Source: Macrostomum lignano (taxonomy: Eukaryota). Taken from it: 64,000 bases of DNA. A program made the position numbers and the translations under genes. This document shows, piece by piece, positions 1 to 64,000 of this stretch. How positions within the stretch are numbered: position 1 is the stretch's first letter; every line of letters starts with the position of its first letter. The stretch spans positions 1 through 64,000 of the forward strand of contig NIVC01001184.1 in the NCBI GenBank assembly GCA_002269645.1, given 5' to 3'. The notes under the pieces are model-generated. The model was not told the DNA's origin. It was given only the letters and a program-made list of their open reading frames with translations, and made no database searches.

Positions 1-199
1 GAATCTTGAGGAGCGATAAATGACTGTTGTAGCGCTGCGTGTTTCAAGTAGTCTGGTGGCTTGATCTTAAAAATGTCTTCACGTTTAGATTATCACTGAT
101 ACGACGGAAATGTCCCAGATACAACAGTTTCACAGATACTTCAGAGCCACCGATACATCAATGGGACAAAATACGCTAATTTCACAGGCCCTCAAGTGT

Positions 200-410
200 C
201 ATAGGTGATGCGTCAGTTTCACAGATGATGCGTCAGTGTCAAAGATACGTCAGTGTCACAGATGATACACAGTCACAGATGATAAATCAGTCTCACAGAT
301 ATTCATACGTCAGTGTCACAGATGATACATCAGTGTCACAGATGATACATCAGTGTCACAGATGATAAGTCAGTGTCAGTTGATAAGCCAGTGCCAATGT
401 CACAGATCGT
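200..410. repeat. Degenerate ~20-bp tandem repeat (GTCAGTGTCACAGATGATAC-like)
   Basis: About 9-10 imperfect copies visible directly. Confidence 0.8.
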
Positions 411-1144
411 TGATTTAATAGCATTTCAGATAGCATTTTCTATTTTTCAGATGATTAATTTTGAACGAATAAAGTTCGTTTTGTACGATTAGAACTTTTT
501 CGGCAATTATTTGCAAGAAAACTACTCGTGGCTGTATTACACTCACTCCTTCGCAGTGCACTGCATACATTTTGAGAACAACAACAACAATTTAATCTTA
601 GAATGTTACCACATCTACCCCATCTACTAAACGCCGCCAAACTGCAGCAAAAGAGCCACAGAATGGCTACCCCCTCTGGTTGCTAGCCCGCCACCCTGTC
701 GAGTTTACCCATAGCCTTGAGTGCTTGTCGGGCAGTCTAAGGACAGTTTATCTCGTATCAAATCTGAATTTGCTACTCATTTGGCCAGCCTTATCGCTGC
801 CGCCGCTGCAGTGGCGATATTCACCTCTCCTTTTTTAATTCAATTGAAACGAGTGCTTCATAAGAGTCTTTCTCTGGCCCGAGTCTCCTCACCTGTAGCC
901 GCCTCAGCTCAGCTCGAATAGACTCAAACGCGTGCATAAACATTTTCTTGCACTTAATAACTTGTACGTGACTGGACTCTGGCAGGTATTCGGTCCATCT
1001 TGTCTTTTGCTCTCTCTCTATTTCTCTACCCATTATTCTCTCTCGCTCATGGCGCGACCGATGTGAATTAGAGAAAAAAGAGCAATCGTGCTGCAGAATT
1101 TCATAACTGCACATTATCAGTCTAAATTTAATGTGCCCGCCTAC

Positions 1145-1146
<2 letters not shown>

Positions 1147-1201
<55 letters not shown>
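1147..1201. repeat. (CT)n microsatellite
   Basis: About 27 perfect CT units. Confidence 0.97.
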
Positions 1202-1205
<4 letters not shown>

Positions 1206-1863
1206 TCTTCACTTTCTCACCCAGAGATATCACCATAGCAACCAGCTTCGTTCTCGACGGCGCTCGGGGTGGGTTGGTGCCAAGGGCTAATCGCTGTCGC
1301 AAATGGAAGCGGGTGCGTGCAAATGTAAATAGGCGAATTCTCTGACTTACTGTTCTATCATTCCTTTCATTAGTGGCCTTCCAATCGGAGTTGAGAGAAG
1401 AGATTGAAAGAAATAGTAAAAACAAGGAAAAGTTGGGGGAGGGCCGTTGAGGTGCGCGCTGCGTTTTAACAGTCACCCCCTACTGAGAGACTGCTCATTA
1501 CGCCTAGAGCTGCTTTCGTCTCTTTTAATTTTCCATCCCTGTCTATTTCTTTTGTAGTTTGTCCGTCTATTTTAGACTCTTCCATAGTTTCTAGCTCGCA
1601 TAAACTAGCAACGACCAGCCTCAGAGAGTCAAGAGACAGTTGAATTAGTGAGAGATCTAGATTTATCTTTATAGGTCGCTTCTGAATAAGGCGTCGTTGC
1701 GCCTCGCTCCCACTCAACTCTTTTCGAAGCACAAACGTTCTTAAATAAAAGAGAAGGCCGAAAGAATCACGTGCAAACTAGCGAAAAGGGGGGCTGACAG
1801 GATTGTCTTTGAAGCAGAAATCGTTTCGGCAGTCAAAGGCAGTCAAAGCGTGTCGCTTCAGCA

Positions 1864-4800
1864 ATGAACTTCAATCAAGACGCTGTGAGTTGCACGCGTA
1901 GGCGGATAGTTCTGCGAGTCATTTTCTAGAAAAAGTATTGTACTTTTCCATGATTGCAATTCGTGACGTCTGGCCCTCTCGAAGGGCATAGAAATCCTCT
2001 CTAGAGTGTCTTAGACCTCTAGTAGCTCGTACAAGATGGCAAGCCTCTCTGAAAACCCTCTGAAGATTGTTAGAGGTTTCAAGCTGAAAATGGGCTACCC
2101 TCTGAAAGACTCTGCAAGAAACTTTGAGGGGTAATACGCTTACAGTAAACGTGTAGCAAATGATGTATTATTTAAATTATCCTACACACATTAGTGCATG
2201 CCTGAAACAATGTCACTTTAGGATGAGGCTACCGCGGCTGCGGCAAAACAATCGCCAGGCCGGAAGAGCTTCGGCTACAGGGCTATCTTTCCCAAGCTGC
2301 TAGGCGATCAAGTTATGACTGGCAGAATGGATGGTCTGGTAAGTTTAGAGTGGCTTCTTAGTCTGTAGAATAGTGGTTTCAGCTAATACTGAATTCGTGC
2401 TGGATGCACTTTACAAAAAACTGCAGGATCACTACGGTCATTGGAAACTGTTTCGCCAGAGTCGAGCAATGGGAACGGAGCGGCAACAGTTGGTTATTAG
2501 TCACATGAAAGTAAGTTGTAAATATTAACGTTATTGTGTTATACTCTTGTTTACTTACATGCATGCTGTACTTGTACTTTTTCCAACTGATCGCACCTCC
2601 CAATTTTCACCAGCGTGGCCTGCGCCATCGCCTCGATCGTCGGTTCGCGGCTATCCAGGAGAGCAGCGAGGCCAGTCGTGGCGCTATCAGCGACGGCCCA
2701 ACGCCCGACGGCATTGCAGGTGGCGGCGGCGGTGGCGGCGGTGGCGGCGGTGGCGGTGATGTACTTTTAAACGGAAGACTAGCTGCGGAAGGTACAAATG
2801 CATCAGCCTCGGAGCCTCTGGCATCAGCTCGCGCTGCCGAGGTTACGCCACGTCCGAGGCCAGCAGACGAGCACGAGTCGCTAGAGTCCGACAGGTCCAC
2901 CGGACTGTTTCAGCGCTACTCGCAGTACGGCGTACAGCGCTCCAACTCCACACTCAGCACAGCGGGTGTCATCCCGGTCGACTTTCTTCATCCGGAAACT
3001 GAGTCTACGCCGCCGGCCGCCGGACCGGCCACGTTGGCGGCCGATCCGCAACAGGACGAAAAAGTCAAATCGCTGCTGGACAAGGAGCTGACCTTCGTGA
3101 ACACGTTTGCCGTCGCTTCCGAACTGGAAGAAGTCCTCAGCAGGCAGTCGTCCTCCATGACGGCCCTACCACCGATCGGGGCTCGAACTCGGGACGACGC
3201 CAAGACTCTGCTACTGTATGTGACGTCCAGCTTAGGTGATTTTGATGCCGAGCGAGCGGCTATGGCCGAGCATCTTGTGCCACATCTGCGGGACACTGCG
3301 CGCAGCTTTGGTCTGGACTTTCGTCTGATTGATCCGCATTTTGGCTGCCGGTTTCACGCCTGCGACAACCACGAAGATATGAAAATCTGTCAGGAGGCTC
3401 TTGCCAAGACGAAGCTGTATAAGGATCGGCTAAATCATGTGGTATGTCGGATGCGTCTTTCTAGAGAATTAACTTTAATGCACAGTAATTCGATCGAAAC
3501 TGGTAACTTTCGAATGCATGTAGTCGGATACCGGTGTGTTTGATCAAAAGGGATGTCAGCTTAAACTGCGGAATAGAAATTAAAGTCGGCAAGAACTAGC
3601 AAACACTGGAAACGCCAGGAAGGGAGGTTGATGGTGCATGTCTTGGCGTTTCTAGTCGACTGCTCTGACAAGTTAGTCCGCTTGGTCCAGAGTTTTGCTT
3701 CGGGCTTCTTCGGATAGGTTGACATTCCCTTTGATTAGTGAAGCAATTATATTATTGAGTACTTGCCTATGTATATAGTTAGTGCATAGCTTAAGCAAGT
3801 GATAAATCAAGTATATCGGTTCCCTTCCTCTCAGATCTACTCGGAGACAAATTCGGCAAGCCGAGCAGCCCGCCGACCATTGATCGAGCCGAATTCGAAC
3901 TAATCCGGGGCGAATACAACTCGGCCTACCAGAAGCTGCAGCAACTGCGAGTTGAGCGTCAAAAAGAGCTGGAAGAGATGGAGAAGAGCGCAAAGTCCAG
4001 GAAGAAAAGCGCAACAGAGCCGGCGCAGACGATGATGATACGGATGATGATTTTGAAGACGCCTCAACTCGTCGAAACAACCGGCGGACAAGCGTCAACA
4101 GGCGCCGGAGCAGCGTGAAGCCGAAGCCGAAGGCAAGCCTCACATCGGTAGCGAAGACGGTGGGCCGGGCGATGCTTATTCGCAAGTCTCAATTGGAGGA
4201 CAACATACGCAGCATAGAGCCCTACTTGCCTAGCGAAAACTTCCTGGATACCTGGTATTACTGGATAGCAGTCGCGTGCCAGTAGTTTACCGGCTAGCGC
4301 AGGTCAGCAGCGTTCTGCCGGAATTTTCCGCTTACAGAATTCAGGTTCAGGACCAGTGGCAGCGGACGGACCAGCAACTGTTGGCCACGCTCACCTTCTG
4401 CTCGCGTCGACTAGTGAAAAATGACGTCATGCCCGAGTCTGAGAGCACCATCCTTGCCCTAAACAAGACGTCCGTGCTGGAGCAAGAGTTGCGCCAGACC
4501 GTGCTTCGATCGCGTGGCAGCCACTCGGACACTCTGATGTTTGTGCGAACTTTTGACAACTTGAAAGATCAAGTAGGCCAGCCACTCGCGGCCTTATATA
4601 CGGACATTGAGCCGGGACGTGACGAGGTCGACTTAGAGGCTGCGCACGCTTTTGTTACGGTCAAACGGGATCTGGAATTGATGGTGTGTCAATGAACCGA
4701 GCGTTTTACTATGGTTGTAAACAATTTTAAACCAGGCAGATTCTATCACTACCAAATTCAGTTTAGCGTTCTGCTTTATTATAAAAAACTTGCTGAAAAT

Positions 4801-7800
4801 TTCACCCTCAGGTGCCAGAAGACATCATCCACCGGGCTCAGATCAGTTGGATCCCAGAGGGCGGCGTCAATCCCGAGCGGTCGCGCATTCACGAGAATCA
4901 CGTGAAAAAAATCTGCGCCCAGATTATCCGCGTCCTAGAGCCGCAGATTCGTCAAATTGGACTGGATCTGGAGAGGCACCAGACTGAGCAGCAGAGTCTG
5001 ATGCACACTATTCAGGAGAATGAGAACTACTGCCTGCAACAGTAATTATATTCATTGCTTTATTTACTTAAAGCAAGTTCTCCGAATAGAGCATATGGTT
5101 CAGAGCATGTATCAGGGCATATGAACTCAACTAATCAACCGCTCTTTACCCGATGCGCAATAAAACTACGCTTTGGTGGAGGTGATTAATTAGACAAGTG
5201 CAGCATGCAGAACTAAGTAAGAAAGGGAAAAGTATGCAGCACTCTTATTCGGTGAACTGTGGTACAAACTCAAGGCCGATTAATAAAGGCCATGCATCCA
5301 TAGTACATTTTTCTGATCTACCCGGTCTCACTCTATTCATAGTTATGAAAGACGTGTAGCCAAAACAAACTAGCTTTGATGCGTTTGTATTACTTACAGT
5401 AGCTTCTAAGTATTAAGCTGTGATTCTTTTTTCAATTTTCTCTCAGTGCCGCTGAATGCTACGGCCGCAAGACCATGCTAGCCAAGATGAAGGCGTACCT
5501 GAACTCGGACAGCATGATCCCCATGGTGGTGCACGGACCGTCGGGTAGTGGCAAGACCACTTTGATGGCGAAATGCTTCTCAAAATTGAAAGACTGGCTG
5601 CCGGAGAGTTCGACTTGTGTTGTTCGCGTTGTTGGAGTGTCCAGCAGGTCTGGGAACGTCCGCTACCTGTTGGGAAGCATCTGCCGAGAATTGCTGTTAA
5701 AGTGGAAAGAACAAGGCGACCCACCGCAGGTAACGAGGCTTTATTAATTTTTATTTTAATTGACTCTGACATGGATTCGGGGTTTCTTAGGGTCCTTAAG
5801 CCTGGTAGTTGTTAAGTATGTTACCTCCAGGTGACATGGTTTACCTCCAGGTGACGTGGGTTACCTCCAGGTGACGTGGGTTACCTCCAGGTGACGTGGG
5901 TTACCTCCAGGTGACGTGGGTTACCTCCAGGTGACGTGGGTTACCTCCAGGTGACGTGGGTTACCTCCAGGTGATGTGGGTTACCTCCAGGTGATGTGGG
6001 TTACCTCCAGGTGATGTGGGTTACCTCCAGGTGATGTGGGTTACCTCCAGGTGATGTGGGTTACCTCCAGGAAACATATTCCCTTATTCTAGGTAGAGCG
6101 AGTTTATTTAGCTCAAACTAGCCAAGTGAGCTATAGTCTAATGAGATGTAGATGTCAAATAAAAACCTACACATAATGCCTAGTACATATTTGATATTTC
6201 ACTAATTCGTTTATAAGTGACTGGTTTTTAAATAGGTTCTATGTGCGCATCTATCTAAAACCTTTTTCACCAGCTAACACTTAAACTTGTCTGCGTCTTT
6301 CTATGGGGCTGATTTGAAATTTCAATATAATCTGGAATTTTATTTTCCAGAAACGTTTCGCGAGCAATCCAGAGGAGATGCTGGTACAGAGTGTTTCAAA
6401 TTTCAAATTTATTTATGCGTTTTTAACCTACTACAATGATCAACTTCGAATGCTATCAGAATTAATTAGCAACTTTATTCTTGTAATTGTAAATTCCGGA
6501 TTGACTATCTAATCAAGTTAATTACAAAATTTGACCAGATTTGCACACATTCATCTCACTAACCTGTTTGAATAAGAACTATGACAACAAGTATATATTT
6601 ATCTATGCTTGCCGTAATCATAAAGATATTATTCCAGACCCGAAAATTTGTTAATTGTTTAATGACAACATTTTTACGACTTTCGATTCAAATTCTCAAC
6701 AGTTGTGATTTACAATTGGGAACATTGTCAGTTTTCCTGATGAAAATAAAAACACGTTTGAGGGCTATATGTATAATACTCTAACTGTTTCAAATGTTTG
6801 CAACAGTTGACTGCAGCAGCAAAGTCAATCAAAACCGTCTCTCCTACACGCAGGATTTCGCTGGCCTGGTCAACGAGTTCACTGCTCGACTTCAACAGGC
6901 CTCTCGCGACCGTCCGCTTGTCATCTTGCTGGACTCCCTGGGCCAGCTCACCGAAGAGTACCAAGGTCGTCGGTGCCACTGGCTGCCGAAGGTGTTGCCG
7001 AAATACGTCAAGGTGATCGCATCAACGGTTGGCGACGAACGGGTCGGCGTGCTGGGCCAGCTGAAGAGCATGTACTCAGACGCCTCCCCGGATCACTTCA
7101 TGGAGATGGAGCAGCTGACGGTCGAGGAAGCTGAGAAGATTTTGAGTTCGTGGCTAGCTAAAGAAGGCAAAACACTGACCACACCGCAGCTTGAGCATGT
7201 ACTGTCGGCTTTTAATTGCGTGCCGTTGCCTCTTCAGCTGCGACTCAGCTTCCACGAATCCTTAAACTGGCCGCCCAGCTTCTTGCCCCGAGAATTTGCA
7301 GCCAAGACTCTGAAACAGTCGGTGACATTCTACTTGAGCCGACTGGAGTCTGGATTCGGCGATTTGCTTGTTAAACGAGCGCTCGGATACCTGACGGCCG
7401 CCAAGAACGGCTTGACAGAAGCAGAACTACTCGACATTTTGTCGCTCGACGACCACGTGATGGACGTGCTCAACTTTCAGTTTCATCTGCCTGTGCGTCG
7501 CTGCCCCCCGATCGCTTGGCTGCGCCTGCGAAACGCACTCGGTGAATTCTTGACAGAAAAATCCGTAGACAACTGTGTCACTATCGTCTGGGCATTCAAC
7601 ATGTTCAATGAAGCAGCCGCGGAGCGCTACTTGAACCAGAAGGAAAAGCCGGTGCTGCACAAGGCTCTCGCCGAATACTTCGACGGAATGTGGGCCGGCA
7701 ACAAGCGAAAGCCGCACCTGGGCAACGAGGCCGGCTCCAACCGCTTTGTCAGCTCTCAGCCATACTACTTCGAGCGTCAAGAGCCGCCGGGTTTCGTCTG

Positions 7801-10591
7801 CAACGACCGAAAACTTGCCGAGCTGCCTTGGCACCTGAGAGAGTCGCAGCAGTTTGAATCGTTGAAACAAAAGTGCCTGTGCAACTTTGATTTCATTCTG
7901 GCCAAAATGTTGGCTTCGTCGGTGCGACATGTGTTGGATTTGTACGAATCTGTGCTAAGCGCCGAGCCTCGTGACAAAGACCTACGACTGATATCCAACT
8001 CTTTGTACTTGTCTCGAGCCGAGCTGGAGCTAGACCCGAAGCAACTAGCGTCACAGCTTCTTGGACGCATCACGGATGTGCTCAAAGCTGATCGGCCAAA
8101 GGCTCCAGCAGATCCGAAGAAGTACCCATTTGTGCACGCCCTCTTTTATCGCGCTCGGCGCAACAACGTTCCCACTCTTGTCCCATCAAAGTCGTGCATG
8201 ACAACGCCTAGCGAGATTGTCCTTGATCTCCTGCAGGGACACCGACTGCCAATCACGGCTGTCTGCATCAGCGAAGATGGAACCACGGGATTCACTAGCT
8301 CGCAGGAGGACACAATTAAAGTGTGGGACTTGACGAATAGTAGAGTCGTAAGCACTATTGAAGGCTCTGGCAGTCAGGTACTGTCCATGACGCTTGGCCG
8401 TCAGGAATCGGTGTTGATCACATCGGAGTTAACATGCGTAAAGGTGTACGCAGTGAAGATAGGCTGTCTGCTTTTCACCATTCCAGTTCAGGATGATCCT
8501 TGCTCTGTTGTCGTCAATGGAGACACAAACAACTTGGTTTGCTTTCACCAGGGTATCTGCGTGATGCGCACCTGGAATTTGGAGCGCTTAACTAAGGTCT
8601 GCGACAAGACGTTAACAGAGACAGGACTGCACCAGGATCGCACCGTGGTTGTCTCTACCCGATGCAACGCAGATTTAGTTCTGTACGGCCTTAGAGGTTC
8701 CAATTTCGCTCGTGTTGTCCACTGCCGCAGCGGACAGGACGTATTAAAGCTGTCCTGTCTTGACAAAGCGTCCCTAGTGACGGCTGTGCAGACTAGTCGC
8801 GAGTATTACATTGTAGCTTGCCAGGCTACCGACTTGCACACTCGCGTGCACATGTTCTTCTTGGAGCTATTTGACACCGGAAAAGGCAAAAGCGTCCGAC
8901 GCATCAAGGGTTGTTCATCTGACAGTGTAGTCGATGAGCTAATGCTAACTAACATTCAACAGCACGTGATCTCCTTGAATCCTATGCGAGACAAGAATAT
9001 GACTGATATTGTGGCATGGAACCTGGAGACCGAGGAGCACAAACACTTTACTCGTCACCCAGGAATTTCGTCAATTGGTGCTGTTTACGATTTTCGTTGT
9101 GTGATCACGGGCTCGCTGGCCGAGAACGCCCTTCGCATGTGGAACGTGCAGCAGAACATGCAATCCGCGCCGCAAAAGACCGAAAGCCTCGTAAATCTGG
9201 CTGATATAGTTATCGACGCAGGTAACAACCGGTACGCACTGACAAAACTTTCCGACAATAGCGTAATTCACGCTTGGAGTCTCAGCGCGAATAAATTCTC
9301 CGGAAAAGTTGTTAAATCTGCCAAAAGCATCGCTGGGCCCAATGACATGGTGCTGATGGACAGGCACTTTGTCATTGTTCTAGCAAGACCAGGTTTCTCG
9401 CCTAAGGTGCCGAACGCAAAGTTCGTGTACCAGACACTAACTATCTTCGATATTCAAAAGCAAAAATTCACTGTCAATTTAAACAACGTACTAATTGTAC
9501 CGTGCGCCTACGAGGAATATCACGTGATTCATGGCAACCAGCTGTTGTGCATAAATGAGTTTCATACCAACTTTTTGGTGTACAGCCTAGAGTCTGGTGA
9601 AATTATTCGCCGAATTAAGCCAGAATTCTCGTTTGACCCTAACAAGAAGCGGCCGTCCGCCCTGCTCGAGGGTAGCGTGCTGCAGCGCGAAAACGAAATG
9701 TTTGAAGAGTTCATCAACAGTCGAAAGCAGACGGTTTTCATGACACCCTGGGAACGCAGAAACGAGAGCAAATCGGCAAAAACTCGACGCTATCGAAGCG
9801 AGTGGGAGGAGAAAAAGCAACGAGCTGACGAGCTTGAGCAGGAGAAAGGAAACGGCATCGCGGACTTCCTAATTAGCAAGGACCAGTCCACCGTTGTGTC
9901 CAGCTTTTTTGCTCACCACATCTGCGTATTCAACTTGTCGAATGGGACCCAGCAAAGCGTGCTGGAGCATCCCAACGCCCTGCTGCACCTGTTTACAGCG
10001 TCGCTTAGTCCCAACGGGCGCTACCTCGCTCATACTATCTACAACGAGCAGCAGGAAATGAGCCAGCTGTGCCTCTGGGACTGTCGCACCGGAAAAGTGA
10101 AGAAGTCATTCAACGAGGGCGGCGTCGGGGCCGTAGCTGTCAACAGCGACGCTAGCATTCTCGTCTACGGGACCGACAGAGGCGAGCTGCAGGTACGCGA
10201 CTGCCGACGCAGCCCAGCCAAAGTCCGCGTGGCCAAGACCAGCGCCTGTGTGAACTTCCAGCAGAGCAGTCACCGAAACTTCATCCAGTTGTTCCGCGAC
10301 GATAAATGGGCTTTGATCTACGCCAGGAGCCTGTCAGTGTGGAACATGCAGAGCCTGGAAATGTTGAGCATCCTGACACCCGATCAGCCGCTGCACTCGA
10401 TTCGGCTGGCACTGAACGACCAGCTGATTGTGTTCAGCTCCAAGGACTCAAACGATCCGATCATTCTGAAGATGCTGTCGGCCAATTCAAAGCGACCACA
10501 ACGAGTCGGCGCGCGCAAGTTCGGCGAGGCGGACTCGACAGATTCGAGCGAGGACGAAGACATGCCGGTAGAAAGAAGCGCCGACGATTGA
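1864..10591 (+). CDS. NACHT- and WD40-repeat protein (NWD1/NWD2-type STAND NTPase with N-terminal DUF4062-like domain), multi-exon
   Basis: Inferred exons: 1864-1884, 2222-2338, 2614-3441, 3835-4683, 4812-5041, 5447-5729, 6854-10591, all GT-AG. Phases are compatible once three -1 homopolymer slips in exon 4 (~3836, ~4020, ~4261) are allowed. Motifs: DUF4062-like LYVTSSLGDFDAERAAM..VPHLR..FGLDFRLID; LLGDKFG; Walker A HGPSGSGKT; Walker B VILLDSLGQL; YLTAAKNGLTEAELLDILS; RKLAELPWHL; WD40 GHRLPITAV..DTIKVWD. The two first small exons are less certain. Confidence 0.88.
5817..6071. repeat. Intronic 20-bp tandem repeat (GTTACCTCCAGGTGAYGTGG) x~12
   Basis: Near-perfect copies inside the NWD intron 5730-6853. 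Confidence 0.95.
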
Positions 10592-11181
10592 CCATTCGAG
10601 CTACATTCGCCGTTAGTGAAGAACTTATGAATTATTTATCACCTGTGGCGCTGTAAACACTGCTGGAGCTTCTATGGTAAAACAAGTTTTCAGTGAATCC
10701 CCGTTTCTATTTTGATGTTTTACTTTGCATAGCTAAGTTGCGTGTGTTGAATTCTGTTTACTATTGATTTCTTTGTTTTTTTTCAATCAATAACTCTTCA
10801 GGTCTGATTTTATTCTCGATATCTGACTGATTAAACTTCTAATAATTAATTTTAACAAATTGACAGCTCTACAGCTGAACAACCACTCACCAACTCTGCA
10901 GTATGATATGAGCAAATATTTTTATGACTTGCGGTGAAGATGTTCAAAGTTTTTCCGTTGCCTAAATTACCGCAGATAAGTACTGCCTGATTAGATATAC
11001 TGAATACTTTTATTTTGATAAAATAAATTGAGAAACAATTGGAAACGCTTGTAACGTAATGCTATTGCATAAGAATAATATTTATAAGCTGCTAAATAGC
11101 TGAGGTGCTAAAAGGTGCGAAAAAAGAACGACAGTTGTTATATGATTAATTTTTTAATTTTTTAATTAAATAAACTAAATC

Positions 11182-11457
<276 letters not shown>

Positions 11458-12116
11458 TAGGTATTTATAGGTTGGTACTCGTAGATCGATAATTTTTTAC
11501 GTGATTCAGTCATGTTGGCCGATGTATGCCTCCCACGTAGAGGTAGAAGAGCTTAAAAACGCATTAGTTTTTCTTCGTCTTTTCCTGGGAAAAAACTGAG
11601 TGCATTGTTTAGTGCTCTTGGATGCGCCAGTATTAAAATTTAATGCCTGGTTGGTTCCCCTTCTGTTGGGGACGACACTCTACATTCAGAATTTGTCAAG
11701 CATCGGAAAGAAAGGAAGCCCTCCGCTGAGTCTTTCTTTTTCTTTGCCTTTCCAACGTATAACTTCTCTACTCCCCTGTCCCTTTCAATTGCCTTGACAA
11801 CAAGGCTAACAACAAACAGGCAGGCGTATTTGCACGAAGAAGAAAAAACTGTAATTTTAAGCAACTCCTCTTCCATCGGGTAGGCAGACACCGGTACTCT
11901 GAGACTCCGGTATTCAGAGAGAGCGTCTTCTGCCCCAAGTCGCAAATTTTGCTAAGCAGGACCTAGCCTGTGCAATACAGCAGTCTATCAACAATCAATA
12001 ATCGATTGAATTCATTCACTGGTGAGTCAGCGTAAGCATTTGATGCTTAGTTATCGAACATCAGCGTCTTATTTCGCTATGCTTAATACACACTAAACTA
12101 ACTGCAGACCCACACG

Positions 12117-13154
12117 ATGGAGAAGCGACAGCACCTCCTTGTTCTGCTGCTGCTGCCACTGCTGCCTGTCGTGCTGCTTGCTGTCGCCACTGACCCAGTT
12201 GTGGCTAAGAATTACAAGTTCAGCCAAGACCCTGCCTGCCCTCCAGCTGGTGGGGTTCCAGCCTCAATGACTGTTGAGGGTGTCCAGTCACCTAGGACCT
12301 GCTCGATTGAGTGTTCGGTGAGGACCGATTGCGCCGTGTACAGCTTTGTCAGCGCGTCCAACCAGTGCCAGATGGGCAGCACCGCCGACCTGCTTAACTC
12401 CTGGTCAACCAGCCCTGTGACGCCCTGCGTGAGCCAGCTGAATCCTCGCCTGCCGGGCATTCTGACATTCCGATCCAAACTGCTGGCTTTCTTGGACTTT
12501 CGCGTTGGTCAGGACAATCTTGTTGGTAGCGCCCAGTTCAAAGTGCAGTCCACTTCGTCGGGTGTCACTTTCATTCCCGGGCAGGGAGCCATGTTCGCCC
12601 CCCTGAGCTCGGGAGTGTCCAACTACATCGAGCTGCAGAACAGCGGCGGCCTTCACACTATCGCCAGTTTGCTTGGACGCGGCAATAACTTCTCCGTGTA
12701 CGCTCGAATCAACAAGCTGGTGGATGTTGAAGAGCAATGGATCTATCTGCTGTCTGACTGCGGATCTTACAACCAGTCTAGAGGCGGAATGCTGAACTTC
12801 CAAAATAGGACTGGCATGTTTCACAGCATGACCTCCCCAGATGAAATTAAATTTAGAATGAGCGTCGATATGATGCCGCAGCCCCCTGTCGGAGTCACCA
12901 ATGTGGACACTTCGATGGGTGTCGTGTTCAGCGACAACGAGTTCACCGGAACCTTCTACAATGGAACTCTGTATAATGTGCAACCATATAGTCAGAGCGG
13001 CTTACCGAACTTCACAGGCCTCCCGGAGTGCATCCGCCTTGGCTACTCTCCGGAACTCAATAAAGGACTTGTCGGCTGGTTCAGCTGCTTCGTCATTGCT
13101 AATGCCACCCTGACAGCCTCGGAATTCGCCGAACTGGATGCACTGTGCTGGTAA
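12117..13154 (+). CDS. Secreted PAN/apple-domain + LamG/concanavalin-A-like protein (single coding exon)
   Basis: 345-aa ORF. Hydrophobic signal peptide LLVLLLLPLLPVVLLAVA; PAN-type C-x3-C-x5-C..F..C pattern (CSIECSVRTDCAVYSFVSASNQCQMG); beta-rich C-terminus ending in a LamG-like GWFSCFVIANATLT; AATAAA near 13233. Confidence 0.72.
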   Translation: MEKRQHLLVLLLLPLLPVVLLAVATDPVVAKNYKFSQDPACPPAGGVPASMTVEGVQSPRTCSIECSVRTDCAVYSFVSASNQCQMGSTADLLNSWSTSPVTPCVSQLNPRLPGILTFRSKLLAFLDFRVGQDNLVGSAQFKVQSTSSGVTFIPGQGAMFAPLSSGVSNYIELQNSGGLHTIASLLGRGNNFSVYARINKLVDVEEQWIYLLSDCGSYNQSRGGMLNFQNRTGMFHSMTSPDEIKFRMSVDMMPQPPVGVTNVDTSMGVVFSDNEFTGTFYNGTLYNVQPYSQSGLPNFTGLPECIRLGYSPELNKGLVGWFSCFVIANATLTASEFAELDALCW

Positions 13155-14592
13155 AGTGCCATCTTATCAAGAAGGCCTCTACAAACTCAATCAACTTTGA
13201 AACAAGTTATGGAGAGTTGAGGAGTGTTATCAATAAATATGAAGACTTTTTTAAAATGATACCTTGAAAAGTTCAAAGATGTTTTAAATTTTGATAATTA
13301 GCTCGTAGCTGCTGCATCCATGTTTATTATATTTTAATAGAAAAAAATTACTCCCGCTTTTGTACGATTTGTTACGAAACTCAAACTCTTAGAAATCATT
13401 TTCTTACATTTCTGTATGCGCTATCAAAGGAGTAAAAGTACACATGATTCTGGGTGTACTTTTGATAGTGTGGTGCAATTCTCGCAGTTTTATTTATTCA
13501 CTAAAGCTTAACTTTCAGATTTTCTTTATATTTCACGACGAGTAGCTACCTATTACACTATATATTGATCAAGACTTTTCTTTTGATGATTCTCAAAGGT
13601 TTCTTTTTCTCGTAACTCAATTTAATCTTGTGTTCCGGCTTTGATTATAGGCATAACTACTGATATAACTGACGATAGAAGAGATCTTACTATTTTTTGT
13701 TTTCGACCCAAAATGTTAAAGCGTTAATTTTGCATTACATGTATATTTACTCTGTTTTGAATTAAATATATGAATTGAAAACTTACTATTCCGCTTCGTT
13801 GTCCTCTTTCGGATACATGCTCTTCTGTTATTAAACTCAGGTGTTTTATAATTATATCTAAATTCGATTGGAGTAGATTTACTTGGCTGTATGGCTTTGT
13901 CTTAGTTATTTTGTTCTGCCTCAGTCGACATTACTTGTAAACAATAGCAATAGTAGCAAAAGAGTTCAAATGGCTAGAAAGTCTGGGAATTATATTTGAT
14001 GAGAAAGTTTGGAAGCTTGCAAGTCAGTTTCATGGGAACCCGACTCGATCGGACCCGGCCGTCGTGCCTCCGGCAGCTCCACCACCAGTGTCGCAGCTGT
14101 ATCGCTGTCGCAGATCTTGGGCGCTGATCTCAAGAGTTTTTGTGGGAACCCGGATGTTCTTAGTACAAGCTAATTTCAGCCGACAGAACGTACTTTTCTA
14201 ACTTTTACTCGAGCAAACAATTAAGCGTGGGAAGCACAATGAACTCCCTGCTGAACTGGTCTGCTGTCCTGGGCTGATCGGCTGATTGCTGATGTGCGCA
14301 CTGCTGAGATCGCTGATGCTGCTGCTGTTGATGGTGCGAGCCGAGCTACGTCTTAGACAAAGACTATTATAGCGTCCGCAACGTTGGGGGCCTACTTCTT
14401 AACTTTGGTCCCCTCCAGGCTCACATTGGGTCCTCTAGTGCCGTCAGCCTCGGCCAGGTGACGCGTCAAGGTGCCCTAGCTAGCCTATCCCCGTTCCTAT
14501 AAACTTACGTGTTAATATGAGCATTTTCTTAGGGCTCATAAACACGTACATGTACATGTGTAATATACATTTACAGTTTTGAAAGTTTTGGA

Positions 14593-15591
14593 GGGAGTAC
14601 GACGTTTGCTTGCGGGAAGTTTGCTTGCCGAACTTTGCTTGCGGGAACTTTGCTTGCCGAACTTTGCTTGCAGGAACTTTGCTTGCCGAACTTTGCTTGC
14701 TGAGCTTTGCTGGCGGAATTCTGCTTGCTGAGCTTTGCTGGCGGAATTCTGCTTGCCGAACTTTGCTTGCCGAACTTTGCTTACCGAACTTTGCTTGCCG
14801 AACTTTGCTTGCCGAACTTTGCTTGTCGAACTTTGATTGCCGAACTTTGCTTGCGGAATTTTGATGTCTGCTTCCTAGAAATTCGCAATCACAATTGCAA
14901 GGTTTTAACTTGCCGAATTATTTTCTTGTTTGCTTGCTTGTTTGATTGCTTGTGAAGTTGGTCAGTCAATTATTACTTACTACAGATGCTTTGCAAGTGG
15001 ATTCTTATCAGCGTCGACGTAAACTGACTTGACACTGAGCTTTCAAACTAGGCTTATAGAGTTTCATTCTAAGAATTTAGTGATTAGAGATTTAGTATAG
15101 GTAGATTGGGATCGGTAACAGTATAAATCTTTGTAGTTCCTGATTTCAGCACGATTGAGCAGGTATGATTGTAGTGATGCTAATGTATAATAATGCATAT
15201 ACTAATGATAATTAGTATATACGAGCGTAAAAATGTAAACGCACTTGGACTGGCGGATTTGCACGAGTACTAGTGTCGTGTACTTGTCACCAAGGAACAA
15301 AAGTTAAAACACTCGTAGAACCGAAAGTTCCGTGGAGTTTCGAAAGTTTCTGCGTTAGGGCTGAAATCATAACGAATCTTCCACGAATCTTAGAAAATGA
15401 AAATTAGAAATACAAGAGCTCAAAATAGGTTCTGTAAGGTTCCGCAAGAAAACTTTGCCTGGCAAACCTCGGCAAGCAAAGTTCGGCAAGCAAAGTTCGG
15501 CAAGCAAAGTTCGGCAAGCAAAGTTCGGCAAGCAAAGTTCGGCAAGCAAAGTTCGGCAAGCAAAAGTCTCGCAAGCAAATTTCATAGACCC
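14593..15591. mobile_element. Foldback-like non-autonomous element with internally repetitive inverted arms
   Basis: 15-bp units ACTTTGCTTGCCGAA at ~14600-14860 recur as their reverse complement at ~15465-15580. Ends are GGG...CCC. No TSD or transposase seen. Confidence 0.65.
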
Positions 15592-18500
15592 GTCCATCCA
15601 TACCATGTATGTATTTGAATTCATTGATGACGGGAAGATCGCTCCAGCTGGCCCTTACCTGGGCACTGCAAGGCCGGTGATCAGAAGCTGGATGTCCTGC
15701 AACGGCGGGAGCAATAGTAGCTCTTGGCCGGGCCGGATCACGTCTGGCCAGCCAGTTGAATTTGAATTGCCGCTGCCGGGCGTTGCACAGGCACAGCTGA
15801 CGCCGGGCTCAAAGGGCCACCACATGTACCGAGCAGCTATAGTATAGCCCTCTGCTGCATGAGTCCATGCAGCTGCTAAGCTGCTCTAGCTATTATAGTG
15901 TGGGCCGTCAGCGTTCACGCCTCAAGTTGCACAGCAGGACGGACTCAATCACAGCTCTGCGCGGTCAAATAGTGCTTCGTCGGGCTGAAAGACAGCTACG
16001 GTACCTTACGCGAATACCTTACATGTACGCACAGCGCAATACGTGTGCAGTAGCTCCGTACATGAATGTCCAGCAGAAGAGTTCCCTGCACCTGCGCTGG
16101 CCGGGTGTCTTTTACGTTAAACACCAAACTGCAGTACCCTTTAGATGTCGGCCGGCACATTGCAAACCTCGATCGGCCGGTTTGCTTAATGTAAATGTAC
16201 TACGAGCGTAGGGGCTTTTAACGGGCTTCTACTTAATTTTTTTTACCACAAACCAAGGCTAAGAAGCCACCTACCAGACTAGCCTGTCAATCTATCGGGC
16301 CGGTTGCTAGCAAAGGTGATGAAAAGATGGCGATCGGTTATCAGCGTAGTCAAATATATACTCTTGAGGTGTTTACGAAAGGGCCACTAGAAGTCGCAGT
16401 AATTTCGACTGCGGGACCTCGTCCAGTCAAACCCCTAAGCCGCCTGGTATTGCCCTTCATTATTCAACTCACGTAGGTTACTGAGTAAAGATATAGTTCT
16501 CTTTAAAGTTAATTTGATTTTGTCTCAAGTTTTTGTTTGCTGCTGACTTGTTAAAATGAAGTAAATGGCGTAGAATTAAAAAGCGGTAAAAAATGTTTTT
16601 TGTTAAAATATGTTAAAATATGTTAAAATATGTTAAAATGTTAAAATATTTTTAGACTTTTTAGTAGCAGCAATTTAGTTCTTGAATTATATAAATAAGC
16701 ATCATTAAATTGAAATGAAATACATAGTAGCTACCAGTAAATAGATCTTCATCTGGATGATGCAAAGTTTCCTGTCGGAGGATAAAGCGAGCTCTGTCAT
16801 GGTCATGTTAAATGCCATGAAGTGGCACTAGCTACAAGCCTTGCTTGCAGTCTGCAGAGAAGTGGGGTCGGGTCGGGAAGGCAGCCCAGCACTTTGTTGT
16901 GTAGGGCCTACTCCTGTACATTACGGGTCAGTTGTGCCCCTTGAGCGATGGATGCCTTAGCCTTATACTTACTATAGCCTCTGCCTCTGCTCTAGAGAAT
17001 CGATTTTTTTACTTTTCTTCATTCAATGCTGATTTCTGAATTGTTTTTTTAATCATGCACTCAAGATACACGCATATAGTGACTTACACCATACATAGGG
17101 CCTACATTTCATGTCATCCTATCCCACTCATCAAAAAGACAATCAGATGGCTAGGCCTAAATTTGGAGAATTTTGCTAATTTCATATTTTCACATAGGCC
17201 TAGGCCTTAAATTAGGCCTAGTCTACAATTACAATTACAAGTAGGCCCGGGTAGCCTAGGCCTATATTTAGTGCCATTGATGAGACCTATGACTCAGTTA
17301 AATATGTCTAGTTTATAAATTAGTAGGCCTATTAGGCCTACAAAAGCCCTAGCTGCTAGCTATAATGCTAATATAGATAGTGAGTCAGTGACCTAGCCTA
17401 GGCTAGGCCTAGTCTAAAAAGAGCTCTAGGTTTATAATTATAAGTATTGTCTTAGTAGATAGGGCGCATGACCAAGACCGCCACACACCAAGACCGCCAC
17501 AGCTCTTACTGGCTACTGGAATTGAGGGGGAGCTACTAATCTTCCAGCATTGCTATTGGTTGTGATGGGTTGTGGAGTTAGATGAGGAGGAAGCGTCCCA
17601 AGATTGGTCACGAATAAGTGGCCCAAAACGATTGCAAGTCAACCAGGCAATTTTAACAATATCTTTAACAAAACCACAATTTGTTACTTTTAGCAGTAGA
17701 TGAGCATGAATAATGCTTTTGAGAGCAAAAGCTTGAGTAATTAGATTTAACTTCACTTTCAAAAAAGCGCCTCTCAAAATGCAATTGCAGGTTGCTGTAA
17801 TTTGAAAATTTTTTACGAGCTCGCACATTCGTATATTCGGCGTCTGGGGGCCTTTTCATATTGCTTGCTCTGGTTCCAGAACCAGACCCAATTTGTGAAG
17901 TATAACTTTTTGTCTCCATAACTAGACGAAGATACGTACTATAAAGTTTTTATTATTGAATGACAATCGCCAAGAAGAAAGTGAAAAATTGTGCTAAGTT
18001 AGGTTGTTAAGGCAGTCAAATATTAACAGAGTTTAATAGTTATACTGCTGTTTTTCTTGGAATTCCGAACCGATTCTTGTTCTGGAATTGGTAATATGAA
18101 AAGGCCCTGGGTGCGTAGTGCATTACGGACAAACAAATCTAAGCGTCTTGATATGTGCTATGGTTTGTGGATTTAGAGGTGTCATTCATTTTGACGAAGG
18201 TTTACATGTATTTTGACGAAAGCAAGTTAACAACTATCGTTCACTCACATAACAGAAAAAGCGCATCTTAGGCCCAATGCCTATGATATGTTACATGTCT
18301 GGAAATGTACGAGCACGAGCACTGTGTGTATTTCATTGTGTACTCAAAGCCGGGAATTTCGGAGAAAGCAAAGGGAGGGGATGAGAGTAAATTTACATGC
18401 ACATGTAATGAGAGAATAAATGGAGAGGGGTTAAGAGATCTCGATCTCTCTCACTCTCACTCTCTCTGTCTCACTCATTTCACACCCACTCCCACACTGA

Positions 18501-18671
18501 CACACTCTCTCACTCTCACTCTCTTACTCACTCACTCACTCACTCACTCACTCACTCACTCTCTCGCTTTTAATTCATTTCTGAATTTCAGGCACTATAG
18601 GCACTATAATAAATTACAGAATTTTTCACACATTTGATATTTTGCCTCCGATTTTTAAATGCAAATATCCT

Positions 18672-19205
18672 TTACTCTCGCGCACTGCGGCAACTTTGCA
18701 CAGGTACAGTGTACAGTGACTGTGCAAGTGAAGGTACAGTGAATCCAGCACCTGGAAAATGCTCAAAAGCCTGCGGAGGTGGGCTACGAGGCGGCGCCAA
18801 CTCTGCTGGAGGCTCGTGAATTGATTCTTCGAGCACAGGTTCAGCGTCAGCGAAATCGGGATACTGAAATAAAAACCTCTCTTCCACTTCTACATGAGGG
18901 ACTGGAAGCAATGGCTCCTCTTGGTCAATAGGCTCACCACCTGGTCCTGATCCTGGAAAGGTTGGCGGCACAGTAGCTGCTGGGGCAGCTGAGGGTGCAG
19001 ATGAAGGCACACCTGTAGTTGGCCTAAGGCATCGGTTGCACAGCCAGAAAAACTCGCGTACACGTTTCATCGCAGCGTACTGCTCCGGTGTAACGCGACT
19101 GTTACACGCACGATGCTGCCATTCGCTACACTGCGAGCACTCAATAGCTTCTTCTCCATTGACAACAGGCTGTACACACACTACACATGGGTATGCACCT
19201 GCCAT
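18672..19205 (-). CDS. PHD-finger protein, probably truncated and transposon-derived
   Basis: C4HC3 pattern CVVC..ECSQCSEWQHRAC..WLCNRC followed by a Pro/acidic linker; lies inside the TIR element. Confidence 0.7.
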   Translation of the reverse strand: MAGAYPCVVCVQPVVNGEEAIECSQCSEWQHRACNSRVTPEQYAAMKRVREFFWLCNRCLRPTTGVPSSAPSAAPAATVPPTFPGSGPGGEPIDQEEPLLPVPHVEVEERFLFQYPDFADAEPVLEESIHEPPAELAPPRSPPPQAFEHFPGAGFTVPSLAQSLYTVPVQSCRSARE

Positions 19206-19489
19206 TTTAATGATATTTCTTGATCAAAAACTATTTAAGCTCCGATATCAGATAATCAGTTTTTATTGTATAGATATGCTATTCTAATACAATTATAGAT
19301 AAACAGAAAATTCAAATTCGGGGCCGTATCAGTGGAGGATAACTGCTATTTGATGAGCGCCCAGCCAATGAGAGTTCTGGCATATTTGGAAGAGCGTTTC
19401 TTACCCACTGTTTCACCCACTGTTTCACCCACTGTTTCTCACCCATTGTTTCTCGGAGAGTGGATAGAGAGTGAGAGTGGAGAGAGGGT

Positions 19490-19710
19490 GAGAGTTGAAA
19501 GAGAGGCTGAAAGTGGAGAGAGGGTGAGAGTTGAAAGAGACTGAGAGTAGAGGCTGAGAGTAAAGAGAGGCTGAAAGTGGAGAGAGGGTGAGAGTAGAGG
19601 GAGGGTGAGAGTGGACAGAGGGTGAGAGTGGAGAGAGGGTGAGAGTGGAGAGAGGGTGAGAGTGGAGAGAGGGTGAGAGTGGAGAGAGGGTGAGAGTGGA
19701 GAGAGTGTGA
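19490..19710. repeat. ~17-bp purine-rich tandem repeat (GAGAGTGGAGAGAGGGT)
   Basis: About 12 imperfect copies. Confidence 0.9.
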
Positions 19711-19859
19711 GAGAATTAAAGAGAGACCTCGAGCAGCAGTGTCGGAAAATATTTCAAAGTGGGGGGGGGGGCTATTGTTGGGAGGGCACATTGCACATAA
19801 TTTCTTTTAATCTAAGGGCACCCAAACTCCTGATGTTAGCTATATCAGTTTGTGAAATT

Positions 19860-21350
19860 GTCCTCTCCTCTCCTCTCCTTTCCTCTCCTCTCCTCTCCTC
19901 TCCTCTCCTCTCCTCTCCTCACCTATCTCCTCTCCTCTCCTCTCCTCTCCTCTCCTCTCCTCTCCTCTCCTCTCCTCACCTCTCCTCTCCTCTCCTCACC
20001 TCTCCTCTCCTCTCCTCTCCTCTCCTCTCCTCTCCTCTCCTCTCCTCTCCTCTCCTCTCCTCTCCTCTCCTCTCTCTCCTCTCCTCTCCTCTCCTCTCCT
20101 CTCCTCTCCTCTCCTCTCCTCTCCTCTCCTCTCCTCTCCTCTCCTCTCCTCTCCTCTCCTCTCCTCTCCTCCTCTCTCCCTCCTCTCCTCTCCTCTCCTC
20201 TCCTCTCCTCTCTTCTCCTCTCCTCTCCTCACCTATCTCCTCTCCTCTCCTCTCCTCTCCTCTCCTCTCCTCTCCTCTCCTCTCCTCTTCTCTCCTCTCC
20301 TCTCCTCTCCTCTCCTCTCCTCTCCTCTCCTCTCCTCTCCTCTCCTCTCCTCTCCTCTCCTCTCCTCTCCTCTCCTCTCCTCTCCTCTCCTCTCCTCTCC
20401 TCACCTCTCCTCTCCTCACCTATCTCCTCTCCTCTCCTCTCCTCTCCTCTCCTCTCCTCTCCTCTCCTCTCCTCTCCTCTCCTCTCCTCTCCTCTCCTCT
20501 CCTCTCCTCTCTCTCCTCTCCTCTCCTCTCCTCTCCTCTCCTCTCCTCTCCTCTCCTCCCTCTCCTCTCCTCTCCTCTCCTCTCCTCTCCTCACCTATCT
20601 CCTCTCCTCTCCTCTCCTCTCCTCTCCTCTCCTCTCCTCTCCTCTCCTCTCCTCTCCTCTCCTCTCCTCTCCTCACCTCTCCTCTCCTCTCCTCTCCTCA
20701 CCTATCTCCTCTCCTCTCCTCTCCTCTCCTCTCCTCTCCTCTCCTCTCCTCTCCTCTCCTCTCCTCTCCTCACCTCTCCTCTCCTCACCTCACCTCTCCT
20801 CTCCTCTCCTCTCCTCTCCTCTCCTCTCCTCTCCTCTCCTCTCCTCTCCTCTCCTCTCTCCTCTCCTCTCCTCTCCTCTCCTCTCCTCTCCTCTCCTCTC
20901 CTCTCCTCTCCTCTCCTCTCCTCTCCTCTCCTCTCCTCTCCTCTCCTCTCCTCTCCTCTCCTCTCCTCTCCTCTCCTCTCCTCTCCTCTCCTCTCCTCTC
21001 CTCACCTATCTCCTCTCCTCTCCTCTCCTCTCCTCTCCTCTCCTCTCCTCTCCTCTCCTCTCCTCTCCTCTCCTCTCCTCACCTCTCCTCTCCTCTCCTC
21101 TCCTCACCTATCTCCTCTCCTCTCCTCTCCTCTCCTCTCCTCTCCTCTCTCTCTCTCCTCTCCTCTCCTCTCCTCACCTCTCCTCTCCTCACCTCACCTC
21201 TCCTCTCCTCTCCTCTCCTCTCCTCTCCTCTCCTCTCCTCTCCTCTCCTCTCCTCTCCTCTCCTCTCCTCTCCTCTCCTCTCCTCTCCTCTCTCTCTCCT
21301 CTCCTCTCCTCTCCTCTCCTCTCCTCTCCTCTCCTCTCCTCTCCTCTCCA
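19860..21350. repeat. (CTCCT)n pentanucleotide satellite, ~1.5 kb
   Basis: Nearly pure polypyrimidine tract with sporadic CACCT and CACCTAT variants. Confidence 0.98.
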
Positions 21351-24227
21351 CTCTTCTCTGTTCTCTCCTCTCATCTCTCCTTTCTTATCATCTCCTCTCC
21401 TCTCTTAGCTCGTATCAGCTCTCATCTCCCTTTTCCTCTCCATTCTCTTCTCCCTTCCCTCGTTCTCTCCTCTCTCTTATATCTCGACTCTCCTCATTCA
21501 TCTCCCCTCTCCTATTTTATCTCTTTTCTCGTCTACTCTCTTCTCCTTTATTCCTTAGCCTCTCCTTTCTCCTACGATCGTACTCGTATAGTTCTCTTCT
21601 CTATTCCCTATCCTCTCCCTTCTCTTGCCTGCAATCATCAGGGACTCCTGGGCACGTTTCGCTTAGGGGGCCCACGGAAGCAGACCCAGAAGGGCAGTCA
21701 TTGCGCCACGCTAGGTTCTTAATCTGGCCCTTGAGGTAAAAAGTTTGCTGACCCCTGCACTAAAAGCACTAGGCTTAGGCACATTAGATAAAACTGTAGT
21801 GAATGGGATTGAGAACAACATTAACTATTATATCAGCCCTTAGCTTCCAAGACTCAGAAAAGCCAAAGCCGAAAACCGGCCGACACTTGCTTAAAATTCA
21901 AAAAGGGCACTTGATGGATCATGCTAAAAAGTGGGGGGGGGGCTCCAGCCCCCCGTGACCCCTGGTTCCGACCACCCCTGACCTCGAGAGATGATTTCCT
22001 GATCCAATTTAGCTGTACAGAGCATGGATATACATGTATCTATCACACAATGCGCATACTGTGTACCAGGTCGATCATTGCCAATTGATTGCATGGTAAA
22101 TTAAAATCAAGTGTAGCGATATGACTGTCCGTCTGTTGTATGGTAGGGATCAGAACTGCATGTTACATGCACGAGTATACACTGGTAGCCAATGTGATGT
22201 ACAGTACAAATGTACAATTGTAGCTAATATTCGTTCAAATTATAGTTTTAGAACGTATTTTTTAATAAACAGGGAGAACATCCGAAATCAAAGTAAACGA
22301 TTACTGTACATGTGATGTGCATGCATTTTCGTGCCATACATTTTGATTGTATTAAGAGCGATTAGAGTAACTTTTGAGTGAGTGATCAGTGTGCAAGTGA
22401 GTGAGTGAGCGAGTAAGATACATGTAGAGGGTGAGAGAGTGAGTGAGTTAGTGATTGAGTGATTTAAAGTGAGCATGAAAGCTGCTTATAACAGGCCTCG
22501 TACAACTCGATCGAGGCCCAGCTCGTACAAATCACGGACTACTTTAGTGTCTTTTTTATAGGAAGCCTGTACATGTACACGTAATAAAAACGGTATGGCT
22601 GCACGACTCACCATCCCGTAACCTCTAAATACAAGTGCATGTTAGCCTGCCTGCCTGCGATCGAATTGGCAAATTTGCATTGGCAATCGGACATGCTCGA
22701 ATCACACATGAAAACTCACATTATAACAAATTATAACAATGATAACCAACTCAAGGACCACATTCGAAACTGCGAATTAAGAATGCAGTTAAGTCAAGAG
22801 CCTTTTTTCACAGCTTTCTACTAATAGTAGCTGTTTATTTAGGATTGATAGTTCCTTTACAATTCAAATTGAATGAAAAAACGAGGAGGGCTCACTCAGG
22901 TCCGCCCGGCCCGCTCACCGGTTCCTCTCTCGCGGCCTTGTCGTCCCCATCTCACCCCTCCCCCAGCACCATCCAATAACATGGCGAGCCAAATTCCTCC
23001 CCCTAGCTCCCCCAAGTGTGGCGGTCTTGGTGTGTGGCGGTCTTGGTCCTACACCGTAGATAGGCCCCCTATTTAATTAGTTAGACTATTTGGGCTATTG
23101 CTAGTATTAGATTAATTACCTAGCTATATTTAAAGTTTTATAGGGCCTATTGAACATTATTGATTAATAAAGTCAAGGTTCCATTAAAAAAATAATTAGC
23201 CTATATAAAATATGAAATAGGCCTATTAGGCCTATCAAAGATTTTTTATCATTTTTTAGCATTGACATTTGCCAAATAGGAATCAAATAATTATTTAAAC
23301 TCTATCTCAAACAAACCTAGTTAAAATCAAGGGGTCTTAACCTTGCATAGATCAAAAGGCAAAAGCCCCTTTATATAAAAGACCTTATTCTTTATCTTAG
23401 CACTAGGCCTATCACAATATTAAGATAGGCCTACCTTTTAGATTCCCAGCATAGAGATAGTGGAAAAGCTACTTTAAGTAGTCCTTATCTTAAAAACTAG
23501 TTATACTTGGGATTAGAGCAATGAGACCTTGCTATGCCTATTAGACCATCCATAACCCAAGTTACCAATTCTCTATATAGGTCTATGGCTGCCTAGGTCT
23601 AAGTGCCCTAGAAGGATGACTAGTAAAGTCTGATCTATTTCTACCTTTTCTCTCTATTTATAGTCAGTAAAGTCAAGTTTTTGCCTTGTAGGGGTGGCAA
23701 GAGCATGGCTACTAATTATTCAAAGTGGATTGGCCATCTTTGAATTATTGAATTTATCTATAAATAGTTGCTTTTTTAATGCTGTTGTCCTTAGATTAAG
23801 AAACGATAATTAGCAATTTTGGTTCCAAATTCCTAGAATCCCAATAAATTAAAAAGCATTCAACTTAAAAAAGTTGCCAATTTTAGATTTAAAAAAGGAG
23901 TCCAAATTCGAGATGTTAAATTAAAAGTTAGTATATTATAACCAAGGGAATAGCCAAGGGGGGACACTAGGGACATGCCTCCTGGAAAGGAGAACCTTTT
24001 TACTGCCTTTGTATTTTGCTTCCATTGCCTTCATTTGAGATGGATTTATGTCTTTGTCCCTCCCTAACGTGAATCCTAGCATGCACCTAGTTTATAACAT
24101 ATACTATAAAACAAAATACCTAGTTTTGGAATTACCTAATTATTTATATTCATACTAACAAAGGGTATATAATAATGGTTAAACCTTGTATGTTTAGTAT
24201 ACTAAAAATTTGTTTATCACTATATAT

Positions 24228-24386
24228 GCATGCTTGGGCGCAACCTAGGGATTCACCCGGCCATTTCTATTGGCTACACACACATGTAATAATAGTCACG
24301 TGACTGCTCTCAGCCAATAGCGACTTACATGTGTGTGTGTTGCCAATAGAAATGGCTGAGTAATTCCCAAGGTTGCACATGTATGC
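24228..24386. mobile_element. Palindromic MITE-like element (~160 bp)
   Basis: Imperfect ~60-bp inverted arms (GCAACCT..GCCATTTCTATTGGC..ACACACATGTAA) around a spacer containing GTCACGTGAC. Confidence 0.6.
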
Positions 24387-24963
24387 TTAATTACACCTAC
24401 CCTAATTGGCAGATGTGCAAAACAGCTCAGCTGCAACTATTGTGCAGTACATCTGAAAGCTGCGTATGCCTGTTTAGTCCAAGGCCTGGGGGGTTACCAT
24501 ATGCTGTCAATTATTCTTGTACCATAACTAATGCTGGCACCCATTTTATAGCTGGGTGAACTGAAGCAATGCAAAGTTAAGTGTCTTGCTTGAGGACACA
24601 AATTGTTCCAGTGGGATTGGGAATCAAATCCCCAACCTTTCATTAGTGAGTCCAATGCTCCAACCACAGATATAATCTGAGTAATGTAATTGCAAATCTA
24701 CAATTGAAATGATGCTTTAAAACTCAATTATTGTTCTTATGAATATTTTCTACTAATTAATAAAACAGCTAATGTAGAGATTTAGTCACTTTCTTCATAG
24801 TAATAATTTTTATTGTGTTAATACTTACCTACATTTGTGAGCTTTCAACTAAAAAATTATCAAATTATGAAAATATTATTTCTAAATTTGCTATTTCATG
24901 CCTAATATTATTACAAAAAATCTATCAATCGAGTGAGAAATTAATCAAATCAAACAATTTCTC

Positions 24964-29743
<4,780 letters not shown>

Positions 29744-30833
29744 GACTGAAAAAAATTCAGCTCTTAGATTGGGCCTGTCTACCTGTTTGAGTCCTATAAC
29801 CCTGAGCGGGACATTCTCGGGATTATCAGTTTGATTTAATTAGTTATCAACTTTAGAAATTAAAAAACTTGGCGACACGGCGTGTGCGAGCGGGCTTGGA
29901 ATCTGAATAACCTAAAGTACAGTAAGTACTTTTAATGTGCACATCGCCTGGTGTGAATGGCGTGCGGTGCGACATGTACTTTTAATTATGTACATTGTGA
30001 AATGTGTGTGCAAAAAATAAATTATGCTATAAAATAATCTTAATTAGTCAATGAACAAATAGGTATATCGGTCTATCAATTCCTATTTATGGTATAACAA
30101 TAGCAGAGTCACTGAGACCAATTAATTAAATTTTATTCCCTAATCTTCCTGCTGTCTGATAAACTGTATTCCCACAGGGTGTATAGATAATTCCAAGTCA
30201 AATTTACTATTGGTAGTTACGGCTATACTTTCCTTACTGTAATTAACTATGCTGCCTTGTGCCTTCGGTTAGTTTTGCTTTGCTTTGCTTCTATCTATAT
30301 AGGGAATTATTTTACCTGCCAGTGCTACTTTAATTAGCAATTAAACATTTATGAGCACCCGGGTTTTATAAAGCTGAACAATTATAGATGGTTATATCAT
30401 ACGTGCTAGGCGATGTTTTAACTTGCGCACCTATTCTATTGTTATCTCGTATCGTATTTGTCTTATCTTTTGTTCTTAATTAGTTTACACATGGCTGTGG
30501 CACCTGCCTAGGTCGATAATTTAAAATTAATTATCGTCCTACGGCCCCCACTGGTTCTCTATAAATATTAAGTATACATTTGCGTTATTTCGTTTTTGCT
30601 CTAATATATTTAGTGGTTTTGCTCTGCTCTGTTGCTAACTGTTTAGTCTTGTGCGTTTTTTGCCCAATAAATTTATACAATTTATAAAATATCCCCTTCT
30701 CGCTGAGTTGTCCAGTGCTTCATCCAGTTAATAGTTGGTTGGTTTATAGCCCGCAATGATCTTTTCACACCTTGATGCATACGAGTCTCAGCATCCACAC
30801 AAATATACATAAGATTCCAAACCCCCCTGTCCC

Positions 30834-31088
30834 CACAATGTACACTTTATAAAGACCGAAGAACCCCTCTCTCCTCACAATGTACACTCTACAGAGTCCG
30901 AAACCCTCTCTCCTCACAATGTACACTCTTTAAGAGTCCGAATCACTCTCTCCCCACAATGTACACTCTACAGAGTCCGAAACCCTCTCTCCTCACAATG
31001 TACACTCTTTAAGAGTCCGAATCACTCTCTCCCCACAATGTACACTCTCCAGAGTCCGAAACCCTCTCTACCCACAATGTACACTCTA
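30834..31088. repeat. 39/40-bp alternating tandem repeat (CACAATGTACACTCT...GAGTCCGAA)
   Basis: About 6-7 copies, with two variants alternating. Confidence 0.9.
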
Positions 31089-32744
31089 CACTCATCCTAT
31101 AATATCCGTTTAGATATCTTTCCGATTGCCTTGCCCCATTGGACCCAACCACTTAAGTTGTTTTCATTAACGGCTAGATAGAAACTTTTTACTTTTCTAC
31201 TTAGTTTTCAAAGTAGTAGAATTCGTGTTTTTATATTGTTTACATTTCTAAGGTGTTTCCTGTAAAATTTGAAAATAATTTTGTTCAAGATATTCTTTTA
31301 AATTTCTTTTAAAATTAATTTGTCTGTTTAATAAGATTTTAATTACGGTAATTCAACTATTATATTGCTTTTTGGAATCTGTTTTATTTTTGCTAATTTG
31401 CTAACACTTACATAGACATATTCTCGGTTACTTTTAATGGTTCTTTTACTCTATGATATTTGGGCTGTATTATGTATTATTTTGCACAATCTAATTTGCT
31501 TATGGTGAGCTCTTTCTCTTAGAAAACTTTATAAATAATAGCTACCTGTAATAATCGTAAGATCGTATCCTAACTGCGTCATCGGTTCAGTCTACAGATT
31601 CAAACCGCATTCCAATTTTGTCTGTTATTGTTGTTTTATTAAAAAAACTCCATTCATTGCTGTCTCACTTCAGTTTGAACCACATATACTAAATTAACTA
31701 GATGGGCCACTCAGATACTTAGCAAAACAGCTTTCTACTTTCAATTCAGTAGCAAAAAAGAATACGTAAGCTATTTTATAAAAATAAAGGCAGCTGAAAT
31801 GACTTCGATAAGTTTAGAAGCCCAAGCTTGCAGGCGCGTAAACAACTTGCTAATTGGTTTAGCAATAATGTACATTGGCCAATCCACTGAAATGTACATG
31901 GCAGCTTTAGGCTGGAATTCCGAGAAGGGCAATAAAAATTGGGGCGGGCGGGGGGTAGTGTGGAAGAAAGGCGCGGTTGGAGGGTTTAAGCTGGGCTGGG
32001 GTAATAGCCAATAATTGAGCCTTGGCTTTAAAACTCATTAAAATGATTGTTTAACTTACTACTGAACTGAAAGTAGCTGACACGCAAATGTGCTGAGTGG
32101 ACCATCTAGTCGTTCTAGTAGCTGTGGCCTGGACTAAATCCTAACTCAAATTATTCATTGTTGGTTTCTAATGTACGTCATGGAGGATTGAAGTCTCATA
32201 ATTCCATAAATTCAATTCTTCAGTTAACAGCCATTCTCACATATTCATCAGATAAGTTTAATTCTAAAATTAAATCATTTATCGTCTATGAAACAATTTG
32301 TTGCTTGTAAAATTATATAATAAACGGTTTATTAGGTGTTCCTCCTTGGTTTGTTGACATTTATAAGTCTTTATTATTGTTATTATTATTATACACTTCT
32401 CAGTGCTGACGCGTACTAGTTAAGTGATTTGCACTTTTCCAGCCAGACAGGTTTGTCCTTCTATCATCAAAATTTTACACATTGGCTGTACCGTGCTTGC
32501 ACATGTTATTTCATTTATGAAAATAATCAATAATGCTTTGTATTATTTGTTGACCTGACAGATATGACAGACAGCAACAGAGTGCATCAAGTTTCTGTTT
32601 CAATTTCATAGAATTTTGAGAAAATTTTGGCTTTTTCATTCATTTCGCCCGCTCGTCTCCTTGTGGGCTGTCGTAAAAATTGTGAATTGCCTATCTACTA
32701 GTTGGCCTTGCTTGTTCATCTTACATCGTGGGCCTCTTTTCATC

Positions 32745-35170
32745 TACATATCCCCAATATGCTTCCCTAATTTATCCCCAATATGCTACCCTGATTTATC
32801 CCCAATATGCTTCCCTAATCTATCCCCAATATGCTACCCTGATTTATCCCCAATATGCTTCCCTAATCTATCCCCAATATGCTACCCTGATTTATCCCCA
32901 ATATGCTTCCCTAATTTATCCCCAATATGCTTCCCTAATTTATCCCCAATATGCTTCCCTAATCTATCCCCAATATGCTACCCTGATTTATCCCCAATAT
33001 GCTTCCCTAATCTATCCCCAATATGCTACCCTGATTTATCCCCAGTATGCTTCCCTAATTTATCCCCAATATGCTTCCCTAATTTATCCCCAAAATGCTT
33101 TCCTAATTTATCCCCAATATGCTTCCCTAATTTATCCCAATATGCTTCCCTAATTTATCCCCAATATGCTACCCTGATTTATCCCCAATATGCTTCCCTA
33201 ATTTGTCCCCAATATGCTACCCTAATTTATCCCCAAAATGCTTTCCTAATTTATCCCCAATATGCTTCACTAATTTATCCCCAATATGCTTCCCTAATTT
33301 ATCCCCAATATGCTACCCTAATTTATCCCTAATATGCTTCCCTAATCTATCCCCAATATGCTTCCCTAATTTATCCCCAATATGCTTCCCTAATTTATCT
33401 CTAATATGCTTCCCTAATCTATCCCCAATATGCTACCCTAATTTATCCCCAAAATGCTTTCCTAATTTATCCCCAATATGCATAACTAATTTATCCCCAA
33501 TATGCTTCCCTAATTTATTCCTTATATGCTTCACTAATAATTATCCCCCATATGCTTCCCTAATTTATCCCCAATGTGCTCACTTTCCTTATTTATCCCC
33601 AATATGCTACCCTAATTTATCCCTAATATGCTTCCCTAATTTATCCCCCATATGCTTCCCTAATTTATCCCCAATATGCTTACTTTCCTAATTTATCCCC
33701 AATATGCTTCCCTAATTTATCCCCAACATGCTTCCCTAATTTATCCCCAATATGCTTCCCTAATTTATCCCCAATATGCATAACTAATTTATCCCCAATA
33801 TGTTCACTAATTTATCCCCAAATATGCTTCCCTAATTTATCCCCAAATGCTTCACTAATTTATCCCGAATATACTTCCCTAATTTATCCCCAATATGCAT
33901 AACTATTTTATCCCCAATATGCATAACTAATTTATCCCCAATATGCTTCCCTAATTTATTCTTTATATGCTTCACTAATTTATCCCCAACATGCTTTACT
34001 AGTTTATCCCCAAATACGCTTCACTAATTTATCCCCAATATGCTTCCCTAATTTATCCCCAATATGCTTCCCTAATCTATCCCCAATATGCTACCCTGAT
34101 TTATCCCCAATATGCTTCCCTAATCTATCCCCAATATGCTACCCTGATTTATCCCCAGTATGCTTCCCTAATTTATCCCCAATATGCTTCCCTAATTTAT
34201 CCCCAATATGCTTCCCTAATTTATCCCCAATATGCTTCCCTAATTTATCCCAATATGCTTCCCTAATTTATCCCCAATATGCTACCCTGATTTATCCCCA
34301 ATATGCTTCCCTAATTTGTCCCCAATATGCTACCCTAATTTATCCCCAAAATGCTTTCCTAATTTATCCCCAATATGCTTCACTAATTTATCCCCAATAT
34401 GCTTCCCTAATTTATCCCCAATATGCTACCCTAATTTATCCCTAATATGCTTCCCTAATCTATCCCCAATATGCTTCCCTAATTTATCCCCAATATGCTT
34501 CCCTAATTTATCCCTAATATGCTTCCCTAATCTATCCCCAATATGCTACCCTAATTTATCCCCAAAATGCTTTCCTAATTTATCCCCAATATGCATAACT
34601 AATTTATCCCCAATATGCTTCCCTAATTTATTCCTTATATGCTTCACTAATAATTATCCCCCATATGCTTCCCTAATTTATCCCCAATGTGCTCACTTTC
34701 CTTATTTATCCCCAATATGCTACCCTAATTTATCCCTAATATGCTTCCCTAATTTATCCCCCATATGCTTCCCTAATTTATCCCCAATATGCTTACTTTC
34801 CTAATTTATCCCCAATATGCTTCCCTAATTTATCCCCAACATGCTTCCCTAATTTATCCCCAATATGCTTCCCTAATTTATCCCCAATATGCATAACTAA
34901 TTTATCCCCAATATGTTCACTAATTTATCCCCAAATATGCTTCCCTAATTTATCCCCAAATGCTTCACTAATTTATCCCGAATATACTTCCCTAATTTAT
35001 CCCCAATATGCATAACTAATTTATCCCCAATATGCATAACTAATTTATCCCCAATATGCATAACTAATTTATCCCCAATATGCTTCCCTAATTTATTCTT
35101 TATATGCTTCACTAATTTATCCCCAACATGCTTTACTAGTTTATCCCCAAATACGCTTCACTAATTTATG
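32745..35170. repeat. 24-bp satellite (CCCTAATTTATCCCCAATATGCTT) with a 1113-bp higher-order duplication
   Basis: About 100 units. The identical 162-aa pseudo-ORFs at 33203 and 34316 mark the duplication period. Confidence 0.96.
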
Positions 35171-35963
35171 ATCCGTCTGTGTGCAGCGCTGCTTGAAAAG
35201 AAACTGGGTTTATCCAGATTTTAAAAAATTTAAATCAGAGAATAGGAAACGGATCGAGTGGAGAATAATCTGGTCTGAAGTCTCTCTCAAGAAATAGTTT
35301 TTATTCGGATTGACCCCCCCCCCCTTGTGACAGTTCAAGGGGCCTGCTCAAAGGTGATACTCGTAATTACTGGCCAAGAGCTGCTAAGGTGTGAGAAAGC
35401 TAACTACAAGAATTGACTAGGGCGGGGGGTTATAGGAGACGTTGCACAGCTTTGAACAGGAAATTAGCTTTTCTTTCACCTTTAGGCGTTGAACATTTTC
35501 GCTCGGATAGGCATAAGGGCAAGAGCAGACCGCATAGGTGTCCCCAGAGCTCATGGGAGCCTCTCTCGCCTCACTTCGTCAACAGGGATTATCTGATGCT
35601 GGCCAGAGCAGCTCCTGTACGTTTGGGTGTACCCCCCTCCCATGTGCTCTGCCTTTGGGAAATTCATCGGTACCTTGGTCATCGTATTCGTTTTAGTCTT
35701 CTTGTGTGTATTTTTGACTCGTCTACAAGCTAGCATGCATGGCTAGGCAGTCAGAGTGAGTGCGTTCTCAGCTTACAAAAAATAAGGCAGTTAAAATTGA
35801 GAGCACCAGTAGCAATTACCTGTTTTTTTTACCACAGGCAAGGTTAAACAAAGCAAAGAAAGAAATTTATCTAACTAGAATGCTTTTGTTTATAAAGTAG
35901 CTCGAATGACAGTAAAATTAGCGAGATAGGCAGGAGGCGGCTGCACGAACGAGCCTGAAGAGT

Positions 35964-38900
35964 GGCGACGAAACGGCCACCCCCCACGGAGGGGTCTGCT
36001 TTCTTGTTAAGGAAGGTGTGGATTTCGCTGAGTACCGTCTGCCGCATATAGACGTGACCCGCACTGCTGCTGAAGGCTCGGCCATCTCGCTCCACGATAA
36101 ACGATTACCTCGACCAATTCACATCATCAACCTCTACCTCCCGCCGGTTCGAACCGCCGACGGGCGCCCTGACGGCTTTGACCCGGACTGGCTCCCGACC
36201 GGCCCGGACGTGTTCATCCTCGGAGACATAAACGCACACCACGGCATGTGGGAGGATAACTGCGACTCCGAAGACCAGCGAGGCTCCGCTTTCGAAGACT
36301 GGGCCACCACCAATGATTACGTGGCCCTCAACGACGGCGGCCCGACCAGAGTCAACGCCAGAGGCTCTACCAGCAGCCCCGACGTCTCCTTCGTCCCTGC
36401 CAGCTGGCAGGACAAGCTAGATTGGAACACCGGCAAACATATCGGATCTGACCACCTGCCCATCATTATTGACGTCATAAACCTAAACCCGCTCCCTGTG
36501 AAAAACGACAGGAAAAAGAGGCACACTCGCTTGGCTTATCACAAAGCAGACTGGGACAAATTCCGCCTTATCATCAGCGAGCGCCTTAAAAACTGGACCG
36601 CTAGACCACCAAAGACTGCCACTGGAGCTGCCAGCAAGCTCACCGACGCGATCACGGAGGCGGCCCGCAAAGCGATACCGCAGGGATCCCGCCGCGCCCC
36701 AATTGCTTGGTGGTGCCCAGAAGCTGAAGCAGCGTGCGCAGCCGACGCCAGGCTCTTGAAGACCTCCGAGCCAACCCCAACGACGACCAACTCGCCCAGG
36801 CGTTCCAGGAGGCGGCAGCGCACGCCACCGCCACCATCCGCAACGCCAAGGAAGCCCTGTGGCGCGACTTCATCAGCGACAACTCCAGCGAGCTCAAGTC
36901 GACTGACCTGTGGCGCATCATCCGCGTCCTCGACGGCCGCACCGCGGCCGCCCGCCCATCAGGGGCGATCCAAAACCCACAAGGCCGCTTCGCCACCTCC
37001 AACCGCCAGAAAGCCGATCTTTTCTGTCAAGAGTACGCCAACGTCGCCAAAATCCCGAAAGACAAATCGGCCGACAAAGACATCCGAAACGAATCCAGAA
37101 GAGCTGTGCGGGACATTTGCAGCTGTCAAAACCACCGGACGGGCCTGTGCGCCGACTTCCCGATGGAAGCTCTGACCAGAGCCATCAGAGGTATCCCCAG
37201 CAGATCGGCACCGGGCATCGACGGCGTTTCGAACCTAATGCTCAAAAATCTGCCAACCCAAGGCCTGGAGCTGATGCTGCTTGCCATCAACATCTCCTGG
37301 CGTACCGCTGAAGTCCCGGCTGCGTGGCGTCTGGGCGACATTCGACCGATCCCCAAACCCGGAAAAGATCACAGCATCACGGCGAGTTTCCGCCCTATCT
37401 GCCTTCTCTCTTGTACTGCTAAAATCGCCGAGCGGCTCGTTAACGAACGCCTCGCCTTTCATCTGGAAGAGAATAAACTGCTAAATGCAGCCCAAGCTGG
37501 ATTCCGCCGGAACCGCTCCACTGAGGAGCAGATTACGGCGGTCACCCAATACATCTTCGACGGCTTCCAAGCTCAGAAACCAGCGAAGCGGACCGCCCTA
37601 CTCTTAGCTGACTTCTCCAGAGCGTACGAGCGCGTGTGGCGTAAAGCCCAAATCGCCAAGCTAAACAGAAAAGGGACGCCCACGTGTATGAACCGGTGGA
37701 TTAAAAACTTCATCAACGACCGCCGTGCCCTCGTCACCTGGGACGGGGTCCGCAGCCGCGTCCGAATCTTCACCGAGGGCCTACCGCAAGGATCCGTTCT
37801 CGCCCCGACGCTCTGGGACGTGTACATCGACGACCTGCTCGACGACGCCCCCGAAGACGTCCTGGCGGTCGGTTACGCCGACGACACCACCTTCGGCGCC
37901 CAAGGCCACAACCTCAAAGAGTGCGAGTCGAGACTGCAGAGAGCGGCCGATTGGCTTGTTACCTGGTCCCAAACCTGGAAGGTGGACCTCAACAAGTCCA
38001 AGTCGGTCGTTTCCTTCTTCTCCCTCGATCCCCGTGAGGTAAATGGCAAAGCGAGACCGAATATCAGGCTCGGCGACGTCCAGGCCCCGTTCGAACCTCA
38101 CCCAAGACTCCTGGGCGTGCACCTCGACTCCCAGCTCACGTTCCGGCACCATGCGTCGGTACAAAAACAAAACCTCCAAAAGAGGACCAACGCTCTCCGC
38201 TGCCTAGCCGGGCGTGACTGGGGCCAGGACCCTGGGCTCCTGTCGCAACTCTACAGAACCTACGCTGAGTCGGCTGCTCTTCACGGCGCGGCAGCCTGGT
38301 TAAACTTCGCGTCGGACGCCTGCAGACAACTGGTGGAATCTGCCCACAACGAGGCTGCCCGTGTCATCTCAGGATGCTGCAAATCTACGCCAACAGCCGC
38401 GCTCCTTATCGAAGCCGGACTCCAACCCCTGGCTCACAGTGCGGCGGCCGCGGCAGCGACGCTCCTGGACAAAACGCTCCGCCAACGCCAAGCCACCCCG
38501 CTCCGCAACATCGCCGACAGAGAAGTCACTCCTCGCATCCGCGCTCACGGCGGAAACGGCAACTTCCGCAGATGTTGGCGCAGGTGTGCCAGAGAGCTGA
38601 CCCACAGAGCCGGACTGGCTGAGCTCCAAATCGAAACCGACAACGAGCTGGTGCCTCCGTGGTCATCCTCGACCAGCTTTCACATCCAAGACGCCCTCAT
38701 AGTTAAGTGCTCACGCGACGACCCACCGCATGTTCGCAGGGCCGCGGCGCTGGAGACCCTAGCGTCGCTCCCCCCGCTGACCTGGAACTCTGGACGGACG
38801 GGTCGGCAGCAGGGGGTACCACCAACGGCGGAGCAGGAGCTGTCCTCTACACCCGCGGTTCGTCGACGCGCTTTCTGAGAGCTCCGGCGGGGAGCCTGAC

Positions 38901-39657
38901 CTCGTCCTTCCGTGCGGAAGAATGCGCGCTTAGGCTCGGCCTCCAAGCAGCTTTTGACGCACTGCCGTGGCCGGGAAACCGCGAGCTGCGCTGCGCGACC
39001 GACTCCCAGGCCCTGCTCCGCTGCCTCAAAGGCGGCCCAAGCCCGCGGCTCTCCCCTTGCTGCCGCGACATACTGCGCATCTTGGGACGCCTCCCGCCTG
39101 GCCATCACGTGACCCTGCAATGGATCCCGGGCCACTGCGACCTTCGTCGCAACGATCTCGCCGATGCCACTGCCTGCGCTGCTGCCACCCTTGATCAGAC
39201 CAACGCACCCTGGATCACCGCAGCGCACGCTCTGCCATTCTGGCGACGGCCCACAACGACTTCATCCGATCGTATGAGACAAACGAGCACTGCAGCACCC
39301 ACCGCACCTGCATCAACGGCCGACGACCCAAACAGCAAACCTCCATGAACCGTAAGGACAGAGTCCTGCTAGCCCAACTACGCTCTGGCCACTGCCCGAT
39401 ACTCCGACAGTATCGGCACCGCATCGGGCTGGAACCGGAGGCCACCTGCCCGGCCTGCGGGGAGGCCCCGGAGGACCTCAAACACCTGCTCCTGGAATGT
39501 CGCGCCACGACCGAGACCAGACGACAAATTCTGGGCGAGAACCCGACGCTGGCCATCCTCCACGACGACGGCCCGCGCGCACTGCACTTCCTCCAGGCGG
39601 TAGGGGCGCAAACCCGCCCCCCGGATATTAACCCGGCCGGGAATTAACAACAACAAC
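35964..39657 (+). mobile_element. 5'-truncated non-LTR retrotransposon (I-group-like: APE endonuclease, RT, RNase H, C-terminal CCHC)
   Basis: 12-bp TSD AGCCTGAAGAGT at 35952-35963 and 39658-39669; (AAC)4 tail. APE motifs HGGVCFLV, NLYLPP, GDINAHH, SSPDVSF, GSDHLPI; RT motifs APGIDG, FRPICLL, QAGFR, GLPQGSVLAP, YADD; RNase H motifs WTDGS, RAEE, TDSQ, WIPGH..NDLAD; knuckle CPACGEAPEDLKHLLLEC. Three -1 frameshifts in C runs and no internal stops in the rejoined frame. Confidence 0.95.
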
Positions 39658-39820
39658 AGCCTGAAGAGTCGCAGCTAGACTCACGCGAATTTTGACGACA
39701 CAAAGACAGTAACTTCTAGACCTAGTCTAGGCTGCGGGTGGGGGGGGGACTTTCACAGGCTCAAATTTTCATAACGCATAAAAAATCGCTTTAAAAAGTA
39801 TTGTGTTTATCAGTTTAGTT

Positions 39821-40175
39821 GAACTGCACTCAGCCATCGATAATAAAGTCGCTTCTACAGAACTGCACTCGGCCATAGACAATATAGCCACTTCTACAGA
39901 ACTGCACTGGCCATAGACAATATAGCCACTTCTACAGAATTGCACTGGCCATAGACAATATAGCCACTTCTACAGAATTGCACTGGCCATAGACAATATA
40001 GCCACTTCTACAGAACTGCACTCGGCCATAGACAATAAAGCCACTTCTACAGAACTGCACTCGGCCATAGACTATACGAGAGCCAATCAAAGCCACACTG
40101 CCACACAACTGCACTCGGCCATAGACAATAAAGCCGATCAAAGCCACTACCACAGAACTGCACTCGGCCATTGAC
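39821..40175. repeat. 38-39-bp tandem repeat (GAACTGCACTCGGCCATAGACAATATAGCCACTTCTACA)
   Basis: About 8 copies, degenerating rightwards. Confidence 0.9.
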
Positions 40176-41695
40176 AATGGAGTCAAGACAGCTCGCAATT
40201 CCAAGCCGCACTCTCCCACACACTGCAAGCCAAGCCAGCTGTTGAGTCCCTTCTCTGTGGATAAAAAGTCAATCAAGCTAAGAGAAATTTTAGTTCAATG
40301 ACACGAATGAAACACCTAGAAGCTGCTACGCTAATTTACAATCGAACAATTTAAGAAAAAACTGAAATGGCTTTGCAAGCGAAGCACGAGAAAGGGAGAA
40401 GTGATAATGACGTAACCTGGGCTGCATGAAAACACTTGTGCAACACCTGGGCTCTGACGCTGAAAGGTACAGCCACCAGGCCTTGTCCCTTAGACTTTGT
40501 CCACCTCTGGATGGTGCGTTAGCTGACGTTCCAGCTAAGATCCCATTATCTAGACAGCGGGTCCGGGTTGTTTGAAGGTATACGCTAAAGGCTTGGCCGC
40601 TAACCAGTTATCTTTGCAGTAGTACACCCGATAAGAACTCCCACTAACGAAACGGGAACTCCCGGTCTATAGCAGACTAAGGTTCTTGACCCCAAGTGTG
40701 CTACAGTAGCTCGTAGAAATGGCTGGTTTAAGGGACTCTATGCGAGGCATACAAGGACAGTCTAGTCAGTGCTGAAAATGAGGACTTTTGCATAGTCTTT
40801 TTAGCTGGTGAGCGGTTTAGATTAGACTAAGATTCCCTCCTAAGCCCCAGGATCCCAAGGGTAGATAATAGGTAACGCCATTCTAATGTCTTTCCTCCTA
40901 GATGGATTCGATGCAGCAGGGGATTTGGAAGTGCCAGAGCTCTCTCATGGTGCAATCTTACAGGGATTTACTTAGAAACACTGTTACTGCTATGATTATT
41001 TGGATGTATTTGGCTCATACTCGGTGATTTTGCACTCTGATCCTCAGCTTCTATCCCATGCCCCGCGACAGGCGCACTCCCTACTCGCACTTCATGCCAC
41101 GATTTATGGCAGATGAGAAATTAGACCGAATCAAACAGTTTTGAATGGCTATTGCCCTAAATTTCTGGCCCTGTGAACTTGGCACAAAAAAATCGGTTAA
41201 TTATCAAAGTGTGATAGATTGAGAATTAATATTAAAAGATGGTAAGCAATAGGAGTGGAGACCTGGCTGACCATGCACAAGGACAGCGCAAAAAAGGAAA
41301 ATACCTTAATAGACACGGCAGGACTGCTTGGCGCGGTGGTCGTCAGGTGGTCACGGTGACGGCTGCAGTCAGCGTCTCAACGTGATGACCAGAAGTATTG
41401 GATTGGGTTGGACGTTAGGAGGGTCGCAAATGATGGAGGGGAGAACAGTTAGCGGATGTCTATGGGGAAGATCCTGAGGATCTGGGAGCAATCAAAGTGT
41501 TTAGGGGAAATCAGCTTGGTCCTAGGGGGGGGGGGGGGAGAATAGCTTGTAGAACTTCAGAGGGGATGATTGGAGTACGCGGGAACGAGTCGTGGGATGT
41601 GGGCGGAACTCGCGGATCGCGCTGGCAGGAAGGCTCCGGTTCGAGTACTGAGTCCCCCGGGGCCGACGGTTGCCACTGGGCTCAAAGAGGGCTCC

Positions 41696-41806
41696 TATTT
41701 ATAGCCCTGAGATCACGCGTCACGCAATCACGTGAGCGTGACCTGTCCTTGACCTCCGCTACCAAGCAACCCTGATGACGTCATCCGCCAGCCGCGCTAT
41801 GATTGG
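41696..41806 (-). promoter_or_regulatory. Pol II promoter-like cluster facing left (CCAAT, CRE, E-box, TATA)
   Basis: Minus-strand CCAAT 41802-41806, ATGACGTCAT 41775-41784, TCACGTGA 41728-41735, TATAAATA 41696-41703, in canonical order within a CpG-rich patch. No downstream gene was identified. Confidence 0.4.
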
Positions 41807-42433
41807 ACAAGAAATTTAGGTCGGTTGCAGCGGAGAAAAATGATTTATGATGGGGGGATTGCGTAACGGGCGGGAAAAAGCTTGGTGAGATAGGGGTCAT
41901 AAAACTGTCACACGCATGAGTGATTTCGAACAATAGAAAGGAGGGGTGGGTGCGCGAGGGATTGGGGTGGGTGATAAGCATGAGTCATCACGGGGGCGCA
42001 AGGGAGGGTGCGCAAGAGTTAGTGGGGAGGCCCAGGACGTGTCTACATCAATTATTGTCGAGATAAGAACTGAGACTTTCCAGCTCGTATATTTGCATGT
42101 ACCCACCGCATACTTCACTGGTGCACAGGCTTTGAAATACGTTTTTCCTGATAATGCACAAAATCAAGGATCAAGATAATCAGTTTAACTTTTTGTAACC
42201 AGCTGGTGAATGCCGATGTCTCGATCTAGTTATGACGTTCATTTCAGTCAATTTCATTCCAATTGGTACTTAACTGCTCAATTCCTCTTGGCTCTGCGTG
42301 GCCGGGGATTTCTGGCCTCTCCAAGCCAATCCCCTTGAGCAGTGGGTTCCCAGCTCTTCCCCCGCACTGTCCGCGCCTGCCTAATTTAAGGAGAGTTCGA
42401 ATTTGCTTCCTCGCAATTCATTGCGCCACTCCG

Positions 42434-43045
42434 ATGAGCAGTCTAATGAGCTCCATCATGAGCAGCCTGCAGCAGCTGCCTCATTCAGGCAGATCGGCTG
42501 TTGCTCCGGCTTCCACGACAGTTGCTATCAGCTCTCAGCATCAGCAGCAGCAGGAGAAGCAACAGTCCGCCGCCAAGGCATCCAAGCCGCCGGACCTGTT
42601 GAAGGCACTCGCGTCGGGTTTTCTGTTGACTGCGCAAGGCTGCCTAGCGGCCGGGACCGAGCTGGTGAACATTATCGACGGCTGCACTCGGTTCAAGCAC
42701 GGCTTGGGCTTGATTAATGCCTGTTTAAGCCTCTACCTGGCCTTCCACTGTCTGATGATGCACCGAGCTCCTGAGCACCTGCTCAGCACAGCCGCAATCC
42801 GGTCCGTGCTGGCGTCAGCAGCCGGTCTAATCCTGCTCAACACGTGCACTTTCAGCGTGTTCTACATCACGGCCAGCTGGAATCTGGCAGCCTGCGACCC
42901 GGGCACCCTGGCACTGCTGGGAGTGTCCACCATCGCCAGCTTCTGCGTCGGGGCTCCGTCCGCCTTCATGGCTGGCGTGCTCATTCGCAGCAACTGGCGA
43001 CTCAACGTCGGCTGCTGCTGCGGTCATCAGAGAGGCCTGGCCTGA
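42434..43045 (+). CDS. Unknown intronless protein with ~4 predicted hydrophobic helices
   Basis: GC-rich host-like codon usage, a short polyQ stretch and four hydrophobic segments. The start is placed at the first ATG of the ORF 42263..43045. Confidence 0.55.
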   Translation: MSSLMSSIMSSLQQLPHSGRSAVAPASTTVAISSQHQQQQEKQQSAAKASKPPDLLKALASGFLLTAQGCLAAGTELVNIIDGCTRFKHGLGLINACLSLYLAFHCLMMHRAPEHLLSTAAIRSVLASAAGLILLNTCTFSVFYITASWNLAACDPGTLALLGVSTIASFCVGAPSAFMAGVLIRSNWRLNVGCCCGHQRGLA

Positions 43046-43079
43046 CCTTCAAGTGTTTTTAAGCGTTGCGCTCAGTGAG

Positions 43080-43282
43080 TCCAAGGATGATTTTAGCGGG
43101 GCGGGAAACTTTGTTTCTTAGAAAATAGTTGAAGACTGGCTTAATGCAGAAAATACAATTACGCTATTTTGTGCTGACAAAAACCCGGAAACTTCTATCT
43201 CGGTAGTGTATTTTTGCATAAGCCAGCTATTAAATATTTTCTAAGAAACAAAGTTTCCTGTCCTACTAAAGTCGTACTTGAG
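43080..43282. mobile_element. Palindromic MITE-like element (~200 bp)
   Basis: ~75-bp imperfect inverted arms including GGAAACTTTGTTTCTTAGAAAATA and TATTTTCTAAGAAACAAAGTTTCC. Confidence 0.65.
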
Positions 43283-43779
43283 GTACTTTAGTTTAATCGC
43301 AGATTGTTGTGTAATAACGCTGAGATATAGTTAATACTCAATGAAGAGATTGTACACTGCCATAGGTGTAATTCCCCTTGACAACGTAGCATTCCAGGAT
43401 ACCAGGGGGTTGGTTTCTAATCAAACTGAAAATTTCTTATCTGGGTGGTTTTGTACTTTCTTTCGTCGAAAGTTGACCTTGAAGTAGACGAAGGCTACTC
43501 TCGATTTTCTTAGAAATGAACGTCATGTGATCCACTTTGCCTGTGCGCCTCGTCTATTCCCCCAGTGTTAAATGAGCGGAGATAATCAGTAGCGTAACTC
43601 CGCTACCATAGACAAAGCAACGCCATAGACATGGCTAGTGGAGATAAGGCATTATATTCGGGTCGCACATGCCGTGGATTACATACAAAGAATCGCCTGA
43701 TACTAGATGAGCCATACAGAATCTCTTCGTATCAGGCGATTCTTGTTTATATTTCTCGTATCACCTGCAGTGCATTTAG

Positions 43780-44582
43780 TATGCTCCAAGGACAACTTGA
43801 TAACTCAGGACCGGAAACGAGCCAATCATTTGGCAAGCCTCCGGCGTCTTCATTCTTCTTCTTCTTCTTCTCGCCTTTTTATCGCCTTGCGGCATAGGCG
43901 CGTCGTCCCGTCACGGGCCGGTCCGGTCAGTTTTGGCAGATCTTTCTGTGGCGTGCCAGGTTAGTGGCAGCCATCTTCTTACCACATCCTTCGCACAACG
44001 CTTCCTTCCATCTTATACTTAAAGGCGTCTTCATTTGGCTGGAGATGCAGGTCCTCGTCTTCTTCATCTTCACCCTCATCCGCTGTTAGCCAGCCTTCCT
44101 CCTCCTCTAGTTCGGAGTCGGTATCCGGATCAAAATGCACTTGAGCAGCCATGACAAACACTGTCCGATACTTAGAAATTATTGCACTAAATAAAGCTGC
44201 TGATCGATGATTCCGTTAAATAATTGGCACTTGACTTTTATCATGTAGCTTCAAGCTTTCTTGATTTGATGAATCCCACAATTTTACTGTGTCATTTATA
44301 CCCACCCACCCGTCCATCTGCACCCCACTCCAGCTTGTTTTTTGCTTTCATGTTTATCCTTTATTGCTACGAGTATAAGCTAATCCGCCTGCTATCGCAG
44401 GCTACGGCTGTGTCAAAAATATGCTGAAATAGTCTATGGCCTGCTCTGCAGGCCATTCCACAAGCTACGCTGGTGAATAGAATCCCAACCAGCAGTGTAG
44501 GGGTTGAACGAGCCTCATACTTTTTTCGCCATGAATTGGCTCGTTTCCGGTCCTGAGTTATCAAGTTGTCCTTGGTATGCTC
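43780..44582. mobile_element. Non-autonomous TIR element (~800 bp) interrupted by a short LINE fragment
   Basis: CCAAGGACAACTTGATAACTCAGGACCGGAAACGAGCCAAT at ~43786-43827 and its reverse complement at ~44533-44572. Confidence 0.7.
43855..44023 (-). mobile_element. 169-bp 3' fragment of a LINE with (GAA)n tail
   Basis: 12-bp TSD GGCGTCTTCATT at 43843-43854 and 44024-44035; encodes LSIRWKEALCEGCGKKMAATNLARHRKICQN-stop (CCHC finger), then a short UTR and (GAA)5. Confidence 0.8.
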
Positions 44583-45622
44583 TAGACAACGCTGTAGGGG
44601 ATTTGCCCATAGAGAAATTCGATAAGGTAAAATCCGCTCTAAACAAATCCGATCTTCTAAGCAAATCGAGTGTAAGGATTCTTTTACTTTAGTTGTTCAT
44701 GAGCAAGAAGTTCTTGAACTACTTCACCAATGATTAACGAGAGCGTGTATGACCGGTTTTTATAAAGACCTGCTTCAATAGTGCAGCCCGAAAGTCAGTC
44801 GGTATACACGAGTCTGCTCAGCCGGCAAGCACACGCACGCACTCAACACACACTGCATGTAGCGGTGGCCTCGTCAGTTTTCCTGTCTGCGAGCTCGAGC
44901 AAACTTCCTGCTTTCTCGAGCCAGTGTATAAACTCTACACAGACGCGCCAATACTTGAAAAATTATGTTTCTCAACTCTGCTCGCCGGGGAACAGAAGTT
45001 AACTTCAAAGAGATGCTGGTTGATTCCATGCTGGTGGTTAGCTTTATACGGAGTTTCTCGACAAACTGTAGCATTTTGCAAGCTACACAATTTTACCCTT
45101 GATTTTGAACAAGGAGAACTTCGAAACTGACAAACTCCTCTTTAATATTGACACTCTATGGTCGGGCACTCAAAATCTACAATCAATATTGACAGATCGA
45201 GCTTCATTTTTGACAACTCCGAATCAATATTGAACAGTTTACAATCGATTTTGACTAAGACATTTTTTGAAATGGATTTTGAAAATTTTTACCAAGTTTT
45301 CTCTCTTGAGGGGGGTACTTGCTATTTGGGAGAGGGGGTACTGGCTGCATGTATCTACGAGTACATGTGGGAATCTTTCTATCCAGGGAAAAATGAAAAA
45401 TGAAGCAGACTTTTTGGGTACACAAACCATAGAGTGTCAGTTTTGAAGCAACTCTGTCAAAATAGAATCGGACTTTGCAGCCCAACCAGTCAGGCTATTT
45501 TAGTCTGTGTGTCTAAAGGATGGAGAAAAATAAATTTTATCAATACTTGTAGATCCAAAAAGCAAAGTCAGAATAAGCTGATTTTGCACAGCTCACTTCA
45601 GCCCCGTTCAGGCTTTCATTGG

Positions 45623-45801
45623 AGTAGTAGGAAAGTGGTACCCTCTACCGCCATCGCACGGGATTGGCCGGGGCACCCGGCCAATGAGGGGAGAGGGCGC
45701 CCCGAAGACGCCCACCCCGACGCCAAACCCACCCCGACCCCCAAACCCACCCCGACCCCAAACCCACCACCGCCACGCACCCAATCCCGACCCCAAACCC
45801 A
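45623..45801 (+). repeat. Maverick left TIR, followed by subterminal 39-bp repeats to ~46110
   Basis: Reverse complement of the right end; C-rich sub-repeats CCCCGACCCCAAACCCA. Confidence 0.95.
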
Positions 45802-46673
45802 CGCACCCAATCCCGACCCCAAACCAGGCCCCCTCCTGTCCTACACCCCTCCTGTCCTGCACCCCGTGAATCCCATACCAAGACCCCCTCCTGTCCTGCA
45901 CCCCGTGCATCCCATACCAAGACCCCCTCCTGTCCTGCACCCCGTGCATCCCATACCAAGACCCCCTCCTGTCCTGCACCCCATGCATCCCATACCAAGA
46001 CCCCCTCCTGTCCTACACCCCTCCTGTCCTGCACCCCGTGCATCCCATACCAAGACCCCCTCCTGTCCTGCACCCCATGCATCCCATACCAAGGCCCCCT
46101 CCTATCCTACGCCTTGCCCCATTCCATGTAGCAAGGTCTTTCTATCCTGTACCCTAACCAAAACCAATTCCCCCCTCCTAATTCCTAAACCCAAGTCTTA
46201 TTACCTGTCTCACTTACCGCCTTTAAAGCTAGCCAAGGCAAAACCCTCATTCCATGCTTTGGTTGTACTGTATCTTGCTGTGGCGGGTACAGCGTGAGGT
46301 CGTTAGACCTAGAACGCTACTTCTTGGCGGCCAGAGGGCCGCAAGAAGGTCCCGCCACCTCCTGTTACGTTGATGGCTGAGACTTTGTTAAGGCCCGAGT
46401 TCCTGCGAAAGGGCTGCTGTGTGGGGGTTGGATTTGGGGTTCGGATTAGTTATTGCTATGGAACAGGAGCTGGTTTCTAAATGGCTGAGTGGTCCCCGGA
46501 AGGGCTCCTGATTTGCCGAGAGTTCCTGCGAGAGGGCTGTTGTGTGGGGTTGGATTCGGGGTTCGGATTGGTTATTGCTATGGAGCGGGAGCTGGTGTTA
46601 CTTACCAACTCCAGTCATATATAATCTCGCGCACAGCCGGAAGGAAAGCTCACAGTTTTTGACAGTGAACAAA

Positions 46674-47369
46674 ATGGAGTTCAAGACATTATCGAACAGA
46701 TTTCGAATCGGCGTCAGGTCGCACTCGAAGTGCATCAGCTTCAGAAAGTGGTACAAATTTGCCGAAGAGTATCGACCAGGTCTGCCTGGCATGGAGCTCA
46801 CCGTCCACCAGTTTTGCCACTTGGGCAGCCTGAAGGAACGACTGAAAGAGTTTGCAAGAAAGTGTATCGACGAGCAATGCCTTCTGGGCGGCAACAGGCA
46901 AGTGGTTTTGCAAAATGGCGTAATCACACTCTGGCGCCTTCCAACTGTACTCGGACCGCCGGTGCACCTAAGGCATGCCTTACCGCTTCCTACTACACTT
47001 TGGCGCGAAGTCTGGGCTCAAAAGCAATGGGTCCTAGACAAAATTGACAAGCGAGAGCCTCCGGTCGAGCCGCCGATCGGCGATCCATGGTGGATGGGAT
47101 ACCACCCTACGGAATCTGAAGAGTGTTCAGCATGGGCAGCAAGGCTTACACTCGACCAACTGATGCAAGTACCTGACAGGCAGTCGGCAGATTGGGACGA
47201 CCACTGGGGGGCCTTCCAAGCAGTTCAGGCTGAATTTAGAAAGAGATTTACATTCGAAACTCTGGAAGAGCCACCAACAGCTGAGAAGAACCAACAGCCT
47301 TCATTCCACCAGCCACCAATGAAGCGACGCGCAATGCATGAAGCGACAACTGGTCATTTCGTCAATTAA
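46674..47369 (+). CDS. Maverick accessory protein with N-terminal PC4/Sub1-like (ssDNA-binding coactivator) domain
   Basis: ATG in AAAATGG context, TATATAA at 46618-46624, AATAAA at 47603. ISFRKWY..EEYRPGLPGMELTVHQFCHL aligns by eye to the PC4 core IDIREYW..EMKPGRKGISLNPEQWSQL. The C-terminal ~160 aa are unassigned. Confidence 0.6.
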   Translation: MEFKTLSNRFRIGVRSHSKCISFRKWYKFAEEYRPGLPGMELTVHQFCHLGSLKERLKEFARKCIDEQCLLGGNRQVVLQNGVITLWRLPTVLGPPVHLRHALPLPTTLWREVWAQKQWVLDKIDKREPPVEPPIGDPWWMGYHPTESEECSAWAARLTLDQLMQVPDRQSADWDDHWGAFQAVQAEFRKRFTFETLEEPPTAEKNQQPSFHQPPMKRRAMHEATTGHFVN

Positions 47370-47788
47370 CTTTTTTTTAATATAGTTTTGAACCATAGTA
47401 CTGATCATGCACTGTTGTATATATTGCTTTGTCAATACTGGCCATAATATTGCCCCATCATGCTTTGATTCCTGGCGATAATACTGTTTTGTAAATACAC
47501 GCGACGGGCCTTAATACTGCCCTTCCATTCTTCATAAACTTTTTTTGTGCTAATACGAGCTTTTAACATGTAATTTTATGCTTTGCAATCCATGGACCTG
47601 CCAATAAAATAAACAAAAAAAACGTTTCATTTTCGTAAGCATTGTTGCACAAACACAGTCGCATTCGCGTTTATTTTTTCTTATATTTTGTACACAAAAA
47701 ATACAGAAGTAAAGTTACAGCAAAAATATTATTATTAATACTCGGTGCATAGGCAGATCTCACTACTACTGTTATGCCGTAGAGGAGC

Positions 47789-48388
47789 TCAGTCAGAGTC
47801 CAGCAAAGTAGGTTCGGATGCTTGATCTGGTAGCAAAATGCGGGAGAGGGCATCAGCTGCAGTCTGAGCCTCAACCACGCTGCGAGCACCAGCTATTATA
47901 CAGCGATATGAATGAAACAAAATCAACTTTACAGAGGCAGTAAACTCGAGCACAAGTCCGTTAAACATTTCCGGCTCATAGGTGCCCCGATGCGGCCATT
48001 TAGACTTGAGTTCCCCCAACCGGAGTGGATGCGGACCCGCGGGAAAGGCCGTCACAGAGGTAATAGTCTTGATGCGAATCTGGGGCAGACTGGTCAATCG
48101 CAAGAAGTCCGCACACAGCTTCACAATCTTCTCCGTCTCTGCGAGAGCTTCCTCCAGGCTTTTGGCTCCACAGACAGACACTTGTCCGGTCGGATACACC
48201 AGCGCGGTTACTCGATGCTGCCCGCTCTTCATCACCACTGCCAGTGTTCGAGGATGAACCAGGCGATGGCGGATTGTGTGATACTGAGGCAGATGAAGAG
48301 TCAGGAAATTCGCTAGTTGTGGCAGACCCACCCGGGTCGCCAGGTCGGCTCCTGTCACGATGTTTGTCACGCGAATTGTTGCGACCAT
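47789..48388 (-). CDS. Maverick-encoded divergent TATA-box-binding protein (TBP)-like protein, 199 aa
   Basis: Two-repeat TBP core. Repeat 1: VTNIVTGADL..LANF..TALVYPTGQVSVCGAKSLEEA. Repeat 2: YEPEMFNGLV..LILFHSYRCIIAGARSVVEA. Upstream TATAAAA at 48435-48441; minus-strand AATAAA at 47670-47675. Confidence 0.85.
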   Translation of the reverse strand: MVATIRVTNIVTGADLATRVGLPQLANFLTLHLPQYHTIRHRLVHPRTLAVVMKSGQHRVTALVYPTGQVSVCGAKSLEEALAETEKIVKLCADFLRLTSLPQIRIKTITSVTAFPAGPHPLRLGELKSKWPHRGTYEPEMFNGLVLEFTASVKLILFHSYRCIIAGARSVVEAQTAADALSRILLPDQASEPTLLDSD

Positions 48389-48390
48389 CT

Positions 48391-48880
48391 TTAGACAATC
48401 GAGAGAAACGCCAGTGCCTGCTGCAGATCGCTACTTTTATAGACCCGTAGCCGCGAGGCCGCAGCCAATCAGCGTACAGCGCCACTTTGGCCAGGGCGCA
48501 GGGCAGCACGTACTTTGAGGCACTCGGAAAGGCTAGGTGTGCGAGGTCGTAAACAGGCTGCAGCAGCAGACGCGACAGGAACTGGCACTTGACATCCCCC
48601 TTGCTAAATATCGGGCCTTGCAAGTGAGAGATATCGCTCCAGAGACAAGAGTAGGGTCGGAACCCACTCCTGTCCCAGTCTAGACGTGCCGCTTATTGGT
48701 GAGCCAGTAGCAGGTTCGTCGCTGTCCTCTATCAAAGAGCTCAAAGCTGTGCGGCGGCTGGTAGCAATAGTAATGAGCCGTCGTTTGACCGCATGCAAAC
48801 TCAACCCATGCAATTTCCTTAATCACAAAGTCCTCTGTTTTGTAGAGGTGCGGAAATCCTTCAAAATCAATGACAATCAT
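48391..48880 (-). CDS. DEDD/DnaQ-like (Maelstrom-like) 3'-5' exonuclease-fold protein, frameshifted in this sequence
   Basis: MIVIDFEGF..FVIKEIAW..YQPPHSF..WLTNKRH, a -1 slip at ~48685, then GLDWD..PY..IFSKGDVKCQFL..VYDL..CALAK. The 3' end is inferred: a second slip near 48445 gives a stop at 48391; otherwise the ORF runs to 48000. Confidence 0.6.
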
Positions 48881-49473
48881 CTTGGCCACTTGATCCACTT
48901 GCCGTATCCTTTCTGAGACTGAGTCTTCTTATAGCCTTGCAGTCGAGGTTTTTTAGGACTGGACTTTTCTTCCCGAGGCTTTTCCAGCAATTTTGTAGTG
49001 TTCAGACCAACTGCAGACAGAGGCACGTGGTTTTCTTGAAGACACGTAACAAACTCATTAATCCCATTCGGTGGCTGAAGGTACTTAGAGTACGTATCTT
49101 TAACTATGAAATGCAGCAGGTCCACGATATTTGAGTTGTACAACGGTTTACCATTGACAGAAACTTCATACGTATCATCTATGCTAATCGACTTGCACTT
49201 TACGGTTATGAAGCTAATCAATGCCTGCAGACGATGATGCCATTTCTGATTCACCGTCAGATATAAAACCTCCTTCCACTGCGGTTCTTTGTGAATTACT
49301 GGAGGCTGTTCTTGGGTCGCACTTGCCTGCAGCTGCTGCACGCAACGCTCGTCCCTAATCTTGCGCAACTGTTTTTCCGCCTCTAGCTCGGGTTCACAGA
49401 CTGTCTCCATGCCCCTCTGATTCACAAGTGCCTCATACTGCAACCGGGGTACCAGTATCATTTCCTTGTACAT
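48877..49473 (-). CDS. Conserved Maverick protein of unknown function (PZ/PW class; exact label uncertain)
   Basis: MILVP start and VNGKPLYNSNIVDLL..PPNGINEF..LQENHVP motif resemble the conserved Maverick ORF found next to the ATPase. Confidence 0.55.
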   Translation of the reverse strand: MYKEMILVPRLQYEALVNQRGMETVCEPELEAEKQLRKIRDERCVQQLQASATQEQPPVIHKEPQWKEVLYLTVNQKWHHRLQALISFITVKCKSISIDDTYEVSVNGKPLYNSNIVDLLHFIVKDTYSKYLQPPNGINEFVTCLQENHVPLSAVGLNTTKLLEKPREEKSSPKKPRLQGYKKTQSQKGYGKWIKWPR

Positions 49474-49765
49474 GTCTTTTTATATAGGTGAGAATCAGAG
49501 GAAGACAACGAAGGATATGCGGGTGTGAGAGATTACGCCGAGCCTCTTTCACACTTTTGCTTTGTGCAACAAGCCGGAGAGTATTTCGATATCGCCTGAG
49601 TCTCCGCTTCAAGCTATCTTCACAGCCAACTTTTCCTGCTAGTAAGTTGATAATACACTCGACCAAAAAGCAAATGGTGCTTTTATTTGCATAGGTAAGT
49701 ATGCAGCGACGCAAGGATATAGTGCCCTCACAAAAGACAGTTATTAGTGCAATGTGTTTATCCAT
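49433..49765 (-). CDS. Conserved small basic Maverick protein (PM/PW class; exact label uncertain)
   Basis: RRCILTYANKSTICFLVECIINLLAGKV..KRRLRRYRNTLR resembles the Maverick small ORF pattern IL..A..L.EC..N.L.G.V..LR. Confidence 0.55.
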   Translation of the reverse strand: MDKHIALITVFCEGTISLRRCILTYANKSTICFLVECIINLLAGKVGCEDSLKRRLRRYRNTLRLVAQSKSVKEARRNLSHPHILRCLPLILTYIKRHVQGNDTGTPVAV

Positions 49766-49795
49766 GTTTAACTCAGTGCAGAGACTGAGCCATTC

Positions 49796-50454
49796 TTATA
49801 GATAAACTCGCTGCGGGGCCTCATCGGGGAGAAAATTGGCTCTCAGGCGCAGTTCATGGCGTGAAGCAGGGTGAAAATCAAGCAGCAGATAGCGCTGATC
49901 TCCATCTCGCACCAATCGATCCATCAGTTCTACTAGCAGAGTGCGCCGTTTGGGAAAGCATTGCTGACTTAAAGCTTGGACCGCAGAGGCGTCTCTGGGG
50001 TTGTTGAACAACACCATGTAGGTGCAATTTATGCTAATTGTGCGCCACTCTCTGCCTTTGAAAAATAGATTTTGCGTGATGAGAATGACAAAGCAGGGCT
50101 TGTGGTGGGCCTCACGGGTGAACAGATGTCGTAGCTCTCGACTTGCAGCTGCTTCATCCAGTAAATCGTCAATCACAATCAGGTCATGGGGCTGCAGATC
50201 CAAATTCGATAATCCTTCACATACTTGCACTCCTAGCCGCCGCAGAGTCGCGTGGAGTTCCGGCTGCGGGCATCCGTGATACCAAATCATCCGCTTGGGA
50301 GGTTGGTCGAACAAAGCAGTCGTTGGGACAGCAACCGCAAACAGAATGTTGATTTTCCCGCTCGAGAAGGGCCCGAAACCATCATGCAGCCTCCCATCCG
50401 CAGTCTGGAATCAAACACCTTGCAACTGATTTTTGAGTCTGAGTATGATTGCAT
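49796..50454 (-). CDS. A32/FtsK-HerA-like DNA packaging ATPase (one -1 slip at ~50314)
   Basis: Walker A GPSRAGKS, Walker B LIVIDD, HHKPCFVILITQNLF, RTISINCTYMVLFNNPRD; ~219 aa when rejoined. Confidence 0.92.
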
Positions 50455-50884
50455 CGTTTTGAGCCACAGCTGCCGGGTGCAAAACCTTGATGAACAAGGC
50501 ATTATATGACATTCTCTTATGCAGTCGATGGATCAAGTAAAAAATGCAATACCAGCCGCAAAGAGTTGACGAACTGGGCTGAACAGGGACCGTATTCCAT
50601 TGTAGCACCATCCGCGTCGGTTTAGTTTTCTTTAACCAGCTCTTCATATTTTTACTCAAGCCTCCCAAAGAGTTGAAAATTTCACAATGCACTTTACTGG
50701 TTACTACTCCAGCAATCCAGTGACCGCACTCATCATTCCATGGCTCATACAAAATGAAGCAGCAGGGTCGGCAGGTTGAATCGAAAAATGGTGTCACTGT
50801 TCCAACTGTAAAATTTCCGCAATAGGCATCCCGCACAGATGTGGGGCAGCGAGAAATGAACGCTTCCAACTCTTCGGAATTCAT
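50411..50884 (-). CDS. Adenain-like cysteine maturation protease
   Basis: GHW (catalytic His), FNSLG, VQPSSSTLCGWYC (oxyanion Gln and catalytic Cys). Confidence 0.9.
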   Translation of the reverse strand: MNSEELEAFISRCPTSVRDAYCGNFTVGTVTPFFDSTCRPCCFILYEPWNDECGHWIAGVVTSKVHCEIFNSLGGLSKNMKSWLKKTKPTRMVLQWNTVPVQPSSSTLCGWYCIFYLIHRLHKRMSYNALFIKVLHPAAVAQNDAIILRLKNQLQGV

Positions 50885-52150
50885 GCTCTGCGATAATCCA
50901 GCAGCACATCCCTCTCTTTAGTGATTTCCATGCATGAATCATACACGCACAAGCAGATGAGTGTGACTGGCTGTGCGAGAGCGTTGGAAAAGCGAATATC
51001 CAGTCGTAGTTGACCCTGCCTATGACCAAACCAGCTGCCTACTTCATCGCCACTTGGACTAAGGTCAAACGCAAGCAGATAGGCACTATTTCGAAATTCA
51101 TCAAAGCTTATGCAATATTTTCCACTGAGACTGCGGGCAAACTGCAAAAATTCGGATGAGGCTGCTGCTGTGGTTCTATGGGCTGCCCAGTAATTGGCTC
51201 TCCATTGACAAACAGGCTTAAACTATTCAACCAAATGCTTGGAACCAAAACGGGTTGTGGTGCAGAGATCCATTGAAAGCAGTCTGGCTGACCATTCCAA
51301 GGAGCACAAATTTTGGCAGCTGACCATGCGTGATTGAATCGAGACTCTTGTTTCTTGTCCCAACAGAAAATGTGAATGTCTGAAGCTCTCTTCTATCAAA
51401 GTGGTAGAGAGCATTACGCTGTGAGAGCCCCTGTTCATGTGCGAGAGCCACTGTTGGGTTTACTCGGAGACGCCTCAAAAGCAGAATAGCATTGTCGACT
51501 TCAACACGGTATTGAACTCCATTATTGGGTACCATCAACGAAAAAGCGCTGCAGTGCCGGGTCAATTTGACCTGCAGGCTGATTTGGTTTAGCAGATACT
51601 GCCGGATTGAGAAAATGTCTGAAAACAACGGGCCGGCATATTGCACAACAGCAGAAGCCTCATGCAATCTCGCACGATTTGTGAATCCATGATTTTGCTC
51701 CCCAATGGTGTCACTCTCTCCAGCGGTGTCTGGATAATAACCTGCGGCCGCCAGTTCTTGAAGCTGGTTGGCATTGCTGCTGGTCAGCACTTGAAGCATT
51801 GCTCGATATGGGTAGAGCTGGTCCCCACCACTCACAACCCGCTGGTTGAGTTTTACAGTGACATCACGAAACAGGCTGGCAAGCGGGAGATTCGATAGTC
51901 CGACATGGGCATCATCTTCATTAGTCAGCTCTGCATTGTTTATCACACGAGTTATCCGGCAAGTGACTTGCAGCACTGTGGCGTGCAGATCGGTGTAGTC
52001 CTCAGAGGAGGCGTGGCAGTCGAATTCAATCGGTGCATCAGGAGTCGTGAGACTGCCGATGGGATGAAAGTCCGTGAAGTGAGACCTATCCACTCCAATT
52101 TCATGCGTCATTGGCTCAAACAGATTGAGCCGTGGATTTGTCCGATACAT
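50881..52150 (-). CDS. Major capsid protein (double jelly-roll, PY), two -1 slips at ~51229 and ~51174
   Basis: LNLFEP..FHPIGSL..PIEF..YTDLHATVLQVTCRI; LFRDVTVKLNQ; YPYRAML; AFNGSLHHNPFWF; C-terminal AFDLSP..GQLRLDIRFSNAL..EITKERDVLLD; ~423 aa when rejoined. Confidence 0.9.
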
Positions 52151-52419
52151 TATGAGAGTGAATCGAGCACTCGGTTGACTGTTTTTAACGGTATCTTGCG
52201 CTTTTTTGTGGGCACTGGCTTGCTCTTCTTTGGTTTGATTTTTGGCGTCTTCTTATGTTTTCTTTTTTTCTGCGATGGAGGTGGTATGCGGGAAAGGAGA
52301 ACTGCATTTTCATGAGTCTCAGGGGGCAGTCGAGATAGCAGCGATGTGGGATATCCGTGCCCATGAGGAAGTTTGAAGCAACTGCCTCGATAAAACTCGG
52401 TCACTTGTCGAATGTCCAT
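52150..52419 (-). CDS. Small Lys-rich putative core/DNA-condensing protein
   Basis: 89 aa with a highly basic C-terminus (QKKRKHKKTPKIKPKKSKPVPTKKRK) and an N-terminal FYRG..HGHG motif; lies between the capsid genes, overlapping both. Confidence 0.5.
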   Translation of the reverse strand: MDIRQVTEFYRGSCFKLPHGHGYPTSLLSRLPPETHENAVLLSRIPPPSQKKRKHKKTPKIKPKKSKPVPTKKRKIPLKTVNRVLDSLS

Positions 52420-53183
52420 GACTCACGCAGCTCAAAAGTCAAGACTGTGGGTACAAAGAGTAATCGGATAGATTCGATACAGTTGATCGGTCGTAGCCGT
52501 ATTTGCATGTGTGTTAAGCGGTGGTTTGCTGCTATTGGGAAGAATAGCTTATTCTTATAGATGAGTTCCGACCGGTGATCCTGCAAAAGACCACCAATAT
52601 TCAAAGTCTGCAGTGCTGGAGTAAACTGATTTCCAATACAGCGCGGGCTAATCTGATCGCACTCAACAAGCAGCAAATCCGTATTCCAGGCCGGGTTCAT
52701 GCCAGGTCGTTCAAAGCATCCTGCCTGCTCGCTATAGGTTGTCTGCGCAGCACCAAAGATTTTCCCCATCTGGCTGTTTTCTGGAAACATAAATCTCTCA
52801 CAGATCCCAGCCATTTGATAGTATACATAATGGCTAACTGAATCAAGGGTAAATTTAATTAGATGCACATTTATAGGTGTTTCGCCAATTCCAGACTCAT
52901 CAAAATCTTTTACAATCAGTAAAGCATTTACTGCATCAATCAGCTCATTCAAGTCATTGTAGCGCCCAGCTGGAATTTCAGCACATTGCATTGAACCCTC
53001 AAGCTGATAATATAGCGACAATGGATGAGGGATCGTGTAGATGCAGTTGATAAAACTGATTCCAAGCAGACCCAACTCATAGTCCAAAGCAGAATCCAGC
53101 AGCACAGGATGCAGCAGCTCAGCAGTAAAGTTGGCCGGGTCATCATCGGGGCCGGACATTACCTGAAATCTTTGCCTTTTCAT
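52401..53183 (-). CDS. Minor capsid protein (penton, single jelly-roll with insertion, PX)
   Basis: PANFTAELLHPVLLD..YELGLLGISFINCIYTI N-terminus and LLLVECDQI..FFPI..HMQIRL..LTFEL C-terminus; position typical of the Maverick penton. Confidence 0.8.
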   Translation of the reverse strand: MKRQRFQVMSGPDDDPANFTAELLHPVLLDSALDYELGLLGISFINCIYTIPHPLSLYYQLEGSMQCAEIPAGRYNDLNELIDAVNALLIVKDFDESGIGETPINVHLIKFTLDSVSHYVYYQMAGICERFMFPENSQMGKIFGAAQTTYSEQAGCFERPGMNPAWNTDLLLVECDQISPRCIGNQFTPALQTLNIGGLLQDHRSELIYKNKLFFPIAANHRLTHMQIRLRPINCIESIRLLFVPTVLTFELRESWTFDK

Positions 53184-54387
53184 ATTTTTCTTAAGTCTTT
53201 TTCGTCAATCCAACTGGGTTTTTCTGAATCGCGCCACTGAACCAAATACCGAATCTTTCCACTCTTCAGCTTCTTAATGTTGAGAACCTTGTCGATGATC
53301 CACAGCTTCTTGTTTCCTGTCACTTGCTGCATTTCCGGCTCGTAAAACTTGCCTTCCAACTCTTCACCTCGGGCATCGATCAGAGTGTACATGTATGGAT
53401 AATGCTTGGGGTGGAGGGACTTGACTTCAAATACTTCCTCACTCCATCCCCTTGTGTATCCCTTGGTGAATGGGTTGGCCAGATTGCGAAGAGAGATTCG
53501 CACCATCATTCCTGCCTTGAACTTTGGTCTGGAGACCTTTTCACGAGTCTCAGGAAGCTTCCCATCGTAAAGCCGGTGCCAAATTTCCATCTCGTTTGAC
53601 TTGTCGACATCAACTGGTCGGCTTTGAATACTCCGATGAATACTCTGGTTGTATGCCTTTGCTAAGGGTTGAAGCACATCGGTCCAGGTTAATGTTGACT
53701 TGTGACGGAAGTACCGCCACATTCGGGATTTCAGTGTGCGGTTCCATCTCTCAATGACTGCGCATTTCTGGTCACTACTTGATGTGAATGCATGAATTTT
53801 GTGGTTTACGCAGAGGCTCGGAACTGGGTGTTACAAAACTCTTTTCCACGGTCGGTCCGAACTGCTCGTGGGCATCGAGGGTGAGCTCGATTTAGGATCG
53901 CTTCGAATCCGGCTGCAACCTCCTCGGCTGTCTTGCGGCGCACCGGCTGAGCCCAGGCAAACTTGCTGAGCACATCAATGCAGCATAAAATATATCGTAC
54001 GCCGCCATTGTACTTGGCAAACGGTAGCATTTCAACCAGGTCCAGTTCCCACTGGTCATCCATGCCCCGCACCACAATCGGTGCTCGACGAAAGTTTTTG
54101 CGTTTATCTCTATGCAGTGTGTAGACATCTTGGTCTTGGAGCCACGTTTTTACCTTTAATTGTAAAAACTGGAAATTGCTAGCAACTAAAAACCTAAGCT
54201 GGAATTTTCTAAAAAATCATTGGTTTAGAAGTATATCGTATATACATACCTGCCCTACACTAAACTTGGGTCCGTGCTGTTTGTGCAACTCTCGTTTTAA
54301 TGCCTGATAGCCGCCATAGCTGCCCGGTCTACTGCAGTCAAAATAAATACCTGGCAGAAGGTTTGAAATTGCCTTTTTCTTTTTCAT
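53180..54387 (-). CDS. Retroviral-like c-integrase (DDE) with C-terminal chromodomain; 2 exons, one -1 slip at ~53815
   Basis: Exon 1 54387-54250 (MKKKK..IYFDCSRPGSYGG..VGQ); intron 54249-54154; exon 2 VKTWLQDQDVYTLH..QWELDLVEM..TDRGKEF..AVIERWNRTLK; chromodomain WIIDKVL..RYLVQW..PSWIDEKDL; ~370 aa when rejoined. Confidence 0.92.
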
Positions 54388-54499
54388 TTTACCAAATTTC
54401 TAGTACCTATCATTTTCTTATGCCAAACACCTGCTTGAAAAAAAAAAACTACCCACCCCCACCAGTTTCTGCGGATTTAGCGTTTCTAGCCTCTGTTGT

Positions 54500-54815
54500 G
54501 CGCGAAAAAGCATGCATGTTTGCACAAAAATACATACATTTCAATGGGAATTTTTACCCGAATGTGTGCACAAAAAACCTCGACACTTTGCATACTTTTT
54601 AACACTGTGCACGAAAACTTGCATACTTGTGCACAAAATACATGTATTTCAATAGGGATTTGTACCCGAACCTGTGCATGAAAATTGACGCATTTTGTCG
54701 AAAAATTCACGCCGTATTGCATACTTTTAATCACTGGACGAAAACTTGCATACTTGTGGATAAAATACATACATTTCAATGGGGATTTTACCCCAGAGCT
54801 GTGCACAAAAAATGA
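54500..54815. repeat. Imperfect ~110-125-bp triplicated AT-rich repeat between the pPolB remnant and the integrase
   Basis: AAAATACATRYATTTCAATRGG..TTTTACCC..TGTGCA recurs at ~54527, ~54636 and ~54762. Confidence 0.7.
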
Positions 54816-54979
54816 CTAATTATAGCAAAAATATTTTTGTGAAAGAGCATTTTTCTCTATTTCTGCGTATTAGATATCATAGAGTAAAGCTTGTATTTAT
54901 TATTATTCAAAATATAGTATGTTCGTATTAAATTTACATGCATATAGTTGTTTTAAATCAGATATTTACAAAGAAAAAA

Positions 54980-55770
54980 AAATTTGTGGGAAAAAGAGCT
55001 TGCTAGTGTCCAGACAGATCGCACTGGCCGATATACACTAGCCTGTCGAGCACAACATTCGTCTTGAGAATGTGCACTAGAGCTAAATCCCCGTTGAAAA
55101 TCATCTGATCGCGGAACGTCGGCTGGCCACAGGCTTCCCTGCTGAATAAACCAGCACGTAGTCCACTTGCTTGCGAACATACTCGATGGTCTACAGGGAG
55201 TTGTTTAGCAGCTTGTTGCAGTCTTTCTTGAACTCATTCTTGGCCTTTTGCACGACGCTCTATGCGGTAGATAATAACTTGCGGTTGACACGTCAACACA
55301 CCGAGTGGTCCTGATTACCCAGCCACTGCCATTGCGTAGTTACTTCTCTATCCGGTTGAGGATAGTCTGCATGTCGTCAGAGAAGTAGTACTCCTCCTCA
55401 CTCTGGAGAAGAGAGTGGACCTTGGCAGCAAACCAGGCAGTGTTCTCGGCGGCGCAGCTACCATTAATGATGCGCTGCATCAGGACCCCGAGGCGCAGCT
55501 GAACTTTGATGGCGGTTCCTGGCTCACGTTGATGCTGGGTGATCAAGTCAATGAAAGCTTGACGAGTGTTTTCCAAAACATTCATCGGGTCGCCGCATGC
55601 ACTGGCCCGGTAAAGTTGGGACCTGCCATTAAACGCCTCCTTGATCAGTTGAAAATGAATCGCTGGGGAGTCATCTGACTCAAAAGTGCTGGTATCGCAG
55701 GACATACCGCATAGTGCTCCTCAATGCCCCCGATTACTGATGACTCGCAAAAGTCGCAAGTTATTTGCAT
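54980..55770 (-). pseudogene. Protein-primed family B DNA polymerase (pPolB) remnant with a large internal deletion
   Basis: N-terminal CDFC..H..C finger and KVQLRLGVLM..WFAAK..IEK-stop-LRNGSGWVI (the Maverick pPolB GSGW motif). This is joined within ~60 bp to AKNEFKKDCNKLLNNSL-stop-TIEYVRKQV (motif B, KLxNNS) and PTFRDQMIF..VLDRLVYIG..LDTSKL. In-frame stops and frameshifts; no exonuclease or YxDTD core. Confidence 0.85.
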
Positions 55771-56448
55771 TTTCGTTGTATTTTTAATTTAATCTAAAAT
55801 AAATAAAAAATCTATGGGGCCGAGGTGCTTTATTTATAAAGGGTACTGGAGCCCTTCTCCCGCAGGGTCCAAACCAAATCGTTCATCAGGGACCTCTCGA
55901 CCAATAGAATCCATTCTCCACATTTTACTCGGAAATCACTTCAAATGCTTGCTCGACCAATAGAATCCCTTCCCCTCTCTACTCGGAAATTCCAAGCAAT
56001 CAGACCCTCTACCCGTTAAGATCACATTGAAACTCTGTCTTGCGTATCACCACATGCGGTAGAGGATACTCAACTATGGACACTCATTCACATCTCAAAA
56101 CTCACCCTTGAACACTCACTTAACTCACCCTTGGACACTCACCCAGACACTCAGCTGCCCAACCCCTCATCTGGCCTGCTCGACCGGCTTGCCCGACCGG
56201 CTTGCCCGACCGGCTTGCCCGACCCCAACCTGGGCTTGCCCGACCCCCTTCTCCGGCCTCCGGTATGGGATGGTGTGCTGGACAGGAAGGGGCCTTGGTA
56301 TGGGATGGGGTGCAGGACAGGAGGGGGCCCGGTTTGGGGTCGGAGGTAGGTGCGGCGGTGGTGGGTTTGGGGTCGGGTGGGCGTCTTTGGGGGCCCGGTT
56401 TGGGGTCGGGGTGGGTGCGTGGCGGTGGTGGGTTTGGCCGGGGTCGGG

Positions 56449-56628
56449 GTGGGTTTGGGGGTCGGGATTGGGTGCGTGGCGGTGGTGGGTTTGGGTCGGG
56501 GTGGGTTTGGGGGTCGGGGTGGGTTTGGCGTCGGGGTGGGCGTCTTCGGGGCGCCCTCTCCCCTCATTGGCCGGGTGCCCCGGCCAATCCCGTGCGATGG
56601 CGGTAGAGGGTACCACTTTCCTACTACT
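56449..56628 (-). repeat. Maverick right TIR, with related sub-repeats continuing to ~56250
   Basis: Reverse complement of the left end. Confidence 0.95.
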
Positions 56629-56835
56629 CATTGGATTACTTTGTTACCGAATTCTCCCAGGAGAAGTTGACTAAACGTGCATTGTCAAAATTGAACCAGA
56701 GTTTGTCAAAATTGAAGCTTGATCTGTCAATATTGATTGTAGATTTTGAGTGCCCGACCATGGAGTGTCAATATTGAAGAGGAGTTTGTCAGTTTCGAAG
56801 TTCTCCTTGTTCAAAATCGAGAGTAAAATGGTGTA

Positions 56836-58648
56836 GTAGAGACTACGAGCAAGCAATTTAATTCAAGTTAGCAAAAACACATGCATTTTGAGCCTCACTG
56901 CTAGTTGTCTCACGATTTCGCGCGGGCAAGACGGCCTAAGGAATCGTCAGTGTGTTGCCCGCAGATTTTGTCTATGGCATAAGCGTAAACGTTTGTAACG
57001 CAAGATTTTTTTGTATTTTTTGCGATTAAACTTGAAAAGTACAAAGTGAAACTTATGAACATGGCATTAAAAGTACAACCGATATGTCACGTATACATAG
57101 CGTGTGCAATGGCTGCATGTGACCAGAGGAGTTCCTTTAATACTCCACGTTAGTCTATAGTCCACTAAATGAAGAAACTAAGTCAGACGCCATCCTTTTC
57201 CAGTACAGCGGTAGGCTTGAGGTCGTTTGGGTCGCATGATTGCCTCACGGCTGGGATAGCGTTCGGTCTTTGATTGATGTTGCTAGCCTCTGAAGTCTCA
57301 GTGACGACCATACGCTTTGATGAGGTGGCCTCAGTCTCCGACACAGTCTGTCCCCACGGCAGGATTTCCTTTCAAACTTACATACCAGAGGCGCAAATAG
57401 CTGTCGACATAACGCAGTGGCATGCGCTCAATGTCCTCAGGCAGTTTCTTCTCGCGGAGGAACTTCTTAAGTCGTTCAATGTGGTTCCGAGTAGTAGCCA
57501 ATGTCGAAGGCGACTTTGAGGATGCCTCGGTGTCCTTAATGTTTTGAAGTTCTTTCGCATCCAAGTCTCGTAGCGAACACTCCGGATCAATAGCGGAATT
57601 CAGGAATTCTTCGACCTCCTCGTGGTCCAGGACCGGCAGCCCAGTGAATTGATCTACCGTTGATTCTACATGCATGAACAGTCGAGATATAAAATGCAGC
57701 TCAGAATTAGCCAGGCCACTAATATCGCCTGTTGCTATCTTACTGAAATTGATCATGTTGCCGTCAGAATAAGCTATCAGTGCAGCTAATCTCAGCTCTA
57801 GTCCGATGCCTCCACGTCTCTCTTCACTGCAGCTGTATGAACAGGCTTTAGGGGCTTTGGACATAGACGAATTCTCAGGGCAACGGACACACAACGACAT
57901 TCCGTGCCCGCTGTTTTGGTCTATGGCCAATCGTGAAACAACATAGCAGCCCTCGGATTCGCTCATTCCTGCCCTCAAATCCATAGTCAGAACAATCAGT
58001 TGTCTATGGTAAAAAGTGTGTCAAACCGGCAGGCAATTTAATCCTAGGAGCACTTATTTAAGCACGATCTTGCTCGGACTTTCCATTTATTTCATGCATG
58101 CCTCCAACCAAACCAACCAGGAAGCTCCATATGAAAAAGTTACGACGTATAGAACAAAATTCAGCAAAAAAGTTCACTTAACGAAACCTGTGTATAAAGA
58201 AACACACGGCAGAAAAGTTTTTACATGTACGTTTAGACTTCAGTAGGTTACATAATCACCTCCCCAGCGCTGCAGCCTGTGCGAATTCTTGTCTGCGTGC
58301 TAAGTTGGCAATGCTTCTGTTGTTAGCGTCGATTATCAATCTATGCTTTTTGTCGTTAATCTTAGCATATTGCACAGATGGCGCTCCGGCATCTTCAGCA
58401 GCGATTCCGTGGATGTCTTAAAAATGGTGCTGGCTTTGGTCACTTTCGTCTGACATGTTAAAAAAACTGAGATTGGAACGGCATAGACAGCGCTGTTTAT
58501 GGATTTCAGTGCTTAAATGATTGCTCCAAGGATTAAATTGCCTGCCGGTTTGACACAATATTTACCATGGCATGGACAACTAGCATTGAGGCTCAAAATG
58601 CATGTTTTTTGGCTATCTTTGATTAAATTGCTTGCTCGTAGTCTCTAC
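56836..58648. mobile_element. Degenerate inverted-repeat-bounded element (~1.8 kb) with a nested inner IR pair
   Basis: ~74-bp arms at 56836-56909 and 58575-58648 (GTAGAGACTACGAGCAAGCAATTTAAT..GCATTTTGAGCCTCA..CTAGTTGTC); second IR pair at 58004-58065 and 58509-58570. Confidence 0.65.
57331..57984 (-). pseudogene. Possible Crypton-type tyrosine recombinase (DUF3504-associated) N-terminal remnant
   Basis: ELQNIKD..KSPSTLATTRNHIERLKKFLREK..DIERMPLRYVDSYLRLWYVSLK resembles the Crypton/ZMYM/KCTD1 core-binding region. The catalytic domain is absent, and TAT|GTAAGT may be a splice donor. Confidence 0.4.
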
Positions 58649-59789
58649 AAGCTTTGAAATTGAAATTGAAACAAATTGAAATAAAATTTTAACTTCGACG
58701 ATTGGGAGTCTGGATAACTGCTATCTCGCGCCGAATCCATTTTTCCGTCTTTTTTCAGTTGCACTGCAAAAATAGCAATTCATAATTCATGATCCATCCA
58801 TCCATTTGTCTCCTTTCTTAAAGACACATCCGAGAGAATGTTTTAAGAAACGTGTTCTTATTTTCTTTTTTGTTTTTCTATTTTCTTACATAGGTCATAT
58901 TGGCATAGTCAGACTACGAGCTACATACAAATAGGGCCCAACGCCAAAGCAGAAGACAAAATTATAACAGGTGTAAAATAGGTGTACAAAGCATAAAATA
59001 TGAACTCATTTTCACTTTTGTATCGCCCCCCCCCCCTACGGCTTTACCGTCAATCGCGCTGTCTTCTTTAATCTATTTGAGCACCGCGCGAATTGCGTTC
59101 GACCGCGATCCCCTTTGTAGAAGAAACCGTAAATATTGATATATACAGCTGCAGACTAATGTGTAACATGTGTTAGAGTTCTAGTAATATGTTTCAACAT
59201 GATATAATCATAATAATAGTAATAATAAATGCAAGCAAAATTGTCACCTTAAAAGATTGTTCGTCTTTAGTATTTTTTGAACAGGCGTGTGCCCGTTCGA
59301 TCTGCATCTACACTGCATATCCATGCCATGTCAGGTAAGCCATGTGATACCTCCATTGCCTCATTTTACACAAACTTGAGCACGTAGGCTCATCTACTCG
59401 TGCCAAGCACTAATTTTAGGATATATATATAATATGTGTACTTTACTTGCAACGTTCGGCGTGCTTCATTAGCCCCCTTTGAACCTTGAATGTAGGATTG
59501 TTACCGGGAAGAAGGCACTCAACATGAAAAGTAGTCCGTGTGCTTGAAAAAACCCAGCCTGCGCCTACTAATACGAAGTATTTCAGTGAGTTCCATCCTG
59601 TCTCCTCACGACTTTTCCTTCATTTCGCTCTTGAGTGTGTTTCTTGGGGAGTGTTTTCTTTTGAATTTTCTCTTGACTCAGAGGAACTCCTTAATGACTG
59701 CTGGATTCCTAAGGTATTTGAAGGCAACATTCAAATATAGCTAGCTGAGGGTGTATAGCAATTAGAAATTTTAGGCTTGGGCGCCAAAG

Positions 59790-60480
59790 CTACTCACAAG
59801 ATGGCGCCAAATATGCTCACCAAAGTGGCGCCAAAGCTATACTCATAAAAGTGGCCCCAAAGCTATACTCACAAAAGTGGCGTCAAAGCTACTCACAAAA
59901 GAGGCGCCAAAGCTACTCACAAAAGTGGCGCCAAAGCTACTCACAAAAGTGGCGCCAAAGCTACTCACAAAAGTGGCGCCAAAGCTACTCACAAAAGTGG
60001 CGCCAAAGCTACTCACAAAAGTGGCGCCAAAGCTATACTCACAAAAGTGGCGCCAAAGCTATACTCACAAAAGTGGCGCCAAAGCTATTCACAAAAGTGG
60101 CGCCAAAGCTATACTCACAAAAGTGGCGCCAAAGCTACTCACAAAAGTGGCGCCAAAGCTACTCACAAAAGTGGCGCCAAAGCTACTCACAAAAGTGGCG
60201 CCAAAGCTACTCACAAAAGTGGCGCCAAAGCTACTCACAAAAGTGGCGCCAAAGCTATACTCACAAAAGTGGCGCCAAAGCTATACTCACAAAAGTGGCG
60301 CCAAAGCTATTCACAAAAGTGGCGCCAAAGCTATACTCATAAATGTGGCGCCAAAGCTATACTCACAAAAGTGGCGCCAAAGCTATTCACAAAAGTGGCG
60401 CCAAAGCTACTCACAAAAGTGGCGCCAAAGCTACTCACAAAAGTGGCGCCAAAGCTACACACAAAAGTGGCGCCAAATCT
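59790..60480. repeat. 24/26-bp tandem repeat (ACTCACAAAAGTGGCGCCAAAGCT[AT])
   Basis: About 27 copies with two length variants. Confidence 0.96.
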
Positions 60481-61029
60481 ACTGTTGTAAAAAATTGTGC
60501 ATCAGTAATCTACTCATAGTAGACGCTACGGCATATAGTAGTGTGTAATTTTACAAGAAACACCAGTATTGTAGTGATCGATTTGTATAAGTCGACGCCC
60601 TTAATCGTCAATCTCTTATTGACCTCATGGACAGCTATCGACGTACTGTACTTTTCTCCTCCGAATTTGTCTATGGTCATTCCTGAAATGAGCAGCCCAT
60701 TTCTAAGAATATCAGGCGTACCAATCAGTTGTCTTAATAATTGTTTATTTAATCTACGGAAATCTCTGGGTTTATTAACTGCCGCTTCGAGCGCACATAC
60801 AGTACGTATTGAAACACTATCCAAATGCTATAGTTATGATGCCAGCTCTACATGGTGACACGGGGATCAATCTTGCTATCTGGGAGCAAATTCAATTAGT
60901 TAATTATTTTTCTTCGGGATTATCTAGCCACCCCACCCATGAGACTATATGAAAGATCAGGAAAACGTTATATCGCATGTATTTCGATACTAAATAGAAG
61001 TGTGCTGACTATGATGAACTGTTTAACGA

Positions 61030-61865
61030 TGAATTCTGGCGCCTCTCCCAATGACACTAATTCTGGTGCCTTCCATGGCACTGATTCTGGTGCCTCCAAT
61101 GTCACTGATTCTGGTGCCTTCCATGGCACTGATTCTGGTGCCTCCAATGTCACTGATTCTGGTGCCTTCCATGGCACTGATTCTGGTGCCTCCAATGTCA
61201 CTGATTCTGGTGCCTTCCATGGCACTGATTCTGGTGCCTCCAATGGCACTGATTCTGGTGCCTCTCACAATGGCACTGATTCTGGTGCCTCTCACAATGG
61301 CACTGATTCTGGCGCCTCTCCCAATGGCACTGATTCTGGCGCCTCTCCCAATGGCACTGATTCTGGCGCCTCTCCCAATGGCACTGATTCTGGTGCCTCT
61401 ATCAATGGCACTGATTCAGGCGCCTCTCCCAATGGCACTACTAATTCTGGCGCCTCTCTCAATGGCACTACTGATTCAGGCGCCTCTCCCAATGGCACTA
61501 CTGATTCAGGCGCCTCTCCCAATGGCACTACTAATTCTGGCGCCTCTCTCAATGGCACTACTGATTCAGGCGCCTCTCCCAATGGCACTACTGATTCAGG
61601 CGCCTCTCCCAATGGCACTACTAATTCTGGCGCCTCTCTCAATGGCACTACTGATTCAGGCGCCTCTCCCAATGGCACAGATTCTGGCGCCTCTCGCAAT
61701 GGCACTGATTCTGGCGCCTCTCCCAATGGCACTGATTCTGGCGCCTCTCCCAATGGCACTGATTCTGGCGCCTCTCCCAATGGCACTGATTCTGGCGCCT
61801 CTCCCAATGGCACTGATTCTGGCGCCTCTCGCAATGCCACTGATTCTGGCGCCTCTCGCAATGGA
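61030..61865. repeat. 24/27/30-bp tandem repeat (GGCACT[ACT]GATTCTGGCGCCTCTCCCAAT)
   Basis: About 31 copies, all with lengths divisible by 3; open through ORF 60939..62036. Confidence 0.95.
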
Positions 61866-64000
61866 CTGGCAAGCTGTAGAAAGAACTTCCGTCAACTACT
61901 CGTAATATTTAATCTTATTAGACCTACTGACACCTTAAGTGTAACAGATTTACTTGTTCATCAAGTGCCCTACAGGCTAAATCTCAAATTACGCGTTGTA
62001 TACAGCTGTTCAAGTACAAATTTGCTGTCTGATTAGTTTATGTAAATCTATAAAACAAGATTTGTCACTAGACGATTAATTTAACTTCCTCTTGGCCGTC
62101 TTTATAAATTTTAGTAGTTTAGCTCGTATTCTATCACTTCCTGTAGACCTCATTCAGGCACCTCACTTGTCACTATGGAAGTACGCTTGCAATGTACGAG
62201 CGTGTATAAAGTAAGAACTAAAAGAATTAAAGAGGATGCAGAAATTCCGGGAATGATGCAGAAATTCCGGCAATTTCAAAATTGACACCCAAAATTGAAG
62301 CTCATTGTCGAGTTGAAATCCCAGGGAGAAGTGGAAGGACTTAACTGAGTCACTGTCAGTCATGCCATTCTGTCAAAATCCAATACTCTGTCGAGATGAT
62401 GATGGTGGAAAAGACTCTGTCAGAAAATGAAAACAGGATATTGCCAATATTTCAGTTGATGGGTGCAATAAAATTGTGAGCTATTTGAGGCCTCTCAAAA
62501 ATCAGCCTACAGGACACAAGAGCAGGACACCAGTGAACGCCAAATTTGGCAGTTAGCAGTTGATATTTTTGCACTCGAGTGGCATAAGCAATGATTTTTT
62601 TAGCGAAAAGCGACACTAAACGACATGAGATTGGCAGCAGAGTGAAAATTTGAAAAAAAAACTAATTGAAAACGGAATCGTTCGCATCGAGTGGGAACCA
62701 GTTCGAGTGGTGCATTTAAACCAAGCTGACTCGCGGTCCTACAAAACCAACTGTAGAAATCGTTGCGATGGACCATAGACGTAAGTTGTGATGAAAACAC
62801 TTACGGTTTGCCTAAACAGGTCGTAATATTGCGACAGATGCGGTTTCTCGAAACGTTCTAGGTCTATGGTCTTTTGTAAGGTTGATCTTAAACTCTACGA
62901 CTTTGACCATAGACAGCATATTTTACTTCATGATGAATTGCAAACCGCGTAAGTTGCGAGAACTCTAAAAATTTTCTTCGAGAAACAGCTTTACCACCCG
63001 TCTTACGCTAAGCGCAAAGTTCTGACTTACGACGGCACATACCATAGAACTTACACTAGGCTCGTTGTTTCGAAAAAGACCCCCTGATTGCTACCGTAAA
63101 AACCTAATAGCGTATAGCTAATAGTAAATAATCCATAAAAACACAGCTATTTACATCATGCAGATCGCGGTCAGCAGGCTATTCAAATAGTCAATGTGTC
63201 AATCACGATTCTGGCAGCTGTTTACTCAAGGAACGGTCCATTTGCAACAAGTTAGGATGTATCAGTGTGGACATTTGTGGACACTTTCATGGCTTTATTG
63301 CTAATTAGTACAACTGAAAGTTGGCCCCGAGAGTTTTTACTGGGCAATCAGGTAAACGATGCCCACATAATGCATAGTGTTCGGGGCTACACATCCAGCT
63401 AACTGATTGCCATTTAGGACGTCAAGACTCACTAGACACGGCCCTCAACAACCCTCGTCCACTGCAAACCAATCGCAGACCGCCTCGGCCACACTGGTAG
63501 AGCCCTGTCTGCCAGAACGGATGAGAGAGAGGGAGATGGAGGAGGAAATAACAGTCACCAACAGCTATTTAATAATCTGCGGCATGGATGGAAACCGGAG
63601 CAGAGCTCAGAAGAAAAATTTGGTTTTCCTACGAGCGTACATCAACGAACTATCGTGTCCTGTTTTAGTCGTTTTCTCGATTTTAATCCGTCACTCTCTG
63701 CCCCTATCTCTGGTATTAGTCGCATTACCAATTAGTTCGTTCGACAGCTTGCGCGTGAAAAAAAACGTTCAGCATCAGAGGCGTCGCGTCCTGAGCTCCT
63801 CGCCCAGTATAAAACTGCTTCGACGGCTCTATCCAAAAAAGCCAAAAACACTCGCTCCGAGTGATCGACGCATTGCTGTTGCTGTCTGGTTCAGAGGAGA
63901 CAACTCGCACACTGCCAGGAGCAGGCGCATTTTCTGTAGGCTTGCACACTGTTTGCAGTTTTCTGCCCTGCACTCGAATCCAGAGTCAAGTCGGCACTTC

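Follow-up and report, generated by a model that had tools for sequence, protein, structure and literature searches.

The 64,000-nt window, meaning the whole stretch of DNA analyzed here, contains a decayed copy of a Maverick/Polinton element (Table 1). Its terminal inverted repeats have AG...CT ends, and the copy is flanked by a 6-bp target-site duplication, CATTGG, at 45617-45622 and 56629-56634. It encodes pPolB, which is shortened here and present in longer parts in sister copies, a retroviral-type integrase with a predicted 96-nt GT-AG intron (54154-54249), and a capsid, penton, protease, and packaging ATPase. The capsid and penton are assigned from position and motifs rather than from Pfam; the gene at 52401..53183 is presumably the penton, given its position and the features of the family. 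The gene at 48500..48880 has what we presume, without Pfam support, to be an exonuclease-like look. A 7.9-kb query returned 29 DNA matches in the same genome, 12 of them nearly full-length at 95-100%. The initial annotation had proposed a self-contained transcription system, a description that is too strong: no candidate RNA polymerase ORF was seen in the element, and none of the elements examined gave a TFIIB-family match.

Table 1. Genes, terminal repeats, and candidate promoter boxes of the Maverick copy, in window coordinates
Feature	Position	Strand	Remarks
Maverick/Polinton copy	45623..56628		ends AGTAGTAG ... CTACTACT
Left terminal inverted repeat, core	45623..45764		143 nt, 99% complementary
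Canonical TATATAA box	46618..46624	+	56 nt before PC4-like ATG 46674
PC4-like gene	46674..47369	+	Pfam
TBP-like gene	47789..48388	-	199 aa, intact, two-repeat saddle fold; Pfam and structure model
Canonical TATAAAAG box	48434..48441	-	53 nt before TBP-like ATG
Conserved gene, no Pfam family	48500..48880	-	stop near 48680 breaks this copy; 3' end approximate
Conserved 198-aa gene	48877..49473	-	no variant box; conservation
Variant box TATAAGAA	48926..48933	-	53 nt before ATG 48880; matching box in 4/4 lineage-B representatives
Conserved 110-aa gene	49433..49765	-	conservation
Variant box TATAAGAA	49793..49800	-	35 nt before ATG 49765; overlaps ATPase stop codon
Packaging ATPase	49796..50454	-	frameshifted in this copy; start uncertain
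Adenain-type cysteine protease	50411..50884	-	Peptidase_C48 E=0.0085; box absent within 170 nt
Near-match box CATAAGAG	50514..50521	-	67 nt before likely ATPase ATG; kept in 19/19 copies
Major capsid protein (presumed)	50881..52150	-	reading frame interrupted near 51227 here
Lys/Arg-rich core-like protein	52150..52419	-	
Variant box CATAAGAA	52250..52257	-	107 nt before capsid ATG
Penton/minor capsid protein (presumed)	52401..53183	-	no Pfam hit
Variant box TATAAGAA	52552..52559	-	inside penton gene, 140 nt before core ATG
Retroviral-type integrase with chromodomain	53180..54387	-	rve E=1.7e-10; frameshifted in this copy
Variant box CTTAAGAA	53188..53195	-	12 nt before first penton ATG, 36 nt before second
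Variant box CATAAGAA	54415..54422	-	35 nt before integrase ATG
pPolB 5' part	55340..55770	-	remainder largely missing in this copy
Canonical TATAAATA box	55831..55838	-	68 nt before pPolB ATG 55770
Right terminal inverted repeat, core	56487..56628		paired with left repeat

The identification of a TBP-like gene was borne out by Pfam (TBP, E=3.4e-18) and by a structure model (pLDDT 93.6) with a two-repeat saddle and a TM score of ∼0.7 to solved TBPs. The model supports a TBP fold that is complete but whose DNA-contact face is altered: of the four intercalating phenylalanines and the N69/N159 pair of canonical TBP, F99 is lost, F116 is Y, and N159 is T. Across all lineages, F99 is lost, N159 and V161 are replaced by T or S, and E188 is kept; the window protein retains both residues of the acidic stirrup that would bind TFIIB (E186 and E188). 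By analogy with TRF2, the loss of F99 could mean that DNA bending is weak or absent (PMC10005294). The pN/pS ratio of the gene is ∼0.2 to 0.35 in lineages B and F and ∼0.7 for the window copy against an older, decayed relative. Besides a canonical TBP, the host carries at least one further, more distant member of the TBP family, and in a quick tree the Maverick proteins did not group with the host TBP.

All Maverick lineages sampled carry a gene for a divergent TBP, and no TBP-negative Maverick was present among the lineages fetched. Groups C to E were rejected as TBP-negative controls once they proved to carry divergent TBP-like genes, as were group F, contig L127, and two more group-2 copies, all with TBP-like genes. 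The same genome holds further pPolB loci (84 matches listed) outside the lineages sampled for TBP, and a short-type TBP query of this genome matched only the host gene. In searches for Mavericks outside this genome, the completed scans of viral contigs were all empty, as was one of two scans of genome contigs; four short loci were recovered from metagenomes and three from genome contigs.

The PC4-like assignment is firm for a lineage-B homologue, which passes the Pfam cutoff (E=1.7e-8), but weak for the window protein alone (E=0.015); the two are linked by tblastn (E=2e-11). PC4-like proteins occur only in lineages A and B; searches of group 2, group F, and L127 gave no PC4 hit. PC4 is not needed, since two of the lineage groups that have both a TBP-like gene and a box yield no such hit, and its proposed part in the switch is not supported. 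PC4-family single-stranded DNA (ssDNA)-binding proteins, including a phage T5 homologue, have in common with the Maverick protein an N-terminal PC4 domain, as far as the cited passages describe them (PMC7549692), and the protein probably binds ssDNA and serves replication rather than the switch. An atlas search with it gave no match. The group-2 gene adjoining TBP scored 0.85 to 0.90 to DUF5871, DUF2738, and Pox_I3 clusters; its model has a pLDDT of 54.8, and its fold matches have E values of 0.03 or worse. These are only leads toward another ssDNA-binding protein.

A promoter motif had been proposed from the 9-mer CTATAAGAA, of which the window does contain exactly three copies, each on the minus strand (48926-48934, 49793-49801, and 52552-52560), at the distances originally given from the ATGs at 48880, 49765, and 52419. 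The accompanying chance figure was post hoc and weaker than claimed. The 9-mer is expected 0.016 times in the 6.8-kb block, a value for a word chosen after the fact; 7/100 whole-window shuffles reach three copies, some 9-mer reaches three copies in 387/500 Markov resamples of the block, and three other 9-mers do so in the real block. As sole evidence the triple is weak, and it is the comparison across lineages that rescues the motif. The CTCAGTCTC extension is present after two of the copies, but the initiator (Inr) role suggested for it is unsupported. The Inr-like TCAGT lies 13 to 14 nt from the box, compared with ∼30 nt expected in a TATA-plus-Inr core promoter. Of the 18 copies covering one site, 6 have an altered extension, as do the two older relatives at the other site, with the box retained in each case; the extension is absent from lineage B. 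On spacing and lack of conservation, we reject it as part of the promoter.

The true motif is YWTAAGAA, which lies upstream of six of the nine block genes and only on the coding strand. Beyond the three original copies, it adds two of CATAAGAA, one of CTTAAGAA, and the near match CATAAGAG. It is conserved beyond this element, with YWTAAGAA at matching places in lineage B (∼45% capsid identity); the alignment column of the box at 52552..52559 carries TTTAAGAA there. The protease and 198-aa genes are without a variant box in A and mostly without one in B.

Each Maverick lineage has a box of its own: YWTAAGAA in A and B, TATAAG(C/T)A in group 2, TATAAATA in group F, and TATAAAC in L127. The first three occur together in this one genome, and the last comes from an outside contig. 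In a de novo, family-wise test, the top upstream k-mer contained TAAG in 8/8 representatives of A, B, and group 2. Resampling at the better k matched the observed enrichment in 64 to 90/3,000 trials for the window, 0 to 2/3,000 for B, and 29 to 144/3,000 for group 2, and 2 of the 16 tests in these groups were not significant (1,470/3,000 and 1,615/3,000). For group F and L127, the top k-mer was TATAAATA or TATAAAC (0 to 2/2,000). The boxes hardly occur outside their own lineages: only 3/33 foreign-box cells are nonzero, with one gene each. Coding-to-opposite-strand counts of the own box were 6:0, 8:0, 7:0, 8:1, 4:0, 6:0, 5:0, 5:0, 8:0, 8:0, and 9:0.

Box-to-ATG spacing is 30 to 65 nt in 43/67 boxes and <30 nt in only 2/67, measured from gene starts picked by hand, partly once the boxes were known; this spacing fits a TATA position. 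Some boxes fall between genes and others cover stop codons, and those in coding sequence occupy two reading frames. In three genes, the box preserves TTA, a rare codon for Leu (9% usage), among B subfamilies that are ∼60% identical at synonymous codons. Four runs presumed to be RNA gave low, patchy cover of the contig and no start-site information.

Canonical boxes precede the PC4-like, TBP-like, and pPolB genes as the initial annotation described, but the pPolB spacing falls slightly outside its range of 46 to 60 nt. Terminal genes of four groups mostly have TATATAA/T in common. The division into canonical terminal and variant block boxes holds here for 3/3 terminal and 6/9 block genes, with exceptions elsewhere: the lineage-B TBP-like gene itself has a variant box 74 to 83 nt upstream, and lineage F has a canonical TATAWAWR as its block box.

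The DNA-contact residues vary along with the boxes, although this covariation spans four to five lineages in all. V122 is S or T in both groups with G at box position 6 and I in the group where that base is A; in the TATAAAC clade it is H or R. P191 is kept in group 2, where position 1 is T, and lost in A and B, where C is allowed; it is also lost in F and L127, though their boxes start with T. A predicted pairing of C at position 7 with L114Q failed in L127, which has I114.

The combination of an element's own altered TBP with a lineage-specific box suggests, by analogy, a private late-gene switch of the herpesvirus kind. In the explanation that we favor, by a modest balance of probability, the element TBP reads the variant box together with host TFIIB and Pol II. 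YWTAAGAA would be a core-promoter element for the integrase, penton, core, capsid, ATPase, and two conserved genes. The sequence comparisons establish the box with its place, strand, and conservation, along with an intact, folded TBP-like gene under selection; the order of events is inferred. Host TBP would first fire the canonical boxes near the terminal repeats (pPolB, PC4-like, and TBP-like); the element TBP would then bind the variant box in the minor groove, its retained acidic stirrup recruiting host TFIIB, and host Pol II would start ∼25 to 30 nt downstream. Each lineage may have drifted to its own TBP-box pair. For the early/late cascade initially proposed, the position-conserved box and the altered TBP fold speak in favor, but the gene split is unclean. 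More tentatively, one small TBP might make up a minimal late switch, and coresident lineages might hold mutually orthogonal TBP-box pairs through a few minor-groove residues, each firing only its own virion genes, as a eukaryotic nuclear counterpart of alternative sigma factors.

That host TBP or a paralogue reads all boxes, with variants being weaker ones that tune or delay the block and the element TBP acting as a decoy, competitor, or cofactor, strikes us as unlikely. It is consistent with the canonical group F box, an element protein without F99, the second TBP-family locus of the host, and the accommodation of G at position 6 by wild-type TBP, as described in one source (PMC1636458) and indicated by the titles of PDB 1QN5 and 1QN3. 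However, CTTAAGAA misses TATAWAWR at three positions and is still the dominant box in B, and P191 is said in that source to bar non-T bases at position 1 in host-type TBP (PMC1636458). Three uniform, different boxes in one genome are also poorly explained by a single host factor. It is quite improbable that another element protein, such as that of the 198-aa or exonuclease-like gene, reads the box, alone or with TBP as a scaffold. Those genes are conserved in the same lineages without family assignment, and herpesviruses need five further activators, but an AT-rich box of 7 to 8 nt in the TATA position fits a TBP, and the contact residues vary with it.

We give very little credence to the box as a by-product of coding constraint or stop context (TAA-G, Tyr-Lys, or Leu-Arg-Lys codons) or as an RNA-level signal. 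Most copies do fall within the gene upstream, a stop codon is overlapped in one case, and the 53 kb of host sequence in the window contains YWTAAGAA seven times; against this stand the several frames and intergenic sites, the ATPase box having moved to a different place in the protease gene between lineages A and B, the rare codons held, the lineage exclusivity, and the family-wise P values. Late initiators of baculoviruses and nudiviruses follow a TAAG rule. The least probable reading is that the box is such an initiator for a helper-virus RNA polymerase, with Mavericks being virophage-like: boxes of A, B, and group 2 all contain (A/T)TAAG, and virophages and a Polinton-like virus are described, in the portions cited, as having promoters in common with their helpers (10.1101/2022.07.28.501842). 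The boxes of F and L127 at like places have no TAAG, and the gap of at least 30 nt to the ATG in 65/67 boxes fits a TATA-position element rather than an initiator. The predicted spliceosomal intron favors transcription in the nucleus by Pol II, and no helper virus was seen.

Known Mavericks/Polintons and adintoviruses have the same terminal repeats, 6-bp duplication, pPolB, integrase, capsids, protease, and ATPase, and the passages cited describe neither promoter boxes nor an early/late cascade (PMC8097293, PMC8502044, bioRxiv 697771). Vertebrate Mavericks differ in that the eight core genes listed in the cited passages do not include TBP; in figure legends on MELD viruses, from nonanimal datasets, "TBP" stands as a gene label. 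The idea of a Maverick TBP with a late box was not found in the literature searched. Gezel-14T and mavirus likewise mark a temporal gene class with a common upstream motif, but its reader, in the parts of that work cited, is the helper virus, whereas the reader proposed for the Maverick box is encoded by the element itself (bioRxiv 2022.07.28.501842).

The Maverick protein resembles cellular TBP (PF00352) and TRF2 in its two-repeat saddle, F190, mostly F207, and the E186/E188 stirrup, and differs from cellular TBP in its 20 to 25% identity and at F99 (lost), F116Y, V122S, N159T, V161T, and P191N. Natural TBPs with changed sequence preference are, to our knowledge, rare, and a set of small TBPs, each matched to a box of its own, would, if real, be a natural experiment in TATA recognition. 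A structural search of the viral library matched TBP-like proteins of Nucleocytoviricota (best E=4.8e-13; 10 to 17% identity). Nucleocytoviricota mostly have their own RNA polymerase.

A close parallel lies in the beta- and gammaherpesviruses, whose vTBP and TATTWAA late promoters, in the cited portions, combine early host-type with virion variant boxes (PMC12529657), much as predicted for most genes of the Maverick. KSHV ORF24 has a TBP fold in which the same contact positions turn polar (V122, T124, V161, L114, and L205) and uses host Pol II, as we propose for the Maverick (PMC12529657, Table 1). ORF24, as those portions describe it, is large, binds Pol II directly, and has all four phenylalanines, no TFIIB-binding glutamates, and five partner activators. 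The Maverick protein, in contrast, is a bare TBP core of 150 to 200 aa (199 aa in the window) with E188 kept, F99 lost, no known partners, and no Pol II-binding N-terminal domain. If true, a one-protein late switch would explain the silence of the block and bear on capsid control and on the rarely seen particles, and the herpesvirus strategy would have arisen again in a 15-kb element.

The Maverick in the window carries on its minus strand, in order, a shortened pPolB, integrase, penton, core, capsid, protease, ATPase, a 110-aa gene, a 198-aa gene, a broken conserved gene, and a TBP-like gene, with a PC4-like gene oriented opposite to this block. Several genes of this copy contain frameshifts or stops, and the TBP-like gene is intact. 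The integrase of lineage B, another Maverick lineage in the same genome, reads through without the intron predicted in the window copy, and introns are reported absent from vertebrate Mavericks in the accessible part of PMC8097293. The inverted pair outside the element perhaps represents an older element that received the insertion.

Features of the window, with coordinates on contig NIVC01001184.1
Feature	Positions	Strand	Remarks
Maverick	45623-56628		bounded by terminal inverted repeats; CATTGG target-site duplication
Predicted 96-nt GT-AG intron	54154-54249	minus	integrase gene
134-nt inverted pair	45083-45216 and 56703-56836		flanks the Maverick; 95% complementary
Host 1265-aa open frame	6794-10591	plus	presumably NACHT/WD40-like
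Reverse transcriptase frames	36246-38878	plus	presumably non-LTR retrotransposon-like

The initial annotation described three minus-strand copies of the 9-mer CTATAAGAA, and the window indeed holds three, all on that strand and where they had been placed. The chance estimate attached to them was not sufficient alone, given that 7 of 100 window shuffles also reach three copies; in resampled blocks, some 9-mer did so in 387 of 500. The proposed extension CTCAGTCTC with an Inr-like TCAGT did not hold up: TCAGT lies only 13 to 14 nt from the box, of the 18 copies covering one site, 6 have an altered extension, as do both older relatives at the second site, with the box retained at each, and lineage B has no such extension.

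The box feature is nevertheless real and wider than first described. Many Mavericks occur in the genome, and we read representatives of lineage A (the window's own), lineage B, group 2, and group F. Conservation in other copies was borne out for a wider box, YWTAAGAA, which precedes 6 of 9 minus-strand morphogenesis (block) genes in lineage A by ≤170 nt, with a near match upstream of the ATPase gene, and before 7/9, 6/9, and 7/9 genes in three lineage B representatives, at matching genes. Gene order is the same in A and B, at ∼45% capsid and 36 to 38% TBP-like protein identity, and the third CTATAAGAA copy, located 140 nt upstream of the core gene, shares a penton alignment column with the lineage B TTTAAGAA. 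Group 2 comprises four subgroups (capsid identity, 33 to 36%).

A de novo k-mer test covered positions −120 to −25, with correction for choosing the best k-mer. A TAAG-containing word ranked top in all eight representatives from lineages A and B and group 2. The window gave 90/3000 and 64/3000, lineage B 0 to 2/3000, and group 2 29 to 144/3000, with two nonsignificant tests (1470 and 1615/3000). Group F yielded TATAAATA, and L127, a Maverick contig from outside this genome, yielded TATAAAC (0 to 2/2000). The representatives of all these groups are partly nonindependent (about five lineages in all), and their gene starts were placed by hand from homology, partly with boxes already seen. When each box was counted in each lineage, foreign-box cells were nonzero in 3 of 33, with one gene apiece; the diagonal of this comparison is partly built in by construction, whereas the empty off-diagonal is not. 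Own-lineage boxes fall almost exclusively on the coding strand, 30 to 65 nt from the ATG in 43 of 67 cases and <30 nt in 2, a spacing that would fit a TATA-position element with transcription starting ∼25 to 30 nt downstream. Coding constraint does not account for the box, which occurs intergenically, over stop codons, and in two frames, has a different position inside the protease gene in A than in B, and holds the rare codon TTA in three genes across subfamilies at ∼60% synonymous identity.

The window TBP-like protein matches Pfam TBP, is predicted to fold into a full saddle (pLDDT, 93.6), and resembles solved TBPs at a TM of ∼0.7. Among 10 database proteins checked for this TBP-like group, 4 belong to the flatworm Macrostomum lignano and 1 is a canonical plant TBP. 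Its gene is present in every lineage read, including those first taken as TBP-negative controls, which were dropped on that account; no TBP-less Maverick was found among them. The pN/pS ratio is ∼0.2 to 0.35 in B and F, and ∼0.7 for the window gene versus a decayed relative. In a quick tree, which leaves their monophyly unsettled, none of the Maverick proteins groups with host TBP. Group 2 TBP-like frames (oriented loci L101, ∼130 to 160; L103; L104, ∼680; L105, ∼1730) open immediately downstream of a pyrimidine-rich ...CAG/TAG resembling a splice or trans-splice acceptor.

Compared with canonical TBP, the host's included, every lineage lacks F99 and has T or S in place of N159 and V161, and all retain F190 and E188. 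Both groups with G at box position 6 have S/T in place of V122, group F has I, and the TATAAAC clade has H/R; by TBP pseudosymmetry, residue 122 would face box position 6. According to the consulted part of PMC1636458, P191 excludes every base but T from box position 1. Group 2 retains this residue; A and B, in which C is frequent at position 1, have lost it, but so have F and L127, even though their boxes begin with T. A residue-box prediction for TBP residue L114 failed.

We lean slightly toward a one-protein, herpesvirus-like late switch acting on host machinery. The main rival, that host TBP alone reads the boxes, seems to us unlikely. Several points count against a late switch: host-type TBP can accept G at position 6 (PMC1636458, as excerpted; PDB 1QN5 and 1QN3), the group F box is canonical, the lineage B TBP-like gene itself sits behind a variant box, the variant box is mostly missing at the protease and 198-aa genes, no TBP-less Maverick turned up for comparison, and the public sequencing runs consulted yielded no transcription start sites.

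Two further parts of the original proposal, that PC4 belongs to the system and that the system is self-contained, fell away. PC4-like genes are confined to A and B, with no PC4 match in group 2, F, or L127, all of which have boxes and TBP-like genes; in group 2, the gene adjoining the TBP-like gene gives weak leads to viral single-stranded DNA (ssDNA)-binding proteins. PC4 folds bind ssDNA, and the homologue in phage T5 has a link to replication (PMC7549692, in the part seen); the PC4-like protein probably has a replication role. Of 15 TFIIB-family matches in the genome, none is at a located element, and the system would therefore depend on TFIIB and Pol II from the host. Canonical boxes at terminal genes, those adjoining the terminal repeats, proved mostly shared: TATATAA/T or TATAAAT precedes 11 of 17 listed starts, plus one lineage B pPolB start, but six lack one (group 2 pPolB and kinase starts, one B pPolB, and the L127 pPolB). 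In L115 (contig C291), a lineage A copy, the pPolB start matches that of the window at only 47% identity, and upstream of it lies the TATATAATCTCGCGC context also found before the window PC4-like gene; L115 is possibly a recombinant or a second subfamily.

We also observed a large further pPolB set away from listed capsid genes on many host contigs (e.g., C67:346188, C1449:279480, and C1184:337909). Group 2 (L103, L101, and L105) encodes a deoxynucleoside kinase (Pfam dNK, E = 4e-21) and genes that, by motif, we take to resemble dUTPase and parvovirus-type phospholipase A2. Group F elements (L136 to L147) measure ∼10.5 kb from one terminal repeat to the other and carry genes for integrase, capsid, and a TBP-like protein, with no long pPolB frame noticed; copy L140 has a Fic/DOC-family gene (3445 to 3936; E = 7.8e-14). 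L127 (JANOGQ010000345.1; 12.7 kb) is filed within, and probably misbinned into, a bacterial MAG, and its short TBP-like gene has ∼17 close relatives in metagenomes. The short outside Maverick contigs L119 to L121 and L128 carry TATAAAC/CATAAAC 40 to 80 nt upstream of the start of core, capsid, or penton genes.

In the portions of the literature available, we found no report pairing a Maverick TBP with a promoter box of its own, and gene tables may already list the TBP. Adintovirus-paper figure legends, as far as seen, use TBP as a label; term look-ups in the accessible text of PMC10748475, PMC11161782, and bioRxiv 2026.06.19.733378 returned no TBP, PC4, or promoter; and the eight core genes given in the section seen of PMC8097293 do not include TBP. 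The window adds three different boxes in one host together with a TBP residue pattern. According to the part of PMC12529657 consulted, ORF24, the TBP mimic of the herpesvirus KSHV, reads TATTWAA late promoters and is polar at the same positions as the Maverick TBP-like proteins.

Follow-up and report, generated by a model that had tools for sequence, protein, structure and literature searches.

The 64,000-nt stretch of Macrostomum lignano DNA analysed here (contig NIVC01001184.1, positions 1 to 64,000; the window) contains a Maverick/Polinton element of 11.0 kb (45623-56628), both ends of which start with AGTAGT and which is flanked on either side by the 6-bp TSD CATTGG (Table 1). The Maverick/Polinton hallmark of a TIR starting with AG together with a 6-bp TSD was therefore found, and the insertion is young, the TIRs being 99% complementary over their outer 143 nt. 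A further inverted pair lies outside the Maverick TSDs (45083-45216 and 56703-56836; 134 nt, 95% complementary), which suggests that the Maverick inserted into an older inverted-repeat element. Elsewhere in the window we take, from the translations, 36246-39647 to be a non-LTR retrotransposon with frames for an endonuclease and a reverse transcriptase, 6794-10591 a long NACHT/WD40-like exon and 24964-29743 a kinesin-light-chain-like gene.

Table 1. Features of the Maverick element in the window.
Feature	Position	Strand	Remarks
Left TIR	45623..45990	+	Starts AGTAGT; TSD CATTGG at 45617-45622
PC4/Sub1-like ORF, 231 aa	46674..47369	+	Homology weak; converges on TBP gene; TATATAAT near 46618
Second AATAAA	47603	+	3' of converging PC4-like gene
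AATAAA poly(A)-type signal	47670..47675	-	3' of TBP-like gene
TBP-like gene	47789..48388	-	199 aa; clade 1, lineage A; Pfam, PDB, model, alignment
Exonuclease-like ORF	48391..48880	-	Interrupted near 48680; variant box TATAAGAA at 48926-48933; no Pfam match
Canonical TATA box TATAAAAG	48434..48441	-	53 nt 5' of TBP-like ATG, inside exonuclease-like frame
CCAAT box (GATTGG on coding strand)	48465..48470	+	5' of TATA box of TBP gene
Conserved 198-aa ORF	48877..49473	-	Presumably PW/PZ-type, from position; TATAAAAA at 49477-49484
Basic 110-aa ORF	49433..49765	-	Variant box TATAAGAA at 49793-49800
Packaging ATPase-like gene	49796..50410	-	CATAAGAG at 50514-50521
Cysteine protease (PRO)	50411..50884	-	Lineage-B homologue matches adenovirus endoprotease PF00770, E 4e-5
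Major capsid protein (MCP)-like gene	50881..52150	-	Interrupted near 51225; CATAAGAA at 52250-52257
Short Lys/Arg-rich (core-like) ORF	52150..52419	-	TATAAGAA at 52552-52559
Minor capsid protein (mCP)-like gene	52401..53183	-	CTTAAGAA at 53188-53195
rve integrase (INT), chromo-like C-terminus	53180..54150	-	PF00665, E 4e-10; interrupted near 53810
Protein-primed DNA polymerase B (pPolB) remnants	55015..55705	-	E 5.5e-6 to lineage-B pPolB; most of gene missing
Right TIR	56262..56628	-	TSD CATTGG at 56629-56634

Several of the gene labels are presumptive: we assign the exonuclease-like ORF to its family from a DEDD-type motif, the MCP-like gene from its position and Maverick architecture and the mCP-like gene from Maverick gene order, the capsid-like genes having no Pfam match. 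P-loop matches of the ATPase-like gene were weak, and the lineage-C ORF placed like the basic 110-aa ORF matches Adeno_PX. No Rfam match was found within the element. The PC4/Sub1-like ORF (PF02229, E 0.015, below the cut-off; MoSub1 in the PDB, E 0.0085), in which the resemblance is to an N-terminal domain, adjoins TBP in lineage-A loci and was not detected in the loci of lineages B-E; judging by these matches its product could be a further cofactor of transcription or could bind single-strand DNA. The window element is defective, since most of pPolB is lost and interruptions break the frames of INT, MCP and the exonuclease-like ORF; the TBP frame is whole. A short pPolB remnant of the type at 55343-55705 also occurs at about 20 other loci, a multi-copy lineage-A subfamily, and shares only 46-48% identity with the pPolB frames that are long at other lineage-A loci (the long frames of related loci had no Pfam support as pPolB). 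This subfamily is probably a non-autonomous derivative that retains TBP.

Fold, copies and descent of the TBP-like gene

The original prediction, an intact 199-aa ORF with both TBP repeats inside a TSD-bounded Maverick, is borne out: the frame is open, the TIRs and TSDs were located and PF00352 (TBP) matched in two stretches (E 3.4e-18; 65.7 bits against a cut-off of 22.9). TBPs made up 35 of the 38 PDB sequence matches listed (E 4e-10 to 2e-6), and an AlphaFold2 model built from a 7-row alignment (pLDDT 83.6) had 1mp9 as its best Foldseek match (E 1.7e-12) and, in VIA, aligned to human TBP with Z 17.8 and an rmsd of 2.8 over 172 residues, the best non-TBP reaching Z 9.7. The ORF is thereby confirmed, at the level of a predicted structure, as a two-repeat TBP with a saddle fold superposable on solved TBPs. 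The protein consists of the core only, as had been noted, but a short N-terminus is not distinctive here, host TBP itself having about 38 residues before its core. Identity to the window protein was 26% over 182 residues for host TBP and 19% for host TRF2; the core is intronless in both host genes, each of which is present in three near-identical copies. The host TFIIB gene is split over exons.

In a six-frame genome search with the window protein, the best 150 of 197 candidates yielded 151 matches. Lineage A comprises copies close to the window protein (16 of the 150 listed rows cover residues 1-199 without a stop, at 91-100% identity), and most other listed rows belong to lineage B, at 35-40% identity to it; a public gene model of M. 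lignano (PAA54323.1) is identical to a lineage-B locus. Whether the gene always sits inside Mavericks had been put forward as a check, and among the matches listed a Maverick ATPase match lay within 7 kb of TBP at 27/36 lineage-A and 82/105 lineage-B loci. Conversely, 26/28 (A) and 90/104 (B) of the ATPase loci among the matches listed had a TBP match; in both counts second pieces of one locus were dropped and one short A-like fragment was tallied under B. All four lineage-B loci examined were syntenic Mavericks with TBP in the same gene order. The exonuclease-like ORF overlaps the TBP gene by about 110 codons in another frame in lineages A and B (L013, 1709-2590; L043, 1679-2530; L045, 6405-7250; L046, 1733-2569).

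A second, more divergent TBP clade (clade 2; 80 matches) was found further out from distant ATPase loci, 7 of 12 of which have a clade-2 match within 9 kb. The clade-2 protein matches PF00352 at E 3e-4, below the cut-off; its first Atlas matches are TBPs, at 0.95, and its model aligns to yeast TBP with Z 14.8 and an rmsd of 3.5 (172 aligned). All five Maverick lineages examined (A-E) carry a TBP-like gene, in two clades. Lineages without TBP had been considered, with none of 12 ATPase loci near a clade-1 match and none found in three 9-kb stretches; this idea was rejected because a clade-2 TBP lay just outside. Lineages B, C and E have the TBP gene close to pPolB. At four loci, lineages C and E carry dUTPase-like, deoxynucleoside kinase (dNK; PF01712, E 3e-21), phospholipase A2-like (PF08398) and adenovirus pX-like (PF05829) genes, and at four different loci the TBP frame continues into the kinase frame. 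Clade-2 TBP genes have a polypyrimidine tract and YAG exactly at the fold start in 6/6 cases (L058, 2196-2240; L055, about 2770; L059-L062), most without a nearby ATG, and this YAG is likely, from its sequence context, to be a splice or trans-splice acceptor. Vertebrate Maverick genes are reported to be intronless in a passage of PMC8097293. Four public proteins contain pieces of Maverick TBP fused to other element or host-like sequence (e.g. an ABC transporter or an Ig-repeat protein); these fusions are probably gene-prediction artefacts, and one reason why the TBP gene is unannotated.

Purifying selection, for which a dN/dS below 1 had been put forward as a check, was found clearly in lineage B (0.18-0.35 in 6/6 pairs; Nei-Gojobori), where the 5' half of the gene overlaps another frame and dS in the 3' half is 1.15 or saturated, and less clearly in lineage A, where the window copy against 11 others gave 0.18-1.06 with few changes. 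Constraint on cyprinid Maverick core genes is stronger than on TBP here, with a dN/dS of about 0.001 given in the part of PMC8097293 that treats it. A tree built from 46 selected rows separates both clade 1 (100/98) and clade 2 (100/100) from host TBP; together with four unnamed proteins the two clades, on long branches, lie to the same side of an 83/83 branch, and they are about 20% identical to one another. The supposition that the gene is not a recent, near-identical host capture holds, and these data support an old, selected and element-bound gene.

A profile search of 1.8 billion representatives returned at the top M. lignano-type gene models and short unnamed proteins from ENA, Logan and JGI, five of which share 47-63% identity with lineage A or 51-71% with lineage B; ordinary TBPs rank next. 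No Maverick-TBP relative was confirmed at any locus in the viral contigs scanned, the five loci from a metagenome scan were all ordinary archaeal or giant-virus-like TBPs (21-38% identity) and included no Maverick, and a word search with the clade-2 protein gave no match. Close to the Maverick clades branch ten unnamed TBPs of 170-185 aa that have an FH motif, one of which (P0089) has 3/5 signature residues in common with the Maverick TBPs, and an Atlas cluster near clade 2 is mostly nematode. Short 'FH' TBPs were considered as Maverick genes, but the search gave unnamed proteins of 176-183 aa lacking genomic context and the label was withheld.

A remodelled DNA face and variant TATA boxes

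Residues are numbered as in yeast TBP (host TBP number plus 23). All 13 aligned element proteins retain the TFIIB-stirrup acids, F190 and F207, have lost F99 and share F116Y, V122S/T, N159T/S and V161T/S. Within clade 1, 11/11 rows retain N69, L114, E186, E188, F190 and F207, are altered at F116Y, S117P, V122S/T, T124C, Q158K, N159T, V161T/S and V203K, and lack F99 and P191. Among 144 other TBPs these signature states were found 2 (Y116), 5 (P117), 2 (S/T122), 2 (S/T159), 12 (S/T161), 1 (C124) and 1 (K158) times. The clade-2 rows (6/6) carry Y116, P117, T122, T/S159, T161 and D186 with E188 (D-x-E); F190, P191 and F207 are retained, L114Q and L205N are found and N69 is absent.

In the window protein N69 corresponds to N9 and E186-P187-E188 to E138-P139-E140, an acidic C-terminal stirrup for TFIIB recognised in the primary structure, and V122S, T124C, V161T and P191N are present. 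The residues called initially are correct, F190 (F142) and F207 (F158) being retained, F116 being Y65, N159 T108 and SGK SYR. The position of F99 is occupied by L, T or P depending on the alignment (the register is ambiguous) and never by Phe, so that the four intercalating Phe and two Asn of canonical TBPs are not all present. The alteration had been described as asymmetric; the loss of Phe does fall in repeat 1, but repeat 2 is altered too (Q158K, V161T, P191N, V203K). Like cellular TBPs (yeast Spt15, human, archaeal), the element protein has a two-repeat saddle and clade 1 keeps N69, V71, L114, E186-P-E188, F190 and F207, whereas the window protein is reduced to the core, is only 26% identical to host TBP, has lost F99 and P191 and carries N159T, F116Y, V122S, T124C, Q158K and V203K. 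The N91 and E93 residues of the N-terminal stirrup, which have a role with TFIIA in TBP, are also replaced. By alignment, the predicted DNA face is remodelled yet fixed and the TFIIB stirrup retained, and the E186-P-E188 motif fits recruitment of Pol II.

TATA variants with G at position 6 precede virion and packaging genes, YWTAAGAA occurring with clade 1 and TATAAGCA with clade 2; the motif was chosen after inspection, and every lineage scored for it (A-E) carries TBP. YWTAAGAA stands at corresponding upstream places in lineages A and B, and CTTAAG, ACTTAA and TAAGAA rank first when k-mers are counted over A and one B copy. As YWTAAGAA could arise from Lys codons, its expectation was computed with the protein sequence fixed: within 150 nt upstream of the next start it was observed 4, 5 and 5 times in A, B1 and B2 against 0.97, 0.68 and 0.59 expected (P 2e-3, 4e-6 and 4e-6), with none elsewhere in coding DNA, and control words showed no upstream enrichment in this test of A, B1 and B2. 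When starts were called mechanically, enrichment of WTAAG was seen for B1, B2, C and E (p 0.004-0.04) and not for A (3/15, p 0.29) or D (1/12, p 0.53). The clade-2 lineages C, D and E have TATAAG(C)A, mostly 43-60 nt upstream, and TATAAG falls on the coding and other strand 11 and 0 times in C, 8 and 2 in E and 5 and 1 in D. A baculovirus-type TAAG initiator was considered instead of a TATA box; the usual spacing of 42-60 nt suits a TATA box better, but with the variant only 12 nt before mCP in lineage A there may still be an initiator.

The distribution of the boxes follows gene class in part. In both C and E the variant box precedes mCP, pX and MCP and is absent before pPolB, TBP and ORF234/248 (and dNK in E), the TBP-dNK-pPolB cluster of these lineages being headed by the canonical box TATATAAG. 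Lineage-A copies with a located start have TATAAAAG before TBP in 24/26 and the CCAAT box in 25/26 cases. In lineages A, C and E the TBP gene thus lies behind a canonical rather than a variant box; lineage B departs from this, its TBP gene being behind CTTAAGAA at the place at which lineage A has TATAAAAG. Comparable places in lineage A are taken variously by TATAAAAG, TATAAAAA and TATAAGAA, no gene follows the TATAAGAA at 47678-47685, and the protease gene, like several other genes, is without a variant box in every lineage examined. In contigs of three presumed-RNA runs genes and spacer were covered alike, with no informative ends.

The clade-1 sites have C at base 1 in 10/15, T at base 2 in 11/15 and A at base 7 in 12/15 cases, and the clade-2 sites T1 in 13/14, A2 in 14/14 and C7 in 10/14. 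We take V122 to face base 6 and L114 base 7 of the TATA box. Loss of P191 goes with C at base 1 in clade 1 and its retention with T in clade 2; L114Q goes with C7 in clade 2 and L114 with A7 in clade 1. P191 is described as favouring T at base 1 in a passage of PMC12529657, and the loss of P191 appears to accompany the loss of T1 as that role predicts, in what is one contrast between two clades with homologous sites, for which Fisher p-values exaggerate the strength of the association.

Possible roles of the element TBP

The fold, the retention in several lineages, the selection, the residue pattern and the promoter-like motif together point to a specificity-shifted minimal TBP that is an old accessory gene of Mavericks. 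Our preferred reading, held with slightly more confidence than doubt, is that it would be an element-specific promoter factor which is made early, binds the G6 variant and drives late genes with host TFIIB and Pol II. Host TBP would start an early unit containing the TBP gene from a canonical TATA box (TATAAAAG with CCAAT here, TATATAAG in C and E), and the element TBP would then bind the minor groove of the G6 variants (YWTAAGAA in A and B, TATAAGCA in C, D and E), which lie upstream of the capsid, core and packaging genes and of some integrase genes, at 35-60 nt or sometimes 100-165 nt. Its retained acidic stirrup would bring in host TFIIB together with Pol II, for the most part free of control by TFIID/TFIIA, and the result would be a switch from early to late genes like that of herpesviruses, needing neither a viral polymerase nor a helper virus. 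The lineage-B TBP gene behind a variant box breaks this neat early/late split. Also against the proposal, F99 is lost, whereas KSHV ORF24 needs all four Phe. Host TBP could itself read the variant boxes, because there are crystal structures of wild-type TBP bound to TATA variants, namely G(-26), C(-25) and T(-30), according to the entry titles of PDB 1qn5, 1qn3 and 1qna.

This last point bears on an unlikely, though not negligible, alternative in which host TBP reads the boxes and the element TBP, with weak or no DNA binding, acts as a decoy or host modulator that diverts TFIIB or dampens host transcription, in a manner loosely resembling TRF2/TLF. Going by the same titles, single G6 or C7 variants can be bound by host-type TBP, F99 is lost in 11/11 clade-1 rows and N159 altered with E186 and E188 retained, and host TRF2 likewise lacks F99, F116 and F190; the Maverick protein, unlike animal TRF2/TLF, keeps F190, and it is separate from host TRF2 in the tree. 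A decoy, however, would have no use for one set of concave-face residues (Y116, S/T122, T/S159, T/S161, F190, F207) fixed across clades of about 20% identity, nor for motif classes that vary with the TBP clade. Rather less probable is a relaxed-specificity stand-in that binds TATA-like DNA broadly and gives TFIID-independent TBP activity to all element promoters (e.g. on episomal copies or in TBP-poor cells) with no temporal switch. It would account for the lineage-B TBP gene sharing the box of the structural genes and for the mixture of TATAAAAG, TATAAAAA and TATAAGAA in lineage A, but not for the division seen in C and E, where mCP, pX and MCP have the variant box and pPolB, TBP and ORF234/248 (with dNK in E) do not.

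We consider improbable a non-transcriptional use of the fold, in which the protein bends the termini for protein-primed replication or tethers the integrase to AT-rich or promoter DNA. TBP-like folds do occur in rolling-circle Rep proteins (4cwc, Z 7.4) and the gene is near pPolB in B, C and E; yet the TFIIB stirrup is retained, the variant box precedes genes in gene orientation at a promoter-like spacing, and TBP is intact in the pPolB-deleted window copy. Neutral cargo, a captured host TBP decaying within the element, is very improbable and largely refuted, since against some lineage-A pairs with dN/dS near 1 and some broken copies stand the 26% identity to host TBP, the clades at 100/98 and 100/100 away from it, the presence in five lineages, the lineage-B dN/dS of 0.18-0.35 and the relatives in unrelated metagenomic records.

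The element-specific promoter factor that we favour has a parallel in herpesviruses. Like the beta- and gammaherpesvirus vTBPs (KSHV ORF24, HCMV UL87 and EBV BcRF1), the Maverick protein, judged from its sequence, has a virus-encoded TBP fold, a TATA variant before putative late genes and presumably host Pol II. According to the parts of PMC12529657 that describe it, KSHV ORF24 has polar residues at L114, V122, T124, V161 and L205, needs all four Phe, is without the TFIIB acids (numbered E184 and E188 there), is large, with an N-terminal domain that binds Pol II, acts together with five other viral factors and has TATTWAA as its target. The V122, T124 and V161 sites are polar in Maverick TBP as well, as are the L114 and L205 sites in clade 2, whereas the Maverick protein has only about 190 aa, keeps the TFIIB acids, has lost F99 and has a candidate box that differs at position 6. 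The UL87 fold match reached only E 8e-5 and the class features of herpesvirus vTBPs were not found; by analogy the Maverick TBP may work like a herpesvirus vTBP without being one.

NCLDVs mostly encode their own RNA polymerase, and no such polymerase gene was seen in the Maverick loci examined; their TBP-like proteins share the viral TBP fold (Heterosigma akashiwo virus A0A1C9C511, E 7.8e-12) but at most 17% identity with the Maverick TBP. The late promoter (TCTA) of Mavirus/EMALE is read by a helper giant virus. These polinton-like elements likewise have a common upstream motif before virion genes, whereas the candidate reader in the Mavericks studied here is encoded by the element. We had known of no description of TBP in Mavericks, but a 'TBP' is labelled in figure legends on MELD/adintovirus-like elements (Starrett et al., 2021; PMC8502044, Fig. 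5; preprint 10.1101/697771, Figs 5 and 6). In both cases a linear dsDNA element of medium size that has an adintovirus-like PolB carries a TBP-like gene, but in that work TBP is a legend label only, in a section on non-animal datasets with the carrier element unspecified. That section contains no analysis of TBP residues, conservation or promoters and the journal supplement has no TBP match (Starrett et al., 2021). The earlier statement that no description exists is therefore correct only in part. The label was the sole mention of TBP found in the Maverick literature covered (full text, few subscription journals): the main texts of PMC11161782, PMC10748475, PMC11131425 and PMC8097293 and the supplements of PMC10748475 and PMC11131425 mention neither TBP nor TATA, the TBP passage of PMC10675990 concerns mirusvirus-like elements, and in PMC12220804 the term matched the reference list only. 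Viral TBP mimics are known, and a Maverick TBP with a remodelled DNA face and a variant box would be a new form of that theme.

In its fullest form the proposal is tentative, and we put it at somewhat under an even chance: animal Mavericks of this kind would have self-contained late transcription in which a stand-alone viral TBP of about 190 aa recruits host TFIIB and Pol II, its contact residues and the TATA variant of each lineage would evolve together (P191 with base 1, V122 with G6, L114 with base 7) to give a natural altered-specificity TBP set, and the gene would be a cryptic, widespread Polinton gene missed below Pfam cut-offs. The questions addressed are whether animal Mavericks are real viruses and how their capsid genes are timed without an RNA polymerase or a helper virus; a dedicated TBP with a matching promoter variant, if true, would answer part of the timing question and would be the simplest known viral TBP system, where herpesviruses need six factors. 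With two TBP clades and two different boxes side by side in the genome, the way in which TBP residues set TATA specificity could be studied as a natural experiment. As the clade-2 proteins lie at or below the Pfam cut-off, similar genes in other Mavericks may be overlooked.

Follow-up and report, generated by a model that had tools for sequence, protein, structure and literature searches.

A Maverick/Polinton element in a contig of Macrostomum lignano carries an integrase gene interrupted by a 96-nt AT-rich segment, and this segment is probably a real U2-type spliceosomal intron, acquired recently at a proto-splice site, CAG|GTA, on the branch leading to this element's lineage. The reading is drawn from the sequence of a stretch of 64,000 nucleotides (contig NIVC01001184.1, positions 1 to 64,000), referred to here as the window. 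The candidate intron is of the GT-AG type and in phase 0, and lies on the minus strand at 54154..54249, where it splits the integrase between two conserved helical motifs. Coding exon 1 (54250..54387, minus) comprises 46 codons from an in-frame ATG at 54387, and coding exon 2 (53180..54153, minus) contains the rve core (Pfam, 2.9e-10) and a frameshift near 53815.

Read on the minus strand from 54249 to 54154, the segment measures exactly 96 nt, a multiple of three, begins with GTATGT and ends with TTTTTACAATTAAAG. Its GC content of 0.27 compares with 0.49 in the 101 nt upstream and 0.53 in the 300 nt downstream, and is below that of all 6043 overlapping 96-nt windows taken from the rest of the element's coding DNA (minimum 0.30). 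Translation into the segment meets a TGA at codon 11, the single stop in the exon frame as against three in each other frame. The AT-richness, the GTATGT start and the TGA at the 11th codon had been reported in a preliminary description of this DNA, with which the minus-strand sequence agrees; the frameshift near 53815, a weak 3' splice signal and a 5-nt repeat at the junctions had been overlooked there. A 16-nt repeat inside the segment (81% identity) hints that the segment may be older than the integration of this copy.

Among the matches listed, the closest relatives of the integrase are P0001 and P0002, which are 80% and 73% identical over exon 2 and are each a continuous protein. Each shows 32 gap positions across the region in tblastn, and in the printed alignment of P0001 these form one single 32-residue gap at the junction, the alignment being otherwise gap-free once the 96 nt are removed. 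Between the N-terminal aromatic pair and the TLH motif, P0001 and P0002 both have 43 residues, as does the window integrase once the 96 nt are taken out; the figure would be 75 without splicing, and 48 or 58 via two inner acceptors discussed below. The earlier claim that removal of the segment restores the family motif in phase 0 is borne out by this shared spacing of 43 residues. A wider comparison covered 276 relatives in overlapping sets (13, 1, the best 150 of 21,778 and the best 120 of 503). The spacing lies between 35 and 50 in 265 of the 266 relatives that could be anchored; the sole one outside this range, P0108 at 60, has a different N-terminus, and the 10 unanchored rows have ordinary, short or missing N-termini. 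A comparable insert occurs in none of the 266 anchored relatives, which are the best matches collected. It should be noted that the sets are mostly ORF-called and favour continuous frames, so that the relatives show what the protein looks like and not that introns are absent elsewhere. The BLAST alignment starts late in 25 of the 276 relatives; some of them have a normal N-terminus in which the loop is shorter, others a different N-terminus or a start that lies late. That these might be intron carriers was considered and rejected, as none of the 25 has intron-like letters before the second motif.

The element itself is an integrated Maverick. It spans 45623..56628 (11,006 bp), with the ends AGTAGTAG…CTACTACT, the end motif (AGT)2//(ACT)2 and a 6-bp target-site duplication, CCAATG when read on the minus strand, at 56629..56634 on the polB side and at 45617..45622 on the other. 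The terminal inverted repeats (TIRs) occupy 56262..56628 (minus) and 45623..45996 (plus) and have 0 mismatches in their outer 133 nt; a one-base difference in a C run follows, and then ~38 more matching bases. The inner TIR parts (45623-46110 versus 56262-56628) contain unequal numbers of GC-rich 17-39-nt subrepeats. TIRs, (AGT)2//(ACT)2 ends and a 6-bp target duplication are given as Maverick hallmarks in the vertebrate study PMC8097293, and together with the rve match they agree with the assignment of the gene as a Maverick integrase in the preliminary description. Outside the target duplication, a 152-nt inverted pair (92%) at 45083-45233 and 56685-56836 flanks the element, which seems to have inserted into a small (~740 bp) TIR element; there is, in addition, an inverted match between 56836-56909 and 58575-58648.

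The minus-strand order is putative polB remnants, integrase, minor- and major-capsid-position ORFs, putative protease, ATPase, small ORFs and a TBP-like ORF. The remnants at 55020..55780 (minus), putatively protein-primed PolB to judge by short motifs, contain stops, lack most of the gene and gave no Pfam or PHROG match. The open ORF at 52401..53185 (minus) is a putative minor capsid gene, named by its position and by a motif; it has no Pfam or PHROG match, and the capsid ORFs have no Pfam, PHROG or PDB sequence match. The probable major capsid gene (50881..52150, minus), frameshifted near 51230, resembles a 440-aa ORF of the contig L001 (E 1e-35 and 3e-9). L001 (1-7899) is an intact relative with ATPase, integrase, capsid-position and protease ORFs; like L002 and L003 it is a Maverick-like contig filed in a bacterial metagenome-assembled genome, and all three are probably eukaryotic or viral contigs that were misbinned. 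The putative cysteine protease ORF (50411..50884, minus) matches Pfam C48 at E 0.0097, below the cut-off, and an L001 ORF at E 2e-7 that is itself a weak Peptidase_C5 match. The packaging ATPase (49796..50410, minus), frameshifted near 50320, matches an L001 ORF in tblastn (E 1e-23); the L001 ORF matches Pox_A32 above the cut-off, and the window ATPase has no direct Pfam match. Last in the gene run is an open TBP-like ORF (47789..48388, minus) with two repeats (Pfam TBP, 4.7e-18), preceded by a frameshifted ORF (48683-48880, then 48000-48692, minus) with a nuclease-like start and a weak PIN_11 match (E 0.055). TBP-like genes appear among adintovirus-like elements in a figure legend of PMC8502044, and a search for Mavericks together with TBP returned no relevant literature; a possible role of the TBP-like ORF is to direct host polymerase II to promoters of the element. 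On the plus strand the element has a single long ORF (46512-47369; 285 codons stop to stop), with no Pfam or PHROG match.

The copy is filed as a damaged Maverick because integrase, major capsid and ATPase are frameshifted and polB is mostly missing. It is not intact in the sense of PMC8097293, which concerns core ORFs that are all open and intronless. Four element genes are broken by frameshifts (near 53815, 51230, 50320 and 48690, minus) in the absence of in-frame stops, and the single difference between the outer TIRs is the one base in a C run; this indel-heavy pattern could reflect long-read error rather than decay.

The 5' splice site (54242..54252, minus) reads CAG|GTATGTAT and matches the consensus complementary to U1 at 10 of 11 positions. 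Sites this good number three on both strands of the window against 0.61 expected; a looser nine-letter donor consensus is not enriched in the window (41 found, 47.6 expected). In a null model, AT-rich DNA from the window was inserted at random into coding DNA of the element, accompanied by duplications of 0–8 nt (400,000 trials). GT…AG ends arose in 1,408–9,788 of the 400,000 insertions (0.35–2.4%), and GT…AG ends together with a donor of at least 10/11 in 6–26, a rate to be discounted for the unknown number of places first scanned.

These figures bear on the strongest alternative, in itself unlikely, namely that the segment is a private, never-spliced piece of AT-rich filler, inserted at AGGTA with a 5-nt duplication in a decaying copy, and that its good donor is luck. 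A 5-nt direct repeat, AG|GTA, does lie at the 5' junction (54247..54251, minus) and at the 3' junction (54151..54155, minus), and a plain insertion can mimic intron ends since the repeat supplies both the GT and the AG. The reading is consistent with the several other lesions of the copy, with the weak 3' end and its excess of AGs, with the up to 2.4% of simulated insertions that show GT…AG alone, and with the fact that no relative among the best matches collected shares the insert. Further, PMC8097293 notes that in degraded Mavericks there are insertions which Genewise reports as introns. Against it stands the simultaneous GT…AG and 10/11 donor in so few of the trials, as does the absence of any further internal AT-rich insert from the remaining coding DNA: a low-GC scan detected no other intron or AT-rich insert there, polB being mostly missing. 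The identical outer TIRs and the perfect target duplication also indicate that the element inserted recently, which would leave little time for a later private insertion.

The same junction repeat is consistent with a recent intron gain. At the junction, [QKE]-V, which permits AG|GT, is found in 77 of the 276 relatives (best matches collected). Intron gain via insertion at AGGT with duplication, and via break repair, is described in PMC3443670, where repeats of at least 5 bp are also reported to flank 26% of conserved Drosophila introns; the repeat thus fits recent gain and does not prove it, because such repeats flank old introns as well. Several sources of the inserted DNA were tried and rejected. 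Tandem duplication of exon DNA gave 30 matches in 91 positions against 26.5 in shuffles (p 0.20); an introner or MITE would be expected to have an end-to-end inverted repeat, and only 7–8-nt internal inverted pairs are present, although the 5-nt junction repeat agrees with the target-site duplication of such an element without being diagnostic; the fold z of 0.18 gives no notable sign of a structured RNA. A group I or group II self-splicing intron was likewise rejected: over 53900–55100 no Rfam family falls in the segment at E ≤ 1, the single match at that threshold being a chance microRNA match outside it. A second copy of the integrase or of the segment was not found within the 64-kb window, where the best chance match to the segment is 12 nt.

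The 3' splice signal is weak. At the 3' end (54154..54175, minus) a T-rich stretch leads to an AAG acceptor, with 65% pyrimidine in the last 20 nt. The segment contains no YTRAY and one YTNAY, which starts at nt 84 of 96, too near the end. Nt 37–94 contain six AGs where 2.2 would be expected (p 0.006, in a test chosen post hoc). The branch point and pyrimidine tract are degenerate signals in many animals. Nearby host genes in the window, a kinesin-light-chain-like TPR gene and a WD40 gene, also have GT-AG intron candidates, with boundaries placed by eye; their GC content is 0.41–0.49 against 0.53–0.64 in the exons, and the three clearest acceptor candidates end in CAG.

Two CAGs inside the segment are in frame and sit after T-rich sequence: one at 54169..54171 (minus), which as acceptor would give an 81-nt intron and keep 5 additional codons in the mRNA, and one at 54199..54201 (minus), with which the intron would be 51 nt and the additional codons 15. 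Splicing could mainly use the CAG at 54169, or that at 54199, so that the integrase would be 5 or 15 residues longer, or several isoforms could be made side by side. This has in its favour that CAG is closer than AAG to the host acceptor candidates and that a spacing of 48 falls within the family range of 35–50. It is nonetheless quite improbable, as a spacing of 43 is set by P0001 and P0002, the Ser-x-x-Gln that precedes the junction in these two aligns only with the 96-nt cut, and no more than 5 of the 266 relatives have spacings of 47–50.

A tree of the C-terminal part of the integrase (18 rows chosen from the 276) groups the window with P0001 and P0002 at 100/100, within a six-member subfamily at 100/99. 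As the window integrase nests with these two continuous proteins, the most economical assumption is that the intron was gained on the branch of the window integrase alone, provided that P0001 and P0002 are genomic. Were they spliced transcripts, the intron could be older and subfamily-wide; the contigs behind them (1,613 nt for P0001, 6,563 nt for P0002) may be transcripts, and ORF-called protein sets select continuous frames. Such an older intron is highly improbable, given that subfamily contigs reach 14,411 nt (P0004) and 4,961 nt (P0015) and look more DNA-like, and that no collected relative has intron-like letters before the second motif. Further, a genome-contig scan of 47 candidate stretches yielded three relatives at the DNA level (38–43% identical), all continuous over the site. 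Three protein searches for a sister copy retrieved no relative more than 80% identical among the matches listed: the exon-2 query gave 13 matches from 158 candidates at longer lengths (best 80%) and 1 match from 8 candidates at near lengths (62%), and the subfamily profile retrieved 503 of 4717, with no new close relative in the best 120.

Finally, that the segment is an in-frame coding insertion of 32 codons, whose single TGA arose after the copy's death, would suit a length divisible by three and the lone stop in the exon frame where each of the other two frames has three, and is scarcely credible with a GC content of 0.27 outside the element's coding range, no spacing above 50 in any anchored relative with the same N-terminus, and the donor left unexplained.

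The preliminary description had also taken a second acceptor at ~54351 as a hint of a further upstream intron. The sequence CTTCTGCCAG does exist there, but homology begins upstream of this AG, at 54369 for P0001 and 54372 for P0002 (tblastn), and the N-terminus resulting from the in-frame ATG at 54387 resembles that of P0002. As homology passes through 54351 and an ATG is available, the coding sequence can be read without a further upstream intron. A better acceptor candidate is a T-run followed by CAAGCAG at 54431..54448 (minus), 44 nt upstream of the integrase ATG, which is possibly the acceptor of an untranslated-leader intron or a trans-splice acceptor. Donor-like sites with 8/11 matches lie at 54537, 54557, 54772 and 54937, and a 9-codon upstream ORF overlaps the integrase ATG with its end. 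Between the polB remnants and the integrase, 54497-54816 holds ~3 copies of a ~127-nt AT-rich repeat, which may be a promoter or an inserted host repeat and has no match elsewhere in the window.

The favoured reading, a recently gained spliceosomal intron, would have the following history. An ancestral CAG|GTA, encoding Gln-Val, would have formed a proto-splice site, into which break repair or a small mobile piece would have brought ~91 nt of AT-rich DNA, duplicating 5 nt and so placing GT and AG at the segment's ends. The integrated element would have been transcribed by host polymerase II and the 96 nt taken out by the host spliceosome, since Mavericks are, we infer, nuclear and read by that polymerase. 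Selection may have maintained or improved the near-perfect donor, and the parent family would have produced its integrase from spliced mRNA; in an mRNA that retained the intron, translation would stop after 56 codons and degradation would probably follow. The young copy seen here would carry the intron inherited from its parent. Because of its further frameshift this copy would probably yield no whole integrase, unless the break is an assembly error.

Most likely, such an intron is tolerated and constitutively removed and is not a switch. The preliminary description had proposed that splicing might regulate integrase between the integration and virion phases. An intron that acts as a gate is distinctly unlikely: a strong donor combined with a weak, multi-AG acceptor would make splicing inefficient or tissue-dependent, so that complete integrase would be confined to certain cells, for example the germ line, with no effect on the downstream capsid genes. 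The third intron of the Drosophila P element is the obvious comparison. Its retention cuts the transposing enzyme short, and in the present element, too, the stop codon in a retained intron would truncate the enzyme. Tissue-specific regulation is proven for the P element, whereas here the intron is a candidate known from its sequence.

Introns are not expected in this position. The preliminary description had stated that Maverick ORFs are normally annotated as intronless, which holds for the published core genes of intact vertebrate and nematode elements (PMC8097293, 10.1101/2022.07.12.499685). The vertebrate study describes 134 intact Mavericks of 12.7–24.6 kb with intronless core ORFs and relays the original statement that Polintons are intronless. 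The present element resembles these in its TIRs, end motif, 6-bp target duplication and its integrase, ATPase, putative protease and capsid-position genes; it differs from the intact vertebrate elements in its size of 11.0 kb, its damage, the location of nearly all genes on one strand, the TBP-like ORF and the split integrase. Nematode Mavericks also contain spliceosomal introns, between TIR and integrase, but there they lie in captured host cargo and the core genes are intronless (10.1101/2022.07.12.499685), whereas here the candidate lies inside the integrase. In dinoflagellates, Maverick-Polinton-like proviruses have received intron-forming insertions, the introners, mostly after integration (PMC11957031). 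Introners are, however, multi-copy transposons, while the present segment has no TIR, a fold z of 0.18 and no second copy in the window, and its host is an animal.

Related systems outside the Mavericks offer further parallels. Ginger1 elements have a DDE enzyme gene, related to Gypsy integrase, that is interrupted by GT-AG introns (between 1 and 4 in some families), although Ginger elements are small cut-and-paste transposons that lack capsid and polymerase genes (PMC2836005). Punuivirus is an integrated dsDNA virus in which host-type spliceosomal introns are found in 61 of 506 genes and are overrepresented in the latency program (10.64898/2026.10.09.758095); it is a latent giant virus of a green alga whose introns have RNA support, as opposed to one intron proposed here from sequence. 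Group I introns are described in protist Polinton-like viruses (PMC12220804). No spliceosomal intron in a Polinton gene appears in passages of PMC10748475, PMC8502044, PMC11296320, 10.1101/2024.03.25.586562 or 10.64898/2026.07.28.741278, and none in an animal Maverick integrase was found in the mainly open-access literature searched.

The surrounding window contains several features of its own. An NWD1-like NACHT/WD40 gene (2515-10591, plus) has a last exon open for 1,268 codons, and the kinesin-light-chain-like TPR gene (24900-29750, plus) has a polyglutamine-rich last exon and minisatellite-filled introns. A single-exon ORF at 12102-13154 (plus) has a signal-peptide-like start and a weak PAN domain match; 35922-38878 (plus) encodes the endonuclease and reverse transcriptase of a non-LTR retrotransposon in two overlapping frames. 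Long strand-skewed tandem arrays occupy 19861-21404 (a 5-mer, 306 copies) and 32749-35169 (a 24-mer, 100 copies).

The value of the finding is limited by two circumstances: introns have already been reported from Maverick-like elements, as introners or in cargo genes, and from related transposases, and the evidence comes from one damaged copy, read as sequence. The expression of Maverick core genes is little known. If the favoured reading of a recently gained spliceosomal intron is true, an animal Maverick has been transcribed and processed by the host's nuclear machinery for long enough to gain and keep an intron, and the junction would add a dated example of how introns arise at proto-splice sites. 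As the preliminary description had anticipated, ORF-based annotation would be affected, for an ORF-length filter of the kind applied to pPolB in PMC10748475 would drop split genes; surveys that depend on long ORFs would then misfile some live Maverick families as dead. Should the intron act as a gate, the junction would be a direct RNA read-out of a Maverick's commitment to integration, and ORF-based surveys would under-count such families.
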